A stretch of 64,000 nucleotides of DNA from an uncultured Thermoleophilaceae bacterium (GTDB taxonomy: Bacteria; Actinomycetota; Thermoleophilia; Solirubrobacterales; Thermoleophilaceae). Position 1 is the stretch's first letter, and each line of letters begins with the position of its first letter. The notes beneath the pieces are model-generated. The model was not told the DNA's origin. It ran no database searches and saw nothing but the letters and a program-made list of their open reading frames with translations. Both the position numbers and the translations under genes were made by a program. Below are positions 1 through 64,000 of the stretch, one piece after another. Where the stretch lies: NCBI GenBank assembly GCA_963811205.1, contig CAWEQJ010000003.1, forward strand, positions 11,223-75,222, in the 5' to 3' direction.

Positions 1-1
1 T

Positions 2-1356
2 TTGCACTGGTTGAGTCCAGGCGACACGTCTTGGCAGCTCACGGCGGCCACTCTGGTCGGCCTGATGAGCGTGCCGGGACTTGTGGTCCTCTACGGCGGC
101 GTGATGCAGAAGCGCTGGTCGGTGAACTCGATGATGATGGCCTTCATCGCGTTCGCGCTCGTGCTCGTCGTCTGGGTCCTGTACGGCTTCAAGATGGGGT
201 TCGGGGAGCCGATGCACATCTTCGGCGCGAAGCACGGGTTCTTTGCGAACCTGTGGGGTAAGCCAGGGTCGATCCTGAGCAGCGTCGGACTTCGCGAGCA
301 GGGGAACATCCCGAACGTCGGGAAGGTCGTGTTCCCGCAGTCAACGCTCGCGTACTTCCAGATCGTGTTCGCGGCGATCACGCCGATCCTGATGCTCGGC
401 TCCGTACTGGGCCGCATCAACTTCAAGGCGTGGATCCCGTTCGTGATCCTCTGGACGAGCCTCATCTACACCGTCAACGCGTTCCTGATCTGGGGCGGCG
501 GCTTCTTCGCCCAGCACGGCGCGCTCGACTTCTCCGGTGGCTACGTGATTCACCTCGCGGCCGGCGTGTCGGGCTTCGTCGCCGCGGCTGTGGTGGGACC
601 GCGTCTTCAGCGCGACCGCGAGGTCGACGCTCCGAACAACCTCGCGATGGTCGCCGTCGGCGCCGGATTGCTGTGGTTGGGCTGGAACGGCTTCAACGGC
701 GGCGACCCGTACCTGGTGAACGACATCGCCTCGGCGGCGGTTCTGAACACGAACCTCTGCACGGCGGTCGCCTTCCTCGTGTGGGTCGGCTGGGACTACG
801 CCACCGGCAACAAGCCGAGCCTGATCGGCAGCGTGAACGGCATGATCACCGGACTCGTGGCGATCACGCCGGCGGCCGGTTTCGTGAACGGCTGGGGAGC
901 GATGATCATCGGCGTGGTTGCGGCCACGATCGTGTACTTCGCGCTCAACTACCTGAGCCGCACCGCTCCGTTCCGCAACGTGGACGACACCCTCGGCGTG
1001 GTCTACACGCACGGGTTCGCCGGCGTGGCAGGCGGGCTGCTCACCGGCATCTTCGCCAACTCGGCGATGGGCGCGCGCACCGGGCCTGATCTCGGGCGAC
1101 GGCGGACACCTGCTCGGATGGCAGGCGCTCACGGCCTCGTGGGTGATCGTGTTCTGCGCGGTGGGCACGTTCATCCTTCTCAAGCTGGTCGGGCTGTTCG
1201 TCCCGCTGCGCATGACGAGAAGGACATGGAGACGGGCGACCTGGCGGTGCACGGTCACGAGGTCTACCCCTCGGACGTGCCCTCGCTGGCGTTCCCCTCC
1301 GGGGCCTGGAGCGGCCTCGGCACCGGCCATCGACGGCGGTGCCGGAACCGAGCTAG
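2..1356 (+). pseudogene. amt: Ammonium transporter (Amt family). The 5' end is cut by the window edge and the frame is broken at least twice near the 3' end.
   Basis: ORF 2..1516 reads as a typical multi-TM Amt (LVVLYGGVMQKRWSVNS, FSGGYVIHLAAGVSGFVAA, WNGFNGGDP, DDTLGVVYTHGFAGVAGGLLTGIFA). The last helices continue in frame 3 (PGLISGDGGHLLGWQALTASWVIVFCAVGTFILLKLVGLFVPLRM), then return to frame 2 (TEKDMETGDLAVHGHEVYP). The true stop is uncertain. Confidence 0.85.
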
Positions 1357-1548
1357 GACGCTCGCAGTCTGTGCTGGCCGCCCCCGTCCTGACCGACGGG
1401 GGCGGCCATGCGCACTGCCGCTTTCGGGGTATCGCCCCGCGGGACTACCGGGGCGCGAATTCTTGGACATCGGGACAAAGACCCCCTGCAGAGGGCGCCC
1501 CTACCGTCCACCTTGAGACCCGCACCGAAGGAAAGGAAAGACACACCG

Positions 1549-2902
1549 ATGGCGACAATCGACGAGACACGCGACACCGCGGGCGAGGTTCTCGCGCGCG
1601 TCGAGGCCGAGGGGGTGGAGTTCGTCCGCTTCTGGTTCACGGACATACTCGGCCAGATCAAGTCGTTCGCGGTCGGCGCCGAGGAGCTGCCGGGCGCGCT
1701 CGAGGAGGGGATGGGCTTCGACGGCTCATCGATCACCGGCTTCAACCGGATCGAGGAGTCGGACATGGTGGCGATGCCCGACCCCTCCACGTTCAAGCTG
1801 CTGCCCTGGCGCAAGGAGAACCCCGTCGGGCGCATGTTCTGCGACGTGCTCACGCCCGAGCCGTGAGCCGTACGAGGGCGACCCGCGCTACGTGATGAAG
1901 CGCGCGCTCGACCGCGCGCGCAGGAAATGGGCTTCGACCACTACTACCTGGGCCCGGAGCTCGAGTTCTTCCTGTTCAAGGACGACGCAGGGCACGGAGG
2001 TGCTCGACAAGGGCGGCTACTTCGACCTCACCACGCTCGACGTGGCGTCCGACTTCCGCCGCGACACCGTGCGCACGCTGCGCGATCTCGGCATCCCGGT
2101 GGAGTACACGCACCACGAGGTCGGGCCCTCGCAGCACGAGATCGACATGCGCTACGCCGAGGGCCTGACGATGGCCGACGACGACGATGACCTACCGGAT
2201 CGCGGTCAAGGAGGTGGCGATGCAGCACGGCTGCTACGCGACCTTCATGCCCAAGCCGCTGTTCGGCGAGAACGGCTCCGGCATGCACACGCACCAGTCG
2301 CTGTTCACGGGCGATCGCAACGCGTTCTTCGACGCCGGACGACCAGTACTTCCTGTCGGACGTCGGCGAAGTCGTTCATCGCGGGCCAGCTGCGCCACGC
2401 GCGCGAGCTGGCGGCGCTGTTCGCGCCGTCGGTGAACTCGTACAAGCGGCTCGTGCCGGGCTACGAGGCGCCGGTGTACATCGCGTGGTCGCGGCGCAAC
2501 CGCTCCGCGCTCGTGCGGGTGCCGCTGTACCACCCCGGCAAGGAGGCGGCCACGCGGGCCGAGCTGCGCTGCCCGGACCCGTCGTGCAACCCGTACCTGA
2601 CGTTCGCCGCGCTGCTGCAGGCCGGCCTCGAGGGGATCGAGAAGGGCTACGAGCTGCCGGATCCGATCGAGAGCAACCTGTACGACCTCAGTCGAGGCGG
2701 AGCGCGCGGCGACTCGGGCGTCGGGCAGCTGCCCGAGACGCTCGGCGAGGCGATCGAGGAGATGGCGCAGTCGGCGCTCGTGGAGCGCGCGCTCGGCGAG
2801 CACATCTTCTCCCGCTACATCGACCTGAAGAGAGCGGAGTGGTCGGACTACCGCGTGCAGGTGACGCCGTGGGAGATCGACCGCTATCTGGCGGTGACTT
2901 GA
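1549..2902 (+). pseudogene. glnA: Glutamine synthetase (type I-like), with at least 5 apparent frameshifts
   Basis: ATG 1549 follows GGAAAGGAAAG. Successive frames give MATIDETRDTAGEVLARVEAEGVEFVRFWFTDILGQIKSF, GFDHYYLGPELEFFLFKDD, GTEVLDKGGYFDL...[56 protein letters not shown] and NSYKRLVPGYEAPVYIAWSRRNRSALVRVP...CNPYLTFAALLQAGLEGI. The stop is TGA 2900-2902. Confidence 0.9.
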
Positions 2903-4035
2903 CCCTGTCCGTGTCCAGTCCAGAGCCTCTGCCCTCGCCGCGCGGCGCCCACCTGCAGATGGTGGGCGCCGTGCTGGCGGGCGAAGGACTCGAGCGCATC
3001 GCGACGATCGCATCCGAGCACGTGGGCGCGCCGGTGGCGGTGGTGGTGCCGCGCGTGGGCGTGCCCGTGGAGGCGTGGTCGCGCTACGAGCGCTACGTGT
3101 CGGCCAAGCTCGGCGGCGGCCGGCCCGACACGCCCGAGGACGTGGTGGCCGAGGTGCCGATCAGCTCCGGCGGCAAGGACCTCGGCGCGGTGCTGATGCT
3201 CGCGCCCGGCGTGCCCGAACGCCGGCGAGTACCTGCACGTGGCGGCGGTGGCGGCGCTGACGGAGGTGGCCGTGGTGGAGGCGCGCGAGGAGACCGAGCA
3301 GCAGCTGCGCGGCTCGGTGATCGAGGAGCTGCTCCGCCGCGAGGACGATCGACGAGGACGATCTTCTCCGCAGGGCGCGACGGCTCGGCACGGATCTGAC
3401 TGCGGGAGCTGTGGCGCTGTGCGCGGTACCCCGCAACCGCGCGCCGGGCCGGCTGCTGGCCGTGATCGCGGCCGAGCGCCCGGACGCGCCTGGCCGAGGC
3501 GGTGGGCGAGGAGCGCGTCTACGCGATCCTGCCCGGCTCGCTTCGAGGAGGCGCGCAAGCTGGCGGCGCGGCTGAGCACGCAGGCCACCGTGGGCCTGTC
3601 CTCTCGCTACGCGACGCGCGCGCGAGCTGCGGCTGGCGGTGGAGGAGGCGGAGCTCGTGCTGGACGTGCGGCTGGTCGGCGGCCATCCGGATCCCGAGGC
3701 GCTCGAGGGCGGCACCTACCGGCTGCTGTTCCGCGCCTTCGCCTCGGACCCCGAGGAGGTGCGCAGCTTCTACGAGGACACGGTGGCGCCGCTGGTGCGC
3801 TACGACGAGCAGTACTCGACGGATCTGCTGCACACGCTCGACGCCTACCTGTCCAACGACTGCAACATGAAGGCCACGGCCGGCGGCGATCCACGCCCAC
3901 CGGCACACGGTGAGCTATCGCCTCGACCGCATCCGCGAGCTCACCGAGCTCGATCCCGCCCGCAGCGAGCACCGCGAGCGCCTGGGCGTGGGCATCAAGG
4001 CGTACCGCATCCTCGCGCCGGCGCTGCCGCGCTGA
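2899..4035 (+). pseudogene. PucR/CdaR-family transcriptional regulator, with multiple apparent frameshifts
   Basis: The N-terminal part is in ORF 2485..3399 (LQMVGAVLAGEGLERIATIASEHVGAPVAVVVP). Middle pieces lie in frames 2 and 3. The C-terminal PucR-type HTH is in frame 1 (IHAHRHTVSYRLDRIRELTELDPARSEHRERLGVGIKAYRIL), ending at TGA 4033-4035. The start is uncertain (TTG 2899 overlapping the glnA stop, or ATG 2959). Confidence 0.7.
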
Positions 4036-4110
4036 TCGTCATTTCGCCGACAACCGCTCCGAATCGGGCGCTAGCCGTGTTTACATGGTGCTCTGGCCCC
4101 GCACCGTCCA

Positions 4111-5721
4111 ATGACGCCTGCCTCTGCTCGCGCTCGTCGCGCTCGTGCTCGTGGTCGCCTCCGCGCCGGGCGCCATCGCAGATGTGCAGCCGAAGATCGT
4201 GCACGGGAGCGACGCCGCGATCGCCGACTTCCCGTTCCAGGTCGCGCTGATCGAGTCGGGACCGCCCCGGTCTCGGCCAGTTCTGTGGCGGCGTGATACT
4301 CGACGCTACGCACGTGATCACCGCGGCACACTGCGTGTTCGACGTCCCGGGCTTCGCTCAGGCGAGGTCTCCGATCCGGAGCGACATCGCGGTATTCGCG
4401 GGCAGCGGCTGATCTCACCGCGGAATCGGCAACCGCGCTCGAGCGTCGGCAAGACTCGTTCGACCCGCGCCTACGACCCCGAGACGAACGATTCATGACG
4501 TCGCTCGGCTCACCTTGTCTACGCCGTTGACCGTTCGGGCACCGCAGATCGCGCCGATCGGATTCGTCGACGACATGGACTCATGGCCACGCGATCCCGG
4601 GCCCGACCGACGCGATGGTGACCGGCTGGGGCGACCAGGCCCCCAGCCGCTCGGGTGGAGGCGGTGCGACCCAAACCAGCTCAAGCTGCGCAGGTCAGCT
4701 GGTGGCCGACACGGCTGTCAGGACGATTGCGCGGCGTTCTACGAGGGCAATGCCACGAACACCTCGCGCCTGTTCTGCGCCGGCGACCACGGCTACTCGG
4801 CGCCGATCACCGACTCCTGCCAGGGCGACAGCGGCGGGCCGATCGTGCTCGGCAAGCCGCGACGCCCGCGCAGACTACGTGCTCGCCGGGCTCGTGGACT
4901 CCGGACGAGGGCTGCGCCCAGCCGGGCTTCCCGGGCATCTACACCCGGCTCGCCGACACCGACCTCCAGACCTTCCTGCAGCTCACCCGACTTCAACCGC
5001 AGGCGCCGCAGCAGGCCACCGCACACCACCGTCTCCGCCGGCAACCCAGCCCGGCCAGACGCTCACCTGCGACGCCGGGCCACGTGGACGCCGGCCGAGC
5101 GCCGACGTTCGAGCTACCAGTTCGTCAACACCTCCGGCGCGGCAGCTCACGCCGCTGCGCGCCAGCGGCACCACCTACACGATCCAGGCGAGCGACTGCG
5201 GCACGAGCATCTTCTGTGAGCCAAAGGCGACGAACGACGGCGGCTATGGCTTACGGCCGCAGCACCCGCTCGCTTCGTGCCCACGCCGGCGCCGCCCGCC
5301 CCCACCGCCGGCACCCCGCCGTCCGGTCCGAGCGACGCGACGGCGCCGCGGCTCGAGCGTGCTCAAGAAGAGCTGCACCAAGACGCAGCTGCACCGTGAC
5401 CGTGTCAGCGTGCGCGACGCCGCGCCCAGCTCCGGGCATCGCAAAGGTCAAGGCCACGCTGCGCTACACGCGCAAGGTCAAGTGCAAGAGCCACAAGTCG
5501 AGCGCCGCCAAGCGGAGGGTGCTGCAAGAGGCGCGTCCACCGCGGGCTGCGCACGAAGGCCGGCAAGAACGGCATGTTCACGATCGTGCGCCAGGCACCT
5601 CAGGCCGGGCACGGGCTACACGATCACGCTGCTGCCGTTCGACAAGGCGGGCAACCGGCCGCAGTTCTCCACGATCACCAGCGTGCGCACCAAGAAGCTG
5701 CACCCGTTCTTCCTGTTCTAG
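4111..5721 (+). pseudogene. Secreted trypsin-like (S1) serine protease with C-terminal Ig-like extension modules, with multiple apparent frameshifts
   Basis: There is a signal-like N-terminus (LLALVALVLVVASAPGAIA). S1 hallmarks are IVHGSDAAIADFPFQVAL, FCGGVILDATHVITAAHC (catalytic His), MVTGWG, DSCQGDSGGPIV (catalytic Ser) and GCAQPGFPGIYTRL. A downstream 'LTC..G.W' module and a DATAPR...DKAGN... module end in FLF* at 5721. Confidence 0.8.
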
Positions 5722-6363
5722 GAGGAGTCGAGCTGCTGCGCCTGCCGGCGCCGGCTTGCTGCGAGACTCTTCGGCGGGCGCGTCCGGAGCCGCCAGCGTC
5801 TCGAGCAGCGCCATCACCAGCGGTGCCGCGACGTCTGGCCCTCGTGGTCGGCCTTCTTCAGCCGGGCCAGGCTGGCCGCGTGGATCTTGTCGATCCTGTC
5901 GAGCATCGACGACAGCTCGGCGGCGATGTCCTTCCAGCCGCGGTCGTCGAGCGTCATGTCCGACGCGGCTGAGGTGCGCCTCGGCGCGGTCGAAGCCGCC
6001 CTGTGACGCGCTTGTGGTGCACCAGCTCGAGGATCTGCTCCACCGCGGCGCCGGTCATCGCCTGCTTGACGATCTCCGGCACCTGGCCCCATGCCTTGTC
6101 GCTGATCCGCGGGCGCGCGCCTGCAGCCGGTAGTGGTGCTCCACCGCGCCGCGGCGGGGCGTGGTCTTCACGAGCTTGATCAGATCGAAGCGAGCGAGCT
6201 GGCGCATGTGGTAGCTCACGCGGTTCACCGGCAGCCCGAGGGTGGTCGCGATCTCCACGGGACTCCCGTCCTTCTCCTCCAGCAGGCGCAGGATCTGAAC
6301 GCGCAGCGGGTGGGAGAGTGCCTTGACGGTTTCGGTGTCGGTGATGTCAGTCAGCGGTTTCAC
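5718..6363 (-). pseudogene. ArsR-family winged-helix regulator with an extended C-terminal region, apparently frameshifted
   Basis: ORF 6055..6363 gives MKPLTDITDTETVKALSHPLRVQILRLLEEKDGSPVEIATTLGLPVNRVSYHMRQLARFDLIKLVKTTPRRGAVEHHY. It continues in other frames (ORF 5814..6092: MTLDDRGWKDIAAELSSMLDRIDKIHAASLARLKK). The 3' end is uncertain; one candidate stop overlaps the protease stop. Confidence 0.6.
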
Positions 6364-6505
6364 TCGCGCTCCTTCGCGCTTGCACAGCGACTCGATTTAC
6401 GGAACCCATGGTTTGACGCAGCGAAAGTTGACCGCCACGTCATCGCCCCTTCGGCGCCAGTGTATGCGGACTGACCGTTCCCCGCGAGCTGCTCGCTCGT
6501 TTGCG

Positions 6506-7120
6506 CTAGCGCGCTTCGGCCGCCCGGGCCACGAGGTCCACACAGGCGTCCAGCTCGATGGCCGTCGAGTCCACCACGAGGTGGAATAACGACATGTCGC
6601 GCGGGTCCGCGCCGTAGAAGTGGCGCACGTACAGGTCGCGGGCGCGGTCGGTCTGGCGCATGCGCTCCCTGGCGGTGTCGCGGTCCACTCCCTGGATGCG
6701 CATCGCCTGCTCGATGCGCGCCTCTTCCGGCCCGTCGAGCCGCACGCGTAGCACCTCCGGCCGGTCGCGCAGCACGAACGCGCACGCGCGCCCGAGGATC
6801 ACGCCCTTGCCCGCTTCGGCGTGCTCGCAGATCACCCGCTCCGTGGCGTCGCGGTACACGTCGTTGCCCATCAGCGCCTCGCTCGCGGTGCCGCTGACGT
6901 AGGCGCCGGACAGGGGCGCGAAGTGCTTGAGCATGCGGTCGAGCAGGCTGCCCACGTTCTCGTCGTGGTCGAGCGCGTGCGACAGCGGCACGTCCAGGCT
7001 CTCCGCCACCTTGGTGGGGATGGCGCGGTCCACGAACGGAACGCCCAGGCGTTCCGCCAGCTGTGGCCCGACGACGCTGCCTCCGGCGCCGTATGAGGCC
7101 GAGATGGCGATGAGGGTCAT
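6506..7120 (-). CDS. Cytidylate kinase-like family protein (P-loop NMP kinase fold)
   Basis: Intact 204-aa ORF with N-terminal AISASYGAGGSVVGPQLAERLGVPFVDRAI, typical of this family. It overlaps the upstream GHMP kinase gene by 4 nt (ATGA). Confidence 0.75.
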   Translation of the reverse strand: MTLIAISASYGAGGSVVGPQLAERLGVPFVDRAIPTKVAESLDVPLSHALDHDENVGSLLDRMLKHFAPLSGAYVSGTASEALMGNDVYRDATERVICEHAEAGKGVILGRACAFVLRDRPEVLRVRLDGPEEARIEQAMRIQGVDRDTARERMRQTDRARDLYVRHFYGADPRDMSLFHLVVDSTAIELDACVDLVARAAEAR

Positions 7121-8049
7121 GAGTTCCCGCTCCCCGCCCGCGATTCTATGGGCCCGGTGCGAGGGCGCACGGCTTTGGCGCCCATGCGCTCGAGCGCGGG
7201 GCGCAGGCGCTCCCAGCAGTCCTCGGTGCTGAGCGTGCCGACGATCGCGCCGCCCGAGCCCGCCGAGTTGGCCGACGCGCCGGCGGCGCGCGCGGTCTCC
7301 ACCATCCGGGCTGTCAGCGGGTCCACGCTCATGATCTTCAGCCGCTCATCGAACGAGGCGTCCACGCAGCGGCCGAACGCGGCGTGGTCTTCTTCCAGCA
7401 GGGCGTCGCGGGCGCGGGTTGCGTGCTCCGCCAGGCGCTCCATGGCCGCCGTGATGTCCGGGTCGCCCTGCGCGTGGCGCCTTCTCAGCTCCCCGTGCAC
7501 CGCGCCCGATGGCGCCGCCGCGTCCGGATGCCAGGCCACGAAGAGCGGCGGGAGCAGCCCCGGGTCGAGCTCCTCGTGCACCGCATCGAGGCCGAAGTCC
7601 ATCACCACCAGCGTCTCGCGCGCCTGGACCTGGCGGTCCTGGAGCCCGGCGGCGATGCCGAGGTCCTCGGTCTCCACCGCCAGCGCAAGGCGAGCCAGCT
7701 CGTCGGGCGGCAGCTCGGCGCCGTGGAGGTCGCAGAGCGCCCGCGCGCAGGCGATCACGATCGCGCTCGAGCCGGCGAGGCCGACCTCGCGCGGCACGTT
7801 GGTGTGGCAGGCGAGCCGTACCGGCTGCGGCGCGCCCAGGCGCTTGCGGAAGCGCGTGAGGGTGGCGCCCATCAGCTCCTCTCCTCCCGGCCCCGGGGAC
7901 CCGAGCGCGTCCTCCGCCGCGGGGGTGGCGGTGGCCTCCGCCATGAAGTCGCGCACGGTGACCGCAAGGGTGCGGCCGCCGTAGCCGTCGGAGGGGTTGC
8001 CCGCGAGCGCGACGCGCGCGTAGGCCGTGCCGGTGCCGGTGGGCTTCAT
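7117..8049 (-). CDS. GHMP-family kinase
   Basis: Intact 310-aa ORF with the GHMP motif PREVGLAGSSAIVIA and a C-terminal SGSGGAIVG. Confidence 0.75.
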   Translation of the reverse strand: MKPTGTGTAYARVALAGNPSDGYGGRTLAVTVRDFMAEATATPAAEDALGSPGPGGEELMGATLTRFRKRLGAPQPVRLACHTNVPREVGLAGSSAIVIACARALCDLHGAELPPDELARLALAVETEDLGIAAGLQDRQVQARETLVVMDFGLDAVHEELDPGLLPPLFVAWHPDAAAPSGAVHGELRRRHAQGDPDITAAMERLAEHATRARDALLEEDHAAFGRCVDASFDERLKIMSVDPLTARMVETARAAGASANSAGSGGAIVGTLSTEDCWERLRPALERMGAKAVRPRTGPIESRAGSGNS

Positions 8050-8126
8050 CGGCGCTGAGCATGGCAGCCGAAAGATGGGGGTGGCTCCCCGATGTTCGCG
8101 CCCCAGCGCCCGCCTAGCGTGGCGCC

Positions 8127-9491
8127 ATGCTCAGACTCGCCTCACTTCTCTTCGCCGTTCTCGCGCTCGCCCTGGCGGGGGCTGCGCAGGCACGCAAGCC
8201 GATCGTCGCCTACATCGACCAGACCACCCACAAGCTGGCGCTGTACGACGCGGAGACCGGCGCCAACCTCACCCCGCCGAGCATCACCATCACCTCCACG
8301 CCGGGCTTCCAGGACGCGATGGCGATGTCGTTCGACGGCCGCTACGTGTTCTACGCGGGCAGCGACGACAAGCTGCACCTGTTCGACCGCTCGGGTGCGG
8401 GCAGCGCAGTGCCGCTGCCGGGGATCGACATCTACGCCAAGCCGACCGGGCTGAGCGTGAGCAACACGGGGCTGGTCGCCTTCGACAACAACGTGAACGG
8501 TCCGGCGGTGGTCTACGACAGCGCCAGCGGCAGCTTCGTGGATAGCGGGCTCGACTCGAGCACCAATCACAGCCGCCAGAGCCATCTGAGCGGCGACGGC
8601 CACTTTCTCGCCACCACCTGCAACGACCTCGCGCCCGCCTGCCCGGTGGACAGCGGCGGCCACTCGCAGCTGTTCGTGCAGGACATCCCCGGCAAGGCGG
8701 ACACCGCCAACCCGCCCTTCGACCTCGGCAACAGCCTCGACGGCGTCGACAAGGAACACCCGTGCATCAACAACGACGGCTCGCTCGTGGGCGCTGACGT
8801 GAACGAGGGCGGCACCGTGGGCAAGCAGGTGGAGATCTACAACCGCTCGCTCGGCAGCCTGGTGACGCCACCCGGCCTGAACAGCGCGGCAAACGTCGAC
8901 GACGTGCACTGCGTGATGAGCCAGGGTGCCGCGTACATCGGGCTGATCAGCGACAACGAGTTCAAGGTGTACGAGATGTCGAGCGCCAGCTTCCTCATGC
9001 TCCCGGCGGACATCAAGGCCATCAGCAACCCGATCTCGTTCGTGATGCCGTTCCCGCCGCCGCCGCCGCCGCCGGCGGCCGGCCCGCCACCGCCGTCCGC
9101 GGGCGCGCCGGACACCGCGGCTCCGCGCGTGCTCAGCAAGCGCTTCCGGAAGAGCTACGGGCTGGCTGGCGCGCTGAAGCACGGGTTGCTGGGGCGGATC
9201 ACGTCGAGCGAGGACGGCCGCGCCAGCGCCAGCGCCACCATCACCCGCGGAGCGGCCAGGCATCTGGGTCTGGCGGCGGCCAAGCGCAGGTCCAAGCGGC
9301 CGGTGAAGGTGGCCGCCGGCTCGGTGCGGCTGCACGCGGGCCACCCCGCCAAGCTACGGCTGAGGTTCACCCGCCGCGCCCGGCGCAAGCTGGCGCACAC
9401 CCGGCGCGTGAAGCTGATCATTCGCCTGACCGTGAAGGACGCCGCCGGGAACGCCACGCACGCCAGCGTGAGGACCACGTTGAAGCGCTAG
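8127..9491 (+). CDS. Secreted hypothetical protein (probable beta-propeller/TolB-like body, poly-Pro linker, basic C-terminal module)
   Basis: Intact 454-aa ORF with signal peptide MLRLASLLFAVLALALAGAAQA. It has a PPPPPPPAAGPPPPSAGAPDTAAPR linker followed by a ...VKDAAGNATHASV... module shared with two other secreted proteins in the window. Confidence 0.65.
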   Translation: MLRLASLLFAVLALALAGAAQARKPIVAYIDQTTHKLALYDAETGANLTPPSITITSTPGFQDAMAMSFDGRYVFYAGSDDKLHLFDRSGAGSAVPLPGIDIYAKPTGLSVSNTGLVAFDNNVNGPAVVYDSASGSFVDSGLDSSTNHSRQSHLSGDGHFLATTCNDLAPACPVDSGGHSQLFVQDIPGKADTANPPFDLGNSLDGVDKEHPCINNDGSLVGADVNEGGTVGKQVEIYNRSLGSLVTPPGLNSAANVDDVHCVMSQGAAYIGLISDNEFKVYEMSSASFLMLPADIKAISNPISFVMPFPPPPPPPAAGPPPPSAGAPDTAAPRVLSKRFRKSYGLAGALKHGLLGRITSSEDGRASASATITRGAARHLGLAAAKRRSKRPVKVAAGSVRLHAGHPAKLRLRFTRRARRKLAHTRRVKLIIRLTVKDAAGNATHASVRTTLKR

Positions 9492-9561
9492 TGGTGGATC
9501 TTCCGTCCAGGGCGTGGCACGTGGGCTGGCGCCGGGCGCCCGCGCCGCCGATCAGTAACGC

Positions 9562-9848
9562 GTGTACACCTCGTCGGTGAGCGGAATGAACCTCGGTGGC
9601 CTGATCCACGCGGCCTCCACCGACAACATCGCCAACGTCGACAGCGAGGGCTACCAGCCCTGGCAGGTGAATCCGGCCACGGACGCCACCGGCGGCGTGA
9701 ACGCGACGGTGAGCAAGTCGCAGAACACGGGTGTGGACCTGGCCAGCGACATGGTCGGTGTCATGACCGGCGCCGTCACCTACAAGGCCAACGCCCGCGC
9801 GTACGAGATGGAGAACGAGGCCGAGAAGAGCCTCGTCGACCAGCGCGT

Positions 9849-9852
<4 letters not shown>
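9562..9852 (+). CDS. Small (96 aa) flagellar basal-body rod (FlgB/FlgC)-like protein
   Basis: The N-terminus [29 protein letters not shown] resembles the flg_bb_rod signature. The C-terminus [36 protein letters not shown] resembles the rod C-terminal motif. It has a GTG start and no flagellar neighbours. Confidence 0.45.
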
Positions 9853-11695
<1,843 letters not shown>

Positions 11696-11713
11696 GGCTA
11701 GAGACAGTAGAGG

Positions 11714-12957
11714 TCACACGGCTTCGACCAGCTGCGCCGCCAGGTCGCCACGCCGCGACCGCCACCGACTCCAGGCCCAGCCAGTCCGCCATCACGTGCA
11801 GCTCGGCGGCCAGCTCCGTCGCGGTCTCCTCGGGCGCGTCTCGCTCTCCGTGGGCCGCCTGCACGCGCAGCACGCCCGCCTTGCGGTCGGCCTTCAGGTC
11901 CACGCGCGCCACCAGCCGGTCGCCGAGCAGGAACGGCAGCACGTAGTAGCCGTGCACGCGCTTGGGCGCGGGCACGTAGATCTCGAGCCGGTAGCGGAAG
12001 CCGAACAGGTCCTCCGTGCGCGCAGCGCTCGAACACGAGCGAGTCGAACGGCGACAGCAGCGCGCGGCGCGCGCACGCGCCGCGGCCGCGCGCGTCGCGG
12101 TGCAGGTACGCCGCGCCGCTCCAGCCCTCGACCGCCACCGGGATCAGCTCGCCCTCCTCCACGAGCTCCGCGATCGCGGGCTGCGCCTCGTGCGGGCGCA
12201 GGCGGAAGTAGTCGCGCAGGCACTGCTCGCTGGCCACGCCGTGCGCGCGCGCGGCGATGCGGATCAGCTCGCGCCGCGCGTCGGCCGGATCGGGGTCCGG
12301 CGCGTTCGCGATCTCCGGCGGCAGCACGCGCTCGGGCAGGTCGTAGCGGCGCTCGAACTGCTGGGTCCGCCCGGCGGCGGTCACCTGGCCCGACCAGAAC
12401 AGGTACTCCAGCGCGCGCTTGGTGTGCGGACCAGTTCCAGCCCCACTCCTCGCTGCTCGTGGCCGGCACGTCGTGCTGCAGCTCCTCCTCGAGCCGCGCC
12501 GCGGTGAGCGGGCCGCGGCTGCGGCCACCTCCTCGAGCACGGCCGCACCACGATCCGGGTGCTCGCGCGCGAGCGGCCGCATGCCGCCCCAGGCGTCGCT
12601 CGTCCGCGCTCTCCATGCGCCAGCGCAGCAGCCGGTGCGTGGCCGGCGGGATGAACGACGCCTCGTGCGCCCAGTACTCCACCAGGCGCCGCGGCTCGCG
12701 GCCCGCCGCACGGTCGAGCAGCGCGATGTCGTAGTTGCCGAGACGGCTGAACAGCGGCATGAGGTGGCTGCGCGCGAGCACGTTCACCGAGTCGATCTGG
12801 ATCAGCCCGATGCGGTCGATCACGCGCTGGAGCTGGCGCATCGTCACGCGGCCGCGCTGGCCGCGGGTCGGCGAAGCCCTGCGCGCGCGAGCGCGATCCG
12901 CCGCGCCTGCGTGAGCGTCAGCGACGCGTGGGGTGCGGGTGGGGCGGCCTTTGCCAC
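11714..12957 (-). pseudogene. YcaQ-family winged-helix DNA glycosylase (interstrand crosslink repair family), with several apparent frameshifts
   Basis: Pieces seen are [91 protein letters not shown] and [43 protein letters not shown]. Both ends are approximate. Confidence 0.7.
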
Positions 12958-12982
12958 CCGCGCATGATGCCTGACCCCGCCG

Positions 12983-15355
12983 TCAGTGGCCCGTGGCCGA
13001 GAAGTGCACCCTGTCGGCCGGCAGGTCGTTGAAGATCCGCGGCGAGTACGGGCAGCGCTGCATCAGCCGACCGAACTCGTCGTAGTGAGTGACGTCGATT
13101 GCGCCGGCGGGCTTGACCCGGCCCACGTGGTTCGAGCTGCGCCCGGCACAGCGGCCCGGGCATTTCGGCGCGTGGCACATGCCCATGCAGAGGCTCTCCG
13201 AGTAGGCGGGATCGCGCCAGCCGCTCGACAGGGTTCCCTGCCAGCCCTGCTCGCGCGCCCAGTCGAGATACGGCTTCATCCAGGCGGCCACCGGCTTGCC
13301 GTCGAACGTGGCCACTCCCGCGCGCGGCGCCGCCACACGCTTGGCGTTCTTGTGCTGCTTGCGCCTGCGCGTACGCGCGCGGGCCAGCATCGCCGGGTTG
13401 GACAGGCGCGGCGAGCCCGGGCGGCGGATCCGCCGCACAAGCTCGGCGTCGACCCTCACGGAGCGGCCGTCCTTCTTGCCGTAGCCCAGGTAGTACTTCA
13501 CGAGCTTGATCCGCTTCTTGGTCTCGGTGCCCTTCTTGCCGTCCACCACGAGCGGGGTCATCCCCCTGAGGTGCTGGGCAGTGAACTCGTTGAGCACCCG
13601 CTGGAGGTTGCGCACGCCGATCTTCACGGGCACGTCCCGGTGCTTGACCGGCTTCGGAACGGGCTGCGGGCGCGGCGCGGGCGTGGGGCCGCCGGGCCTC
13701 GCGGGCGCCGGCTTTCCGTGATGGGTGAGCCGCCCGATCTGCTTCTCGGCCAGCGCGTAGCGGGCGATCAGAACATCGCGCGAGCGGCCGATCGCACGGT
13801 CGAGCCGGTCGATGCGGTGCAGCAGCTCCTCGTCCGACAGGTCCTCGAGCGCGCGCGGTGTGCGCGTGGGCGGCGGGGGTGTGGCGGCGCCGTCGCCGTG
13901 GCCGGAAGCCACCGGCGGCGGGCGGTAGTAGGGCGCGGCCGAGGAGGGGCCTTGCGCTCCCCCGGCTGCTGCGGGAGGCGCCGCGGTGGCGGTGGCCTGG
14001 GGCGCGGCCGCCGGCGCGGCTTCCCCGCCGTTCGGCGCCGCCGCCGGCGGACTCGGGGCCGGCTCGGGCTGCGCCACGGGCGGTGGGGGAGCGGCTGCTC
14101 CGTGCTCCTCGTAGTCGATCAGGGTCTCGAGGTCGTGCTCGATCCGGGTGAGGATGCGCGCCAGGTCGGCCAGGTTCACGGCCTGCTCGCGCGCGCGGGT
14201 GAGCGCGTGCCTGCGCCGCTCGCCGTAGGCCGCCAGGGCCTGCCAGGCGCGGTCGGTCTGGGCGTCCAGCCGCTGCACGTCCTTGACGAGCGCGACGAGC
14301 CTCGCCGCCCCGCCGCCGGCGCCATTGCTGACCACGGGCGTGGGTGTGGGCGGGGCGGGCGTGCCCCCTCCGCCTCCGCCGCCGGCGCGGACGCGTGCGC
14401 GCCGGGCCTTCTCGAGCCGTACCGAGCGGGCGAGCGCTCGCGCGCTGTCCTTGCCATACACGCCGTCCTGGGTGAGGTGATGCTCCGCCTGGAACGCCTT
14501 GAGCGCCTTCACCGCCTCGGCGTCGAAGTGCTTGCGCTTGCCGTCCAGGTACGGCTTGCCGGTGGCGTGCGAGCGAACGAACGAGAGCCGGCGGGTCACG
14601 CGCACCACGGCGTCGCCGCGGTCGCCGCGGCGCACCACGCCGGACGCGGCGGCGCTTCCGTGGATCGGCGTGTGGCCGTGGTGGATGCCGGGCGGGTTGG
14701 CGAGGCACTCGAGGTCGGCCACGTTGATGTCCACATCGAGGCCCAGCACGCGGCAGGGGCTGTTGCCGTAGGCGCCCGCGTACTGCCAGGCGCGCTGACC
14801 CTGGGCCGCCCAGTGTGCGGCGGGCACGCCGGGGGCCGCCCGCGGGTCGTGGCGCACCACGCCGTGGCTGATCCAGCTGGCCACCCAGACGAACTCGGCG
14901 TCCACGTTGCCGTGCATCGCGCGCAGCGGCGCGGGGTTGGCGTACACGCCGGGCCGCACCCCGGCGGCACGGACGGCCGCGCACCACGCGCGCACGTACT
15001 CGACGGTGCCCGACGGGTGGGTGTCGTAGGTGTGCTGCTCCACATCGAGGCAGAGCGGGTAGTTGCCGCCATAGCCGAAGCGCGCCGCGAGCTGAAGCGC
15101 CTCGCGCGCGTCGATCTGGCCCTGGTCGTGCGTGAGCGGACCGCCCCACTGGCGCCCGGCGTAGGTGAGCATGAAGCGGTCGATCCCGTGGCTCACGTAC
15201 TCGCCCACGAGCTGCGGCGTCCAGCCGCTGGCCCGCGAGGTGGGGCCGCCGATGTAGACGCACCACCAGCGCCCGTCGATTGCGTCGAGCATGCGCTTCG
15301 CCATCGCGGCGTCCGGCGCGGCTGCGCGGTCGAGGCCCTGCGCTGTGGGAGACAT
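12983..15355 (-). CDS. Multidomain peptidoglycan hydrolase: N-terminal DUF1906/Rv2525c-like glycosidase-like domain, two PG-binding repeats, two coiled coils, C-terminal LAS/M15-like metallopeptidase
   Basis: Intact 790-aa ORF. The N-terminus reads WWCVYIGGP...LTYAGRQWGGPLTHDQGQIDAREALQLAARFGYGGNYPLCLDVE. PG_binding_1-like segments are LTQDGVYGKDSARAL and LVVDGKKGTETKKRI. Pro/Ala-rich linkers flank heptad-like helices. The C-terminus reads SGWRD...SSNHVGRVKPAGAIDV...DRVHFS (H..D..H LAS pattern) with the Cys-rich insert CMGMCHAPKCPGRC. Confidence 0.75.
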   Translation of the reverse strand: MSPTAQGLDRAAAPDAAMAKRMLDAIDGRWWCVYIGGPTSRASGWTPQLVGEYVSHGIDRFMLTYAGRQWGGPLTHDQGQIDAREALQLAARFGYGGNYPLCLDVEQHTYDTHPSGTVEYVRAWCAAVRAAGVRPGVYANPAPLRAMHGNVDAEFVWVASWISHGVVRHDPRAAPGVPAAHWAAQGQRAWQYAGAYGNSPCRVLGLDVDINVADLECLANPPGIHHGHTPIHGSAAASGVVRRGDRGDAVVRVTRRLSFVRSHATGKPYLDGKRKHFDAEAVKALKAFQAEHHLTQDGVYGKDSARALARSVRLEKARRARVRAGGGGGGGTPAPPTPTPVVSNGAGGGAARLVALVKDVQRLDAQTDRAWQALAAYGERRRHALTRAREQAVNLADLARILTRIEHDLETLIDYEEHGAAAPPPPVAQPEPAPSPPAAAPNGGEAAPAAAPQATATAAPPAAAGGAQGPSSAAPYYRPPPVASGHGDGAATPPPPTRTPRALEDLSDEELLHRIDRLDRAIGRSRDVLIARYALAEKQIGRLTHHGKPAPARPGGPTPAPRPQPVPKPVKHRDVPVKIGVRNLQRVLNEFTAQHLRGMTPLVVDGKKGTETKKRIKLVKYYLGYGKKDGRSVRVDAELVRRIRRPGSPRLSNPAMLARARTRRRKQHKNAKRVAAPRAGVATFDGKPVAAWMKPYLDWAREQGWQGTLSSGWRDPAYSESLCMGMCHAPKCPGRCAGRSSNHVGRVKPAGAIDVTHYDEFGRLMQRCPYSPRIFNDLPADRVHFSATGH

Positions 15356-15357
15356 GA

Positions 15358-15789
15358 TCAGCCCTGGATCGCGGCCGGCTCTCCGTCCTCGGAGAGCAGC
15401 TCGTCGTCGAATTCGTCGTCGAGGTCGTCATCGACGTCGCCCAGCGCGGTCAGCTCGTCCAGGCTGTCGAGATCGCTGAGGCTGCCGTCGGCGTCACCGA
15501 GCTCCTGATCCGGTGCGGCGGCGACGGTGGGCGCGTTCCCGCCCGTGGCCAGCGCAAGCTCGATCTGGTGCTCGGCGCCGGCCTGGCGGGCCTCGTACTT
15601 CTGCCAGCCGTGAAGCCACTGGGCCGCGGGGGCGAGGCCGATCAGAGCCCCCGCGATGAAGATCTCCTGGAGATCGCTCTGCTTGATGTCGACGCCGGGA
15701 GCGTGCTTGGCGAGCCAGCTTGCCGCGTAGCCGGCGGCGGGTGCGAAGACGATCGGCGTGAGCAGCGCGACGAAGCGGTTGAGCGTCAT
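15358..15789 (-). CDS. Holin-like small membrane protein (2 TM plus a very acidic tail)
   Basis: ATG 15789 is preceded by GAGGAGG. The TM segments are FVALLTPIVFAPAAGYAASWLA and IFIAGALIGLAPAAQWL. The tail reads LGDADGSLSDLDSLDELTALGDVDDDLDDEFDDELLSEDGE. It ends 2 nt before the hydrolase start. The longer ORF begins at 15843. Confidence 0.5.
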   Translation of the reverse strand: MTLNRFVALLTPIVFAPAAGYAASWLAKHAPGVDIKQSDLQEIFIAGALIGLAPAAQWLHGWQKYEARQAGAEHQIELALATGGNAPTVAAAPDQELGDADGSLSDLDSLDELTALGDVDDDLDDEFDDELLSEDGEPAAIQG

Positions 15790-15965
15790 CGAGGCCTCCT
15801 CGAGTCCGGGGCGTGGGGCCTGTGGGCTAGTTGCATTCGACACTACGCCCGGCCCATTGGGCGGTCAAGGGGGGCTGGCACCACTCGTCTTCCTTGCGCA
15901 GGTTCGGCTAGCCCTCGGCGCCCGAAAGGCGTTTGCGCCAAGCGGCTTCGGGCATGCCAAACGCC

Positions 15966-16205
15966 ATGGAAACCATCGTTCTTCCCCTATTCGGCCTGCT
16001 CGCGCTCGGCGCGGGAATCGCATTCGTCTGGGGCACGCCGCTCTTCGGCGTCCCGCTGCTGATCCTGGCGCTGATCGCCGGCGGCGCCTGGATGTTCGGT
16101 GTCCGCGCGAAGCGAGCCGGCGACATCCACAACGAGCTCGACGACGCGAAGGCCCGGAAGACGGACTTCACCGAGCGCGACCGGGAGACCCTGACGCAGA
16201 ACTGA
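15966..16205 (+). CDS. Small membrane protein (2 TM), hypothetical
   Basis: METIVLPLFGLLALGAGIAFVWGTPLFGVPLLILALIAGGAWMFGV followed by a charged tail. It lies immediately upstream of the DUF892 gene. Confidence 0.45.
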   Translation: METIVLPLFGLLALGAGIAFVWGTPLFGVPLLILALIAGGAWMFGVRAKRAGDIHNELDDAKARKTDFTERDRETLTQN

Positions 16206-16216
16206 GGAGGACCGCT

Positions 16217-17194
16217 GTGACCAGTGACAGCCTGGCCGGCCAACTGGAGAAGTACCTGAGCGACGCCTACTCGATCGAGAAGCAGGCGCTCGTGCAGATG
16301 AAGATGGCGCCGGGTATCGCCGGCCACCCGGCGCTCGCCAAGCTCTTCGAGGACCACCTGCGCGAGACCGAGGGCCACCAGCACTCGATCGGCGAGCGGC
16401 TCGAGGCGCACGGCGGCAGCCCGTCCACCATCAAGGACGTTGTGATGGAGGCGGGCGGCATCGGCTTCGCGCTCTTCGCCAAGGCGCAACCGGACAGCCC
16501 GGGCAAGCTCGTGGCCCACGCGTACTCGTACGAGGCGCTCGAGCAGGCGAGCTACGAGCTGCTGGCCCACGTGGCCGAGCGCGCCGGAGACGCGGACACC
16601 GCTGAGGTGGCTCGGCGCATCGGCGCCGAGGAGCGCGCGATGAAGGAGCGGCTGGCGGGCGTGTTCGACGTCGCGGCCGAGGCCTCCCTGCGCGAGCTCG
16701 AGCCAGACGACATGGACGAGCAGCTCGTCAAGTACCTCGCCGACGCGCACGCCCTGGAGCAGCAGGCCATCAGCCTGCTCGAGCGCGGACCGTCGATCTC
16801 CGAGGACAGCGTCCTCGCGCAGCTGTTCGAGGAGCATCTCGCCGAGACGCGCGAGCACGAGCGCCTGGTCGAGGCCATGCTCACCGAGAAGGGCGGCCGC
16901 ACCAGCGCTCTCAAGGACGCCGCGATGAGCCTCGGCGGCCTCAACTGGGGCGGCTTCTTCGCGGCCCAGCCCGACACACCGGGCAAGCTGGCCGCCTTCG
17001 CGTACGCGTTCGAGCACCTGGAGATCGCCGGCTACGAGCTGCTGCGGTGCGTGGCCACGCACGCCGCGGACGGTCACGCGATCCAGCTCGCGGAGCGCAT
17101 CCTCGCCGAGGAGCGCTCGGCCGCGGACAAGATCGCCGCGCAGTTCGCGCATGCCGCGGACGCCTCGCTCGAGATGGTCGGCGCCGCGAGCTGA
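16217..17194 (+). CDS. Tandem-duplicated DUF892 (YciE/YciF ferritin-like) domain protein
   Basis: GTG 16217 follows GAGGAGG. Two homologous halves are visible (LEKYLSDAYSIEKQALVQM...HLRETEGHQHSIGERL... and LVKYLADAHALEQQAISLL...HLAETREHERLVEAML...). Confidence 0.8.
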   Translation: MTSDSLAGQLEKYLSDAYSIEKQALVQMKMAPGIAGHPALAKLFEDHLRETEGHQHSIGERLEAHGGSPSTIKDVVMEAGGIGFALFAKAQPDSPGKLVAHAYSYEALEQASYELLAHVAERAGDADTAEVARRIGAEERAMKERLAGVFDVAAEASLRELEPDDMDEQLVKYLADAHALEQQAISLLERGPSISEDSVLAQLFEEHLAETREHERLVEAMLTEKGGRTSALKDAAMSLGGLNWGGFFAAQPDTPGKLAAFAYAFEHLEIAGYELLRCVATHAADGHAIQLAERILAEERSAADKIAAQFAHAADASLEMVGAAS

Positions 17195-17289
17195 GCGCTG
17201 CCGAAGCGTTGTCTGACTAAGCACTTGCTCACGGTTATCGGCTACCGCCTCGGGTAGCCAATGAGCTAGTCGACACGGAAAGGAACGAC

Positions 17290-19068
17290 ATGAGTGAGAA
17301 GGTCTCCGAGTTCATGCTGCGCCGGTTGCAGGAGTGGGGCGTGGAGAGGATCTACGGCTACCCAGGTGACGGCATCAACGGCCTGCTCGGCGCCTTCCAC
17401 AAGGTCGACCGGCCCGAGTTCATCCAGGTGCGCCACGAGGAGATCGCCTCCTTCGCCGCCACCGCCCACGCCAAGTACACGGGCGAGGTGGGCGTGTGCA
17501 TGGCCACCTCCGGGCCGGGCGCGATCCATCTCCTCAACGGCCTCTACGACGCCAAGCTCGACCACGCCCCGGTCGTGGCGATCGTGGGCCAGCAGAACCG
17601 AACGTCGCTCGGCGCCAACTACCAGCAGGAGGTCGACCTCCAGACCCTCTTCAAGGACGTGGCCTCGGAGTTCGTGCAGTACTGCATGGCGCCATCGCAG
17701 GCGCGCCACCTGATCGACCGCGCGATGCGCGTGGCCAAGGCGTCGCGCACCGTCACCTGCGTGATCGTCCCCGACGACGTGCAGGAGTCGAAGTGGGAGG
17801 AGCCGCCGCGCGCCCACGGCTCGGTGTTCTCGTCCGTGGGCTTCAGCGAGCCCCGCGTGCTGCCGCACGACGACGAGCTGCGGGCCGCCGCCCAGATCCT
17901 CAACGAGGGCGAGAAGGTGGCGATGCTGATCGGCCAGGGCGCGATCGGCGCGGAGAAGGAGGTCATGCGCACAGCCGACCTGCTCGGCTGCGGCGTGGCC
18001 AAGGCGCTCAACGGCAAGGCGGCGCTGCCCGACGACCTGCCCTACGTGACCGGCTCGATCGGCCTGCTCGGCACCAAGCCGAGCGACGACATGATGCAGA
18101 ACTGCGACACGCTGCTGATGGTCGGCACGAGCTTCCCCTACTCGGAGTGGCTGCCGGAGGAGGGTCAGGCGCGCTGCGTGCAGATCGACATCGACGGCCG
18201 CCTCGTGGGCATGCGCTACCCCGTGGACGTGCAGCTCGTGGGCGACGCCCAGGAGACGCTCAAGGCGCTGATCCCCCAGCTCGAGAACAAAGAAGACCGC
18301 TCCTGGCGCGAGGAGATCGAGCAGGGAGTGGAGCGCTGGTGGGACATCCTCGACGACCGCGCGCGCCAGCCGGCCGAGCCGCTCAACCCGGAGCTGCTGT
18401 TCCAGGAGCTCTCGCCCCGACTGCCGGACCAGTGCATCCTCAGCTCGGACTCGGGCTCGGCCACCAACTGGTGGGCGCGCCACCTGCGCATGCGCTCCGG
18501 CATGAAGGCGGCCCTATCGGGCACTCTGGCCACGATGTGCCCCGGCGTGCCCTATGCGCTGGCGGCCAAGATGGCGTTCCCGGACCGGCCGGTGATCGCC
18601 TGCCTAGGCGACGGCGCGATGCAGATGCTCGGCATCAACGCGCTGATCGACGTGGCCAAGTACCAGGACCGCTGGCAGAACAAGCAGCTCGTGATCCTGG
18701 TGCTGAACAACCAGGACCTCAACCAGGTGACGTGGGAGCAGCGCGTGCTCGCCGGCGATCCCAAGCTCGAGGTGTCGCAGGACCTGCCCGATTTCCCGTT
18801 CGCCCGCTACGCCGAGCTGCTCGGTCTCACCGGCATCAAGGTGGATGCTCCGGACCAGGTGGGTCCCGCCTGGGACCGGGCGCTGGCCGCGGGGGGACCC
18901 GTGGTGATCGAGGCGGTGACCGATCCCGAGGTGCCGCCGCTGCCGCCGCACATCCGCTTCGACCAGGCGCGCGAGATGGCGATCTCGATGGCCAAGGGCG
19001 ACCCCAACCGCGGTCACATCATCCGCCAGACGCTCAGGGCCAAGCTGGCCGACTTCGCCAACCGGTAG
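17290..19068 (+). CDS. poxB: Thiamine-diphosphate-dependent pyruvate oxidase / pyruvate dehydrogenase (quinone)-like enzyme
   Basis: Intact 592-aa ORF with RIYGYPGDGINGLL, VCMATSGPGAIHLLNGLYDA and the TPP motif CLGDGAMQMLG...LVILVLNNQDLN. Confidence 0.8.
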   Translation: MSEKVSEFMLRRLQEWGVERIYGYPGDGINGLLGAFHKVDRPEFIQVRHEEIASFAATAHAKYTGEVGVCMATSGPGAIHLLNGLYDAKLDHAPVVAIVGQQNRTSLGANYQQEVDLQTLFKDVASEFVQYCMAPSQARHLIDRAMRVAKASRTVTCVIVPDDVQESKWEEPPRAHGSVFSSVGFSEPRVLPHDDELRAAAQILNEGEKVAMLIGQGAIGAEKEVMRTADLLGCGVAKALNGKAALPDDLPYVTGSIGLLGTKPSDDMMQNCDTLLMVGTSFPYSEWLPEEGQARCVQIDIDGRLVGMRYPVDVQLVGDAQETLKALIPQLENKEDRSWREEIEQGVERWWDILDDRARQPAEPLNPELLFQELSPRLPDQCILSSDSGSATNWWARHLRMRSGMKAALSGTLATMCPGVPYALAAKMAFPDRPVIACLGDGAMQMLGINALIDVAKYQDRWQNKQLVILVLNNQDLNQVTWEQRVLAGDPKLEVSQDLPDFPFARYAELLGLTGIKVDAPDQVGPAWDRALAAGGPVVIEAVTDPEVPPLPPHIRFDQAREMAISMAKGDPNRGHIIRQTLRAKLADFANR

Positions 19069-19074
19069 GCCGCC

Positions 19075-20175
19075 GTGGCAGTGGCGAGCCAGGTAGCGGT
19101 GGAGCGGCTGGCCGTCTCCGCCTACGAGGTCCCCACCGACGAGCCCGAGTCCGACGGCACGCTCCAGTGGGGCTCCACGACGCTCGTGCTCGTGGAGGCC
19201 TCGGCCGGGGATGAGACCGGCCTCGGATTCACCTACGCTGATGCCTCCGCGGCCAAGCTGATCGAGGGCAAGCTCGCGGACGTTGTGCGGGGCGCCGACC
19301 CGATGTCGCCGCAGGCCGCGTGGGCCGAGATGCAGGCGGCGGTGCGCAACCTCGGGCAGCGCGGCATCGCCGCAATGGCGATCTCGGCGGTGGACGTGGC
19401 GCTGTGGGACCTCAAGGCGCGCCTGCTCGGCCTCGCGCTCGCCGACCTGCTGGGCCGCTTCCACGCGCGCGCGCCCGTGTATGGAAGCGGCGGCTTCACC
19501 TCCTACTCGAACGAGCGCCTGGCATCGCAGCTCGCGGGCTGGGCTCGCGACGGCGGGATCCCGCGCGTGAAGATGAAGGTGGGGCGCGATCCGTCGGCCG
19601 ACCTCGAGCGCGTGCGCATGGCCCGGAATGCCGTCGGACCGGACGTTGAGCTGATGGTGGACGCCAACGGCGCCTGGCAGCGCAAGGAGGCGCTCTGGTG
19701 GATGGAGCGGCTGCGCGACGAGCTGGACGTGACCTACGTGGAGGAGCCCGTGAGCTCCGACGACCTCGAGGGCCTGCGCCTGCTGCGCGACCGCGGGCCC
19801 GCCGGCATGAGCGTGGCCGCGGGTGAGTACGGCTTCGACCTCTCCTACTTCGATCGCATGGCCGACTGCGTCGACATCCAGCAGGCGGACGTGACGCGCT
19901 GTGGCGGCATCACCGGGTTCCTGCGGGTGGACTCGCTCTGCCGCGCTCGCTCGATCCCTTTCTCCGCACACTGCGCGCCCGCGATCTCGACCCACGCCTG
20001 CTGCGCGATGGAGACCCTGGCGCACCTCGAGTACTTCCACGACCACGTGCGAATCGAGTCGCTGCTGTTCGACGGCGTGCTGTCCCCGGAGGGCGGCGCC
20101 CTCGAGCCCGACTCGTCGCGGCCGGGCCTCGGCCTCGAATTGCGCCGCCACACCGCCGAGGAGTACGCGCTGTGA
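19075..20175 (+). CDS. Enolase-superfamily enzyme (mandelate racemase/muconate lactonizing family)
   Basis: Intact 366 aa with VKMKVG, MVDANGAW, VEEP and AAGE metal/acid-base positions in the expected order. Confidence 0.8.
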   Translation: MAVASQVAVERLAVSAYEVPTDEPESDGTLQWGSTTLVLVEASAGDETGLGFTYADASAAKLIEGKLADVVRGADPMSPQAAWAEMQAAVRNLGQRGIAAMAISAVDVALWDLKARLLGLALADLLGRFHARAPVYGSGGFTSYSNERLASQLAGWARDGGIPRVKMKVGRDPSADLERVRMARNAVGPDVELMVDANGAWQRKEALWWMERLRDELDVTYVEEPVSSDDLEGLRLLRDRGPAGMSVAAGEYGFDLSYFDRMADCVDIQQADVTRCGGITGFLRVDSLCRARSIPFSAHCAPAISTHACCAMETLAHLEYFHDHVRIESLLFDGVLSPEGGALEPDSSRPGLGLELRRHTAEEYAL

Positions 20176-20606
20176 CGGCCAAGCTATTGAAGCGCGTGAG
20201 GCGCAACCTCCTGAGCGGCCGCTTCCAGAAGACGCTCTCGGCGATGACCGCGGTGAGCGCCGCGGGCCTCGGCTTCGAGATCTACCTCGAGCACTACAAG
20301 GGCTCGTTCGGCGACAAGTGGATGTGGACGCCCATCGCCCTCACGCCGCCGCTCACAGCCGCCGGGGTGGCCGGGGTTATCAGCGAGCGGCACGCACGCA
20401 CCACGCTGCCGGCGGTGTCGGCGCTCTACGCGCTCGACGGCGCGATCGGGGTGATCACTCACATCCGCGGCGTCGCGCGCAAGCCCGGCGGTTTCGCCGA
20501 GCCCACCTACAACCTCGTGATGGGGCCGCCGCTGTTGGCTCCCGGCTCGCTCGCGCTGGTGGGTGGGATGGGACTCGTGGCCGCGCTCGCGAGGAGGGAG
20601 AAGTGA
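20172..20606 (+). CDS. Hypothetical membrane protein
   Basis: Intact 144 aa with about 4 hydrophobic segments. The GTG start overlaps the upstream stop (GTGA). Confidence 0.55.
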   Translation: MTAKLLKRVRRNLLSGRFQKTLSAMTAVSAAGLGFEIYLEHYKGSFGDKWMWTPIALTPPLTAAGVAGVISERHARTTLPAVSALYALDGAIGVITHIRGVARKPGGFAEPTYNLVMGPPLLAPGSLALVGGMGLVAALARREK

Positions 20607-21256
20607 GGCCACCGGGGCTTCCACGCCAGCGGCGCGGCCATACGCCGCAGATGATCGGGCGCTACCCGGATTGGGACGTGCTCGAGCAGGCGGAGCATTG
20701 GGACGAGGTCACACGCAGGGTCGTGCTCGAACGCGTGGAGAACGTGCCGCCATTCCGCTTCTTCGGCGAGGAGGAGCGGCGGACGCTGAAGGCGTTCTGC
20801 GACACGCTCACCGCCCAGGACGGCGAGCCGCGCATTCCCGTGCTGAGCATGGTGGACGCCAAGCTCCACGCGGGTGAGCTCGACGGCTTCCAGTACGCCG
20901 GCATGCCCGACGACCGCGACGTGTGGCGCATCGTGGCGCGCGGGCTCGACGAGCTCGGCTTCGTCGCGGCCTCGCCGGAGGCGCAGCGGCAGATCGTGGA
21001 ACGCTTCTCCAAGGGCGAGCTGGAGGGCGGCGCCTGGGACGAGCTCGACGTGTCCACGGCCTGGAAGGTGGTGACCCGCGCGGCGCTTGCGGCCTTCTAC
21101 TCGCACCCGTGGGCCTGGAACGAGATCGGCTTCGGCGGGCCGGCCTACCCGCGCGGCTACGCGGCGCTGGGGGTGGGGACGAAGGAGCACTGGGAGCCCG
21201 CGCCTGCCTTCGACGTCGACCCGGTGGTGGACACCAAGGAGCGCGGGCTCGAGTGA
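20603..21256 (+). CDS. Gluconate 2-dehydrogenase subunit 3-family protein
   Basis: GTG 20603 overlaps the upstream TGA and follows GAGGAGGGA. FFGEEERRTLKAFCDTLTAQDGEPRIP and AFYSHPWAWNEIGFGGPAYPRGY are typical of this family, which partners with GMC flavoproteins. Confidence 0.7.
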   Translation: MRPPGLPRQRRGHTPQMIGRYPDWDVLEQAEHWDEVTRRVVLERVENVPPFRFFGEEERRTLKAFCDTLTAQDGEPRIPVLSMVDAKLHAGELDGFQYAGMPDDRDVWRIVARGLDELGFVAASPEAQRQIVERFSKGELEGGAWDELDVSTAWKVVTRAALAAFYSHPWAWNEIGFGGPAYPRGYAALGVGTKEHWEPAPAFDVDPVVDTKERGLE

Positions 21257-21357
21257 GCGGGGCGCGCAGCTTTTTCAAGGGATCCCTCCGCCCGCCGGAC
21301 AACGACTCGGCCTTCATCCTCCACCCGCACAGGCGCGGGGTGCCGAACGTCGGCCGC

Positions 21358-22944
21358 ATGGCGCATTACCGCGACGACGACGAGGTGGACCTGCTGATCG
21401 TCGGCTGCGGCGCGGGCGGCGGCGTGCTGGCCCAGCGCCTCGCGCGGCGCGGCTGGCGCGTGGTGGTGCTCGAGCGGGGGCCGTTCTGGGACCCCGACCG
21501 CGACTGGGTGTCCGACGAGGCGGGGTCGCACAAGCTGTTCTGGACCGACAAGCGCATCATCGGCGGCAGCGACCCGGTGGAGATGGGCAAGAACAACTCG
21601 GGCCACGGCGTGGGCGGCTCGATGGTGCACTACGCCGGCTACACGCCGCGCTTCCACCCCTCGGACTTCGAGACATACACGCGCGACGGCGTGGGCGCCG
21701 ACTGGCCGATCTCCTACTGGGACCTGAAGGAGCACTACGAGCGCTGCGAGGCGGAATTGCCCGTGGCAGGCCAGCACTGGCCCTGGGGCGACCCTCACGG
21801 CTACCCGATGGGACCGCACCCGATCGGCGGCGCGGCGGAGGTGGCCCGGCGCGGCGCGCGCGACTGCGGCATCGAGATGCGCGTGGGCCCGGTGGCGATC
21901 ACCAACGGTGCGTTCGGTAACCGGCCGCACTGCATCTACCGCGGCTTCTGCCTCGAGGGCTGCAAGGTGAACGCCAAGGGCAGCCCGCTGATCACGCACG
22001 TGCCGGACGCCATCGAGCACGGCGCCGAGATCCGCGCGGACTGCATGGCCACGCGGGTGGAGCTGGACGACGCGTCCGGCCGCGTGACCGGCGTGACCTA
22101 CCTGCACGACGGGCAGGAGCGCTTCCAGCGCGCCGCCGCGGTGGCGGTGGCCGGCTACTCGATCGAGACCCCGCGACTCTTGCTCAACTCGAAGAGCCGG
22201 CGCTTCCCGGACGGCCTGGCCAACGAGCACGACCAGGTGGGGCGCTACGTGATGGTGCAAGGGGCGTCGCAGACGGCGGCGCGCTTCCCCGAGCCGATGC
22301 ACATGTACAAGGCGCCGCCGCCCGAGGTGTCGTCCGAGCAGTTCTACGAGACCGACGAATCGCGCGGCTTCGCGCGCGGCTTCAGCATCCAGACGGTCTC
22401 GCCGATGCCGATCGGCTGGTCGGAGCACGTGCTGGCCGACGGCCACTGGGGATATGCGCTGCGCGAGTACATGCGCGACTACATCCACTGGACGGTGCTC
22501 GGCGTGCTCAACGAGCTGCTGCCGCATCCCGACAACCGCGTCACCCTCACCGACGAGCCCGATCAGTTCGGGATGCCTATCCCGCGCTTCGACTACTCGC
22601 AGACGGACAACGACCGCGCCAACATCGCCTACTCGAAGCAGGTGATCGACGAGATCTGGGACCACGCGGGGGCTCAGGACACGCTCACGATCGACCGCCA
22701 CGCGCACCTCGTGGGCGGCTGCCGGATGGGCACGGAGCCCGAGCACAGCGTCGTGGACTCGGACCACCGCGCATGGGGCGTGCCGAACCTGTTCGTGGCC
22801 GACGGCAGCGTGATGCCCACGCAGGGCTCGGCCAATCCGGCGCTGACGATCATGGCGCTGGCTTCGCGGCTGGCCGAGCGCCTGGCGGGGAAGCGAGCGG
22901 CGCGTGGTTTCAGCCGGACCCCACACGCCGCGTCAAGTAGGTAG
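21358..22944 (+). CDS. GMC-family FAD oxidoreductase
   Basis: The ADP-binding motif is VDLLIVGCGAGGGVLAQRLARRGWRVVVLERG, and the C-terminal GMC motif is HLVGGCRMG...VVDSDHRAWGVPNLFVADGSVMPTQGSANPALTIMALA. An alternative coupled GTG start at 21253 overlaps the upstream stop. Confidence 0.85.
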   Translation: MAHYRDDDEVDLLIVGCGAGGGVLAQRLARRGWRVVVLERGPFWDPDRDWVSDEAGSHKLFWTDKRIIGGSDPVEMGKNNSGHGVGGSMVHYAGYTPRFHPSDFETYTRDGVGADWPISYWDLKEHYERCEAELPVAGQHWPWGDPHGYPMGPHPIGGAAEVARRGARDCGIEMRVGPVAITNGAFGNRPHCIYRGFCLEGCKVNAKGSPLITHVPDAIEHGAEIRADCMATRVELDDASGRVTGVTYLHDGQERFQRAAAVAVAGYSIETPRLLLNSKSRRFPDGLANEHDQVGRYVMVQGASQTAARFPEPMHMYKAPPPEVSSEQFYETDESRGFARGFSIQTVSPMPIGWSEHVLADGHWGYALREYMRDYIHWTVLGVLNELLPHPDNRVTLTDEPDQFGMPIPRFDYSQTDNDRANIAYSKQVIDEIWDHAGAQDTLTIDRHAHLVGGCRMGTEPEHSVVDSDHRAWGVPNLFVADGSVMPTQGSANPALTIMALASRLAERLAGKRAARGFSRTPHAASSR

Positions 22945-22957
22945 CTCTCCGCGCTGC

Positions 22958-23086
22958 CTTGCGGATTCGTCAACAAAGTTGACGGGGGATCAACAAAGTT
23001 GACCGGGGGTCAAATTCGTTGTCAACGAGCTTGACGAGGGGGCAACGGAATTGACAGGGCGGCAAGGTATTTGTCGAATCCGCAAG
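22958..23086. repeat. Array of about 20-bp palindromic units bracketed by a perfect 12-bp inverted repeat, in a convergent intergenic gap
   Basis: CTTGCGGATTCG (22958-22969) pairs with CGAATCCGCAAG (23075-23086). The units between them are GTCAACAAAGTTGAC (22969-83), TCAACAAAGTTGAC (22990-23003), GTCAACGAGCTTGAC (23021-35) and GCAACGGAATTGAC (23042-55). Each is followed by a G-run. Confidence 0.6.
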
Positions 23087-23119
23087 CGGTGGGGGAAGGG
23101 CACCCGCGGACGCGCGCGC

Positions 23120-24591
23120 TCAGCGCTGAGCGGCCTGCAGCTTGCGGCGTAGGGCCGCGCCAAGCGGCAGCGACTCGATGGCCGGACCCTCGCCGCCGAG
23201 CCAGCTCTCCACGTCGGGGCGCTGCAGCCGCGCGCGGCCCAGCCGCCATATGGCCGCCACGAGCGCGATTCCACCCAGCGCGATGCCGAACGCCACCCAG
23301 GTGGCGGTGCGCAGCCCGATCTCCGGGGTGCCCCCGGTGGTCATGGCTATGTGCAGCAGGATCGGGCCGGTGAGGAACGCGGCGACGCCGCGAAGCAGCT
23401 CGATCATCGCGAACACCCGCGGCAGCAGCGCGGACTCCAGCGAGAAGCCCGCCATGAACAGCGCCGGCGACACCGACGCTCCGGCGCCCACCCCGATGCA
23501 GCCCGAGCCCACCACCACGAGCGCGTCCGAGCCGCTGCCCGCGCCGGTGAGCACGAGCGCGCCGCCGGCGAGGATCACGAGACCCGAGAATGCCAGCACC
23601 GGCACCCAGCGCGTGAAGAAGATTGCGCCGAAGATTGCTGCGGTGACCAGCGCTCCGGCGAACTCCGGCCAGAACAGCATCGCGGCGTGAGTGGGCGAGG
23701 CACCCTTGCCCTGAAGCGCCGCTTCGGCCAGCTCCACGAGCGCTACCGACACAGCGCCGCCGACCATTGCGGTGAGGATTCCCGCCACGGGGATCGAGTG
23801 CGCGAGCTTCTCCACCGGCATGAGCGGGTTGGGGATGCGGTACTCGTAGGCCACCGCCGCCACGACCAGGATGGTGCCCGCGGCCAGGGGAAAGAAGACG
23901 ATAGAGCTGAGCAGCGCGTGAGACGCGAGCTCGGATGCACCGAAGAACGCGGCCGCGCAGCCGAGGCCGGCAAGGCCGAGCCCCACCAGGTCCACGGGCG
24001 CGTCGCGGCCCTGCGGCTCCTGATCCTCGAACGTGAGCAGCGCGAACACGATCGTGAGGACGCCCACGATCGCATCCCCCAGAACAGCCAGTGCCACTCT
24101 TTTGCGCCGGCGAACACACCTCCCACCACGGGCCCGATGGCCACCGCGCCGAAGATGCCGAGGTTCATCACCACAGCGGTCCTCGTCATCTTCTCCTTGG
24201 GCCAGCCGATCACGAGCGGCGGCACCGCCGCGATCAGCATCAGCCCGGTGGTGAGCCCCTGGGCAATCCGCCCGGCGATGAAGAAGCCCGGCGCCGGGGA
24301 CCAAGCGGTGAGCACCGAGCCGACCAGAAAGAGCGACGCGAACAGCAGCAGCAGCCTCCGCACCGGGAGCCGCATGGTGAGCTGCACGGCCAGCACGGTG
24401 CCGAACGAGTAGGCGGCGTTGGCCATCCCGCCGGTGAGCTGAAGCGCGCCCGCGCTCAGGCCAAGGTCCTTCTGAAGCAACTGGTCGAGCGGCGTGATCG
24501 CCGTCGTCAGCACGAGGTAGGGCACGAGCGCGCACACGACGAGCACGACCGTGCTCCAGTAGCTGTCCGCCAGGGGTCCGCGAAAGCGCAT
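23120..24591 (-). pseudogene. MFS transporter (DHA2-like, about 14 TM), with one apparent frameshift near 24085
   Basis: ORF 23743..24591 (LQLTGGMANAAYSFGTVLAVQL, GRIAQGLTTGLMLIAAVP) continues in ORF 23120..24535 from ...VGVLTIVFALL onward, giving many TM helices. Confidence 0.8.
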
Positions 24592-24620
24592 CTGAGCCAG
24601 CTACCCGATGCGCGTGGGGA

Positions 24621-25999
24621 TCACGCGCCCGGCGCCAGGGCGTTGGCGGCCTTGGCCTCGGCTTCGGCCACCTCGCGCGTACCCTCCACCCGCTCGATCG
24701 CCTGCAGCTCGCGGCACACCCGCCGGATGATGATGAACACGGCCACCGGCAGCACGAACACGAGCACGCGGTAGACCCAGATCTGCGTCGCGTAGCTCCA
24801 GCCGAGGAACAGGTAGATCCGGTCCGCCGAGCCGGCGACGAAGATCAGGAACACCCATGCTAGGAACGCCGCGCCGAACGCCGTGCGTCCGGGCGCGTCG
24901 CGCGGGCGGTCGAGCACGTTGTGGTACTCCCGGTCGCCGGTGATGCGGCGCTCGATCCAGGGCCAGCCCAGCAGCACGCCCAAGCACGATCAGCGGGAAC
25001 AGCGCGCCGCCCCAGAACGGGTTCGGCACGACCGTGTAGCCGCCGATCGTCACGTCGAAGCCGGGCACCAGCCGCAGCGCGCCGATCAGCCAGCCGAGGT
25101 ACCAGTCGGGCTGCGCGCCGTTGGTGCCCTGCCGCGAGGTGGTACGGGCCCCAGAGCCAGATCGGGTTGATCTGCACGAGCCCGCCGAGCAGGAACAGCA
25201 GCCCGGCCACGCCGAACATCAGCCCGAGCGAGCGCGGCGCCTGGCCGGGAACATCGGCACGCCCGAGCAGGCGCCGGTCGGTGGCGCGCCGCGAGCGGCG
25301 GAACTGCGTGTGGTGGCGCGAGGCCACGAGCGCGAGGTGCACCGCGATCAGCGTCGGCGATGATGCGCGGGGAAGAGGAACACGTGCGCGATGTACATGC
25401 GCGACTCGAACGCGGGGTCGCCCGGAAACGGCGCGCCCCAGAGCGAGCAGCCCGAGGTTGCCGCCGACGAACGGGATCGAGAGCGCCACGCCGTAGCCGA
25501 TCGCGAGCCCCATGCCCGACAGCAGGTCGTCGACCATCGAGTAGCCGAGGTAGCCCTCGAGCAGCGGTGGTGAACAGCATCAGCAGGCCCACGACGTAGG
25601 TGAGCTCGCGCGGCTTGCGGAACGCGCCGGTGAAGAAGATGCGCATCAGGTGGAGCACGATCGCGGCCACGAACACGTCGGCCGCCCAGTGGTGGGTCTG
25701 GCGGATGAGCAGCCCGGCCTTCACGTCGGAACGAGATGTCCACCACGGACTTGTATGCCTCGCTCATCTTCTGCCCCTGCAGCGGGGCGTAGCTGCCGTG
25801 GTACACGGTGTCGGCCAGGCTCGGCTGGAAGAAGAGCGTGAGGTAGATGCCGGTGGCCGACCAGCACGATGAACGCGTAGAGCGCCACCTCGCCGAGCAG
25901 GAACGACCAGTGGTCGGGGAACAGGTAGCGCAGCGTGCCCCTGATGAACGGCGCGCCGCCGCTGCGCGAGTCGATGAAGCCGACGAGCCGGCGGATCAC
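24621..25999 (-). pseudogene. qcrB: Cytochrome bc1 complex cytochrome b subunit, with many apparent frameshifts
   Basis: Pieces across frames are FIRGTLRYLFPDHWSFLLGEVALYAFIVLV, LIRQTHHWAADVFVAAIVLHLMRIFFTGAFRKPRELTYVVGLLML, DDLLSGMGLAIGYGVALSIPFVGGNLG, INPIWLWGPY, PNPFWGGALFP and C-terminal WPWIERRITGDREYHNVLDRPRD. The GTG start overlaps the qcrA stop (GTGA). Confidence 0.85.
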
Positions 26000-27002
26000 G
26001 AGGAGCTCCCCGGGTTCACCGCGGGCCGCTTGCGCACGCCCCACCACGACGGCCCAACGGGACCTGAGAAGTTGCCGGCCGCGCGCAGGTGGCCGTCGCC
26101 GTCGATCTCGAGCGGCAGCTGCGGCAGCGGCGCGGCCGGCCGGGCCGAACAGCACCGTCGCCGCCGTCGCGCCGGGTCGAAGGTGGAGTAGTGGCACGGG
26201 CACACCAGCGCCGGCTCGGGCTCGACCGGCGGGAACATCGGCTTGCGGTAGAGCGCGATCGCGCAGCCCGCGTGCGTGCAGATCTTCGAGTAGGCCACGA
26301 TGCCGAGCGGCGCCCAGCCGCGCGCGCGCGCGCGGCAGCTTGAGCGCGCTCGGGTCGAGCCGCACGATCACCACCGGCGCCGCGATGTCGTTGCGCGATG
26401 GCGTGCTCGGGATAGGCCGTGTAGAAGGTCTCCTGCTCGATGTCGGCGGCCTTGATCGGCACGCCGTCCTCGCGTACGAGCCGCTTGCCGCGCCGCCACG
26501 GGGACCAGCGCAGCTCGTCGGTGTCGAGCGCCGGCCCGAGCGACAGCGCCGGCGCCAGCGCCGCCAGCCCCGAGCGCGCCGCGCGGCCGCGCCCGCCGCG
26601 GCCTGCACCAGGCGCTTGCGCGTGAAGCGGCTGCCGCTCTCGCGCACGATCTGGCGTCACCGCGGCCTGATCCTGCGGGTGCTCCTGCGCCGGGTAGTCC
26701 TCGCTGAGCTCCTCGGTCACCACGAGGCGCTTGCCCAGCAGGATCAGCGCGGCCGCCATGAACACCAGCGAGCCGCCGAGCGCGATCCCCTCGTACTGCG
26801 TCTGGTTGGGCCAGTGATCGGTGGCATAGACCACGATGAAGCCGACGGCGAACAGCGCCGACAGGAGCAGCAGCGCCACCAGCCACAGCTCAGCGGCGGG
26901 CTGCCTCGAACCCTCCCTGACGATCCTCCGGCGGTGGCCCTTGCCGAGCGCGCCACCCACGATCGCGCCGAGTGCGAACACGAACGACCGCAGCCGGCTC
27001 AT
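25996..27002 (-). pseudogene. qcrA: Rieske iron-sulfur subunit of the bc1 complex, with apparent frameshifts
   Basis: The N-terminal TM region is MSRLRSFVFALGAIVGG...LWLVALLLLSALFAVGFIVVY. The Rieske boxes are CTHAGCAIA and CPCHYSTFD. The C-terminus is LPQLPLEIDGDGHLRAAGNFSGPVGPSWWG. Confidence 0.8.
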
Positions 27003-27794
27003 GCGCGCAACCTCTCGCCGATCAGCACGCACAGGCCGATCAGCGCCACCGCTGCGATGAACCAGGTGAGCAGCCCCTCGGGCACCGGGCCGAGGTGCCC
27101 GATGCCCCAGCCGCCGCGGTCGGACGGCTGCTTGACGGACTGGATGTAGGCGATGATCGAGTTGAGCTGGCGGTCGCTGATGTGCCTATGTCGAGAACTT
27201 CGGCATCAGGTTGGGCCCGACGCGTACGGCCTCGGCGATCTGGGTGGGCGTGTCCTCCTTGATCGGCGGCACGCGCACGTTCGGTCACGTAGCCGCCCTC
27301 GGCCACCGCCTGGTGGCAGCCGGCGCAGTGCTCGGTGAACAGGTGGAAGCCCTCGGACACCTTGCCCGCGGCCGGATCGGGATGCGGGATCGGCGGGCCG
27401 GGCGCGAGCGACGCCACGTACTGCGTGATCGCGTCGATCTCCTTTGGCGTGAACTCCACGCGCCGCCGCCACGGCTGCTGATGCGGGTTCTGGAGTGGCA
27501 TGAAGCCGGTGGTGAGGAAGAGGTCCGCGGCCTGGGCGCCCACGCCGGCGAGCGGCGGTCCCTGGCCCTTCACGTTGCCCGCGCCGCGCCGGGGCTCGGC
27601 TCCGGCACGCCGCGGCCGGCGATGCCGTGGCAGCTCGCGCAGTTGCCCGCGTAGAGCTGCGATCCCAGCTCCTGCTGCGAGAGGCCCTTCTCGTTGTCCG
27701 GCCGCGAGATGCCGCTCGGCAGCTCTGCATGCGCCACCGCGGCCAGCGCGAGCGCCGCGAGCGCGATTGCGATCAGGGTTCGCGCGCGCCTCAT
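26999..27794 (-). pseudogene. qcrC: Diheme cytochrome c subunit of the bc1 complex, with apparent frameshifts
   Basis: The signal peptide is MRRARTLIAIALAALALAAVAHA. There are two heme motifs, CASCH and CAGCH. A C-terminal TM anchor, LLTWFIAAVALIGLCVLIG, is recovered after frame changes. Both ends have ATGA overlaps. Confidence 0.8.
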
Positions 27795-28168
27795 CCCTGG
27801 TGGCAGCTCGGCAGGATCTCGGTGGCGATCCCGCTCATCAGGATGATCACGAGGAAGAGCGGGCTGATCACCATCCCGCAGATGGACAGGAAGTAAATGC
27901 GGCCCTCCGGCGGCGCGCTGTCGCTGTCGGCGCCGCGCGTGGCGCGGAAGGTGAGGACCGAAGCCGCGAGCGCGGCCACGGCCAGCGCGCCCGCCAGCGC
28001 CGTCGCGATGGCGGTCCAGGTGTCGATCGGCACGCTCACCCCGCGGCTGCCGACGCTGCACGAGGCGTCGGACACGCCGATGCCGAACGCGTGCTGGCAC
28101 GCCCACATCGCGGGCGCGCCGAGGATGCCGGCCCACATCAGCAGCTCCACTGAGCGCCGGGTCCTCAC
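27791..28168 (-). CDS. Hypothetical membrane protein embedded between ctaE and qcrC
   Basis: GTG 28168 overlaps the ctaE stop (GTGA). The sequence reads VRTRRSVELLMWAGILGAPAMWACQHAFGIG...TWTAIATALAGALAVAALAASVL...YFLSICGMVISPLFLVIILMSGI (3-4 TM). Its stop overlaps the qcrC ATG. Confidence 0.5.
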   Translation of the reverse strand: MRTRRSVELLMWAGILGAPAMWACQHAFGIGVSDASCSVGSRGVSVPIDTWTAIATALAGALAVAALAASVLTFRATRGADSDSAPPEGRIYFLSICGMVISPLFLVIILMSGIATEILPSCHQG

Positions 28169-28747
28169 AGCGCCGGATACACCTGGGTGAACACCACGCC
28201 GATGCCCACCAGGCTGACGAAGTACCAATAGAGCGCCGCCACCCGCACGCCCACCAGGCGGTAGCTCGTGAGCCCGCCCGCCAGCTTGCCCGACGAGCCA
28301 CAGCTCGATCAGCATCCCCACGGCCACGTGGGCGTGGTGGATACCGAGCAACGTGAAGTAGATCGACGCGTACGCGGAGCCGTGCGGGCTGAACTTGTCG
28401 AGGTCGCCGAGGAACTCGTGCAGCTGCACTCCGAGGTAGCCGCCCTGGATCACGAGCGCCGCGAGGAAGCACAGCCAGGCGAGCCCCGCGTTGCCCGCCC
28501 GCGCCGCGCGGCTGCCAAGAAACACCGGCACCGTGCTCGCCACCAGCACCCCGGTGAGCACGAGCGGCAGCGCCAGCTTGGGATCGGGCACGCCCGGCGG
28601 CGGCCACTGCGCGCTGTTGAAGCGCAGGTAGAAGTAGGTGGCGATCAGCGAGGCGAACAGCGTGGCCTCCGTGGCCACGAACAGGGCCGCGCCCCAGATC
28701 CCGTTCGGCAGGGCCCGCCGCTGGCTGTCCGCATTCACGCCGCTCAC
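28165..28747 (-). pseudogene. ctaE: Cytochrome c oxidase subunit III, with one apparent frameshift near 28270
   Basis: GIWGAALFVATEATLFASLIATYFYLR, FTLLGIHHAHVAVGMLIELW, then in another frame TSYRLVGVRVAALYWYFVSLVGIGVVFTQVYPAL*. Confidence 0.8.
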
Positions 28748-28748
28748 C

Positions 28749-30652
<1,904 letters not shown>

Positions 30653-30653
<1 letters not shown>

Positions 30654-31696
30654 TAGCGGAGCCCCTCCAGGAACGTCACTACCTGGCGCAACTGCTGCCT
30701 GCTCAGATTGAGCCCGGGCATCTTGTTGCCAGGCTTGATGCGCTGCGGGTTGGCCACCCAGTCCGTGAGGTGGGCGTGGTCATTGGGGATCGTCAGCGCG
30801 CCGAGGGTGTGTCTGCTGGCCAGGTGCGTGAGGTCGGGGCCGATCGTGCCGCGTGCGGCGGTGCCGCGGATCGTGTGGCAGCTCGCGCACTGCTCCGACA
30901 TGAACACGCCCTCGCCCGCCTGCGCGTCGCCGGCGGCAGGGGGGGCGAGCGGCCGCGACTCGTTGGCCAGCCAGGCCCGGAACTTCGCGGGCGGGTCCGC
31001 GTACACCGCCATCGCCATGTGCGCGTGCTGGAGCCCGCAGAACTCGGCGCACTGCCCGCGGTAAACGCCCGGATGGTCCGCGTAGAGCTCGATCCGGTTG
31101 GGGTGGCCGGGCAGCATGTCCACCTTCTTGTTCAGCTCCGGCACCCAGAAGCTGTGGATCACGTCGGCGGACCGGAGCGTCACGTCCACCGGCGTGCGCG
31201 CCGGGATGTGGATCTCGTTGGCGGTCACCGCCCTCGTGCCCGGGTAGCGCACCTCCCAGAACCACTGGTGGCCCACCACGGTCATGTTGAGCTTCGACTG
31301 CCCCGCCTTGGGCGCGCTGGTGGCGTTCACCACGCCGATGTCCGCGATGAAGAAGAGCGCCACGAGGCACGTCACCGGGATGACGATCCCGAACGCCACC
31401 ACCAGGCCCGTGGACACGCCCTCGTCCTTGCCCACCGCCGGCAGGCCCTCGCGGTTGCGGCGCTTCCAGGCGATCGCCAGCAGCAGCAGCGCGCCCGCCA
31501 TCACCACCGCTGCGGCGGCCAGCATTCCCCACCAGAGGTGGAGGATCTTGCGCGTCTGGTCGCTCTCGGGGCGGAGGGTGGATTGGCCCCCCTTGGACTG
31601 TCCGCAGCCCGCTAACAGCAGCGTGACCGCAAGACCGCTGAACACGGCCGCGTATGCGCGAGCGCAGCGCGTGAGGTCTCGCCGGAACCTGGCCAA
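30653..31696 (-). CDS. ctaC: Cytochrome c oxidase subunit II fused to a C-terminal cytochrome c domain (caa3-type)
   Basis: Intact 347 aa. A lipobox-like LLAGC is present. The CuA site is HSFWVPELNKK...GQCAEFCGLQHAHM. The C-terminal heme motif is CASCH. Its stop overlaps the ctaD ATG (TAATG). Confidence 0.9.
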
Positions 31697-31776
31697 TCCG
31701 CCGTTTGCCTACCCCGAAAGTCAGCACTCCAACCGGCGCCGAGTGATGTTGCGGAACCCGGGGTAACACCGATGAC

Positions 31777-32772
31777 ATGCCGGAGGTCGTCGTCATCACC
31801 GGAGCATCCGCGGGCCTGGGCCGAACGATCGCCCGGCGCTTCGCCCGCGAAGGCGCGCACGTGGGCCTGATCGCCCGCGGCGAGGCCGGGCTGCGTGCCG
31901 CCGCCGAGGACGTGGAGCGCCTCGGCGGGCGCGCGCTCCCGCTGCCCTGCGACGTGTCCGACGCCGCGGCGGTCGATGCCGCCGCCGAGCGCCTGGAGGC
32001 CGAGTTCGGCCCGATCGACATCTGGATCAACAACGCCATGACCGCCGTGCTTGGCGAGGTGGTGGACACGAGCGCGGACGAGTTCCGCCGCGTCATGGAG
32101 GTCACGTTCCTCGGCTCGGTGCACGGAGCGCAGGCGGCGCTCAAGCGGATGGAACCGCGCGGGCGCGGCACCATCATCCAGGTGGGCTCCGCGCTCGGCA
32201 GGCGTGGCATCCCGCTCCAGGCCACCTACTGCTCGGCCAAGCACGCCGTGCAGGGCTTCTTCGAATCGCTGCGCACGGAGCTGCGCCACCGCGACTCGCC
32301 GGTGCACCTCGGCATCGTGCAGCTGCCGGGGATGAACACCACACAGTTCTCGTGGGTGCGCCTGCACGTTCCCAACGAGCCGCAGCCGGTTCCGCCGATC
32401 TACCAGCCCGAGGTGGCGGCCGACGCCGTCTACTGGGCCGCTCACCACCGCCGGCGCGAGCTGTGGGTCGGCTTCCCCACCGTCTACACGATTCTCGGCA
32501 ACCGCATGGCCTCGTGGCTGGCGGAGGCCTACCTCGCCAAGACCGGCTTCAACGGCCAGCAGACCGATCGGCCCGCGGCGCCCGACCGCCAGGACTACCT
32601 GGAGGAGACACTCGACGCCGACCGCGACCATGGGGCACACGGATCGTTCGACGATCAATCCCATTCACGCAGCCCGCAGACGTGGCTCGCCCAGCGCCGC
32701 GGGGCCGTGGGGGCCCTGGCCGGCGCCGCCGCGCTGGCGGCGTCTGCCTTGCTCGCCCGCCGCGCCCGATGA
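31777..32772 (+). CDS. SDR-family oxidoreductase with a C-terminal membrane-anchor-like tail
   Basis: ITGASAGLGR (TGxxxGxG), NNAM and the YCSAK catalytic motif. The tail reads GAVGALAGAAALAASALLA. Confidence 0.85.
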   Translation: MPEVVVITGASAGLGRTIARRFAREGAHVGLIARGEAGLRAAAEDVERLGGRALPLPCDVSDAAAVDAAAERLEAEFGPIDIWINNAMTAVLGEVVDTSADEFRRVMEVTFLGSVHGAQAALKRMEPRGRGTIIQVGSALGRRGIPLQATYCSAKHAVQGFFESLRTELRHRDSPVHLGIVQLPGMNTTQFSWVRLHVPNEPQPVPPIYQPEVAADAVYWAAHHRRRELWVGFPTVYTILGNRMASWLAEAYLAKTGFNGQQTDRPAAPDRQDYLEETLDADRDHGAHGSFDDQSHSRSPQTWLAQRRGAVGALAGAAALAASALLARRAR

Positions 32773-34514
32773 GCGAGGGCCGGGGCTCGCCACCTGTCTA
32801 TCCGCTGCGCAACTATGCGCTGCTTGCGGACGGGGAGCGCGGGGCACTCGTGGATCCCGAGGGCAACATCGCGTGGATGTGTGCGCCCGGCTGGGACGAT
32901 CCGGCGCTCTTCTGCGCACTGATGGGCGGTCGCGGGCTGTACATGGTCACGCCGTCCGAGCGCTTCGTCTGGGGCGGGCACTATGAGCGCCGCTCGCTGG
33001 TCTGGCGCAGCCGCTGGGTCACGGACAGGGGCACGGTGGAGTGCCGCGAGGCGCTCGCCCTGCCCGCCACACCTGACCGCATCGTCCTGCTGCGGCGGAT
33101 CCTCGTGAAGGAAGGCGAGACGAAGATGCGCGTGCGCCTCGATCCGCGCGCCGAGTTCGACCGACGACCGCTGGCCGAGCATCGCCGCGACGACGAGGGA
33201 GTGTGGCACGCCCGCGCCGGTGAGCTGCCGCTTCACTGGCTGGGCGCCGCCGGTGCCGAGGTGCAGCCCGACGGCTCGCTGGCGATGGAGCTCGAGCTGA
33301 GCGCGGGCGACAGCCACGACCTGGTGCTCACCGTTGGAGGGCCGCCGGTGGAGGGCCATCCCGATGAGCTGTGGCAGCGCACCGAGGCCGAGTGGAGGGA
33401 GCGGGTGCCCGAGCTTGAGGACACCCTCGCCCCGCGCGACTCCGCGCAGGCGGTGGCGGTGATGAGCGGGCTCACCGCCGCGAGCGGCGGGATGGTGGCG
33501 GCCGCCACGATGGCGCTGCCGGAGCGCTCGCACGCGGGCACGAGCTACGACTATCGCTACGCGTGGATACGTGACTGCTGCTACACCGGCCGCGCCGCGG
33601 CCGTGGCCGGCGTCTGGCCGCTGCTGGATTCGACGCTGCGCTTCGTGTGCGAGCGCCTGCTCGAGCACGGCCCCGATCTCAAGCCGGCCTACACCGCGCA
33701 TGGCGATCCGGTGCCGGAGGAGTCCCACGTGGGCCTGCCCGGCTACCCCGGCGGCACCGACCTGGTGGGCAACCAGGTGACGCACCAGTTCCAGCTCGAT
33801 GCGTTCGGCGAGATCATGAATCTCGTGGCCGCCGCAGCCCGCCACGACCGGGCGGACGAGGATCACTGGCGCGCCGCCAAGCTCGCCGCGGATGTCGTGG
33901 CCGAGCACTGGCACGAGCCCGACGCCGGCGTCTGGGAGCTCGACGACAAGGAGTGGACGCACAGCCGCCTGTGCCTCGTCTCGGGGCTCGAGGCCCTGGC
34001 CGCGTGCGCGCCCGGCGGCGTGGGCCACCCGGACGGCTGGCGCTCGCTCGCGGACCGGATCCTCAGCGAGTGCTCCGCCCGCTCCATCCACCCGAGCGGG
34101 CGCTGGCAGCGTGCACCGGATGACGAGCGCGTGGACGCGGCGCTGCTCCTGGGCGCCCTGCGCGGAGCCGTGCCGCCGGAGGACCCGCGCACCAAGGCCA
34201 CCATCGCTGCCGTGGCCGAAGAGCTCTCCGAGGAGCACTTCGTGTACCGCTTTCGCCATGACGACCGCCCGCTCGGGGAGGCCGAGGGCGCGTTTCTGCT
34301 GTGCGGCTTCTGGATGGCGCTGGCGTGCCACCAGCAGGGTGCCGAAGACGACGGCCTGCGCTTCTTCGAGCGCTCCCGCTCAGGCGCCGGCTCGCCCGGG
34401 CTCCTGGCCGAGGAGTTCGACGTGACCCAGCACCAGCTGCGCGGCAACCTGCCACAGGCCTTCGTGCACGCGCTGCTGCTCGAGTCCGCCGTCACCCTGG
34501 CCCCGGACAACTGA
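32769..34514 (+). CDS. Glycoside hydrolase family 15 (glucoamylase/trehalase-like)
   Basis: The ATG overlaps the SDR stop (ATGA). Motifs are NYALLADGERGALVDPEGNIAWMCAP, YDYRYAWIRDCCYT, HQFQLDAFGEIM, AGVWELDD and GNLPQAFVHALLLESA. Confidence 0.85.
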   Translation: MSEGRGSPPVYPLRNYALLADGERGALVDPEGNIAWMCAPGWDDPALFCALMGGRGLYMVTPSERFVWGGHYERRSLVWRSRWVTDRGTVECREALALPATPDRIVLLRRILVKEGETKMRVRLDPRAEFDRRPLAEHRRDDEGVWHARAGELPLHWLGAAGAEVQPDGSLAMELELSAGDSHDLVLTVGGPPVEGHPDELWQRTEAEWRERVPELEDTLAPRDSAQAVAVMSGLTAASGGMVAAATMALPERSHAGTSYDYRYAWIRDCCYTGRAAAVAGVWPLLDSTLRFVCERLLEHGPDLKPAYTAHGDPVPEESHVGLPGYPGGTDLVGNQVTHQFQLDAFGEIMNLVAAAARHDRADEDHWRAAKLAADVVAEHWHEPDAGVWELDDKEWTHSRLCLVSGLEALAACAPGGVGHPDGWRSLADRILSECSARSIHPSGRWQRAPDDERVDAALLLGALRGAVPPEDPRTKATIAAVAEELSEEHFVYRFRHDDRPLGEAEGAFLLCGFWMALACHQQGAEDDGLRFFERSRSGAGSPGLLAEEFDVTQHQLRGNLPQAFVHALLLESAVTLAPDN

Positions 34515-34570
34515 GCGCGCCCCCGCCTGCGCGGCTAAAGAAAAACGCCGCTCCTGCCGACGCGGGTCCC

Positions 34571-34915
34571 ATGAAATCCTCCAGAAGCAACAGCCGGTTC
34601 TGGCAGTGGTGGTGGAAGGGATCCGCGCCCCGCACTCCGCTCGCCGCGAAGATGTCGGCGCACGTCGACGGCATCCTCGATCACGCTGCCGACATCCAGC
34701 GCGCCGCCGAGCTAGAGGCTCAGCGGATCCGCCACGATGCGGTGGAGGCCGCCACGCAGATGCTCATCCGCGTGGAGGCCGTCGAGGCCGAGCTCCAGCA
34801 GGCGCTCGACACCGTCAGTGCCGGCAAGCAGGCGCTCCTAGAGGGACTTGCCCAGGAGCGGGCCCGCATCCAGCAGGGTCCCGCCACGGTCACGCCCCTC
34901 GTGCGCGCCTCCTAG
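34571..34915 (+). CDS. Hypothetical coiled-coil protein
   Basis: ORF with helical, charged repeats (HVDGILDHAADIQRAAELEAQRIRHDAVEAA...). No motif recognised. An alternative ATG is at 34652. Confidence 0.35.
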   Translation: MKSSRSNSRFWQWWWKGSAPRTPLAAKMSAHVDGILDHAADIQRAAELEAQRIRHDAVEAATQMLIRVEAVEAELQQALDTVSAGKQALLEGLAQERARIQQGPATVTPLVRAS

Positions 34916-34929
34916 CGGACCGCCACAAC

Positions 34930-35619
34930 TCACATCGCCTCCTTCAGACCACGCCTGATGAGCCAGGTGTTGATCGGATAGCTCGTCGCGAAGCCGATGA
35001 GCATTCCGATCTGCATCAGGAACCAGTAGGCGGGGCTGTCCGGATGCAGGTGCTCCGGCGCTGGGAAGAAGACGAAGAACATCAGCGCCATCCAGCCGAA
35101 CAGCCCGATCTCGAAGAAGGTGAGTGACAGCGTGTCCGCCTTGAGCGCGGCCACGAGCCCGTCGCGCAGGCCGAGCCCACGCATCGGCGCGATCGAGAAG
35201 TATTGGAAGCCGATCCCGAGCGCGAAGGCGAGAGCGAAGTCGGCGACGAACTCGGGCCACAGCGCCGCGCCCGCGATCGAGATGCCGACGGCGAACACGA
35301 TCCACTCGCCGATGATGTCCCCGAGCGTGCAGCCCGCTCCGCAGTGCGTGACGCCGATGGACGTGGATACGCCCTCGCCGTAGTCGGGCTCGCGGCCGCT
35401 GGCACGTTGATACGCCGGGCTGTTGAGCACGCCGTAGCGGCGGTACGCCCAGACCGCGAGCGGCCCCGCGTAGAGGCCGGTGACCGGCCACACCGCCTCC
35501 ATGATCCACATCCGCTGCCGGTGCCCGCGAGCGAAGATGTCGTACAGGATCAAACCCGCCGACACGAAGGCCGCGGCGAGCGCGATCCAGGCGAGGACGG
35601 CAAGCCAGGTTGGTGCCAC
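34930..35619 (-). CDS. DUF4396-domain membrane protein
   Basis: GTG 35619. Multi-TM, with the characteristic GVTHCGAGCTLGDIIGEW motif. Confidence 0.65.
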   Translation of the reverse strand: MAPTWLAVLAWIALAAAFVSAGLILYDIFARGHRQRMWIMEAVWPVTGLYAGPLAVWAYRRYGVLNSPAYQRASGREPDYGEGVSTSIGVTHCGAGCTLGDIIGEWIVFAVGISIAGAALWPEFVADFALAFALGIGFQYFSIAPMRGLGLRDGLVAALKADTLSLTFFEIGLFGWMALMFFVFFPAPEHLHPDSPAYWFLMQIGMLIGFATSYPINTWLIRRGLKEAM

Positions 35620-35705
35620 GAGTGGCGCACTATCCCGGCGGCGGGTGGGGCAAACGCAGGGGTAAGTGCACGAACATCGCCGCCACCGTGTCCCGCGGCG
35701 CGTTC

Positions 35706-36176
35706 CTAGAGCCAGCGCCTCGTGTGCGCGCGGTAGGCGCGGTACTCCTCGCCGAACCTGCGCTCGAGGTAGCGCTCCTCGCGCGCCACCACACCCCGGT
35801 CCACGAGCACCACCGCCACCGCCAGCGTTGCGAGCGCCCACGGCGCGCCCACCGTCAGCGCGATGCCGGCGCAGGTGAGCGTCAGGGCCAGGTAGAGCGG
35901 GTTGCGCGTGAGCCGGAACGGCCCACTCGTCATCAGACGGGCGGCGGGGCTGAACATGAACGGCGTCCGCGCGCGCCGGAACGCCGCGAACGACCAGGTG
36001 GCCAGCAGCCCGCCCGCCACGAGCAGCGCCACCCCGGCCCACTCCAGCGCAGCCGGCAGGCCGAAGCCGCGCAGCGCCGCCTCCAACCCCAGGCCCGCGC
36101 CCAGGGCCAGCGCGAAGATCGCCGGCGGGGGCGCGATCGGCCGGGGTGCGTCCCGCTGCTTCGCCACGGCGCTCAC
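35706..36176 (-). CDS. Isoprenylcysteine carboxyl methyltransferase (ICMT/PEMT-like) family membrane protein
   Basis: Intact 156 aa with TSGPFRLTRNPLYLALTL...EERYLERRFGEEYRAYRAHTRRW, typical of the family. Confidence 0.75.
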   Translation of the reverse strand: MSAVAKQRDAPRPIAPPPAIFALALGAGLGLEAALRGFGLPAALEWAGVALLVAGGLLATWSFAAFRRARTPFMFSPAARLMTSGPFRLTRNPLYLALTLTCAGIALTVGAPWALATLAVAVVLVDRGVVAREERYLERRFGEEYRAYRAHTRRWL

Positions 36177-36514
36177 TCCGCCGCCCCGCCCGGCGGACGG
36201 ACCATCAGCCAGAGCGGCGGGCTGCCGCCCGCCCGCAGCTCGAAGCCAAGGCGCTCGTAGAGGGCGGCGTTGCGCTCGCTCGTGGCCTCGAGGTAGGCCG
36301 GCAGCCGCTCCTCGTCGCAGCGGTCGAGGATCGGCCGCATCAGCGCGCTGCCCAGGCCGCGGCCCTGCGCCTCCGGCGCCACGCCGATGTAGGGGAGGTA
36401 GTGGTGCGGCTCCCAGCCGAACACCGGATCGTCCTCGAAGGCCGCCGCCAGCGCGGTCTTCAGCCTGCCGACATCGTCTGCGGTGGCCCTCCGCGCCAAC
36501 ACCGCCTCGTTCAT
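36173..36514 (-). CDS. GNAT-family N-acetyltransferase, unusually short (113 aa; the core looks internally deleted)
   Basis: GGGAGGAG RBS. The acetyl-CoA motif is GVAPEAQGRGLGSALMRPIL and the C-terminus is LPAYLEATSERNAALYERLGFE. The N-terminal ...AFEDDPVFGW joins almost directly to the beta4/alpha3 region. Confidence 0.6.
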   Translation of the reverse strand: MNEAVLARRATADDVGRLKTALAAAFEDDPVFGWEPHHYLPYIGVAPEAQGRGLGSALMRPILDRCDEERLPAYLEATSERNAALYERLGFELRAGGSPPLWLMVRPPGGAAE

Positions 36515-36560
36515 CCCCGCTCCTCCCGCTTCCGTGAACGAGCGATTTATACTAGCGTCT

Positions 36561-36574
36561 TATACAGATGTATA
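36561..36574. promoter_or_regulatory. Palindrome TATACAGATGTATA overlapping the TetR start codon (candidate TetR operator) in an AT-rich divergent promoter
   Basis: It is a perfect 6-bp inverted repeat with a 2-bp spacer. TATACT, a -10-like hexamer, sits at 36548-53. This is the only AT-rich patch between the divergent GNAT and TetR genes. Confidence 0.4.
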
Positions 36575-37173
36575 GTGAGGTCAGGCAGACACATCGCGAG
36601 AAGCTCCTCGACGCAGCCAAGGTCCTGCTGCGCGAGCGCGGCTACGGCAACATCACGGCGCGCGATCTCGTTGCCGCATCGGGCACCAACCTCGGCTCGA
36701 TCGGTTACCACTTCGGCTCCAAGGAGGCCCTGCTCAACGAGGCCACCGGCCAGGCGCTCGAGGAGTGGGCTGAGGCGGTCGCGCATGCCACCAGCGCCGA
36801 TCCCGGCGCCACGCCCGTGGAGCGGCTGGCACTGTCCTGGCGGGCGGTGCTCGACAGCTTCGACGAGATCCGGCCCTACTACTTGGCGTTCATCGAGGCG
36901 CTGCCTCGAAGCGCGCGCTCGCCCGACCTGGCGGCCAAACTCGCCGCGCACTACGAGCGCCAGCGCGAGCGCGTGGCGGGCATGCTCACCGAAGCGCTGG
37001 GCGAGGCGCTCGATCCGGAGGACGCGCGCCACCACGCCACGCTCCTGATCGCCGTCACGGACGGTCTCATGCTCCAGTCGTTCGCCGATCCAGACCGTAT
37101 GCCCACGAGCGCGGAACTCACGGCGGCCAGCGGCAAGGCCATCGCGGCGGCGTTCAACCGGCGCGCTAGCTGA
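36568..37173 (+). CDS. TetR/AcrR-family transcriptional regulator
   Basis: Intact 201 aa with the N-terminal HTH REKLLDAAKVLLRERGYGNITARDLVAASGTNLGSIGYHFGSKEALL. Confidence 0.85.
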   Translation: MYSEVRQTHREKLLDAAKVLLRERGYGNITARDLVAASGTNLGSIGYHFGSKEALLNEATGQALEEWAEAVAHATSADPGATPVERLALSWRAVLDSFDEIRPYYLAFIEALPRSARSPDLAAKLAAHYERQRERVAGMLTEALGEALDPEDARHHATLLIAVTDGLMLQSFADPDRMPTSAELTAASGKAIAAAFNRRAS

Positions 37174-37179
37174 GCGCGC

Positions 37180-37788
37180 TCAATCCTTCAGTAGCCAGGC
37201 GAGCCAGCCGGACACCGCAGCCGCCACCGGCTCCGTCTGCCGGAGCGCGTGGTCGCCAGGTACGTGCACCACCGTGCGCCCGGGGCCGTCGGGCGGCATC
37301 CCGAACGGGTCGCGCTCGCCCTGCACCACCAGCGTCGGCACGCCCGCCGCCTCGAGCTCGGGCAGCCGGCTCTTCGACGGATCGTCGCCCTTGCCGGGCG
37401 GGTGCACCGGGAACGCCAGGCACAGCACCGCGATCGCGCCTACTTCCTTCGCCGTCCGGCAGGCCACGCGCGCGCCGGCTGAGCGACCGCCGGCGATGAC
37501 GCGCAGCCCCTTGAGCGCGTCCTCGCGCAGCTGGCTCATCACCGCGATCCAGGCAGCGTCGAGCTGCTTCGCCGGCGCCGGGCTGCGGCGCCCGGCCACC
37601 AGGTAGGGCTGCTCCACCAGCGCCACGCTGATGCCCAGCTCGTTCGCCGCCTCGGTGGCAGCCACGAGATCGCGCGCGCCCACGCCGCCGCCGGCGCCGT
37701 GCCCGAGCACGAGCGCCGCTTTCGGCCGGTCCACCGGATGCAGATGCACCCGCGCCGGTCCGTGCGGCGTGTCCAGCTCCAGCGTCAC
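37180..37788 (-). CDS. Alpha/beta-fold hydrolase (KANL3/Tex30-like, dienelactone-hydrolase-like)
   Basis: Intact 202 aa with LVLGHGAGGG, the nucleophile elbow GGRSAGA, and C-terminal VVQGERDPFG...PGDHAL. Confidence 0.75.
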   Translation of the reverse strand: MTLELDTPHGPARVHLHPVDRPKAALVLGHGAGGGVGARDLVAATEAANELGISVALVEQPYLVAGRRSPAPAKQLDAAWIAVMSQLREDALKGLRVIAGGRSAGARVACRTAKEVGAIAVLCLAFPVHPPGKGDDPSKSRLPELEAAGVPTLVVQGERDPFGMPPDGPGRTVVHVPGDHALRQTEPVAAAVSGWLAWLLKD

Positions 37789-37860
37789 TCTAATTCCGAG
37801 ACTACGCGGTCCCCGTGTGTGCCGCGCGGACTTTGACGCGGCCTGTCAGGCTCCCACGCC

Positions 37861-38661
37861 GTGAGCGATTCGGAGCGGTCGCAGGAGCGGCGCCTCGAGC
37901 GCCTTCGCCAGGCGGCTGTGCGCGCGGACAGCCACCCCGCCGCGCTGCGCGCCACGCGCTGGGTTCGATCGCGGCTGCCAGGCGACAGCCGCTTCGGCGA
38001 CGCGCTATCCACCGCCGGGCCCGAGGGTCCTCAGGTGCTGGGCCGCAGGGTGTCGGAGCTCCAGCCCGGCCGGGCGAGCGCTGCCCACGAGCTGGGACTC
38101 GCCGCGCTGCAGCTCTGGCAGGAGCTGTCCGAGGCGTCCGGCCGCGGGCGGGGCAGCGAGCACGTCACGCTCCTGTTCGCCGACCTCGTGAGCTTCTCGT
38201 CCTGGGCGCTCGCGGCGGGCGACGAGGCCTGCCTCGAGCTGCTTCGGACCGTCGGCGCGGCCACCGAGTCGGCGATTCGCCAGGAGGACGGCGTGGTGGT
38301 GAAACGACTGGGGGATGGAGTGATGGCCACCTTCGCCGGACCCGAGCAGGCCCTCGCTGGCGTGTTCGGCCTCCGTCCGCGCCTGGAGGAGATCGAGGTG
38401 GATGGCTACCGCCCCCGGATGCGCTTCGGCATCCACCGCGGGCGGCCGCGCAGACTCGGCGGCGACTACTACGGCGTGGACGTGAACACCGCGGCCAGGA
38501 TCATGGACGCCGCGAACCCCGACCAGGTGCTCCTCTCGCAGCCCGCCTGCGTCGAGCTTGACGAGGCGCGCTACCGCCTCGCCCGCCCCAAGCGGTTGAA
38601 GGCCGCCGGGGCGCCCGAGGACCTGCGCGTGGTGGCCGTCGAACCCGCCGTCTCTGGCTGA
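37861..38661 (+). CDS. Class III adenylate/guanylate cyclase domain protein
   Basis: GTG start. Motifs are LLFADLVSFSSW, VVKRLGDGVMATF, RFGIHRGRP, GDYYGVDVNTAARI. Confidence 0.8.
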   Translation: MSDSERSQERRLERLRQAAVRADSHPAALRATRWVRSRLPGDSRFGDALSTAGPEGPQVLGRRVSELQPGRASAAHELGLAALQLWQELSEASGRGRGSEHVTLLFADLVSFSSWALAAGDEACLELLRTVGAATESAIRQEDGVVVKRLGDGVMATFAGPEQALAGVFGLRPRLEEIEVDGYRPRMRFGIHRGRPRRLGGDYYGVDVNTAARIMDAANPDQVLLSQPACVELDEARYRLARPKRLKAAGAPEDLRVVAVEPAVSG

Positions 38662-38726
38662 ACGCAACGGCCTCTCCGTGACATTGATCACCTAGGGCTG
38701 GGGGTGGGCGAAGAAATCCGGCCGCA

Positions 38727-40724
38727 GTGCGTCCTTCCGGGAAACGGCCCCGCCCTACGGAAGGACTCGTCTTGCTCCGTCGACTGCTCATCCTCGCCGG
38801 CGTCTTCGCGGCTCTCGCGCCGGCGGCGCATGCCGCCACTCCCGGCACGCTCGTTCCCCTCCCGGGGCTCGACGCGTGCGTGAGCAACGACGGGAGCGAC
38901 CCCGCGCGGGGTGCGGACCAGGTCTGCCGGACCGGCCCCGTCCTGGAGAACGCGACCGCGGTGGCGATCAGCCCGGATGGGCGCAACGCCTATGCGATCG
39001 GGCTCGACGACAGCCTCAGCATCATGGCTCGCGACCCGGTGAGCGGTGCCCTCACGCCCCTCGCCTGCGTGACCTCCGACGGCACCGACAGCCGCGGCGG
39101 GGCATGTGCCACCCGCGCGTCGATGCATGGTCCGGTCGACGTCGTGGTCAGCCCTGACGGGCAGAACGTGTACGTCGCTTCCGATGAGGAGATCACGGAA
39201 TTCGACCGCGATCCCGCCACCGGGCTCTTGAGCGAGCCGCAGGGCACCGCTGCCTGCGTGAGCACGGACGGCTCGGGCGGCGCCTGCGTCGATGGGAAGA
39301 ACGTGGGCGACGTTGGATCACTCGCGTTCAGTCCCGACGGTTCGACGCTCTACGCGGCCGCCAATCACGGAGGCATTGCGATCCTCCGGCGCGCGCCGGA
39401 CGGCTCGCTTTCACAATCCACCGATCCGCGCTCCGGATGCATCACCGAGAACGGTGCAGACCAGGACAACCTGAACGACACGATGGCCTGCGTGGATGGC
39501 AAGGCCCTCGGCACCATCGCGGGGCTGGCGGTCGCGCCGGACGGCAAGACCGTGTACGCCTCGGACTTCGAGGGATCCGGCGTGGCGGTGCTCGACCGCG
39601 ACCAAAATACCGGCGAGCTCGGCCAGTCGGCGGACCGGACCGGCTGCCTGTCCGAGAGCGGCGACGACGCCGGGGATACCGGGGTGTGCACTCAGGCGAT
39701 CAGCTTGGACGGCCCGGGCTCGGTGCAGGTGAGCCCTGACGGCCGCAACGTCTACGTCGCCGCATTCCTGGCGAGCTCGGTGGCGGTGTTCGGCCGCGAC
39801 CCGGCCAGCGGCCAGCTCAACCAGCTGCCGGGCCTGGCGGCGTGCCTTAGCGGGGACGGGAGCGAGCAGCCGGGTGGACCCACCGGAGCCTGCGGCGTCG
39901 CGCGCGGCCTGGAGCAGCCGTTGGGACTCGCGTTCACCGCCGATGGACGCAACCTCTACGTGGGTTCATTTGTGTTTGGCCTGCCCGCGGCCGCCCGCGC
40001 CATCCGGGGCGTAATCGAAACGGCAAACTCGAGCGGGGGAATCGCCGCATTCGTGCGCGACCCCGCCAGCGGTGCGCTCGCGCAGCTCCCCGGCATGGAT
40101 GGCTGCGTGAACGAGGTGGGCGGGCCGATCCCGCCCGCGCTTGCGGACGGCTGCGCCCCAGGCCTGGGCATCCAGGGGACCGAGGACGTGACGCTGAGCC
40201 CGGACGACCACAACCTGTACACGGCCAGCGAGGCAAGCTCGGCTGTCGCGGAGTTCGCGCGCGCCACAGGCGAGCCCGGCGCGCCCGGGCCGGCAGCTGC
40301 GGACACCACGCCGCCCACCGTCGCCCGCTTCTCCATCACTCATCGCCGGTTCGCGGTGGGACGTGGCGCCACGCCGGTCTCCGCTGTCGCACGCGGCACC
40401 GCGTTCCGGTTCGCGCTCAGCGAGCCCGCGCGCGTCCGCATCTCGATCCAGCGCTCCCGGCCGGGCCGGCGTGTGGGCCGGCACTGCCGCAAGCCAACCA
40501 GGCGCCTGCGCCAACATCGCGCATGCAGGCGCTTCGTGGCCGCCGGCACGCTCCGCCGCACAGAGCAGGCCGGACGCGCGACCGTGAGGTTCAGCGGCCG
40601 CATCGGCCGCCGCGCACTGCGGGCCGGCCGCTACCGCGCAACCATCCGCGCCAGCGACCCCGCCGGCAACGTGTCGAAGCCGAAGAGCCTCGCTTTCACG
40701 ATCCTGAAGCCGCAGCACCGCTGA
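38727..40724 (+). CDS. Secreted beta-propeller repeat protein (lactonase-like 'SPDG.N.Y' blades) with a C-terminal DTTPP...AGN module
   Basis: Intact ORF. The signal peptide is LLRRLLILAGVFAALAPAAHA; a TTG at 38772 after GGAAGGA is a likely start. There are about 7-8 repeats of ...SPDG(R/Q/K)N(V/A)Y(V/A).. and (R)DP.(S/T)G.L. The C-terminus is DTTPPTVARFSI...IRASDPAGNVSKP. Confidence 0.7.
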   Translation: MRPSGKRPRPTEGLVLLRRLLILAGVFAALAPAAHAATPGTLVPLPGLDACVSNDGSDPARGADQVCRTGPVLENATAVAISPDGRNAYAIGLDDSLSIMARDPVSGALTPLACVTSDGTDSRGGACATRASMHGPVDVVVSPDGQNVYVASDEEITEFDRDPATGLLSEPQGTAACVSTDGSGGACVDGKNVGDVGSLAFSPDGSTLYAAANHGGIAILRRAPDGSLSQSTDPRSGCITENGADQDNLNDTMACVDGKALGTIAGLAVAPDGKTVYASDFEGSGVAVLDRDQNTGELGQSADRTGCLSESGDDAGDTGVCTQAISLDGPGSVQVSPDGRNVYVAAFLASSVAVFGRDPASGQLNQLPGLAACLSGDGSEQPGGPTGACGVARGLEQPLGLAFTADGRNLYVGSFVFGLPAAARAIRGVIETANSSGGIAAFVRDPASGALAQLPGMDGCVNEVGGPIPPALADGCAPGLGIQGTEDVTLSPDDHNLYTASEASSAVAEFARATGEPGAPGPAAADTTPPTVARFSITHRRFAVGRGATPVSAVARGTAFRFALSEPARVRISIQRSRPGRRVGRHCRKPTRRLRQHRACRRFVAAGTLRRTEQAGRATVRFSGRIGRRALRAGRYRATIRASDPAGNVSKPKSLAFTILKPQHR

Positions 40725-40760
40725 ACCTCTCCTGCGGGATGCGTTCGCCAGCTGGGCGCG

Positions 40761-42470
40761 TCAGCGGCTCGTGAGCGCCGGCTCCTGCGGGCGCCCGCGC
40801 GGGACCAGCCCGTCGGCCTCGAACATGCGGTGCAGGAGCTGGATCGCCACCGAGCCCTCGCCGACCGAGGACGCCACGCGCTTGACCGAGCCGTGGCGGA
40901 CGTCGCCCGCCGCGAACACTCCCGGCATGCTCGTCTCGAGCAGGAAGGGGTCACGCTCGAGCGGCCAGCCGTTGTCGGCGCCGAGGTCGGCTCCGGTGAG
41001 GATGAACCCGCGCTCGTCCCTCTCGATCTCGGCGGGCAGCCACTCGGTGTGCGGGTTGGCTCCGATCATGAGGAAGAGCCCGCTCGCGTCGACCGTCTCC
41101 TCGCTCCCGTCCGCGCGATCGCGAAGCACGAGCTGCTCGAGCCAGCCATCGCCGCCACCGCCGACGATCTCCGTCCCGAGCCGGACCCGCAGCCCGGGCG
41201 TCGCCTCCACCTGCTGGACGAGGTAGTGCGACATGCCCGCGTGGAGGGAGCAGGACCGGACCACGAGCGTGACGCTCCGCGCGTAGCGCGCCAGGTGGAG
41301 CGCGGCCTGTCCGGCCGAGTTCGCGCCGCCGAGCACGTAGACATCCTGGCCGGCCATGGCGGGTGCCTCTGACGCGGCACTTCCGTAGAAGACGCCGGCG
41401 CCGTTCAGCGCCTCCAGCGACTCGACCCCGAGCCGGCGATAGCTCGCCCCGGTGGCCAGCAGCACCGCGCGCGTGCGCACGTGCCCGCTGTCCGAGAGGC
41501 TCAGGTAGAGCCCGTCGCGCTCACGCCGGACCTCCGTGACCCTCTGCATGAACGCGAAGTTCGCCCCGAACACCCACGCCTGCTCGTATGCCTGCTGGGC
41601 CAGACGGCGACCGCTGACGCCGCGAGGGAAGCCGAGGTAGTTGCGGATCAGCGAGCTGGAGGTGGCCTGCCCGCCGAGCCCGCCCTCGTCGACCACCAGG
41701 GTGCTGAACCCCTCAGACGCGCCGTAAACGGCCGCCGAAAGGCCGGCCGGCCCGGCGCCGACGATCACGAGGTCGAAGTCCACTCGCTCGGGGTCGACCG
41801 ACGAGCCCGACGCCTTCGTCAGCTCCGCGTTGCTCGGGTCCGACAGGATGGTGCCGCCGGGGAAGACGACGAGCGGGAGCTTGGCGTCGTCGGGCGCCTC
41901 CGCCAGGAGCTCGCGTCCCTCGTCCGAGTCGGCCAGGCAGAACGAGTGCGCGATCGCGCAGCGGCCGAGCACGTCCCTCAGCTCGTAAGCCCTGCCGGAC
42001 CACGACTCACCGACCACGTGGATCGTGTTCGGCAGCTCGCGCCGGGCCTCGGCCCATTCGAGCAGCAGGCCCGAGATCGCGTGCAGGAACGGCTCGTCCG
42101 GCGACGCCGCCGGCCTGACCACGAAGTGGTCGATGCGGCCGTGGGCGATCGAGTCGAAGATCTCCTCGCCTGTCACGCGGTTGCCCCAGTGGCCCCACTC
42201 GATCAGCAGCCCGCGGCGCGCGTGCGGATGCAGGTGACGCGCCTGATCCAGCAGCTCGCTACCGGTCATTCCAGACAGACACTGGCCCGCGAGGACGAGC
42301 GCGACCTCCTCGCCGGCGGCCGCGAGCTCCTCCAGGCGGTCACGCGCCTCCGGCGTCGAGCGCATGCAGATCACGCGGTAGTGGCGTCCGAAACGGTCGC
42401 TCAGCTCTCGTTCGACGGCACGTATCCCGTCCGGATCCTCGTCGACGGCAAGCAGGACCGGGCCAGACAT
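40761..42470 (-). CDS. Fused receiver-like domain / thioredoxin-disulfide-reductase-like FAD oxidoreductase
   Basis: Intact 569 aa. The N-terminal CheY-like part is VLLAVDEDPDGIRAVEREL...VALVLAGQCLSGMTG. The C-terminal TrxR-like part has FDLVIVGAGPAGLSAAVYGASEG, VYVLGGANSAGQAALHLA and GVFAAGDVRHGSVKRVASSVGEGSVA. Confidence 0.8.
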   Translation of the reverse strand: MSGPVLLAVDEDPDGIRAVERELSDRFGRHYRVICMRSTPEARDRLEELAAAGEEVALVLAGQCLSGMTGSELLDQARHLHPHARRGLLIEWGHWGNRVTGEEIFDSIAHGRIDHFVVRPAASPDEPFLHAISGLLLEWAEARRELPNTIHVVGESWSGRAYELRDVLGRCAIAHSFCLADSDEGRELLAEAPDDAKLPLVVFPGGTILSDPSNAELTKASGSSVDPERVDFDLVIVGAGPAGLSAAVYGASEGFSTLVVDEGGLGGQATSSSLIRNYLGFPRGVSGRRLAQQAYEQAWVFGANFAFMQRVTEVRRERDGLYLSLSDSGHVRTRAVLLATGASYRRLGVESLEALNGAGVFYGSAASEAPAMAGQDVYVLGGANSAGQAALHLARYARSVTLVVRSCSLHAGMSHYLVQQVEATPGLRVRLGTEIVGGGGDGWLEQLVLRDRADGSEETVDASGLFLMIGANPHTEWLPAEIERDERGFILTGADLGADNGWPLERDPFLLETSMPGVFAAGDVRHGSVKRVASSVGEGSVAIQLLHRMFEADGLVPRGRPQEPALTSR

Positions 42471-42557
42471 GAGTCAACTCTAGTCAGGCGCCTGTAGCCG
42501 GGCGCGGAGCACCACGCTCCTCGAGTGACCGGCGGCCAAGCGGGCGAGGCTGCCCCC

Positions 42558-44786
42558 TCAGACGCCGACAGGCGCGCGCGGCTTGGGCTCGGCGGCGGGC
42601 TCGGGCGGCGCCATGGGCGCCTCGCGCTGGATCCTCGGCAGCCATTCGAGCCAGCGCGGCAGGTACCAGTTCCAGTCGCCCAGCAGCGTCATCGTGGCCG
42701 GGAGCAGCACCGCGCGCACGATCGTCGCGTCGAGAAGCACGGCGACGGCCAGCCCAACGCCCATCATCTTGAAGTCGATCATCCCGAGCGTCGCAAAGAT
42801 GGCGAACACGCCGACCATCACGATTGCCGCGCTCGTGACGACGCTGGCCGTGGCACGGATGCCGTACGAGACGGCGCGCTCGGTGGACATGCCGGCGTCG
42901 TACGCCTCCCGCACCCGGCTGAGGATGAGCACGTGGTAGTCCATCGACAGGCCGAAGAGGACAACGAACAGGAACAGCGGCAGCCAGGACGTCACGCCGC
43001 CGATCGAGCGGAAGCCGAGCAGCGACTCGAGGCGCCCGTCCTGGAACACGAGCACGAGCACTCCGTATGACGCGCCCACGGACAGCATGTTCAGGACGAT
43101 CGCCTTGAGCGGGATCACGATCGATCGGAACGTGAGCAAGAGCAGCACGAACGCCAGCCCGAGCACGAAGGCGAACACGATCGGGGCATGTGACTTCATC
43201 GAGTCGTTGAAGTCACGCGAGCCTGCGGTCAAGCCGGTCACGTGGGCCTCCGCCCCGTCCACGCGATCGATCGTGGAGGGGATCACCTCGCCACGCAGCC
43301 GGTCGAGGGCGCGGTTGGAGGCGTTGTCGGTGCCCTTGCCCGCCAGCGGGATTCGTACCTGGGCGGCTCGCTTCGACGCGCTGATGTCGACGGCTATTGG
43401 CTGCTGCATCTGACCGGTCGCGAGGGCGGCGCGTTTGAGCGCGTCGATGCCGGCCGTGACCTGCGGGGCGGTTACGTCCGGGGCGCTGACGGCGACGATC
43501 GCCGGCAGCGGCTGGCCGGGGAACGCCGCCTGGGCGCGGTCGTAGACCTTCATCACGGGCAGGTCGCGGGGGAGGCCCTGCACGCCTGAGTCCGCGGTGT
43601 GCAGGCGGAATGCCGGAATCGCGAGGAAGACGAGCAGCGCGGCGGCCAGGCCGCCCCACAACAGCGGCCGGCGCAGCACCCCACCGACGATGGTGGCCCA
43701 GAACCTCGACTCGCCGTCGCGGCTTGCCAGCCGCCGCAGGAAGGGGATGCGCCCGCGGTCGACGCGGTCGCCGAGCTTCGAGAGGATCGCCGGCAGCACC
43801 GTCAGCGAGCCGATCAGGGCGATTGCCACGACCAGCACGGTGCCCACGCCGAAGCCCTGGAAGGTGCGCGAGCCCATCAAGAACATGCCGGCCATCGCAG
43901 CCATGACGGTCAGGCCGGACACGAGCACCGCGCGGCCCGAGGTGGCCGCCGCAGTCTCGAGCGCGTCGGCGGGCGTGCGCCCGCGCCCCCGCTCCTCGCG
44001 ATCGCGGCGCAGGTAGAAGAGGGAGTAGTCGATGCCGACGGCCAGGCCGATCAGCAGGATCACCGAGTTGATCGACTCGTCAACGTGCATCACATGGCTG
44101 AAGAGGGCGGTCAGCCCGAGCGCCGCCATCACGGCAGTCAGGCCGAGCAACAGGGGGATGCCGGCGGCCACGATCGCGCCGAACGCAATTACGAGGATCA
44201 CGAGCGTCACCGGTATGGAGGTGAACTCGGCCCGCTTGAAGTCTGCGGCGATACGGTCGCTCACTGCCTTGTTGGCGCTGGCGTCGCCGACCTCGCCGAC
44301 CAGCAGATCCGGGTGTGCGCGCTGCACCGCCGCCGTGGCGGCGAGCGCGGGAGCGACGCGATCCGCCGCGGTATCCGGATCGCCGGTGATCTGGAACGTC
44401 ACGAGCGCCGAGCGGCCGTTTTTCGAAAGCTGGCCCGAATTGCCGGCGTCGAGTGGCGACTCGATCTGGTCGACCACCGGCACGCGCGAAAGACGGGCGG
44501 CGAGGTCGTTGGTCACAGCGCGTAGCTCGGCACGATTCAGGGTCCCATTGCGACTCTGGATGAGCACCTGCTCCGCCGCGCGCTCGGTCGGGAACTCCCG
44601 GGCCAGGATGCTCTCGGCCTTGTGTGAGTCGCCGATGCCGAATTCCTGGTCCTTCATGTTCACGACGCCTACCGCCTGTCCGATGGCGAACGCGATGAAT
44701 ACGAATGCGAACCAACCAAGGACAGCCGCCTTGCGGTGAGCCGCACTCCAACGAGCGGCTCGTGCGGTCAGATTGTTGGGCCTCAT
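42558..44786 (-). CDS. MMPL-family (RND superfamily) membrane transporter
   Basis: Intact 742 aa with two 6-TM bundles and periplasmic loops. The sequences (AIDYSLFYLRR-like GIDYSLFYLRRDREE; GLSMDYHVLILSRVREA) are typical of MMPL. Confidence 0.9.
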   Translation of the reverse strand: MRPNNLTARAARWSAAHRKAAVLGWFAFVFIAFAIGQAVGVVNMKDQEFGIGDSHKAESILAREFPTERAAEQVLIQSRNGTLNRAELRAVTNDLAARLSRVPVVDQIESPLDAGNSGQLSKNGRSALVTFQITGDPDTAADRVAPALAATAAVQRAHPDLLVGEVGDASANKAVSDRIAADFKRAEFTSIPVTLVILVIAFGAIVAAGIPLLLGLTAVMAALGLTALFSHVMHVDESINSVILLIGLAVGIDYSLFYLRRDREERGRGRTPADALETAAATSGRAVLVSGLTVMAAMAGMFLMGSRTFQGFGVGTVLVVAIALIGSLTVLPAILSKLGDRVDRGRIPFLRRLASRDGESRFWATIVGGVLRRPLLWGGLAAALLVFLAIPAFRLHTADSGVQGLPRDLPVMKVYDRAQAAFPGQPLPAIVAVSAPDVTAPQVTAGIDALKRAALATGQMQQPIAVDISASKRAAQVRIPLAGKGTDNASNRALDRLRGEVIPSTIDRVDGAEAHVTGLTAGSRDFNDSMKSHAPIVFAFVLGLAFVLLLLTFRSIVIPLKAIVLNMLSVGASYGVLVLVFQDGRLESLLGFRSIGGVTSWLPLFLFVVLFGLSMDYHVLILSRVREAYDAGMSTERAVSYGIRATASVVTSAAIVMVGVFAIFATLGMIDFKMMGVGLAVAVLLDATIVRAVLLPATMTLLGDWNWYLPRWLEWLPRIQREAPMAPPEPAAEPKPRAPVGV

Positions 44787-44893
44787 GTCCCTCGCGACCG
44801 TACGCCCGATGGAGGGGCCCGGCTTCGGTAGTCGCCCGCAGACGGATATCGGGTTAGTCGCCTATTAGGGCCGCGGGGGTCGTGGCGAAAGGC

Positions 44894-44917
44894 AAGGGCC
44901 GCCCGGAGGCGACCCTT
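44894..44917 (-). terminator. Candidate hairpin terminator downstream of nrdJ
   Basis: On the minus strand, AAGGGTCGCC-TCCG-GGCGGCCCTT (one mismatch) is followed by GCCTTTCGCC. It lies 56 nt after the nrdJ stop. Confidence 0.35.
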
Positions 44918-44972
44918 CCAACCTTGGTCACGATTCGAGCAGTCGTGGCCGCTACATGAGCACCGACAACTA

Positions 44973-47805
44973 CTAACCGCAGCCGGTGTTGTTGCCGCAG
45001 GAGGTGCACGTGTAGCACGAGCCCGTCCGCTGCATCATGCCGCCGCACTGCTCGCACGCCGGGCCGAGGTCGAGGCCGACCAGCTTCGCGGGGCGCACCG
45101 GCGGGTCGTCGGTCAGCGCCTCTGCCGCGGGCTTGGGCGGCGCCTCGGCGGTCGCGCCGCCTCCGCCGTTGCCACCGTTGCCGGAGTGGCCGTTGCCGCC
45201 GTTCGAGCCGTTGCCCTCGCCTGAGGGGGCGGGGCTGTCGCCGCGGAGCAGCGCCTCCTGGGCCGCCTTGCGTGCCCGCACCTCGGGGGTGAGGATGCCG
45301 AGCTCCTCCTGCACGTCGACGTCCAGGAAGCGCGAGGCGAGCCAGCGCATGATGTAGTCGGGCATCGACTTGGCGAAGGGGATCTCCGGGTTGGTGGTCA
45401 TCCCCTCCGGGTCGAAGCGCATGTAGGAGAACTTGCGCACGTAGGTCTCGAGCGGCACGCCGTACTGGAGGCCGATCGAGATCGCGGTGGCGAACGAGTT
45501 CATCATGCCGCGCAGCGTCGAGCCTTCCTTGCCGATGTCGGTGAGGAAGATCTCGCCGAGCGTGCCGTCCTCGTACATGCCGGCGGTGATGTAGCCCTCG
45601 TGGCCCTGGCCGATCCCGAACTTGTGCGTGATCGACTGGCGCTCACGCGGCATCCGGCGGCGCATCGCCTCGGGCTCGAGCGGAGCCTCGGCCGCGGCGT
45701 CGGCCTTCTTGTCCTTCTTGGCGTCGGTGCGCAGCGCCTGCGCGGTCTTCGAGCCGTCGCGGTAGATCGCGAGCGCCTTGACGCCCAGCTTCCATGCCTG
45801 CAGGTACGCGTCGGCGATGTCGCCGACGGTGCTCGACTCGGGCATGTTCACCGTCTTCGAGATCGCGCCCGAGATGAACGGCTGCACCGCGCCCATCATC
45901 TTGATGTGGCCCATGTGCGAGATCGCGCGCTGGCCGACGGCGACGTCGAACACCTCGAGGTGCTCGTCCTTCAGCTCCGGCGCGCCGATGATCGTGGCGT
46001 GCTCGTCGATGAACGCCTCGATCTGCTGGACCTGAGCGTCGCTGTAGCCGAGCGTGCGCAGCGCCAGCGGCACCGTGCGGTTGACGATCGTCATCTGGCC
46101 GCCGCCCACCAGCTCCTTGAACTTGACCAGTGAGAAGTCGGGCTCGATGCCGGTGGTGTCGCAGTCCATCAGGAACGAGATCGTGCCCGTGGGCGCCAGC
46201 ACCGTGGCCTGCGCGTTGCGGTAGCCGTGCACCTCGCCGAGCGTGACCGCCTCGTCCCAGGCGCGCCGCGCCGCCGACACCAGCTCCTCGTTCGAGAGCG
46301 AGTCGTCGATCGCATACGCCGCGTCGCGGTGCTTGCGCATCACGTGGTTGTGCGGATCGCGGTTCTCGTCGTAGCGCTCGTACGGGCCCATCGCCGAGGC
46401 CACCTCGGCCGACTTGCGGTACGCGCGGCCCGGTCATCAGCGCGGTGATCCCGGCGGCGGCAATGCGGCCACCGTCGGAGTCGTACGCCAGGCCGTTCGA
46501 CATCAGCAGCGCGCCGAGGTTGGCGTAGCCGAGTCCGAGCTGGCGGAAAGCACGCGCGTTGCGGCCGATCTCCTCGGTGGGGTAGCTCGACGGGCCGACG
46601 ACGATCTCCTGCGCGAGGATCATCACGTCGACCACGTGCGAGAAGGCGTCGACGTCGAACGTGCCGTCCGGGCGGCGGAACTTGAGCAGGTTGATCGACG
46701 CGAGGTTGCACGCCGAGTCGTCCACGTGCATGTACTCCGAGCACGGGTTGGACGCGTTGATCCGGCCCGAGTTCGGGCACGTGTGCCACTCGTTGATCGT
46801 GGTGTCGTACTGGACGCCCGGGTCGGCGCACTTCCACGCCGCCTCGGCGATCTGCCCGAGCAGCTCGCGCGCGTCATAGGTCTCGACGGGCTTGCCGGTC
46901 ACACGCGCGATCGTCTCCCAGCTCTCGCCGCGCTCGGCGCGCTCCATGAACTCGTCCGTGACCCGGACCGAGTTGTTGGCGTTCTGGTACTGGATCGAGG
47001 CGAAGTGCTCGCTGTCGAGCCGCATGTCGAAGCCGGCGTCGCGCAGCGCGGCCGCCTTCTCCTCCTCGCGCGCCTTGCACCAGATGAAGTCGACGATGTC
47101 CGGGTGGTCGATGTCGAGCACGACCATCTTGGCCGCGCGCCGCGTCTTGCCGCCCGACTTGATCGTGCCGGCCCACGCGTCGGCGCCGCGCATGAACGAA
47201 ACCGGGCCGCTGGCCAGCCCGCCCTTGGCGAGCGGCTCCATCGAGCCGCGGATGTTCGAGAGGTTGATCCCCGAGCCGGAGCCGCCGCGGAAGATCTTGC
47301 CCTCCTTGGTGTTCCAGTCGAGGATCGACTCGAGCTGGTCCTCGACCGACAGGATGAAGCAGGCGGAGCACTGCGGGCACTCCTCGAAGCCCACGTTGAA
47401 CCAGACCGGCGAGTTGAACGCCGCGATCTGGTTGACGAGGATGTGGGTGAGCTCGGCCTCGAAGGCGTCGGCGTCCTCATCGGTGGAGAAGTAGCCAAGC
47501 TCGCGGCCCCAGCCCGAGATCGTGCCGGCCACGCGGCCGACCATCTGCTTGACCGACGACTCGCGCTCCGGCGAGCCGATCTGCCCGCGGAAGTACTTCT
47601 GGGCGACGATGTTGGTCGCGTTCTGCGACCAGCTCTTCGGGAACTCGACCTGCTCCTGCTTGAACTTGCCGACCTCCGCGTCGCGGAGCTCCCAGTCGAT
47701 CGCGTCGAACGGATGGACACCGGGTTCGGTGTAGCGCCGTTCCACTCTGACGCCCTTCGTGGCGAAGGTGGTGGGGGTGTCGGGGGCGCTACGAGTGTCC
47801 GGCAT
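44973..47805 (-). pseudogene. nrdJ: Class II (adenosylcobalamin-dependent) ribonucleotide reductase, with one apparent frameshift near 46410-46430
   Basis: ORF 45643..47805 (NATNIVAQKYFRG, AAFNSPVWFNVG, CSACFILSVED, GGSGSGINLSNIRG, NPCSEYMHVDDSACNLASINL) continues in ORF 44973..46403 (TVLAPTGTISFLMDCDTTGIEPDF, ISKTVNMPES, LAIYRDGSK). A Gly/Asn-rich linker and a C-terminal Cys cluster, CEQCGGMMQRTGSCYTCTSCG, follow. Confidence 0.9.
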
Positions 47806-48376
47806 GTCCTCTCCTAACGGATTCGAGTTCTCCTTCCTGCCCTTGGGGCGAGCCCGAGGGGGAAGTTCCGATCCTCTCGCGAGGGTCGGACGGAAGGACC
47901 AGTGGAAGTTGGTCGTCGCCGAGCACCGGCTCGGACTTGAGGCGCTCGAGCTCGGACTCGAAATCCGAGAGGTCCTCGAAGCTCCGGTAGATGCACGCGA
48001 ACAGCAGCGCCGACACGCGGTCGAGCCGGACGAGGCCGCGCAGCACGCGCTCCCCGATCCACTCCGCGTCGACCTGCCCGCCGCGCCGCCGCGCCTCGCC
48101 GGCGATCCGGTCGGCGAGCTCCTCGAGGTCGCCCACCTCCACCGGCCGCTTGTTGGTGGCGCGCAGCATTCCGCGCATGAGCTTGTCGCGGTCGAACTGC
48201 TCGCGCTGCCCGTCCCGCTTGCGCACGACGATCATCGGGCCCTCGGCCCGCTCGTACGTCGTGTAGCGCTCGCCGCAGCGCGCGCACTCACGCCTGCGGC
48301 GGATGGAGTCGCCCGGATCGACCAGGCGGGAGTCCACTACACGCGTGGACTCGAAATGGCAGTAGGGACAGCGCAT
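47789..48376 (-). CDS. nrdR: Transcriptional repressor NrdR (zinc ribbon + ATP-cone) with a C-terminal extension overlapping the nrdJ start by 17 nt
   Basis: ATG 48376 starts MRCPYCHFESTRVVDSRLVDPGDSIRRRRECARCGERYTTYE, then the ATP-cone VVKRDGQREQFDRDKLMRGM. Confidence 0.9.
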   Translation of the reverse strand: MRCPYCHFESTRVVDSRLVDPGDSIRRRRECARCGERYTTYERAEGPMIVVRKRDGQREQFDRDKLMRGMLRATNKRPVEVGDLEELADRIAGEARRRGGQVDAEWIGERVLRGLVRLDRVSALLFACIYRSFEDLSDFESELERLKSEPVLGDDQLPLVLPSDPRERIGTSPSGSPQGQEGELESVRRGHAGHS

Positions 48377-48390
48377 TCGGCCCCTAATTC

Positions 48391-48438
48391 TACTAGCCCT
48401 AGTGCCTAATTCCTCCCTGGACCACAACATATTGTGGT
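48391..48438 (-). promoter_or_regulatory. Two tandem NrdR-box-like palindromes upstream of nrdR
   Basis: TACTAGCCCTAGTG (48391-48404, ACTAG/CTAGT arms) and ACCACAACATATTGTGGT (48421-48438, ACCACAA/TTGTGGT arms). Centres are about 32 bp apart, as expected for paired NrdR boxes. The patch is AT-rich. Confidence 0.6.
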
Positions 48439-48523
48439 GGAGAATGCGGGAAGAATGGCGACCGGGCGATCATTTCACGCCTGAGCCCCGATTCCGCGCG
48501 GCCGGACGGGCTCTTCGCCCTGT

Positions 48524-48907
48524 TTGCGGGATCATCCGCTCATGACAGGCGACTACGACATCCACACCGACGACAAGTTCGGCTCGCTGACCCTGATCGA
48601 CGTGGGCGCGGAGGCCGCCGCGCACGAGCCCTGGTTCAACCAGACGCTCACGACCGTCAACGACTCGGTGGTGCGGCTCGGCGTGATCGAGGGCGACTTC
48701 CACTGGCACAAGCACGAGACCGAGGACGAGTTCTTCCTCGTGCTCGAGGGCGAGCTGGTGATCGAGATCGAGAGCGCCGACACGGTCCGACTCAAGCCCA
48801 AGCAGGGCTACACGGTGCCGCGTGGCGTGATGCACAAGACGAGCGCGCCGGTGCGCACGTCGATCCTCATGGTCGAGCCAGCCGGCGTCGTGCCCACCGG
48901 CGACTGA
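48524..48907 (+). CDS. Cupin-domain protein
   Basis: GDFHWHKHETEDEFFLVLEGELVIE...VPRGVMHK is the cupin motif 1/2 pattern. An alternative ATG is at 48542. Confidence 0.7.
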   Translation: MRDHPLMTGDYDIHTDDKFGSLTLIDVGAEAAAHEPWFNQTLTTVNDSVVRLGVIEGDFHWHKHETEDEFFLVLEGELVIEIESADTVRLKPKQGYTVPRGVMHKTSAPVRTSILMVEPAGVVPTGD

Positions 48908-49483
48908 TCAGGCCCGCCAGATGAACATGTGGCCGAAGCGCTCGCCCTCGAGCCCGAGCTCGCGCACGGCCTCGGTCACGTCTGGGTAGGCCGGCTCGTC
49001 GTAATCGTGGAACACCACCACCGCCCCGGGCGCCAGGGCGCCGCGCCACGCGGCGAACTCGGCCAGCGTGGGCTCGCGGTCGTGCGAGCTGTCGATGAAG
49101 ACGAGCTCGGCGGGCGGGCCGGTCGCCGCCGGTCCGTTCTCCCCGGGCTCCTGAACGAACGTGATGCGCTCGCGCGCGGCCCCGGCGAGCGCGAGGTACT
49201 CGTCGCGGCCGTCCCAGACCAGCGGGTCGTAGCTCACAACCTGGCGCGCACGGTCGGTCAGCGCGAGCGCGACCGCCGTCCAGGCCGTGCCGGTGCCGAG
49301 CTCCACCACATTCCGCCGCCCGCGCGCCAGCTCGATCAGCCTGCCCAGCTCGTCCGCGCGGGTGACCGAGCGCAGCGTGAACTGATCGTCCCTCTGTCTG
49401 GCCAGGCGCCGCGCCCGCATCCGGAACCACGCCACCGACGGCGGCAGTGCGCGCCACTCGTCGAGTAGCGCGGGGAGCCTCAC
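48908..49483 (-). CDS. Class I SAM-dependent methyltransferase
   Basis: Motif I is VVELGTGTAWTAVAL, followed by LVFIDSSHD and VVVFHDYD. The GTG start overlaps the stop of the small upstream ORF. Confidence 0.7.
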   Translation of the reverse strand: MRLPALLDEWRALPPSVAWFRMRARRLARQRDDQFTLRSVTRADELGRLIELARGRRNVVELGTGTAWTAVALALTDRARQVVSYDPLVWDGRDEYLALAGAARERITFVQEPGENGPAATGPPAELVFIDSSHDREPTLAEFAAWRGALAPGAVVVFHDYDEPAYPDVTEAVRELGLEGERFGHMFIWRA

Positions 49484-49626
49484 TTGCCGAGCCGGAGCCA
49501 GTCCCAGAACTCGGCGGCTAGATCGGCGGCACGCTCGCGCCGCTCCGGGCCGCCGACGGCCAGGCCGAGCGCTCCCAAGACGACGATTCCAGCGAGAACG
49601 ATCAGCACCAGGACACCGGCCGACAT
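49480..49626 (-). CDS. 48-aa single-TM peptide, translationally coupled on both sides (not in the supplied ORF track, which has no ORF under 60 aa)
   Basis: Manual translation gives MSAGVLVLIVLAGIVVLGALGLAVGGPERRERAADLAAEFWDWLRLGK*. Its ATG overlaps the epimerase stop (ATGA) and its TGA overlaps the methyltransferase GTG (GTGA). Confidence 0.4.
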   Translation of the reverse strand: MSAGVLVLIVLAGIVVLGALGLAVGGPERRERAADLAAEFWDWLRLGK

Positions 49627-50558
49627 CAGCCCTGGATCGAGGCGAGCGTGCGCTCGAGCCCTTCCTCGAGCTGCACCTCCGGCTCCCAGCCGAGCTCCTC
49701 GCGGGCGCGGGCGGCGTCGAGCGCGATGTGCTGGATCTCGCCCTGGCGCTCGGGCGCGTGCTCGGCCTGGAAGTCGTCGCGGCCGCCGAGCTTGCCGAGC
49801 AGCTCGACGATGTCCATCACGGTGCTCTGCACGCCGAGCCCGATGTTGAAGGAGCCGCCGGCGTCCGAGTCGGCCGCTGCCAGGTTGGCGGAGACGACGT
49901 CGCCGACGTACACGTAGTCGCGCGTCTGCATGCCGTCGCCGAACACGGTGGGCTTGCCGCCGTCCGCGAGCTTGCCGCAGAAGATCGCGATCACGCCCGC
50001 CTCGCCGAGCGGGTCCTGGCGCGGGCCGTAGACGTTGCCGTAGCGCAGCGACACCGTGGAGAGGCCGTGCAGGCGACGGAATAGCCCGCAGTAGCCCTCC
50101 GCCGCGAGCTTCGACTGGCCGTAGCCGGCTTCCGGCTCCTCCGGATGGGTCTCGGGCGCGGGGATCACGCGGCCCTCGCCGTAGATCGCCCCGCCCGTCG
50201 AGCTGTTCACGAAGCGGCGCACGCCGTGCTCCTGCGCGGCGGCCAGCATGTTGATCGTGCCGATCACGTTGATGGTCGCGTCGTAGGCCGGGTCGGCCAC
50301 GGAGCGGCGCACGTCGATCTGGGCCCCGAGGTGGAAGATCACCTCCGGCTTCGCGCCCGCGACGATCTCGCGCGCGGCGTCGCCGTCGCGGAAGTCAGCC
50401 TCGGCGAAGGTCGCTCCGTTCGCGAGCGCGGACTCGAGGTTCTCCCGCTTGCCGGTGGAGAGGTTGTCGAGCACGGTTATCTCGTCGCCGCGTTCGAGCA
50501 ATGCGTCCACCACATTCGAGCCGATGAAACCGGCGCCGCCGGTGACTAGAGCTTTCAT
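49626..50558 (-). CDS. galE: NAD-dependent epimerase/dehydratase (UDP-glucose 4-epimerase-like)
   Basis: ATG 50558 starts MKALVTGGAGFIGSNVVDALLERGDEITVLDNLSTG. The catalytic YGQSK and the segment GNVYGPRQ are present. Confidence 0.8.
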   Translation of the reverse strand: MKALVTGGAGFIGSNVVDALLERGDEITVLDNLSTGKRENLESALANGATFAEADFRDGDAAREIVAGAKPEVIFHLGAQIDVRRSVADPAYDATINVIGTINMLAAAQEHGVRRFVNSSTGGAIYGEGRVIPAPETHPEEPEAGYGQSKLAAEGYCGLFRRLHGLSTVSLRYGNVYGPRQDPLGEAGVIAIFCGKLADGGKPTVFGDGMQTRDYVYVGDVVSANLAAADSDAGGSFNIGLGVQSTVMDIVELLGKLGGRDDFQAEHAPERQGEIQHIALDAARAREELGWEPEVQLEEGLERTLASIQG

Positions 50559-50580
50559 AGGGCGCGGATCGTAGCCATTA

Positions 50581-50657
50581 GTTCCAAGTTCTCGGTTCTC
50601 AGTTCTCAGTTGAGGGACGGAACTAAGAACTGAGAATTGAGAACTGACAACTTGAAC
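50581..50657. repeat. Low-GC imperfect palindrome built from 7-bp tandem repeats (GTTCTCA x4-5, then its complement GAACTGA x4) in a divergent promoter region
   Basis: GTTCCAA GTTCTCG GTTCTCA GTTCTCA GTTGAGG gac g GAACTAA GAACTGA GAATTGA GAACTGA CAACTTGAAC. Positions 50593-50611 pair with 50621-50639 (19 bp, 3 mismatches). About 45% GC. Confidence 0.55.
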
Positions 50658-50687
50658 GGCCACTATCGCTGGTAGCTTCGGCTACTG

Positions 50688-51304
50688 ATGGTCGGCCTCT
50701 TCGTAACTTTTGAGGGCATCGATCGCTCCGGCAAGACCACGCAGGCTCGGATGCTGTGTGAGGCGCTTGGGGATGAGGCGCTGGCGGTGCGAGAGCCGGG
50801 CGGGACCGAGGTGGGGGAGCGGCTGCGCGACCTGCTCAAGGACCAGGCGCTGTCGATCGCGCCCGAGACCGAGGCGCTGATGTTTGCTGCGGCCCGGGCG
50901 GAGCTGGTCGCGCAGGTGATCCGTCCCGCGCTCGAGGAGGGCAGGGTGGTGGTGTCGGACCGCTTCCTCGACTCGTCGCTCGCCTACCAGGGCGTTGCGC
51001 GCGGGCTCGGCGTGGAAGACGTCGAGCAGATCAACCGCTTCGCCACCGGCGGCCTCTTGCCCGACCTCACCTTCCTGCTCGCGATCGACCCCGCGCGGGC
51101 GGCCGAGCGGGCCGGCCAGCTCGACCGCTTCGAGGACGAGGGCGACTCGCTGCAGAGGGCGGTGTTCGACGCCTACCGCGAGCTGGCGCGGCTCAGCCGG
51201 GGCGCTGGCGCATCATCGACGCGGACCGCCTCTCGGCCGAGGTCCACGCCGACGTGCTCGCCGCCGTGCAGGAGGCGCGCGCCGCCGCGGGCGCCCGCGC
51301 ATGA
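50688..51304 (+). pseudogene. tmk: Thymidylate kinase, with an apparent frameshift near 51190-51200
   Basis: FVTFEGIDRSGKTTQARML, REPGGTEVGERLR and DRFLDSSLAYQG. The C-terminus is recovered in another frame (RWRIIDADR..SAEVHADVLAAVQEA), ending at a TGA that overlaps the holB ATG. Confidence 0.85.
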
Positions 51305-52428
51305 CCGCCGAGGCGCCCCAGCTAGCCGGCACGGAGGACCACCCGCACGCGCGGATGGTGCTCGGCTCGGCCCTCGCGTCGGGCAGCCCCTCGCACGCCT
51401 ATCTCTTCCACGGCCCGCCGGGCACGGGCAAGCGCACCGCCGCGCTGGCGCTCGCGGCCGAGCTGCTCGCGGAGGGCGAGGACGATCCCGACGCCGCGCG
51501 CGCCCGTGCGATGCACGGCACGCACCCCGACCTCACCTGGGTGCGGCCCACCGGCGCCCACGTGATGCGAGTGAGCGACGTGGAGGGCCCGGTGGTGTCG
51601 GCGGCGGGGCGAACGCCGTTCGAGTCGAAGCGCCGCGTGTTCGTGCTCGAGCGCGTGGACACGATGAACGACGAGGTGGCCAACCGGCTGCTGAAGACTC
51701 TCGAGGAGCCGGCGTCGTTCGTGCACCTGATCCTGCTCACGGACCAGCTCGGGCGCGTGCTCGAGACCGTGGTGTCGCGCTGCCAGCTCGTGCGCTTCGA
51801 CCCGCTGCCCGCCGACCGCATCGCGGCGAGGCTGGAGGAGGAGGGCATCGACCCCGAGCGCGCCGCCGCGTCGGGCCGTCTCGCGCTCGGCAACGCCGCG
51901 CGGGCGCGCTTCCTCGCCTCGGACGACGGCATGGCGCTGCGCGGGGAGGTGGAGCGGCTCGTGCTCGATGCGCTCGGTTCGATCCACATGGAGGAGCCGT
52001 GGCGCGGGCTGCTGCAGCGGGCGGAGGAGCGTCGCGAGGCCGCCGAGGCGAGCGTGGAGGAGCGCAAGCGCGAGCGCCTCGAGCAGGAGCCGCGCGGCCG
52101 CGAGCGGAGCGCGCTCGAGCGCGAGTTCGACGACACCGCCAAGCGCGACGGCCGGCGCGCGCGCACGGAGGTGCTGGAGCTAGGGCTAGAGCTGGCGGCG
52201 ATCGCGTTCCGCGACCTCGTGGCGGCGGCCTCCGGCGCGGACGCCGCCGTGCTCGGCACCGACCGCATCGCCGATCTCGCATCCGCCGCCGAGGGGCGCG
52301 ACCCCACACGCCTCCGTGAGGCGGCGGAGTGCTGCGAGGAGACCCGCAGCGCGTTCCAGCTCAACGTTACGGAGGAGCTGGCGCTGTCCGCGCTGACATT
52401 CCGTCTTCGAGAGCTCGCTGGATCCTGA
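51301..52428 (+). CDS. holB: DNA polymerase III delta-prime subunit
   Basis: SHAYLFHGPPGTGKRTAALALAAELL, HPDLTWVRP, NRLLKTLEEP and SRCQLVRF. Confidence 0.85.
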   Translation: MTAEAPQLAGTEDHPHARMVLGSALASGSPSHAYLFHGPPGTGKRTAALALAAELLAEGEDDPDAARARAMHGTHPDLTWVRPTGAHVMRVSDVEGPVVSAAGRTPFESKRRVFVLERVDTMNDEVANRLLKTLEEPASFVHLILLTDQLGRVLETVVSRCQLVRFDPLPADRIAARLEEEGIDPERAAASGRLALGNAARARFLASDDGMALRGEVERLVLDALGSIHMEEPWRGLLQRAEERREAAEASVEERKRERLEQEPRGRERSALEREFDDTAKRDGRRARTEVLELGLELAAIAFRDLVAAASGADAAVLGTDRIADLASAAEGRDPTRLREAAECCEETRSAFQLNVTEELALSALTFRLRELAGS

Positions 52429-52747
52429 GGCCATCCGCTAGCCGCCCGGCCTCGCCTGCGGCCACCTCGATCACCGAGCGCGCGAAGCGGCTGCGCAGCA
52501 CGCGCCCGGGCCCGACGTCGTACTCGATGTAGATCGGCAGCCAGTCGCGGTCGACGAACACGACATCGAGGCGGAAGCGCATCCCGAACGTGTGCACCGA
52601 CGTGCAGTGCGGAATCACGAGCGCCTCGTCCGGATCGAGGTCGGGCAGGAGGGCGAGCCCGAGCAGCCGCGCGCGCCAGGTATGGGCGAGGTGCATGCGG
52701 ATGCCCGTTTCGAGCTCGAGGAATGGGTAGTGGCTGATGCGGCTCAC
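52367..52747 (-). CDS. DUF192-domain protein
   Basis: ARLLGLALLPDLDPDEALVIPHCTSVHTFGMRFRLDVVFVDRD fits the DUF192 pattern. The 3' end overlaps the holB 3' end by 62 nt, so the stop may be affected by an indel. Confidence 0.6.
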   Translation of the reverse strand: MSRISHYPFLELETGIRMHLAHTWRARLLGLALLPDLDPDEALVIPHCTSVHTFGMRFRLDVVFVDRDWLPIYIEYDVGPGRVLRSRFARSVIEVAAGEAGRLADGLRIQRALEDGMSARTAPAPP

Positions 52748-52811
52748 ACCCGTATAAGCCGACGCTCAAGACTTTTCGCCCCCCTTGAGGAACCGCGGTT
52801 AGGGTCGCGCT

Positions 52812-53012
52812 ATGCGAGCCCCACACCGCTGTCCGAATTGCGGCGAGCCGGTGTCCCAGTTCGCCGCCGGCTGCGCCCTCTGCGGTGCCGAGCTCGACCC
52901 GCGCCGCGCGCAGGGTCCGCGCACCATCACCGAGCGCATTCGCACGGCCGCGTACCCGCTACGCCCTCGCGCGCGCGTGCGTGAAGAACAAGCTCAGCGG
53001 CCAGAGCGCTGA
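52812..53012 (+). CDS. Small zinc-ribbon protein
   Basis: CPNCGEPVSQFAAGCALCG gives two CxxC pairs. 66 aa. Confidence 0.4.
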   Translation: MRAPHRCPNCGEPVSQFAAGCALCGAELDPRRAQGPRTITERIRTAAYPLRPRARVREEQAQRPER

Positions 53013-53140
53013 CAGGCGCCGCCTTACCCGCGCATAAACGCTCAAGCAGTGCTGCGTTTGTGTCGATCAGTTTGACTATGGTGAATAACCCCAGTTCGAT
53101 TTCGCGCGTCTGGACGCGCGCCTAGCGCCTGTGAGCGGCC

Positions 53141-55393
53141 ATGCCGGGCCAAACTGGGAACAGTGCTGAGCGGCTTTCGCTCATAGTCGAGACTCAGCGC
53201 GAGATCGCCTCGGCGGGCAACGATCTGCAAGCGGTCATGCAGCTCGTGGCCGACCGCTGCGTGGGAATCATCGGCGCCGACGGCGCGATGGTGAACCTGA
53301 TCGAGGAGGGCGACACGCTTCACACGCGCGCGGCCACCGGCATCGCCGCCACCGCCTTCGATGCTCGCCGGCCGCTCTCGGGCTCGGTTGCCAAGTACGC
53401 GATCGAGAGCGGCCAGCCGCTCCTGATCGAGGACACCGTGTCCGACTCGCGCATCAACCAGGAGCTGCGCGCGAAGGTGGGCGACAAGTCGCTGATCTGC
53501 GTGCCGCTGTTCCAGGGCTCGACCGTGATCGGCACCCTCAACGTGCTCAGCCGCTCCGACGACGAGCGCCTCAACGAGGACGACCGCGAGACCATGGAGA
53601 TGCTCTCGGTCGTGCTCTCCGCCGCTGTGAGCCATGCGGCCGAGTACGAGGCGCGCCGCGGCCAGGCCGAGGCCTTCAACCGCTTCCGCACCCTCTTCGA
53701 CGGCGCCTCGATAGGCATCCTCCGGCTGGGCCGCGACGGCCGCGCCGTGGAGGTGAACCCGGCCGTGGAGGAGATGCTCGGCTACACCGCCACGGAGCTC
53801 GGCGAGATGCACTTCCGCGACTACATGTATGGCGAGGATCTGGCGCGCGCGGACGTGCTCTTCCGTGACCTGATCCGCGGGCAGCGCGAGTCGTTCCAGC
53901 TCGAGGCGCGCTACTCGCGCAAGGACGGCGAGCTGGTGTGGGCGCACGTGCGCGCCGCTCTCGAGCGCGACCAGGACGGCGAGCCCGCCTACGCCGTGAC
54001 GATGATCGAGAACATCACTCAGCGCAAGCGCGCGGAGGCGGAGCTGATCCGCCAGTCGGAGCTGAACCAGCACCAGGCCCTCCACGACCCGCTCACCGGC
54101 CTGCCCAACAGGCTGCTGTTCGGCGAGCGGGTCGAGCACGCGATCACCTACGCCGAGCGCCGCGAGACGCGCCTCGCGATCGTGATGATGGACCTCAACC
54201 GCTTCAAGGAAGTGAACGACTCGCTCGGCCACCAGGCGGGCGACGAGCTGCTCAAGGAGGTGGGCGAGCGCCTGCGCGGCGCGCTGCGCGCGTCCGACAC
54301 TGTGGCGCGCCTCGGCGGCGACGAGTTCGGCCTGCTGCTCCCCGATCCGTCCGAGACGGAGGATGTGCTCGGCGTGATCGAGCGTATCGGCGAGGCACTC
54401 GAGCGCCCGATATGCGTGCAGGAGCTGCCGCTGGCGATCGAGGCGTCGATCGGCATCGCCGTGTTCCCCGATCACGGCCACGACGCCGACGTACTGATCC
54501 AGCGCGCCGACGTTGCCATGTACGCCGCCAAGCAGGAGAGCGCTCCGTTCTCCTTCTACGACGCCGACGCCGACGAGTACGACCCCGCGCGCCTGACGCT
54601 CGTGGCCGAGCTGCGCCGGGCGATGGAGGAGCGCGAGCTCGTCCTTCACTACCAGCCGAAGGCGGTGCTCGAGGACGGGTCGGTGCGGTCGGTGGAGGCG
54701 CTATTGCGCTGGCAGCATCCGCACCAGGGGCTGATCTACCCTGACGGATTCATCCCCGTCGCCCAGGAGACGGGCCTGATCCGGCCGCTCACCCTGTACG
54801 TCGTCGACGAGGCGCTGCGCCAGTGCCGCGCCTGGCGTGACGAGGGCCTCGGTCTGTCGGTGTCGGTGAACCTTTCGATGCGCAACCTGCTCGACCTCGA
54901 GTTCCCCCAGCAGGTGGAGGGGCTGCTCAGGCGCTGGGAGGTGGAGGCCGAGCTGCTCGAGCTCGAGATCACCGAGTCCACGATGCTCGCCAACCCCACC
55001 CGCACAAAGGCGGTCCTCGGTCAGTTGCACGGACTCGGAATCCGCCTGTCGATCGACGACTTCGGCACCGGCTACTCCTCGCTCGCCTACCTGCGCCGGC
55101 TGCCGATCGACGAGATCAAGATCGACCGCTCGTTCGTGATGAGCATGACCGAGGAGGCCGACGACGTGGCGATCGTGCGCTCCACGATCGACCTCGGCCG
55201 CAACCTCGGCCTCGAGGTGGTGGCCGAAGGCGTGGAGACCCAGGAGATCTGGGACAAGCTGCGCGAGCTGGGCTGCAACGTCGCGCAGGGCTACTTCCTC
55301 AGCCGCCCGGTGCCGGCGGACAAGCTGGCGGCGTGGCTCGAGGAGCGGCGGGGCGCGGAGCCGCCCGCCGCTGCCGGCGAAGCCGCCGCGTAG
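53141..55393 (+). CDS. GAF-PAS-GGDEF-EAL signalling protein (c-di-GMP turnover)
   Basis: Intact 750 aa. The GAF-like N-terminus is followed by a PAS segment (FDGASIGILRLGRDGRAVEVNPAVEEMLGYT), an intact GGDEF motif (RLGGDEFGLLL), and EAL motifs (EALLRW, ELEITES, DDFGTGYSSL, KIDRSF, AEGVET, QGY). Confidence 0.9.
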   Translation: MPGQTGNSAERLSLIVETQREIASAGNDLQAVMQLVADRCVGIIGADGAMVNLIEEGDTLHTRAATGIAATAFDARRPLSGSVAKYAIESGQPLLIEDTVSDSRINQELRAKVGDKSLICVPLFQGSTVIGTLNVLSRSDDERLNEDDRETMEMLSVVLSAAVSHAAEYEARRGQAEAFNRFRTLFDGASIGILRLGRDGRAVEVNPAVEEMLGYTATELGEMHFRDYMYGEDLARADVLFRDLIRGQRESFQLEARYSRKDGELVWAHVRAALERDQDGEPAYAVTMIENITQRKRAEAELIRQSELNQHQALHDPLTGLPNRLLFGERVEHAITYAERRETRLAIVMMDLNRFKEVNDSLGHQAGDELLKEVGERLRGALRASDTVARLGGDEFGLLLPDPSETEDVLGVIERIGEALERPICVQELPLAIEASIGIAVFPDHGHDADVLIQRADVAMYAAKQESAPFSFYDADADEYDPARLTLVAELRRAMEERELVLHYQPKAVLEDGSVRSVEALLRWQHPHQGLIYPDGFIPVAQETGLIRPLTLYVVDEALRQCRAWRDEGLGLSVSVNLSMRNLLDLEFPQQVEGLLRRWEVEAELLELEITESTMLANPTRTKAVLGQLHGLGIRLSIDDFGTGYSSLAYLRRLPIDEIKIDRSFVMSMTEEADDVAIVRSTIDLGRNLGLEVVAEGVETQEIWDKLRELGCNVAQGYFLSRPVPADKLAAWLEERRGAEPPAAAGEAAA

Positions 55394-55410
55394 CCCGTAG
55401 TCTCACGGGC

Positions 55411-55773
55411 GTGCAGGTCACGAAGCTCGACCAGCTCGACTCGTTCACCACGCTCGACGGCTCGACCATCCGCGAGCTGATCGGTCCGTCGTGGACCGAT
55501 GCTCGCAACCAGAGCCTCGCCGAGGCGCGGGTCCCCGCGGGCGGCGCCACGATCGAGCACTTTCATCGCGCGAGCGAGGAGATCTACTACTTCGTGTCCG
55601 GGCGCGGGCGGATGCGGATGGGCTCCGAGGAGACGGAGGTCGCCGCCGGCGACTGTGTCGTGATCCCGCCGGGGACGCGGCACAAGCTGTGGGCGGCGGA
55701 TGACGCCGAGCTCGTGCTGCTCTGCTGCTGCGCGCCCGCCTACAGCGACGCCGACACGGAGATGACGGAGTAG
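55411..55773 (+). CDS. Cupin-domain protein
   Basis: GTG 55411. IEHFHRASEEIYYFVSGRGRMRMG...VVIPPGTRHKL. Confidence 0.65.
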   Translation: MQVTKLDQLDSFTTLDGSTIRELIGPSWTDARNQSLAEARVPAGGATIEHFHRASEEIYYFVSGRGRMRMGSEETEVAAGDCVVIPPGTRHKLWAADDAELVLLCCCAPAYSDADTEMTE

Positions 55774-55779
55774 CGCCCG

Positions 55780-56460
55780 TTGCTCGCGCTGTCCTGGAGC
55801 GGAGGGAAGGACTCGGCGCTGGCGCTGCGGGCGCTGCGGGACGAGCGCGGTCAGGAGCCCGTCGCACTGCTCACCACCTTCACCGAGGACTACGGTCGCG
55901 TGAGCATGCACGGCGTGCGGATCGAGCTGGTGCGGGCGCAGGCCGAGGCGGCGGGCGTGCCGCTCGTGGAGGTGGGCATCCCGGCGTCGTGCTCCAACGC
56001 GGTGTACGAGCGGCGGATGGCGGAGGCGCTGGCGGCGCCGCCGCTGGCGGAGGTCCGGACGATGGCCTTCGCCGACCTGTTCCTGGCGGATATCCGCGCC
56101 TACCGCGAGGAGAAGCTGGCCGGCGCGCGCTGGAGCGCGGAGTTCCCGCTGTGGGGTCGTGACACGGGCGCGCTGGCGAAGGAGTTTGTGGAGGCCGGCT
56201 TCGAGGCGGTGCTCGTGTGCGTGGATCCGGCGCAGCTGGATCCGTCGTTCGTGGGCCGTTCCTACGATCTGTCGCTGCTCGCCGACCTGCCCGCCGGGGT
56301 CGATCCCTGCGGCGAGAACGGCGAGTTCCACACCTTCGTGCACGCGGGCCCTGTGTTCTCTACGCCGATCGCCGTTGAGCGCGGGGAGGCCGTGATGCGA
56401 GACGGCTTCGCCTTCCAGGATCTCGTGCCGGCAGAGCAACCCTCTCGTATAGCGCGCTAG
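55780..56460 (+). CDS. PP-loop ATP pyrophosphatase (Dph6/MJ0570-related adenine-nucleotide alpha-hydrolase)
   Basis: The N-terminal PP-loop is ALSWSGGKDSALAL, and the C-terminus has GENGEFHTFV. Confidence 0.7.
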   Translation: MLALSWSGGKDSALALRALRDERGQEPVALLTTFTEDYGRVSMHGVRIELVRAQAEAAGVPLVEVGIPASCSNAVYERRMAEALAAPPLAEVRTMAFADLFLADIRAYREEKLAGARWSAEFPLWGRDTGALAKEFVEAGFEAVLVCVDPAQLDPSFVGRSYDLSLLADLPAGVDPCGENGEFHTFVHAGPVFSTPIAVERGEAVMRDGFAFQDLVPAEQPSRIAR

Positions 56461-57338
56461 GTCCCGAGGTTCACCTTGAAGATCCGCCACGTGCAACCGC
56501 CGAAGTTGCACTTGCCCGCCGCGCGGACGCGGATCATCAGCCTGCCGGCCTGCAGCGCCTGGAATTCGTAGCCGACCGGGTGATCGTGCGAGGAACCCGT
56601 CTTGACACGGGCCTCGAGAAAAAGGGCCGTTCTGGGGAAATTGAGCCGCGAGGTGACCTGCCACTTCGGGCCGCGGAGGTAGCGCTGTCTGTCGATGCCC
56701 GGCTCGAGGTCCCGGAGCGCGGCCATGACGGTCTTGAAAGGCGTCGACGCGCTCGGGAGCCTGGAGCGAGCGATGCCGCGGAAGCGAAGCTCGAGCGGGC
56801 GAAGGTCCGTGTAGCGGCCGATCAGCGCCGTCAGCGCCCAGCCGGCGCTGTGGTACTTGCCGTGGAACTTGATGAGCTTCGGGCGCAGCGAGCGAGGCAG
56901 CTTGCGGAAGGTCAGCGGTGCTGGAGCTTGCAGCTGGAGCGTCGTGCTCGTGGAGGCGGTGCACTCGGTTCCATCGGACTGCAACTCGGTCCACGAGAGC
57001 GTGATGGGCAACGGGCCGGGTGTCTCGGAGATCAGCGTCGAGCCCTTCACGTGAACGCCCGCGGGCGCTGAGACCTGGACGTCGGGCCTGGAGCCGTCGG
57101 AGAAGTCCGTCTCGACGTCGATGTCGTGAGTGGCTGTGAGCGTGCCCCCCGCGCCGGCCTGCCTGTCCTCCGCGCTCACGGTCGGCGTTGTGAATCCCGG
57201 GGGGCACGGGGATCCGCCCTGAGCGCCGGCGTCCGGCGCCGCGGCCACCGCGGCAGCCACGAGCCCAGCGAGGAAAAGGCAGCGGCGCAAGATGGAAGAT
57301 GGCGAGCGCACGACCCTCCTGGTACTGGGACGGAACAA
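56457..57338 (-). CDS. Secreted hypothetical protein
   Basis: Intact 293-aa ORF with a signal-like LRRCLFLAGLVAAAVAAAPDAGA. No recognised motif. Confidence 0.5.
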   Translation of the reverse strand: MFRPSTRRVVRSPSSILRRCLFLAGLVAAAVAAAPDAGAQGGSPCPPGFTTPTVSAEDRQAGAGGTLTATHDIDVETDFSDGSRPDVQVSAPAGVHVKGSTLISETPGPLPITLSWTELQSDGTECTASTSTTLQLQAPAPLTFRKLPRSLRPKLIKFHGKYHSAGWALTALIGRYTDLRPLELRFRGIARSRLPSASTPFKTVMAALRDLEPGIDRQRYLRGPKWQVTSRLNFPRTALFLEARVKTGSSHDHPVGYEFQALQAGRLMIRVRAAGKCNFGGCTWRIFKVNLGT

Positions 57339-57374
57339 CGCTAACGGCGCGCGTTCTCCGCGGTCAAGCTTGCC

Positions 57375-58241
57375 TCAGCCCGTCTCGAGCGGCGCGGCGG
57401 GATCGGACACCCAGTCCAACAGCGAGCCGTCGTAGACCGCAACGTCGTCGCGCCCGAGCACGGCGAGCGCGAATGCGTCGAGGGAGGCGGCGATGCCGCC
57501 ACCGCAGTAGGTCACGATCCGCCGCTTGTCGAGCGCGCCCGTCGATGCGAACAGCTCGCGCAGCTCATCCGGCGGCCGGAAGCGGTTGGTGGCCGGGTCG
57601 AGCAGGCCGCGCGACGGGACGTTGACGCTTCCGGGAATGCGTCCCGGGCGCCTCGCGACGATGGCAGCGTCGCCCCGGAACAGCGCTGGGTCGAGCGCGT
57701 TCACCAGGCACGCGGCTCCCTCTTCCATGATCGCCTCCACCTCATCGCGGTCGGCCACGAGATCCGGCCGCAGCGATGCCTCGAACGGCGCGGCTGGGTG
57801 CTCGGGCGGCTCGCTCGTCAGCGGAAGGCCCTGCGCCCTCCATGCCTGAAGGCCGCCGTCGAGCACACTCACCGCGTCGAAGCCGAAGGCGCGCAGCGTC
57901 CACCACAGGCGCGCGGCCCACATTCCCGTCTCCGCGTCATAGGCGACCACGTGCGTGCCCGGTCCCACGCCCAGACGGGACATGGCAGCGGCCAAGGACT
58001 CAGGCCGCGGGAGCATGAAGGGAAGAGGAGAGTCGGCGTCCGACAGGTCCCCGATCAGATCGGCGAACCCGGCGCCCGGGATGTGTGCCTCGCCCCACGA
58101 CGCCCGGCCGCTCTCGATGTCGGGTGGTCCGCCCGCGGGATCGAGCGTCAGCCACACGGTGGCGTCGAGCACCCGCAGCGACGAATCGTCCCGATGCTCG
58201 TGCAACCACTCCGGAGTGACGAGGGGAGACGGGACGCCCAC
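57375..58241 (-). CDS. Tandem-rhodanese sulfurtransferase (thiosulfate/3-mercaptopyruvate sulfurtransferase)
   Basis: Two rhodanese halves are present. The active-site loop is TYCGGGIAAS. The N-terminus has AHIPGA and WWTLRAFG. Confidence 0.85.
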   Translation of the reverse strand: MGVPSPLVTPEWLHEHRDDSSLRVLDATVWLTLDPAGGPPDIESGRASWGEAHIPGAGFADLIGDLSDADSPLPFMLPRPESLAAAMSRLGVGPGTHVVAYDAETGMWAARLWWTLRAFGFDAVSVLDGGLQAWRAQGLPLTSEPPEHPAAPFEASLRPDLVADRDEVEAIMEEGAACLVNALDPALFRGDAAIVARRPGRIPGSVNVPSRGLLDPATNRFRPPDELRELFASTGALDKRRIVTYCGGGIAASLDAFALAVLGRDDVAVYDGSLLDWVSDPAAPLETG

Positions 58242-58335
58242 GAGCCGACCTTATCCGGTCGGCCGAGCCCACTCCGGTCATCAGCCGACCTCACGAATCG
58301 CCCGCGAAACGCCTAGCTAGACTGACCCGGTCGTT

Positions 58336-58409
58336 GCCGACGTAGCTCAGTTGGCCAGAGCACCGCTCTCGTAAAGCGGGGGTCGTGGGTTCGAATCCCA
58401 CCGTCGGCT
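58336..58409 (+). tRNA. tRNA-Thr (anticodon CGU)
   Basis: Hand-folded cloverleaf: acceptor GCCGACG/CGTCGGC, D arm GCTC-AGTTGGCCA-GAGC, anticodon arm CCGCT-CTCGTAA-AGCGG (CGT), T arm GTGGG-TTCGAAT-CCCAC, discriminator T. No encoded CCA. Confidence 0.95.
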
Positions 58410-58420
58410 TGGCTCTGGGA

Positions 58421-58460
58421 AGCGGAATCCGGGGAGTTGCCGGGTTCCGCTCTTTCGTTT
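58421..58460 (+). terminator. Hairpin plus T-rich tail after the tRNA
   Basis: AGCGGAATCCGG-ggagttg-CCGGGTTCCGCT (one G:U), followed by CTTTCGTTT. Confidence 0.5.
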
Positions 58461-58530
58461 CGGACACATTTCGGACACATGGGGCGGAGCTGCAGTGTCC
58501 GGGCAGGGCCATCTCGGGGCGAGGTAGGCG

Positions 58531-59514
58531 TTGCTTGACCCGAGCCCACAATCGCGACCTATCCTGCTTCGCGTGGACGTTCGCTCGCCGGATGACGTAG
58601 ACGACGCTCCCGACGACCTGGCGGCGTCGGTTCAAAGGCGAACGCTCCCCAGGTACATCACGGAGCGCAGGGAGCGGGCTGAGGCTCAGTACGCCAGACA
58701 TGAGGCGCTCCTACGTCCCGCGGTGCAGGCCCATCTCGCCACGGATCGAACGGTGGTCGACGCCCTCGACGCCTGGCATCGGCAGATCGCGGACGAGTCA
58801 AACTTGACTCTAGATGGCGATAGCCGCCAGGCAGCGACGTGGCTTGTGGCTGGCAGGTGCATCGGCCTTGCACGGGCAGTGCTCGCGCTCCTTGAGGCCG
58901 GGTTCACGGCGGAGGCCGCTGCGGAGGTCAGAGTGCTCCACGAGGCGACGAGATTGTTGTGGGTGCTCGCCGACGAGGACGAGCCCGAGCTGTTGCGTCG
59001 GTGGCTCGCGGATGAGGACAACCGCTGGGTCCGACCGTGGGAGGCGCGCATCGCCGGGGATCGTCAGCGGGAGCGCGTGGCCGAGCGCCTACCAGATGCC
59101 TTGAAGGAGGCCGAGGCCCACGGCGATACGGAGAGCGCCGCGCAGCTGGCGGAAGCCATACGGACCGCCCGCCTCGATGAGGACGGTGTTTTGGCGGCGA
59201 ACAGCCTCCAGATCTACGACGTCCTCTCGCGGATCGGTCATATCCGCCGGTCGAGCATGCGGGACTCGCTCTCGACGGCCCTCCGCCAGATGGCGACCGG
59301 TCCCCACCCCGATCCGCTCGTTCGCGCCGAGTACGTCGAGTGGGTGAGCCACATCATTGAAGAGGTGGTCCTCGCGGTCTGTGATGCGTTGGGCCCGTTC
59401 TTCCCTGGGGGCTCGGCGATCACGCTCATGCGAAAGCTGGTCGGTGCCCTGGACCTTGCGCGTGCTGAAGCGCCGCTCGACGCGGTGACGCGGGCTTCGA
59501 TCGCGCGCCGCTGA
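58531..59514 (+). CDS. Hypothetical all-alpha protein (first gene of the island)
   Basis: 327-aa ORF with a non-ATG start (TTG 58531, or GTG 58573). No motif recognised with confidence. ATWLVAGRCIGLARAVLALLEAGFTAEAAAEVRVLHEATRLLWVL is faintly reminiscent of DUF5677-type proteins, which is speculative. Confidence 0.4.
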   Translation: MLDPSPQSRPILLRVDVRSPDDVDDAPDDLAASVQRRTLPRYITERRERAEAQYARHEALLRPAVQAHLATDRTVVDALDAWHRQIADESNLTLDGDSRQAATWLVAGRCIGLARAVLALLEAGFTAEAAAEVRVLHEATRLLWVLADEDEPELLRRWLADEDNRWVRPWEARIAGDRQRERVAERLPDALKEAEAHGDTESAAQLAEAIRTARLDEDGVLAANSLQIYDVLSRIGHIRRSSMRDSLSTALRQMATGPHPDPLVRAEYVEWVSHIIEEVVLAVCDALGPFFPGGSAITLMRKLVGALDLARAEAPLDAVTRASIARR

Positions 59515-59546
59515 GCGGGTTGACGAGCGGTTCGGGCTTGGAGAAG

Positions 59547-60080
59547 TCAGCCAGCCAGGGAGTAGGGGTCGAGCATCCCTAGGTTGATCAAGCGGTACTG
59601 CATTGCTGCGGGGCTGACTTGAAATCGCTGGGCCAGCGCCGACACCAAGTCCGGCGGTGTGAGGTTGTGGCGTTTCGCGACGATCTTGTCGATCTCCTCG
59701 GGGACGAGGCTTCGTGGCATCAGTAACTCGGCCGCGAACGCATTTGCCTGCCGCTCCTCCGAGGTGGACTGTCCATCGCGGAGGTTCACGCGAACAAAGC
59801 GATCGATGAAGACCGGCTGACCCTTGTGCATCTCGAGATGACCGATCTCGTGGGCGACGGTGAAACGCTGACGAGTCGGTGCGTGCCGGGAATTCACGCC
59901 AATGACAGCTGTGCCCTCACCTCGGAAGAGCATGCCGGAGATGTCCCCATCAAACGACTCGTAAGTGACTTGGACACCAAGACGGCGTGCGATCTGCTCG
60001 ACCGGCACCGGAGAGTCCGAGATACCCATCCGGTCCAGCACGCCGATCGCCTTTTGCTCGGCCGATGAGGGCGCGGTCAT
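59547..60080 (-). CDS. ImmA/IrrE-family zinc metallopeptidase (CapP-like)
   Basis: Intact 177 aa with the HEIGHLEMH zincin motif. Its ATG overlaps the stop of the upstream XRE gene (ATGA). Confidence 0.85.
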   Translation of the reverse strand: MTAPSSAEQKAIGVLDRMGISDSPVPVEQIARRLGVQVTYESFDGDISGMLFRGEGTAVIGVNSRHAPTRQRFTVAHEIGHLEMHKGQPVFIDRFVRVNLRDGQSTSEERQANAFAAELLMPRSLVPEEIDKIVAKRHNLTPPDLVSALAQRFQVSPAAMQYRLINLGMLDPYSLAG

Positions 60081-60424
60081 TGCTCAGCCGCCGAGCGACG
60101 CACCGGCTGACCATGAGACTTTCGGAGCACGCGAGTAGCAAAGTCGAGGCCTTCGGCGTCTTGCTGCAGCGCTTTGAGGGCACGTTGGGGAAGCAACTCG
60201 TCGACACCTCCGTCGTGGTCGGGGAGAAGGTCGGCGGGCTGTCGTCCAACGGCAGCTGCGAGGAGGTAGAGCTGGTGCAGGCTGATGTGTTGACGTCCGC
60301 GTTCGATGTTTGTTACGGACGTACGCGTGAGCCCAACCCTCTCCGCGACATGCTCCTGAGTAAGCCCGACCTCTTTTCGGGCGTCCCGGAACTGGCGGCC
60401 AAACTGGCGGTACAGCCCATCCAC
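60077..60424 (-). CDS. XRE-family helix-turn-helix regulator (CapH-like), probably leaderless
   Basis: The HTH is FRDARKEVGLTQEHVAERVGLTRTSVTNIERGRQHISLHQLYLLAAAVG. GTG 60424 lies 7 nt after a -10-like hexamer. The ORF track's TTG 60460 would add an atypical N-terminus. Confidence 0.8.
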   Translation of the reverse strand: MDGLYRQFGRQFRDARKEVGLTQEHVAERVGLTRTSVTNIERGRQHISLHQLYLLAAAVGRQPADLLPDHDGGVDELLPQRALKALQQDAEGLDFATRVLRKSHGQPVRRSAAEQ

Positions 60425-60431
60425 CGTGCGG

Positions 60432-60460
60432 AGTATGGCGCGGATCAGGACATATGTCAA
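60432..60460 (-). promoter_or_regulatory. Predicted promoter of the XRE-ImmA operon, overlapped by the palindrome TGTCAATATCGCTGACA (60455-60471)
   Basis: On the minus strand: TTGACA (60460-60455), a 17-nt spacer, CATACT (60437-60432), 7 nt, then GTG 60424. The TGTCA-N7-TGACA inverted repeat covers the -35. Confidence 0.45.
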
Positions 60461-60512
60461 TATCGCTGACAGTTTGCGAAGTTGACGTCGGCTACTGCAC
60501 GCGACACAGTCA

Positions 60513-60541
60513 TTGACATCACCCCCCAGCTTCGGTACGGT
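60513..60541 (+). promoter_or_regulatory. Predicted promoter of the Ubl-E2-E1 operon
   Basis: TTGACA (60513-18), a 17-nt spacer, TACGGT (60536-41, TANNNT). The small palindrome GTCATTGAC (60509-17) overlaps the -35. RBS AAGGAG is at 60566-71. Confidence 0.4.
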
Positions 60542-60580
60542 GGGGTTTGTCAGATCGCCATTGAGAAGGAGATGATGTCA

Positions 60581-60864
60581 ATGTCGCAAACATCCGCAGA
60601 GCCGACGACCCATCCCTCCAACGGGGGCCGCCACGGGGTGACCGTGAAGGTGAACAACAAGCCGGTGGTTATTTCACGCCGCCGGGTGACCGGTCTGCAG
60701 ATCAAGGAGGCGGCAATAGCGCAGGGCGTAGAGATCGAGCTCGACTTCATCCTCACGCTCGAGGCGCGCGGCGGCAAGCCAGCGGAGACGACGACGACGA
60801 TCAGACGATCACCATCACGAAGCATTCAGAGTTCATCGCGAACGACGGAGACGACGACTCGTAA
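60581..60864 (+). pseudogene. Multiubiquitin-type ubiquitin-like (beta-grasp) protein, with one apparent frameshift at about 60783
   Basis: HGVTVKVNNKPVVISRRRVTGLQIKEAAIAQGVEIELDFILTLEARGGKPA continues in the next frame, through a (GAC)n run, as GDDDDDQTITITKHSEFIANDGDDDS*. ATGs are at 60572, 60575 and 60581. The TAA at 60862-64 abuts the next ATG. Confidence 0.65.
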
Positions 60865-61281
60865 ATGAAGGTCACCGTCGTCGCGGCGATCAAAGAGATC
60901 TCCGATGCACGGGTCGGCACTGACGTCCGGACGAAGGAGGACGCCGACGGCGGGGCTTACGTGATCGTGGACGGGATACGCGTCGGGGCGTCGTTCTCGC
61001 CCTCGACCGCCTGGATCGGCTTCCACATCGTCTGGGCCTACCCGGATGCAGACGTGTATCCCCACTTCGCCGACGCGAGCCTCAAGTACGTCGGCGCCAA
61101 CTCGACGCCCAACCAGTACCCCGAAGGCAATCTGCCCAGCGCGATGACCCGCGGCGCGACGATGCCTGGCTTCGAGGTGCCGGCGATCCAGATCTCGCGC
61201 AAGTCGAATCGCCGCAACGCGGAAACCGACTCCGCGCTCCGGAAGCTATTGCGAATCATTGAGTTCTTGAGGACGCGCTAA
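60865..61281 (+). CDS. Prokaryotic E2/UBC-like protein without any cysteine
   Basis: Intact 138 aa. WIGFHIVWAYPDADVYPHFAD...QYPEGNLP...AIQISRKSNRR fits my recollection of the Prok-E2 families that sit next to multiubiquitin and JAB-E1 genes. It is wedged between the Ubl and the E1 by TAAATG and TAATG junctions. Confidence 0.55.
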   Translation: MKVTVVAAIKEISDARVGTDVRTKEDADGGAYVIVDGIRVGASFSPSTAWIGFHIVWAYPDADVYPHFADASLKYVGANSTPNQYPEGNLPSAMTRGATMPGFEVPAIQISRKSNRRNAETDSALRKLLRIIEFLRTR

Positions 61282-62720
61282 TGCAGCAGTGGACCCTGAG
61301 GTTCGAGGAACTCATGTACGAACGGCTATGCGCCCACCTCTTCCCCGGTGACAACGACGAACATGGGGCTGTAGTCGCTGCCGGAATCGTGTCCACCGAG
61401 CGCGGGACACGGTTGCTCGCGCGCGACCTCTTTCTCGCGGAGGACGGGGTTGACTTCGTGGCGGGCGTGCGGGGATACCGACGGCTGACCCCCCAATTCG
61501 TCCGCGAGCGAATCCGGTTCTGCCGCGACGAACGGCTCACTATCTCGCCATCCATAACCACGGCGGGGCCAACTCGGTCGCGTTCAGCGAGCCCGACATG
61601 CGCTCCCACGAGCGCGGCTACCCCGCACTCCTCGATATCTCCGATCAGCCGGTGGGAGCGCTTGTCTTGGCCAAGAACTCCCTGGCCGGTGACATCTGGA
61701 CAGCGGACCGTCGACGTCGGTCGATCAGCGAGACGGTGGTGGTGGGCCGGAATCTGCACCGCGTCTATCCAGAACCGCCGGCGCCGCCGCCGAAGGCGGA
61801 TCCGACCTATGACCGGCTGGTCCGGTGGTTCGGCGAGCGGGGCCGCGATTTGCTGGCGACGATGAAGATCGGCGTGGTCGGCGCTGGCGGGGTCGGCCTA
61901 CCGGTCGTCACGATGCTGAGTCGGCTTGGGGTAGGGGAGTTAGTTGTGATCGATCCGGACCGGATCGATCCCACCAACCTTCCGCGCATGCCAGAAGCCC
62001 GTCGGCTCGATGCATTGATGCCGCTGCGGAGGATCCCGGGCGGGGCGCCGCTCGCTGATCGATTGTCAACCCGAAAAATTCGTCTCGCCCGCCGCGCAGC
62101 TCGACGGGCCAATCCGAAGATCCGCTTCAAGGGATTCCCAACCAACGTCGTCGAGCCCCGGGCGGCGTTCGAGCTCGTCGACTGCGACTACATATTCCTC
62201 GCCGCAGATGGGCACCTGGCTCGAATGCTGGTGAACGCCGTGGCGCACCAGTTCCTGATTCCCGCCGTGCAGCTCGGCACCCGGATCGACGTTGACCGGA
62301 ACTCGGGGGCTGTCGGAGATATCCGCACGAACGTCCGGCCGATCCTTCCTGGCAGCGGCTGCCTTCGCTGCAACGGCCTGATCTCGGCCGCCAAACTCCA
62401 AGAGGAGGCGACCGCCCCTCGGGAGCGGGAGCGGAATCGGATACGTGGAGGAAATTCCCGCCCCGAGCGTGATCACGTTCAACACCTGGGCAGCCTCGCA
62501 GGCAGCGTCAGACTTCCTGCTCAGCGTCGGCGAATTCCTGGAACCAGCAGCGCCGATCGACTATCTGCGATCGCGGCCGCGACTGCGCAAGGTCGAGCCG
62601 GTCAGACCAGTCGCCAACAAGCCACGATGCCGCGACTGCGGATCCGAATCGAGTAGCCGCAGAGCGCGCGGACAAGGTGTCGAGCTGCCGCTCCCAGAGC
62701 GGCGGGCGGGTCAACGATGA
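61281..62720 (+). pseudogene. JAB/MPN (JAMM) peptidase domain fused to a ThiF/E1-like adenylyltransferase, with two apparent frameshifts (about 61540 and about 62440)
   Basis: The N-terminus has NDEHGAVVAAG (JAMM Glu) and, after a frame change, YLAIHNHGGANSVAFSEPD (HxH...SxxD). The E1 part has MKIGVVGAGGVGLPVVTMLSRLGVGELVVIDPDRIDPTNLPR, DYIFLAADGH, CLRC...CRDC (two CxxC pairs) and EEIPAPSVITFNTWAASQAASDFLL. Confidence 0.75.
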
Positions 62721-62775
62721 GATCGACGAATGCGCAGGATAGGAGTGCCCATTCACCAGCACCCACGCCCGAGCG

Positions 62776-63342
62776 CTAAGGCTCGATGCCCAGTTCCCTT
62801 AAAGAGACGGCTGTCTGGACTAGGCCTGCGTGCTCGATGTTGTCCAGGTACTCCGTGATGGTCACGGGCGGATTGCGAAGCCGTGCGACCACCCTGCGGG
62901 CGGCGCTGATCACTAGGCCTGGGTGCAGGTCGACGGCGTGGTGGATGAAAACGTCGGCTCGTTGAGCTTCGATTCCGTACGGCTCGAGTTTGTCAGCGGG
63001 GAAGTCCTTGATGTTCTCGGTGACAATTACGTCCGCCTTGGCGACGATGGCAGCGGCGAGAACGTGCCGGTCGTCGGGGTCGGGAAGCTCGAGCGAGTCC
63101 ACGAGGCTCATGTGGCCCTCGACCAGGACATCGGGAATGGCCTCTCTCATGAGCTGTTTGCTGCGCTCGAGTTGTTTCGGATCGAGGTCCTTCCGCGCGT
63201 CGAGGATGTTGCGGAAGACCTCGTCAAGGATCTCTTCGGTGTAGCGGGCGCGGAACTCGCCGGCGAGTCCCATCTCGAGTAGCAGGTCGCGGATGGTTGC
63301 CGGGTACAGGACACACGCGTCGTAGACGGCGGTGAACGCCAC
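62776..63342 (-). CDS. PIN-domain toxin
   Basis: Intact 188 aa. The N-terminal AVYDACVLY supplies the first acidic residue, followed by DDRHVLAAAIVAKADVIVTENIKDF. Confidence 0.75.
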   Translation of the reverse strand: MAFTAVYDACVLYPATIRDLLLEMGLAGEFRARYTEEILDEVFRNILDARKDLDPKQLERSKQLMREAIPDVLVEGHMSLVDSLELPDPDDRHVLAAAIVAKADVIVTENIKDFPADKLEPYGIEAQRADVFIHHAVDLHPGLVISAARRVVARLRNPPVTITEYLDNIEHAGLVQTAVSLRELGIEP

Positions 63343-63348
63343 TCGCGC

Positions 63349-63795
63349 TTAGTAGCCGAGGCCGAGCTCTTGCGCCTCGTCAGCGAGCTGCTGCATGACC
63401 TCGGCGCGCTGAGCATCGTCGCGGCGCTTGTATTCGAGAAGATCGCTGAGGACGATCCGCCGGTGCGTGCCGACCTTGTGAGCCGGCAGCTTCTTGTCCT
63501 CGATCAGTTGGACCACGTAGGGTCGAGACACGTTCAACAGCTCGGCGGCCTGTTGGGTGCTGAGTTCCGCGTGTTTGGGCATCACGACGATCCCGTCGCC
63601 GTTGGCAAGATGCGCGAGGATGTCGATGAAAAGGCGGAACGCCGGAGCGGGGACCATGACCGCTTCGCCTTCAGGGGTGCACAGCTGGACCGTGGAAGCT
63701 TGCTCCTGAAGGAGACCGACGAGCGCCCGGGCAGCGTCGGCCGCCTCGGCGGTTTGTTCCTGCGGCAGTGCGGTGGGGTCAAGTGTCGCTGTCAT
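63349..63795 (-). CDS. Excisionase-type (MerR-like) HTH antitoxin partner of the PIN protein
   Basis: Intact 148 aa. LSTQQAAELLNVSRPYVVQLIEDKKLPAHKVGTHRRI. It lies 6 nt upstream of the PIN gene. Confidence 0.7.
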   Translation of the reverse strand: MTATLDPTALPQEQTAEAADAARALVGLLQEQASTVQLCTPEGEAVMVPAPAFRLFIDILAHLANGDGIVVMPKHAELSTQQAAELLNVSRPYVVQLIEDKKLPAHKVGTHRRIVLSDLLEYKRRDDAQRAEVMQQLADEAQELGLGY

Positions 63796-64000
63796 ACGTC
63801 CCTCCGGTTCTTCGTCCTGGCTCAGTATATCGACAAACGAAATAAATGCAATAGCCGAAATGGACGAAACTACGAGCTTCCGACCGTCTTCGCATCGCGC
63901 GAAAGCGCGTGTCGCATGCCCACTGTGGCGCTACGCGATGAATCGATCTGTGCCCTCGGCGTCGCGTGCGGCCTCAATTGCGGCCTCGGCTGGTGTCCGC

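Follow-up and report, generated by a model that had tools for sequence, protein, structure and literature searches.

The window analysed here, a 64,000-nucleotide stretch of DNA from an uncultured Thermoleophilaceae bacterium, carries at positions 59547-62720 an operon for a ubiquitin-like protein (Ubl), an E2-like protein and a JAB::E1 fusion, from which an HTH repressor and an M78 metallopeptidase are encoded divergently. The gene set, coordinates, junctions and catalytic motifs reported in the initial annotation were all present. The genes and features of the region are as follows:

58336..58409, plus strand: tRNA-Thr, anticodon CGT (ARAGORN)
58531..59514, plus strand: gene for a 327-aa protein whose DUF5677 match falls below threshold (Pfam, 25.8 bits; cut-off 27.1)
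59547..60080, minus strand: ImmA/IrrE-type Zn metallopeptidase (HEIGH), 177 aa (Pfam Peptidase_M78, 91 bits)
60077..60460, minus strand: XRE-family HTH repressor, CapH/ImmR-like (Pfam HTH_31/HTH_3)
60425..60580, no strand: candidate divergent control region, in which TTGAC/GTCAA repeats are conserved
60581..60864, plus strand: Ubl, single beta-grasp, BubA-like, ~94 aa (Pfam Multi_ubiq)
60791-92, codon 66: frame break in Ubl, one base missing (tblastn)
60865..61281, plus strand: E2-like protein, BubB-like, 138 aa, intact (AF2 model, Foldseek, family profile)
61281..61800, plus strand: JAB/JAMM peptidase domain of the fusion, with E27, H92, H94, S103 and D106 (BubCD alignment)
61539-40, codon 87: frame break in JAB, one base missing (tblastn)
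61801..62720, plus strand: E1/ThiF adenylation domain of the fusion (ThiF, 94 bits; BubCD alignment)
62441: frame break in E1, one extra base directly 5' of the crossover-loop Tyr codon (tblastn)
62776..63795, minus strand: PIN_3/RSP_2648-family gene and excisionase-type HTH_17 gene

The setting at tRNA-Thr in a low-GC island was likewise borne out. The GC content of the window falls from ~70% to 62-65% from ~58 kb on, the lower-GC island begins right behind the tRNA gene, and the Logan contig L003 begins at 58390, within the 3' half of the same gene. The cassette-bearing island is an integrated mobile element at tRNA-Thr. The PIN gene, the HTH gene and the 327-aa protein gene flank the cassette as had been described, but the conserved cassette does without them: a homologue of the 327-aa protein was found at 0 of 44 other cassette loci, and no PIN/HTH_17 genes were found next to the cassette at the other loci compared. 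These genes are island cargo and lie outside the conserved cassette.

Among the Pfam profiles proposed as a check, Multi_ubiq (PF14452) matched the Ubl (36.5 bits, cut-off 24.5) and ThiF matched the E1 domain, but neither Prok-E2_A-E nor Prok-JAB gave a match; the 138-aa protein matched zero Pfam families even at E = 10, as did the JAB domain, searched as the first 185 residues of the fusion, up to E = 10. The identity of these two was therefore shown through PDB sequence and fold comparison. In a phmmer search of the PDB, the fusion matched Citrobacter BubCD (9ea4_A, E = 6.9e-23; query 12-419, chain 15-405), and the next-best E1 reached only 36 bits. The alignment pairs all catalytic equivalents, including R227 and Y370 of BubCD, whose E28, H91, H93 and D104 are active-site residues tested by experiment (PMC11601596). 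The E1 domain contains G201xGGxG206, Arg236, C361xxC364, C450xxC453 and the crossover-loop Tyr388 (62442-62444), which aligns with the BubCD Tyr; the only cysteines near the crossover loop are the CxxC Zn ligands. The second CxxC pair falls outside the BubCD-aligned region. In the JAB-E1 homologues, E27, H92, H94, D106, R236 and Y388 were kept in 36/36 sequences and S103 in 35/36, and both CxxC pairs were kept as well (C453 in 35/36).

The Ubl family profile matched a BubA structure (PDB 9cd2, E = 0.0015). The Ubl ends in ...ANDGDDDS-stop, and a DD[D/N]S terminus without a conserved Gly was found in 38 of 39 related loci. A stop codon parts Ubl from E2 in the window cassette, where the junction is TAAATG at 60862-60867, and in all 38 genome loci; the junction between E2 and JAB::E1 is TAATG at 61279-61283. 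Since the stop codon comes straight after the invariant DD(D/N)S, Ser rather than Gly would most likely be the C-terminal residue of mature Ubl, with no processing needed. A Ser C-terminus is unusual for an E1 substrate. The wider family includes fused Ubl-E2 relatives, some of which have a Gly two residues past the Ser, so processing sites may differ.

The 138-aa protein contains no cysteine. The top PDB fold match of its AF2 model (pLDDT 91) in Foldseek was BubB (9eae_C; TM 0.64/0.68, probability 1.0), with Cap2, UBE2W and UEV (Vps23) ranking next, and its family profile reached Ubl-E2 fusion proteins with E down to ~5e-23. These matches support the initial reading of a Ubl, a Cys-less E2-like protein and a JAB::E1 fusion. 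In 39 E2 homologues, D63, Y65, P66, S111 and R112 were invariant, and H67 was kept in 38. The codon of Ser111 (61195-61197) lies inside a Q-x-S-R-[RK]-S motif, and S-R-[R/K]-S has no His at +2 from S111. From its invariance and relative position only, we infer that S111 would be the equivalent of BubB S333.

Lacking cysteine, the 138-aa protein could alternatively be an E2 variant of the UEV/RWD-like kind without catalytic activity, which would only bind Ubl or a target; any conjugation would then come straight from E1, or the system would conjugate no proteins. The UEV domain of Vps23 among the fold matches would fit this, as would Pro91, which occupies the canonical Cys position in a weak UBC profile alignment (E ~1) and is invariant in the clade, and Iyer et al. 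termed the domain inactive in 2006 (PMC1779556). However, the closest structure, BubB, is catalytic through Ser (PMC11601596); S111 in Q-x-S-R-R-S is invariant in 39 sequences drawn from the two clades, and in the fused relatives as well, whereas Pro91 is not kept outside the close clade; and S111 stands ~27 residues before the C-terminus, close to the 29 of BubB S333. We consider a non-catalytic variant improbable.

The homology to BubCD, the BubB fold match and the matches of Ubl to Multi_ubiq and BubA together argue that the cassette is a relative of Type I Bub, the "6e" of Iyer and Aravind, and support its initially noted link to the Iyer/Aravind neighbourhoods and to Bub (PDB matches 9ea4, 9eae_C and 9cd2). 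It is an uncatalogued variant within the Bub kind. The Type I Bub (6E.1) prototype is BubAB-BubCD-BubE of Citrobacter sp. RHBSTW-00271 (PDB 9ea4, 9ea5, 9eae), for which an oxyester mechanism has been published (Ye, Gong, Chambers, Corbett 2024; PMC11601596). Common to both are a JAB/JAMM::E1 fusion with sequence homology across both domains, an E1 crossover loop with an invariant Tyr and no Cys, a small E2-like protein that lacks Cys and has an invariant Ser, a Ubl of the Multi_ubiq type, and the frequent association of an HTH and M78 peptidase pair. Unlike Type I Bub, the cassette encodes Ubl and E2 in two genes and thus no BubAB pre-protein, and its Ubl has one beta-grasp domain instead of the three in Citrobacter. 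In Type I Bub, JAB cleavage after a conserved Gly releases Ubl, whereas the Ubl described here ends in DD(D/N)S. BubB has an S-x-H motif (S333/H335/D299), in contrast to the S-R-[R/K] of the cassette E2 with its invariant S111 and D63, and the cassette E1 keeps two CxxC Zn motifs, whereas Citrobacter BubCD lacks cysteines where the first pair aligns. The gene for the DUF6527/BubE serine protease, which in Type I Bub is of the Ser-His kind and bears a C4 Zn finger, is absent: DUF6527 (PF20137) had no Pfam match among the island proteins and none in the precomputed Pfam annotation of the genes of loci L001-L007, and a six-frame search of 45 loci with a BubE signature regular expression gave two matches only, both in implausible frames.

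Operon type "6e", as predicted in 2006 by Iyer, Burroughs and Aravind, who named certain actinobacteria for it, combines a polyUbl or Ubl with a Cys-less, inactive-looking E2/RWD-like domain and a JAB at the N-terminus of E1 (PMC1779556). It differs from the cassette in that it includes a metal-binding Cx3C...Hx2C protein, known today as DUF6527/BubE and missing here, and in that the prediction held the E2-like domain to be catalytically dead. The architecture had been presented as little studied; as Iyer et al. had described a Cys-less E2-like gene standing alone, with the Ubl gene on one side and the JAB+E1 gene on the other (PMC1779556), it is less unexplored than first implied. Type II Bub (6E.2) and Bil share the general Ubl/E1/E2 logic. 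Type II Bub, too, works through oxyesters on Tyr and Ser, and its E. coli ZDHYS365 BubA (9cd2) is weakly matched by the cassette Ubl profile, but it has an E2-E1 fusion, usually without JAB. Bil (Type I/II) differs in its separate JAB, Cys-containing E1 and E2, and thioesters. The initial assignment to the Bil/Bub family was correct for Bub/6e; a Bil-type assignment was rejected, since JAB is fused to E1, E2 is Cys-free and no free Cys lies in the crossover loop of E1.

The Ubl-E2-JAB::E1 gene order is kept in the genomes of 38 species from many phyla, with a divergent HExxH peptidase ORF upstream in 15 of the 38 loci. Clustered at 50% identity, the family falls into ~240 groups; its members occur in Actinomycetota, Chloroflexota, Nitrospirota, Acidobacteriota, Pseudomonadota and Verrucomicrobiota, and ~120 full-length proteins are present in databases; intact E1 genes of 476-479 aa were found in loci L004, L005 and L007. 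A sister clade carries a conserved, unannotated protein of ~530 aa. Neighbours at related loci include DarT/Macro, HsdR, AbiEi/Eii and integrases, that is, defence or mobile contexts.

The three frame breaks recorded initially are present in the sequence, each of a single base and each pinned by tblastn with intact homologues. They could be genuine indels that inactivated Ubl and JAB::E1 of a defence-type cargo operon, leaving a decayed relic. All three lie within 1.7 kb in the Ubl and E1 genes, none of them in a homopolymer, whereas ImmA, XRE, E2, PIN, HTH_17 and the 327-aa gene are all intact, and defence cargo genes are frequently lost. Moreover, an independent Logan assembly of run ERR11718636 repeats all three indels, its contig L003 being identical to the window over 5.6 kb with zero gaps, so most reads carry the indels, which could be genuine. 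However, another MAG/Logan pair, L001/L002, likewise has frame breaks in common, so agreement between two assemblies is not independent proof. Furthermore, housekeeping genes that are not plausibly dead carry many more such breaks in the same window: the catalytic domain of glutamine synthetase (glnA) is spread over four frames and a TypA-like GTPase gene over three, and qcrB, qcrC and ctaE are split. The window contains at least 28 stop-less phase switches, and the indel density of the island (3 per 5.6 kb) equals the window background of ~0.5 per kb. Almost every family-invariant residue is still present.

Elsewhere, the cassette was broken in 4 of the 12 MAG copies with "MFD" in the isolate name, and species-genome loci whose title lacks "MFD" showed no frameshift-type breaks at all. 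Clearly frame-broken copies outside the MFD set were two, the JGI/Logan metagenome contigs L006 and L002; L002 is a duplicate of the MFD locus L001. Given the broken housekeeping genes, decay is unproven and assembly error likelier: we regard a relic as unlikely, and all three frame breaks most likely arose as indel errors in the consensus of a long-read metagenome assembly that is prone to error, so that the cassette is probably intact in the organism.

The divergent genes had been likened to the CapH/CapP pair, and a PADLOC check of the island did match both models: the XRE protein matched capH (40 bits, E = 1.6e-10) and the peptidase matched capP (119.6 bits, E = 3.6e-35). The capP profile is covered over positions 4-154 of 242 only, because the protein stops at 177 aa. 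The divergent layout, an XRE-type repressor followed by an M78/ImmA metallopeptidase, is that of CapH/CapP in CBASS and other defence operons and of ImmR/ImmA in ICEBs1, but the peptidase is a short, ImmA-type form in which the C-terminal stretch of the CapP profile is missing. CapH and CapP adjoin 31% of Bub operons (Ye et al., PMC11601596), and ImmA orthologues adjoin the cassette in loci L007, L011 and L014. The XRE and ImmA genes form one operon with a 4-nt overlap. XRE homologues align from residue 11-13 on only, the minus strand has a promoter-like site at 60460-60432, and the true XRE start may be near 60424. Promoter-like sites occur on both strands of the divergent region, in which we also found inverted repeats (I1, I2, I6) and TTGAC/GTCAA repeats at ~60455-62, 60483-87, 60513-17 and 60574-80. 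These motifs, kept in L014, L007 and L011, are candidate operators or -35 boxes.

Overall, we consider it quite probable that the locus is a Bub-type cassette on a mobile element at tRNA-Thr, under divergent ImmR/ImmA control, working by a putative mechanism and interrupted in the assembly by erroneous indels. In that mechanism, the E1-loading and transfer steps are predicted from homology to Citrobacter Bub, which has been studied by experiment, and the regulatory and JAB steps from analogy and gene context. The XRE repressor would bind the repeats in the ~120-bp divergent region and keep the operon off until the ImmA-like metallopeptidase inactivates it upon DNA damage, phage infection or induction of the element. 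The E1 domain would then adenylate the C-terminal carboxylate of Ubl, which would pass to Tyr388 of E1 and to Ser111 of E2 via oxyesters, not thioesters, and from there to targets. With nothing to cleave off an unfused Ubl, JAB would most likely strip Ubl from targets, and such deconjugation would stand in for the missing BubE/DUF6527 protease.

Instead of phage defence, the cassette may serve the mobile element itself or a general stress response, for instance by tagging proteins of the host or the element upon DNA damage, with ImmR/ImmA-type control as in ICEBs1. The island is an integrative element with integrase, excisionase-type HTH and Replic_Relax genes, the 177-aa peptidase is nearer in size to the ImmA of ICEs and phages than to full-length CapP, and there is no published phage-defence phenotype for Bub operons, whose authors suggest looking beyond immunity (PMC11601603). 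Against this, DarTG, AbiE and type I RM genes adjoin related loci, and the related Ubl-type pathways of Bil and CBASS act against phages (PMC11601596); we find a role outside antiphage defence somewhat doubtful. Independent of that role, we propose tentatively, at slightly less than even confidence, that the unfused, DUF6527-less cassettes may form a distinct third type of Bub, with a ready-made Ubl ending in a C-terminal Ser, an E2 Ser in an Arg/Lys setting, and the fused JAB as the sole deconjugase.

The cassette lies in an island that begins at a tRNA-Thr(CGT) gene: the GC content, about 70% in the window, falls to 62-65% from this gene to the window end. The features of the island are as follows:

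58336-58409, tRNA-Thr(CGT), at which the drop in GC begins
58531-59514 (+), gene of a 327-aa protein
59547-60080 (-), ImmA/Peptidase_M78 protein, 177 aa (Peptidase_M78, 91 bits; PADLOC capP, 120 bits)
60077-60460 (-), XRE HTH protein (HTH_31 and HTH_3; PADLOC capH, 40 bits)
~60581-60864, divergent from ImmA/XRE, Ubl (Multi_ubiq, 36.5 bits, cut-off 24.5)
60865-61281, divergent from ImmA/XRE, E2-like protein, 138 aa
61281-62720, divergent from ImmA/XRE, JAB::E1 fusion (ThiF, 94 bits)
62776-63795 (-), PIN gene and HTH_17 gene (PIN_3, RSP_2648 family)

The ImmA and XRE genes overlap by 4 nt, and the cassette genes are joined by a TAAATG and then a TAATG junction. The ORFs that the initial annotation had described at 59547-62720 and in the flanks, the junctions, the GC fall and the tRNA gene were all recovered, and profile searches agreed with its Multi_ubiq, ThiF, Peptidase_M78 and XRE assignments; its observation is confirmed, and its interpretation of the cassette is supported. 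The PIN gene scored 119 bits with NCBIfam RSP_2648, under the 170-bit cut-off of that model, and its neighbor, a 148-aa gene, carries an excisionase-type HTH_17; the two resemble a toxin-antitoxin pair and have no relation to the cassette. The overlapping Logan contig L003 (5542-9969) extends the island beyond window position 64000 with a 227-aa integrase fragment, HTH_17, Replic_Relax and small ORFs, a gene content that suggests an integrative element of actinomycetes. A search of the 4.4 kb of L003 past the window for an att-type direct repeat of the tRNA-Thr 3' end gave none.

The use of intact homologues from other loci as tblastn queries revealed three single-base indels in the cassette, and frameshifts were also found in housekeeping genes of the window:

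60791-92, Ubl codon 66, one base missing
61539-40, JAB codon 87, one base missing
62441, E1 part of JAB::E1, one extra base just 5' of the crossover-loop Tyr codon
1559-4032 (+), 9861-12427 (-) and 24600-28750 (-), frameshifted housekeeping genes (glutamine synthetase, TypA-like GTPase, ctaE/qcrC/qcrA/qcrB)

The cassette indels could be real, as none of them falls in a homopolymer and all three are confined to the Ubl and E1 genes. Moreover, L003 (run ERR11718636) matches window positions 58390-64000 at 99.96% without gaps and thus has the same indels, so that two assemblies agree on them. However, the cassette is not special in this respect, because the housekeeping genes of the same window are frameshifted too. 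A codon-position GC model detected at least 28 same-strand frame switches without a nearby stop codon, clustered at 1.9-3.9 kb, 10.2-12.4 kb and 24-28.3 kb. By Pfam, the glutamine synthetase catalytic domain is in four consecutive pieces in different frames (profile positions 10-35, 55-116, 119-166 and 175-344), the TypA-like translational GTPase gene extends over three frames, and the cytochrome b, cytochrome c and COX3 genes are split as well. Such widespread, clustered breaks in housekeeping genes point to an assembly rich in indels and not to biology, so that frames have to be repaired before any gene-level reading of the window. The related loci include 12 from MAGs whose isolate name contains 'MFD', which we take to be Nanopore assemblies, and 4 of these 12 have a frame-broken cassette; no frameshift-type break occurred in any species-genome locus whose title lacks 'MFD'. 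Beyond the MFD MAGs, two copies are clearly frame-broken, both on metagenome contigs, L006 (JGI) and L002 (Logan); the latter is a duplicate of the MFD locus L001, and this MAG/Logan pair has common breaks. Taken together, the housekeeping frameshifts, the MFD pattern and the breaks common to L001 and L002 make assembly or consensus errors the likely source of the three cassette breaks. A different interruption was seen in an Opitutaceae MAG (L036:6082-9246), in which ~1.7 kb separates residues 319 and 314 of JAB::E1; it looks like a true insertion, not a sequencing error.

The repaired 479-aa JAB::E1 protein matched Citrobacter BubCD (9ea4, 9ea5, 9eav) with E=7e-23 over residues 12-419. Its E27, H92, H94 and D106 align with BubCD E28, H91, H93 and D104, which bind Zn and are required for cleavage (Ye et al., PMC11601596), and its Arg236 and Tyr388 align with the adenylation Arg227 and with Tyr370, respectively. 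The key residues and both CxxC pairs are kept in at least 35 of 36 homologues, and all key residues except S103 and C453 are strictly invariant in the 36. The Prok-JAB and Prok-E2 profiles, which the initial annotation had proposed as a check, failed to detect their targets: neither the first 185 aa of JAB::E1 (the JAB domain) nor the 138-aa protein had a Pfam match even at E=10, and neither had a match in NCBIfam or PADLOC.

The 138-aa protein is free of cysteine and has a tight family of relatives: a word-indexed search gave 129 matches, nearly all of 137-140 aa, and an exhaustive profile search gave 239 cluster representatives. The top PDB match of its AF2 model (pLDDT 91) was BubB (9eae_C; TM 0.64/0.68, probability 1.0), followed by Cap2, UBE2W, UbcH7 and a UEV domain. 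D63, Y65, P66, S111 and R112 are invariant across both clades of the family, and H67 is present in 38 of 39 sequences. The family profile also reached longer proteins (E to ~5e-23) with one to three Multi_ubiq-like domains followed by an E2-like domain; these are BubAB-like fusions. Phmmer searches of PDB gave no match for the E2-like protein, the Ubl, a distant E2 (from locus L037) or a fused relative (P0346). The E2 family profile matched only UBC enzymes in PDB, at E of ~1, which is suggestive of the fold and too weak for active-site assignment, and the Ubl family profile matched the BubA structure 9cd2 (E. coli ZDHYS365) with E=0.0015.

Bub operons, formerly '6E/DUF6527', were characterized by Ye, Gong, Chambers and Corbett; in Type I, the Ubl is fused to E2 (BubAB) and the JAB to E1 (BubCD), and the remaining protein, BubE, is a Ser-His protease of the DUF6527 family (PMC11601596). 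BubCD cleaves BubAB after a conserved Gly, and conjugation requires E1 Tyr370 and E2 Ser333/His335, indicating oxyester and not thioester intermediates (PMC11601596). The likeness to these operons and to operon row 6e of Iyer et al. 2006 (PMC1779556) identifies the cassette as a relative of Type I Bub whose broad architecture was already predicted in 2006. It differs from Type I Bub in several respects, of which one is the retention of two CxxC Zn motifs in E1 and another the short ImmA described below. The Ubl and E2 are not fused but have a gene each, as they do in every one of the 38 species' genomes retrieved. No DUF6527 gene accompanies the cassette, as none was detected by Pfam among the island proteins, by precomputed Pfam among the neighbors of L001-L007, or, in a plausible reading frame, by a signature regex in all loci. 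In E2, Q-x-S-R-[R/K]-S takes the place of the S-x-H motif of Bub. Finally, the Ubl ends with DD[D/N]S and lacks a conserved Gly. Two other assignments were rejected: sulfur-carrier (ThiS/MoaD) biosynthesis, owing to the lack of a GG terminus and of rhodanese and to the mobile-island context, and Type II CBASS Cap2/Cap3, owing to only short, local E1 matches and the lack of a CD-NTase.

The Ubl tail (60841-60864 in the window, compared with relatives among L004-L045) ends with DD[D/N]S followed by a stop codon in 38 of 39 loci examined, the exception being L011 (...DDDSQP), and contains no conserved Gly in the 39 loci. It is ANDGDDDS in the close clade and AIENDDNS, AIPNDDNS or AVAGDDNS in others. 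Fused relatives (P0346, P0309, P0280, P0283, P0296 and P0308) keep DDNS at the Ubl/E2 junction, followed by a variable linker; in some, a Gly lies two residues after the Ser. This conservation, both before the stop codon and at the fusion junctions, makes the tail look like a P4-P1 recognition element in which Ser would become the mature C-terminus.

CapH and CapP are encoded in 31% of 544 Bub operons (PMC11601596). Unlike CapP, the peptidase here is a short ImmA, which matches the capP profile of 242 positions from 4 to 154. In 15 of 38 genome loci, the 2.2 kb upstream of the cassette contain a divergent ORF for an HExxH peptidase. The XRE/Ubl intergenic region (60425-60580) contains TTGAC/GTCAA repeats conserved in L014, L007 and L011. 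On the minus strand, the TTG annotated as the start of XRE coincides in part with a -35/-10-like pair at 60460-60432, which suggests a shorter XRE with a possibly leaderless start near 60424. Alternative divergent regulators, including a 362-aa HTH_3-Peptidase_M78 fusion with a ~105-aa protein and an HTH_3 gene with a 136-aa protein, precede the cassette in L005, L006 and L012, and an RHH protein does so in L004. The control module is swapped between copies, and the three core genes are constant. The cassette was also found next to integrases, DarT/Macro, HsdR and AbiEi/Eii. The PIN/HTH_17 and 327-aa genes never lay beside it in other loci and were rejected as components of the system.

In a sister clade of the cassette, a conserved ~530-aa protein is encoded tail-to-tail directly after JAB::E1 in 17 loci (L016-L020, L023, L025, L026, L028, L030-L032, L034, L035 and L037-L039; for example, L020:8898-10499, minus strand). 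It had no Pfam and no PDB sequence match and is absent from the clade of the window; L010 has an upstream relative of 27% identity. It is a candidate fourth component: an effector, a target or an alternative peptidase.

We infer the following course of events. XRE would repress the cassette, and ImmA-type cleavage would relieve repression under stress. E1 would adenylate the carboxylate of the C-terminal Ser of Ubl, which would move to Tyr388 and next to E2 Ser111, both as oxyesters, and from Ser111 to targets. Since the cassette has neither a pre-protein in need of processing nor a BubE, deconjugation would fall to JAB.

To our knowledge, Bub pathways are the only ubiquitin-like cascades that run wholly on oxyester intermediates, and the cassette is a variant of this recently characterized kind. 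The window locus is one of hundreds in the family and of poor sequence quality, and not too much should be read into its frame breaks. Since the published Bub catalogue was drawn from DUF6527-containing operons (PMC11601603), cassettes of this kind were missed. A widespread form without BubE, in which the Ubl is ready-made with a C-terminal Ser, E2 is separate and JAB lacks a pre-protein to cut, would, if true, reveal what the pathway can do without. Such a form would also offer a minimal three-protein system for biochemistry, for which cultured hosts exist: Nocardioides szechwanensis, Bradyrhizobium spp. and the carrier of a Mesorhizobium plasmid.

Follow-up and report, generated by a model that had tools for sequence, protein, structure and literature searches.

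Our analysis of the 138-aa open reading frame at positions 60865–61281 (+) suggests that it encodes a divergent E2 of the BubB type, which would use a serine as its nucleophile, and that it is one gene of a three-gene Bub-like ("6e"-type) conjugation cassette carried on an island at a tRNA-Thr gene. We give this reading a probability of about 0.6. Positions refer throughout to the window, that is, the whole 64,000-nt stretch of DNA that was analysed. The reading is built from the family alignment of the E2-like protein, its predicted fold, a single invariant serine, and the Ubl and E1 genes between which it lies.

The E2-like gene starts with ATG at 60865 and stops with TAA at 61279–61281, and translation of this interval gives zero Cys, in agreement with the original prediction, which had read all 138 residues without meeting one. 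The HPN motif and thioester Cys by which canonical E2 (UBC) proteins are recognised are absent from this Cys-free protein. Taken alone, the lack of Cys is not beyond chance expectation. With a local Cys frequency of ~0.7% (nine local proteins), a protein of 138 aa has a probability of ~0.36 of containing none, and the CapH-like and CapP-like proteins encoded nearby likewise have zero Cys. The absence becomes meaningful because the protein has an E2 fold and because the Cys-less state is a trait of its family. Zero Cys is found in 65 of 120 close homologues and in 34 of 92 representatives (50% clustering), and Cys occurs in at most 11 of the 92 at any alignment column, so that no conserved Cys column exists. 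Judged from these alignments, the missing catalytic Cys is a property of the E2-like family.

The AF2 model of the protein (34 homologues) has a pLDDT of 88.8 and a pTM of 0.85, and its elements run in the order helix, four strands, beta-hairpin and C-terminal helix. In a Foldseek search of the PDB, the best match was Citrobacter BubB (9eae_C; TM 0.68/0.73, rmsd 2.9 Å, 126 columns, probability 1.00), and next in rank were the E2 domain of Cap2, the UEV domain of Vps23 and Ube2W; the same search against viral structures gave nothing meaningful. At the level of single sequences, the window protein has no match in Pfam (even at E ≤ 10), NCBIfam, PADLOC or phmmer searches of PDB sequences. The original prediction had proposed alignment to Prok-E2 family HMMs, and the outcome was divided: the window protein and its close family have no PF14462 match (E ≤ 10), but distant relatives do. 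Against the PF14462 (Prok-E2_E) gathering cut-off of 25 bits, these relatives score 25.8 (P0134), 21.2 (a copy on a Mycolicibacterium plasmid, L023), 16.3 (P0246) and 15.4 (P0222), and Citrobacter BubB scores 93.8. Moreover, profile–profile comparison of the family (92 representatives) with BubB-type sequences gave E-values of 5.5e-5 and 4.1e-6, with almost the entire length aligned. The window protein is thus a divergent member of the BubB/Prok-E2_E superfamily, by a link that is transitive and structural, with no direct Pfam match. The family itself is readily recovered. At E ≤ 1e-3 there are 129 homologues, nearly all of 137–139 aa and all unnamed or called "hypothetical protein", and 238 family representatives are present among 1.84 billion clusters at 50% identity. 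A homologue search with the 363-residue Citrobacter BubB query taken from the paper PDF returned one partial protein only.

Comparison of the family profile with PDB sequences gave only Rad6-type E2 matches at E ~1, which placed the catalytic Cys opposite Pro91 in 'PNQYPEGNLP', a segment superficially like the HPN...C region of canonical E2s. We rejected this site mapping because residues 77–89 (window 61093–61131) form an insertion of the window's subclade, GANSTPNQYPEGN, which is absent from the wider family and is not conserved there.

The original prediction had named two candidate serines in the segment QISRKSNRR (residues 109–117), namely Ser111 (codon TCG, 61195–61197) and Ser114 (codon TCG, 61204–61206), and only the first proved invariant when conservation was counted in an alignment of 92 full-length family representatives. 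Ser111 is conserved in 91 of the 92, the remaining one being a gap; it is never substituted and is the sole invariant hydroxyl residue. Position 114 is not invariant, with Ser in 64 and Thr in 14 representatives and Asn, Gln, Arg, Ala or Ile in ~14. Other strongly kept residues are Tyr65 (92/92), Pro66 (91/92) and Lys127 (90/92), and Gly29, Gly30, Trp50, Pro60, Arg112 (84/92) and Asp63 (82 Asp and 3 Glu of 92) are near-invariant. The His that Type I BubAB fusions carry at Ser+2 has no counterpart: position 113 is Arg in 59 of 92 and Lys in 12, with Ser, Ala, Val or Gln in the rest, and no His column lies nearby among the 92 representatives. His67 is present in only 58 of them. In the AF2 model, Ser111 directly follows the last beta-strand, ~12 residues ahead of the C-terminal helix, in a loop (111–120) whose mean pLDDT is only 68.

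The motif around Ser111, SR[RK]S, resembles SRH(R)S of BubB, and the precise correspondence depends on which BubB sequence is aligned. With the PDF-derived Citrobacter sequence, hhalign sets S111 opposite S333 and K113 opposite H335; with the database sequence P0121, a gapless alignment sets R112 opposite S333 and S114 opposite H335; and in MAFFT and phmmer alignments the register is off by one or two residues. The PDF-derived BubAB sequence, read from Supplementary Table S2, has 363 rather than 362 residues, with G229 at 228 and S333 at 335, and because of these reading errors alignments built on it are less reliable than the P0121 alignment. In addition, hhalign sets BubB D299 opposite Tyr65; the conserved Asp of the family is Asp63. 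A single-sequence AF2 model of P0121, by which the BubB Ser might have been located relative to the strand end, had a pLDDT of 48 and was unusable. Hence, Ser111 aligns with the BubB catalytic Ser333 or lies within 1–2 positions of it, with an exact register that is ambiguous.

Immediately upstream of the E2-like gene lies a Ubl gene (60581–60864, +) encoding a single beta-grasp domain of the Multi_ubiq type, which was delimited with Pfam PF14452, three-frame translation and DNA alignment to the orthologue at locus L003; its TAA stop abuts the ATG of E2. Downstream, a gene encoding a fusion of JAB/JAMM peptidase and E1 (ThiF), similar to BubCD, spans 61281–62720 (+; Pfam ThiF and tblastn pieces), and its ATG overlaps the E2 stop (TAATG). 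The E2 gene is thus the middle one of a translationally coupled Ubl–E2–E1 trio.

In the window, the Ubl terminates as ...FIANDGDDDS-stop. In 10 of 11 intact loci (in the range L003, L006–L017), a C-terminus of the form [GA][DE][DE][DN]S after AND closes the reading frame, with the stop codon directly behind it, and at L008 two extra residues follow the conserved C-terminus. Fused Ubl–E2 relatives also occur (P0162, P0228 and others), and in such fusions DDNS precedes the E2 domain. Because the Ubl ends in Ser at the stop codon, the residue to be activated is apparently Ser, not Gly. Regarding the E1, the intact orthologue at L003 aligns with PDB BubCD (8e-23, residues 9–413) through the JAB and the E1 domain alike, a match far above those to other PDB entries, and the RNR-Y of this orthologue aligns with the catalytic Y370 of BubCD. 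The crossover-loop Tyr codon of the window E1 is TAC at 62442–62444. In 11 intact loci, this Tyr is retained together with the adenylation motifs and the JAB motifs (E, HxH, S, D). A CxxC in the crossover loop is paired with a second CxxC at the C-terminus of the E1, and the two probably form a structural zinc site.

Divergently from these three genes run a gene for a CapH-like HTH repressor (60077–60460, −; Pfam HTH_31/HTH_3, PADLOC capH at 1.6e-10) and a gene for its partner, a CapP-like M78 (ImmA/IrrE) metallopeptidase (59547–60080, −; Pfam Peptidase_M78 at 5.6e-26, PADLOC capP at 3.6e-35). CapH and CapP may take part in regulation of the cassette. A 9-nt inverted repeat (CGCCATTGA / TCAATGTCG, 13 nt apart) lies at 60556–60586 between capH and the Ubl gene, over the Ubl ribosome-binding site and start; it may serve as an operator or be fortuitous. 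Between the tRNA-Thr gene and the CapP-like gene, a 327-aa open reading frame (58531–59514) has a weak DUF5677 match.

[quoted passage not shown] This statement agrees with Ye et al. 2024 (bioRxiv 10.1101/2024.11.21.623953), who report Bub E1 and E2 proteins without catalytic Cys, using a crossover-loop Tyr on E1 and a Ser on E2. In their experiments, BubB S333A/H335A, BubBD S106A and E1 Tyr-to-Phe changes abolished conjugation, the Type I E2 mutant being a Ser and His double mutant, and in Type I BubAB fusions the His two residues after the Ser was invariant, as was an Asp (H335 and D299 in Citrobacter). Type I operons also fuse a JAB/JAMM peptidase to a homodimer-type E1 that has no catalytic Cys, an arrangement shared by the window cassette. 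By comparison with these systems, the serine/oxyester reading of the window E2 is supported. According to this reading, the JAB–E1 fusion would adenylate the C-terminal carboxylate of the small Ubl (...GDDDS) and would then be charged with it at the crossover-loop Tyr through an oxyester bond; the Ubl would be handed from the E1 Tyr to Ser111 of E2 as a second oxyester, and finally be moved from Ser111 to a target amine. [quoted passage not shown]

In the window, two of the three cassette genes are split between reading frames. Compared with the intact L003 orthologues, the Ubl gene has a 1-nt deletion near 60782, which leaves it in two frames, and the E1 gene lacks 1 nt near 61539 and has an insertion of 1 nt at ~62439–62441, which leave it in three; the insertion falls immediately ahead of the predicted catalytic Tyr codon. 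If these frameshifts are real, this copy could be non-functional, and the E2 reading frame would be a functionless orphan in a decaying pseudogene cluster. Three frameshifts within 2.2 kb at non-homopolymer sites speak for such decay, as does the independently built Logan contig L004, which shares all three indels and differs by two substitutions over 5.6 kb. However, the housekeeping gene typA/BipA of the window, which encodes a translational GTPase (9418–11695, −) is broken in the same manner, into five open reading frames covering TIGR01394 positions 1–61, 69–170, 198–292, 297–472 and 485–594, which needs at least 4 indels in ~1.8 kb, an equal indel density. Frame-hopping is also seen elsewhere in the window: segmentation by codon-position GC gives same-strand frame switches with distant stops at 1559–4032, 10261–12427 and 24072–28754, which suggests further frameshifted genes beyond typA. 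Moreover, four related long-read metagenome bins (isolate names beginning with MFD, contigs called contig_N) carry scattered frameshifts in at least one of the three cassette genes, with E2 affected in two bins, while in most other cassette-bearing genomes the three genes are intact. The window assembly is error-prone and probably a long-read one, and because typA is broken likewise we read the Ubl and E1 frameshifts as most likely assembly errors and regard true pseudogene decay as improbable.

The same error-prone assembly might be held to have removed a catalytic Cys codon from E2, and the lack of any direct Pfam, NCBIfam, PADLOC or PDB sequence match might be taken to mean that the protein is not E2-like at all; the original prediction had named both as outcomes that would overturn it. 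Neither came about. The E2 reading frame is collinear with 138-aa homologues of up to 80% identity, without gaps and from end to end, so that Cys loss by sequencing error is effectively excluded despite the indel errors of the window. The 129 homologues and 238 cluster representatives have no conserved Cys column, and the confident fold model with its strong structural match to BubB speaks against a protein of another fold. With the family alignment both ideas are refuted, and we assign them only a very remote chance. A different question is whether the E2 fold is catalytic. The protein may be a UEV/RWD-like domain that binds Ubl or positions E1 and is never covalently loaded, as would fit its lack of Cys, the missing His partner of the BubB serine, the presence of the Vps23 UEV domain among the structural matches, and the description by Iyer et al. 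2006 (PMC1779556) of the standalone gene between polyUbl and JAB+E1 as a likely inactive E2/RWD-like protein. Against this, an invariant Ser stands at or beside the position of the BubB catalytic Ser, serine mutants of the homologous BubB and BubBD abolish conjugation, the E1 retains the Tyr required for the hand-off, and the UEV match (TM 0.41, probability 0.35) is far weaker than that to BubB (TM 0.68, probability 1.00). We consider a non-catalytic role unlikely, although it is the chief rival to the serine reading. It is also conceivable, though distinctly improbable in our view, that E2 is catalytic through Ser/Thr114 or another conserved residue. The gapless P0121 alignment, with S333 opposite R112 and H335 opposite S114, would allow such a shift, and 78 of the 92 representatives have Ser or Thr at position 114; yet this position is substituted in ~14 of them, whereas Ser111 never is.

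A further component expected from published Bub operons is the serine protease BubE (DUF6527/PF20137). According to Ye et al. (bioRxiv 10.1101/2024.11.21.623953), every Bub operon encodes BubE, and their catalogue was built from operons containing DUF6527. Searches by tblastn, signature and Pfam covered the window together with 13 genome loci, 3 metagenome contigs and 3 plasmids, and none of them yielded BubE; two of the metagenome contigs have sufficient flank, and one contig, L020, ends too near the E1 gene for a judgement. As a positive control, Citrobacter BubE matched PF20137 at 4.8e-21. On the three plasmids, open reading frames lying in the gaps that follow the E1 gene have no DUF6527 match. 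One tblastn match of E. coli BubE, to a 377-aa gene of L023 (E 0.001), was unsupported by Pfam and was discarded. Because the published Bub catalogue is anchored on DUF6527, cassettes that lack BubE would have gone uncounted.

The tRNA-Thr (CGT) gene at 58336–58409 (+; ARAGORN) probably marks where the island bearing the cassette integrated. Downstream of the cassette are a PIN/VapC gene (62776–63342) and an HTH_17 gene (63349–63795) that form a pair. Contig L004, which matches the window here, continues with an integrase gene (5542–6225 of that contig), just beyond the window end. The block from the tRNA-Thr gene to the integrase looks like an integrated island.

The gene order Ubl–E2–JAB/E1 is kept at 13 loci in genomes of Solirubrobacterales, Gaiellaceae, Acidimicrobiia, Conexibacteraceae, Limnocylindria and Nocardioides szechwanensis, on 3 finished plasmids, from Rhizobium, Mycolicibacterium and Nostoc, and on 3 metagenome contigs; the query for the plasmid search was a consensus-like sequence typed from the family alignment, not a natural one. 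Intact copies are present in four cultured strains, namely Nocardioides szechwanensis CGMCC 1.11147 and, on plasmids, Mycolicibacterium crocinum JCM 16369, Rhizobium ruizarguesonis NZLR24 and Nostoc sp. ATCC 53789. Beside some cassettes lie defence genes, namely type I restriction HsdR in L021 (1–2506) and genes for AbiJ_NTD4 and Schlafen/AlbA_2 proteins in L019 (4356–6477), a neighbourhood that fits a defence-island context. At L003, a 277-aa gene matching Pfam Proteasome (PF00227) lies at 4141–4974, ~0.8 kb upstream of the cassette, flanked by an integrase fragment and an RHH gene. Its presence may be a coincidence, or it may be an island-borne proteasome homologue.

An E2 without Cys is, as such, already explained by the 6e operons described in 2006 and the oxyester mechanism reported in 2024. 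Nor is the division of Ubl and E2 into two genes new, since Table S1 of Ye et al. (bioRxiv 10.1101/2024.11.21.623953) lists ~30 Type I operons of this layout, and Iyer, Burroughs and Aravind 2006 (PMC1779556) described a standalone Cys-less E2-like gene between Ubl and JAB+E1 in 6e operons. The window protein stands apart in belonging to an unannotated clade without BubE, without the His at Ser+2, and with a Ubl ending in Ser. The clade is spread over Actinomycetota, Chloroflexota, Cyanobacteria, Alphaproteobacteria and Deinococcus. Tentatively, and at somewhat worse than even odds, it might represent a distinct third Bub type, free of BubE, in which Arg112, Lys127, Asp63 and Tyr65 would activate the Ser, the Ubl would be made ready with its C-terminal Ser, and JAB, with no Ubl–E2 fusion left to split, would carry out deconjugation instead of BubE.

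Several consequences arise from these data. In every record examined, the members of this sizeable E2 clade (238 cluster representatives) go under the name "hypothetical protein", and Pfam, NCBIfam and PADLOC miss the window protein together with its close relatives. Since the Ser and the E1 Tyr are retained in the clade and the His partner and BubE have been lost, it offers a natural test of which residues an oxyester E2 needs, and also of how conjugates are removed. The intact copies in cultured strains make the clade testable.

Among known systems, the closest likeness is to Type I BubB of Citrobacter sp. RHBSTW-00271 (9EAE/9EAV). Each protein is a minimal UBC fold that lacks the two C-terminal helices as well as a catalytic Cys, and in each an invariant Ser stands shortly ahead of the last helix. 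The likeness extends to a JAB–E1 partner with a crossover-loop Tyr, a Multi_ubiq-type Ubl, association with CapH/CapP, and location on an island at a tRNA gene. However, identity to BubB over the structural alignment is only 16%, and PF14462 misses the window protein. The His at Ser+2 of Citrobacter BubB is replaced by a variable, mostly Arg or Lys residue, BubE/DUF6527 was not found in ~19 loci, the Ubl of the window clade ends in Ser where that of Type I Bub ends in Gly, and the E1 of the clade keeps a CxxC...CxxC whose cysteines Citrobacter BubCD lacks. In two of these features the window clade is more like the Type II system of E. coli ZDHYS365, in which the E2 Ser of BubBD (S106) has a basic residue at +2 (HWFS-N-K) and BubA ends in Ser. 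Type II BubBD differs in having its E2 fused to E1, no JAB, and BubE present, whereas the window has a standalone E2 and a JAB domain on its E1.

The 6e operons around PF14462 share with the window a Ubl or polyUbl, a Cys-less E2-like gene that is standalone or fused, and a JAB+E1 gene; they also include a conserved metal-binding protein, now DUF6527/BubE, which was not found in the window cassette, and the window protein falls below any reportable threshold for the PF14462 family, which corresponds to the 'inactive E2/RWD-like' domain of these operons. Eukaryotic UEVs (Vps23/Tsg101, Mms2) resemble the window protein in having a UBC fold and no catalytic Cys, with a weak structural match, but they lack a conserved nucleophile, and their genes do not adjoin those of a dedicated E1 and Ubl, whereas the window family has an invariant Ser. 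Finally, the E2 domain of Cap2 from Type II CBASS, the second-best structural match, is likewise a truncated bacterial E2 fold, but it uses a catalytic Cys and thioesters and conjugates a CD-NTase rather than a Ubl.
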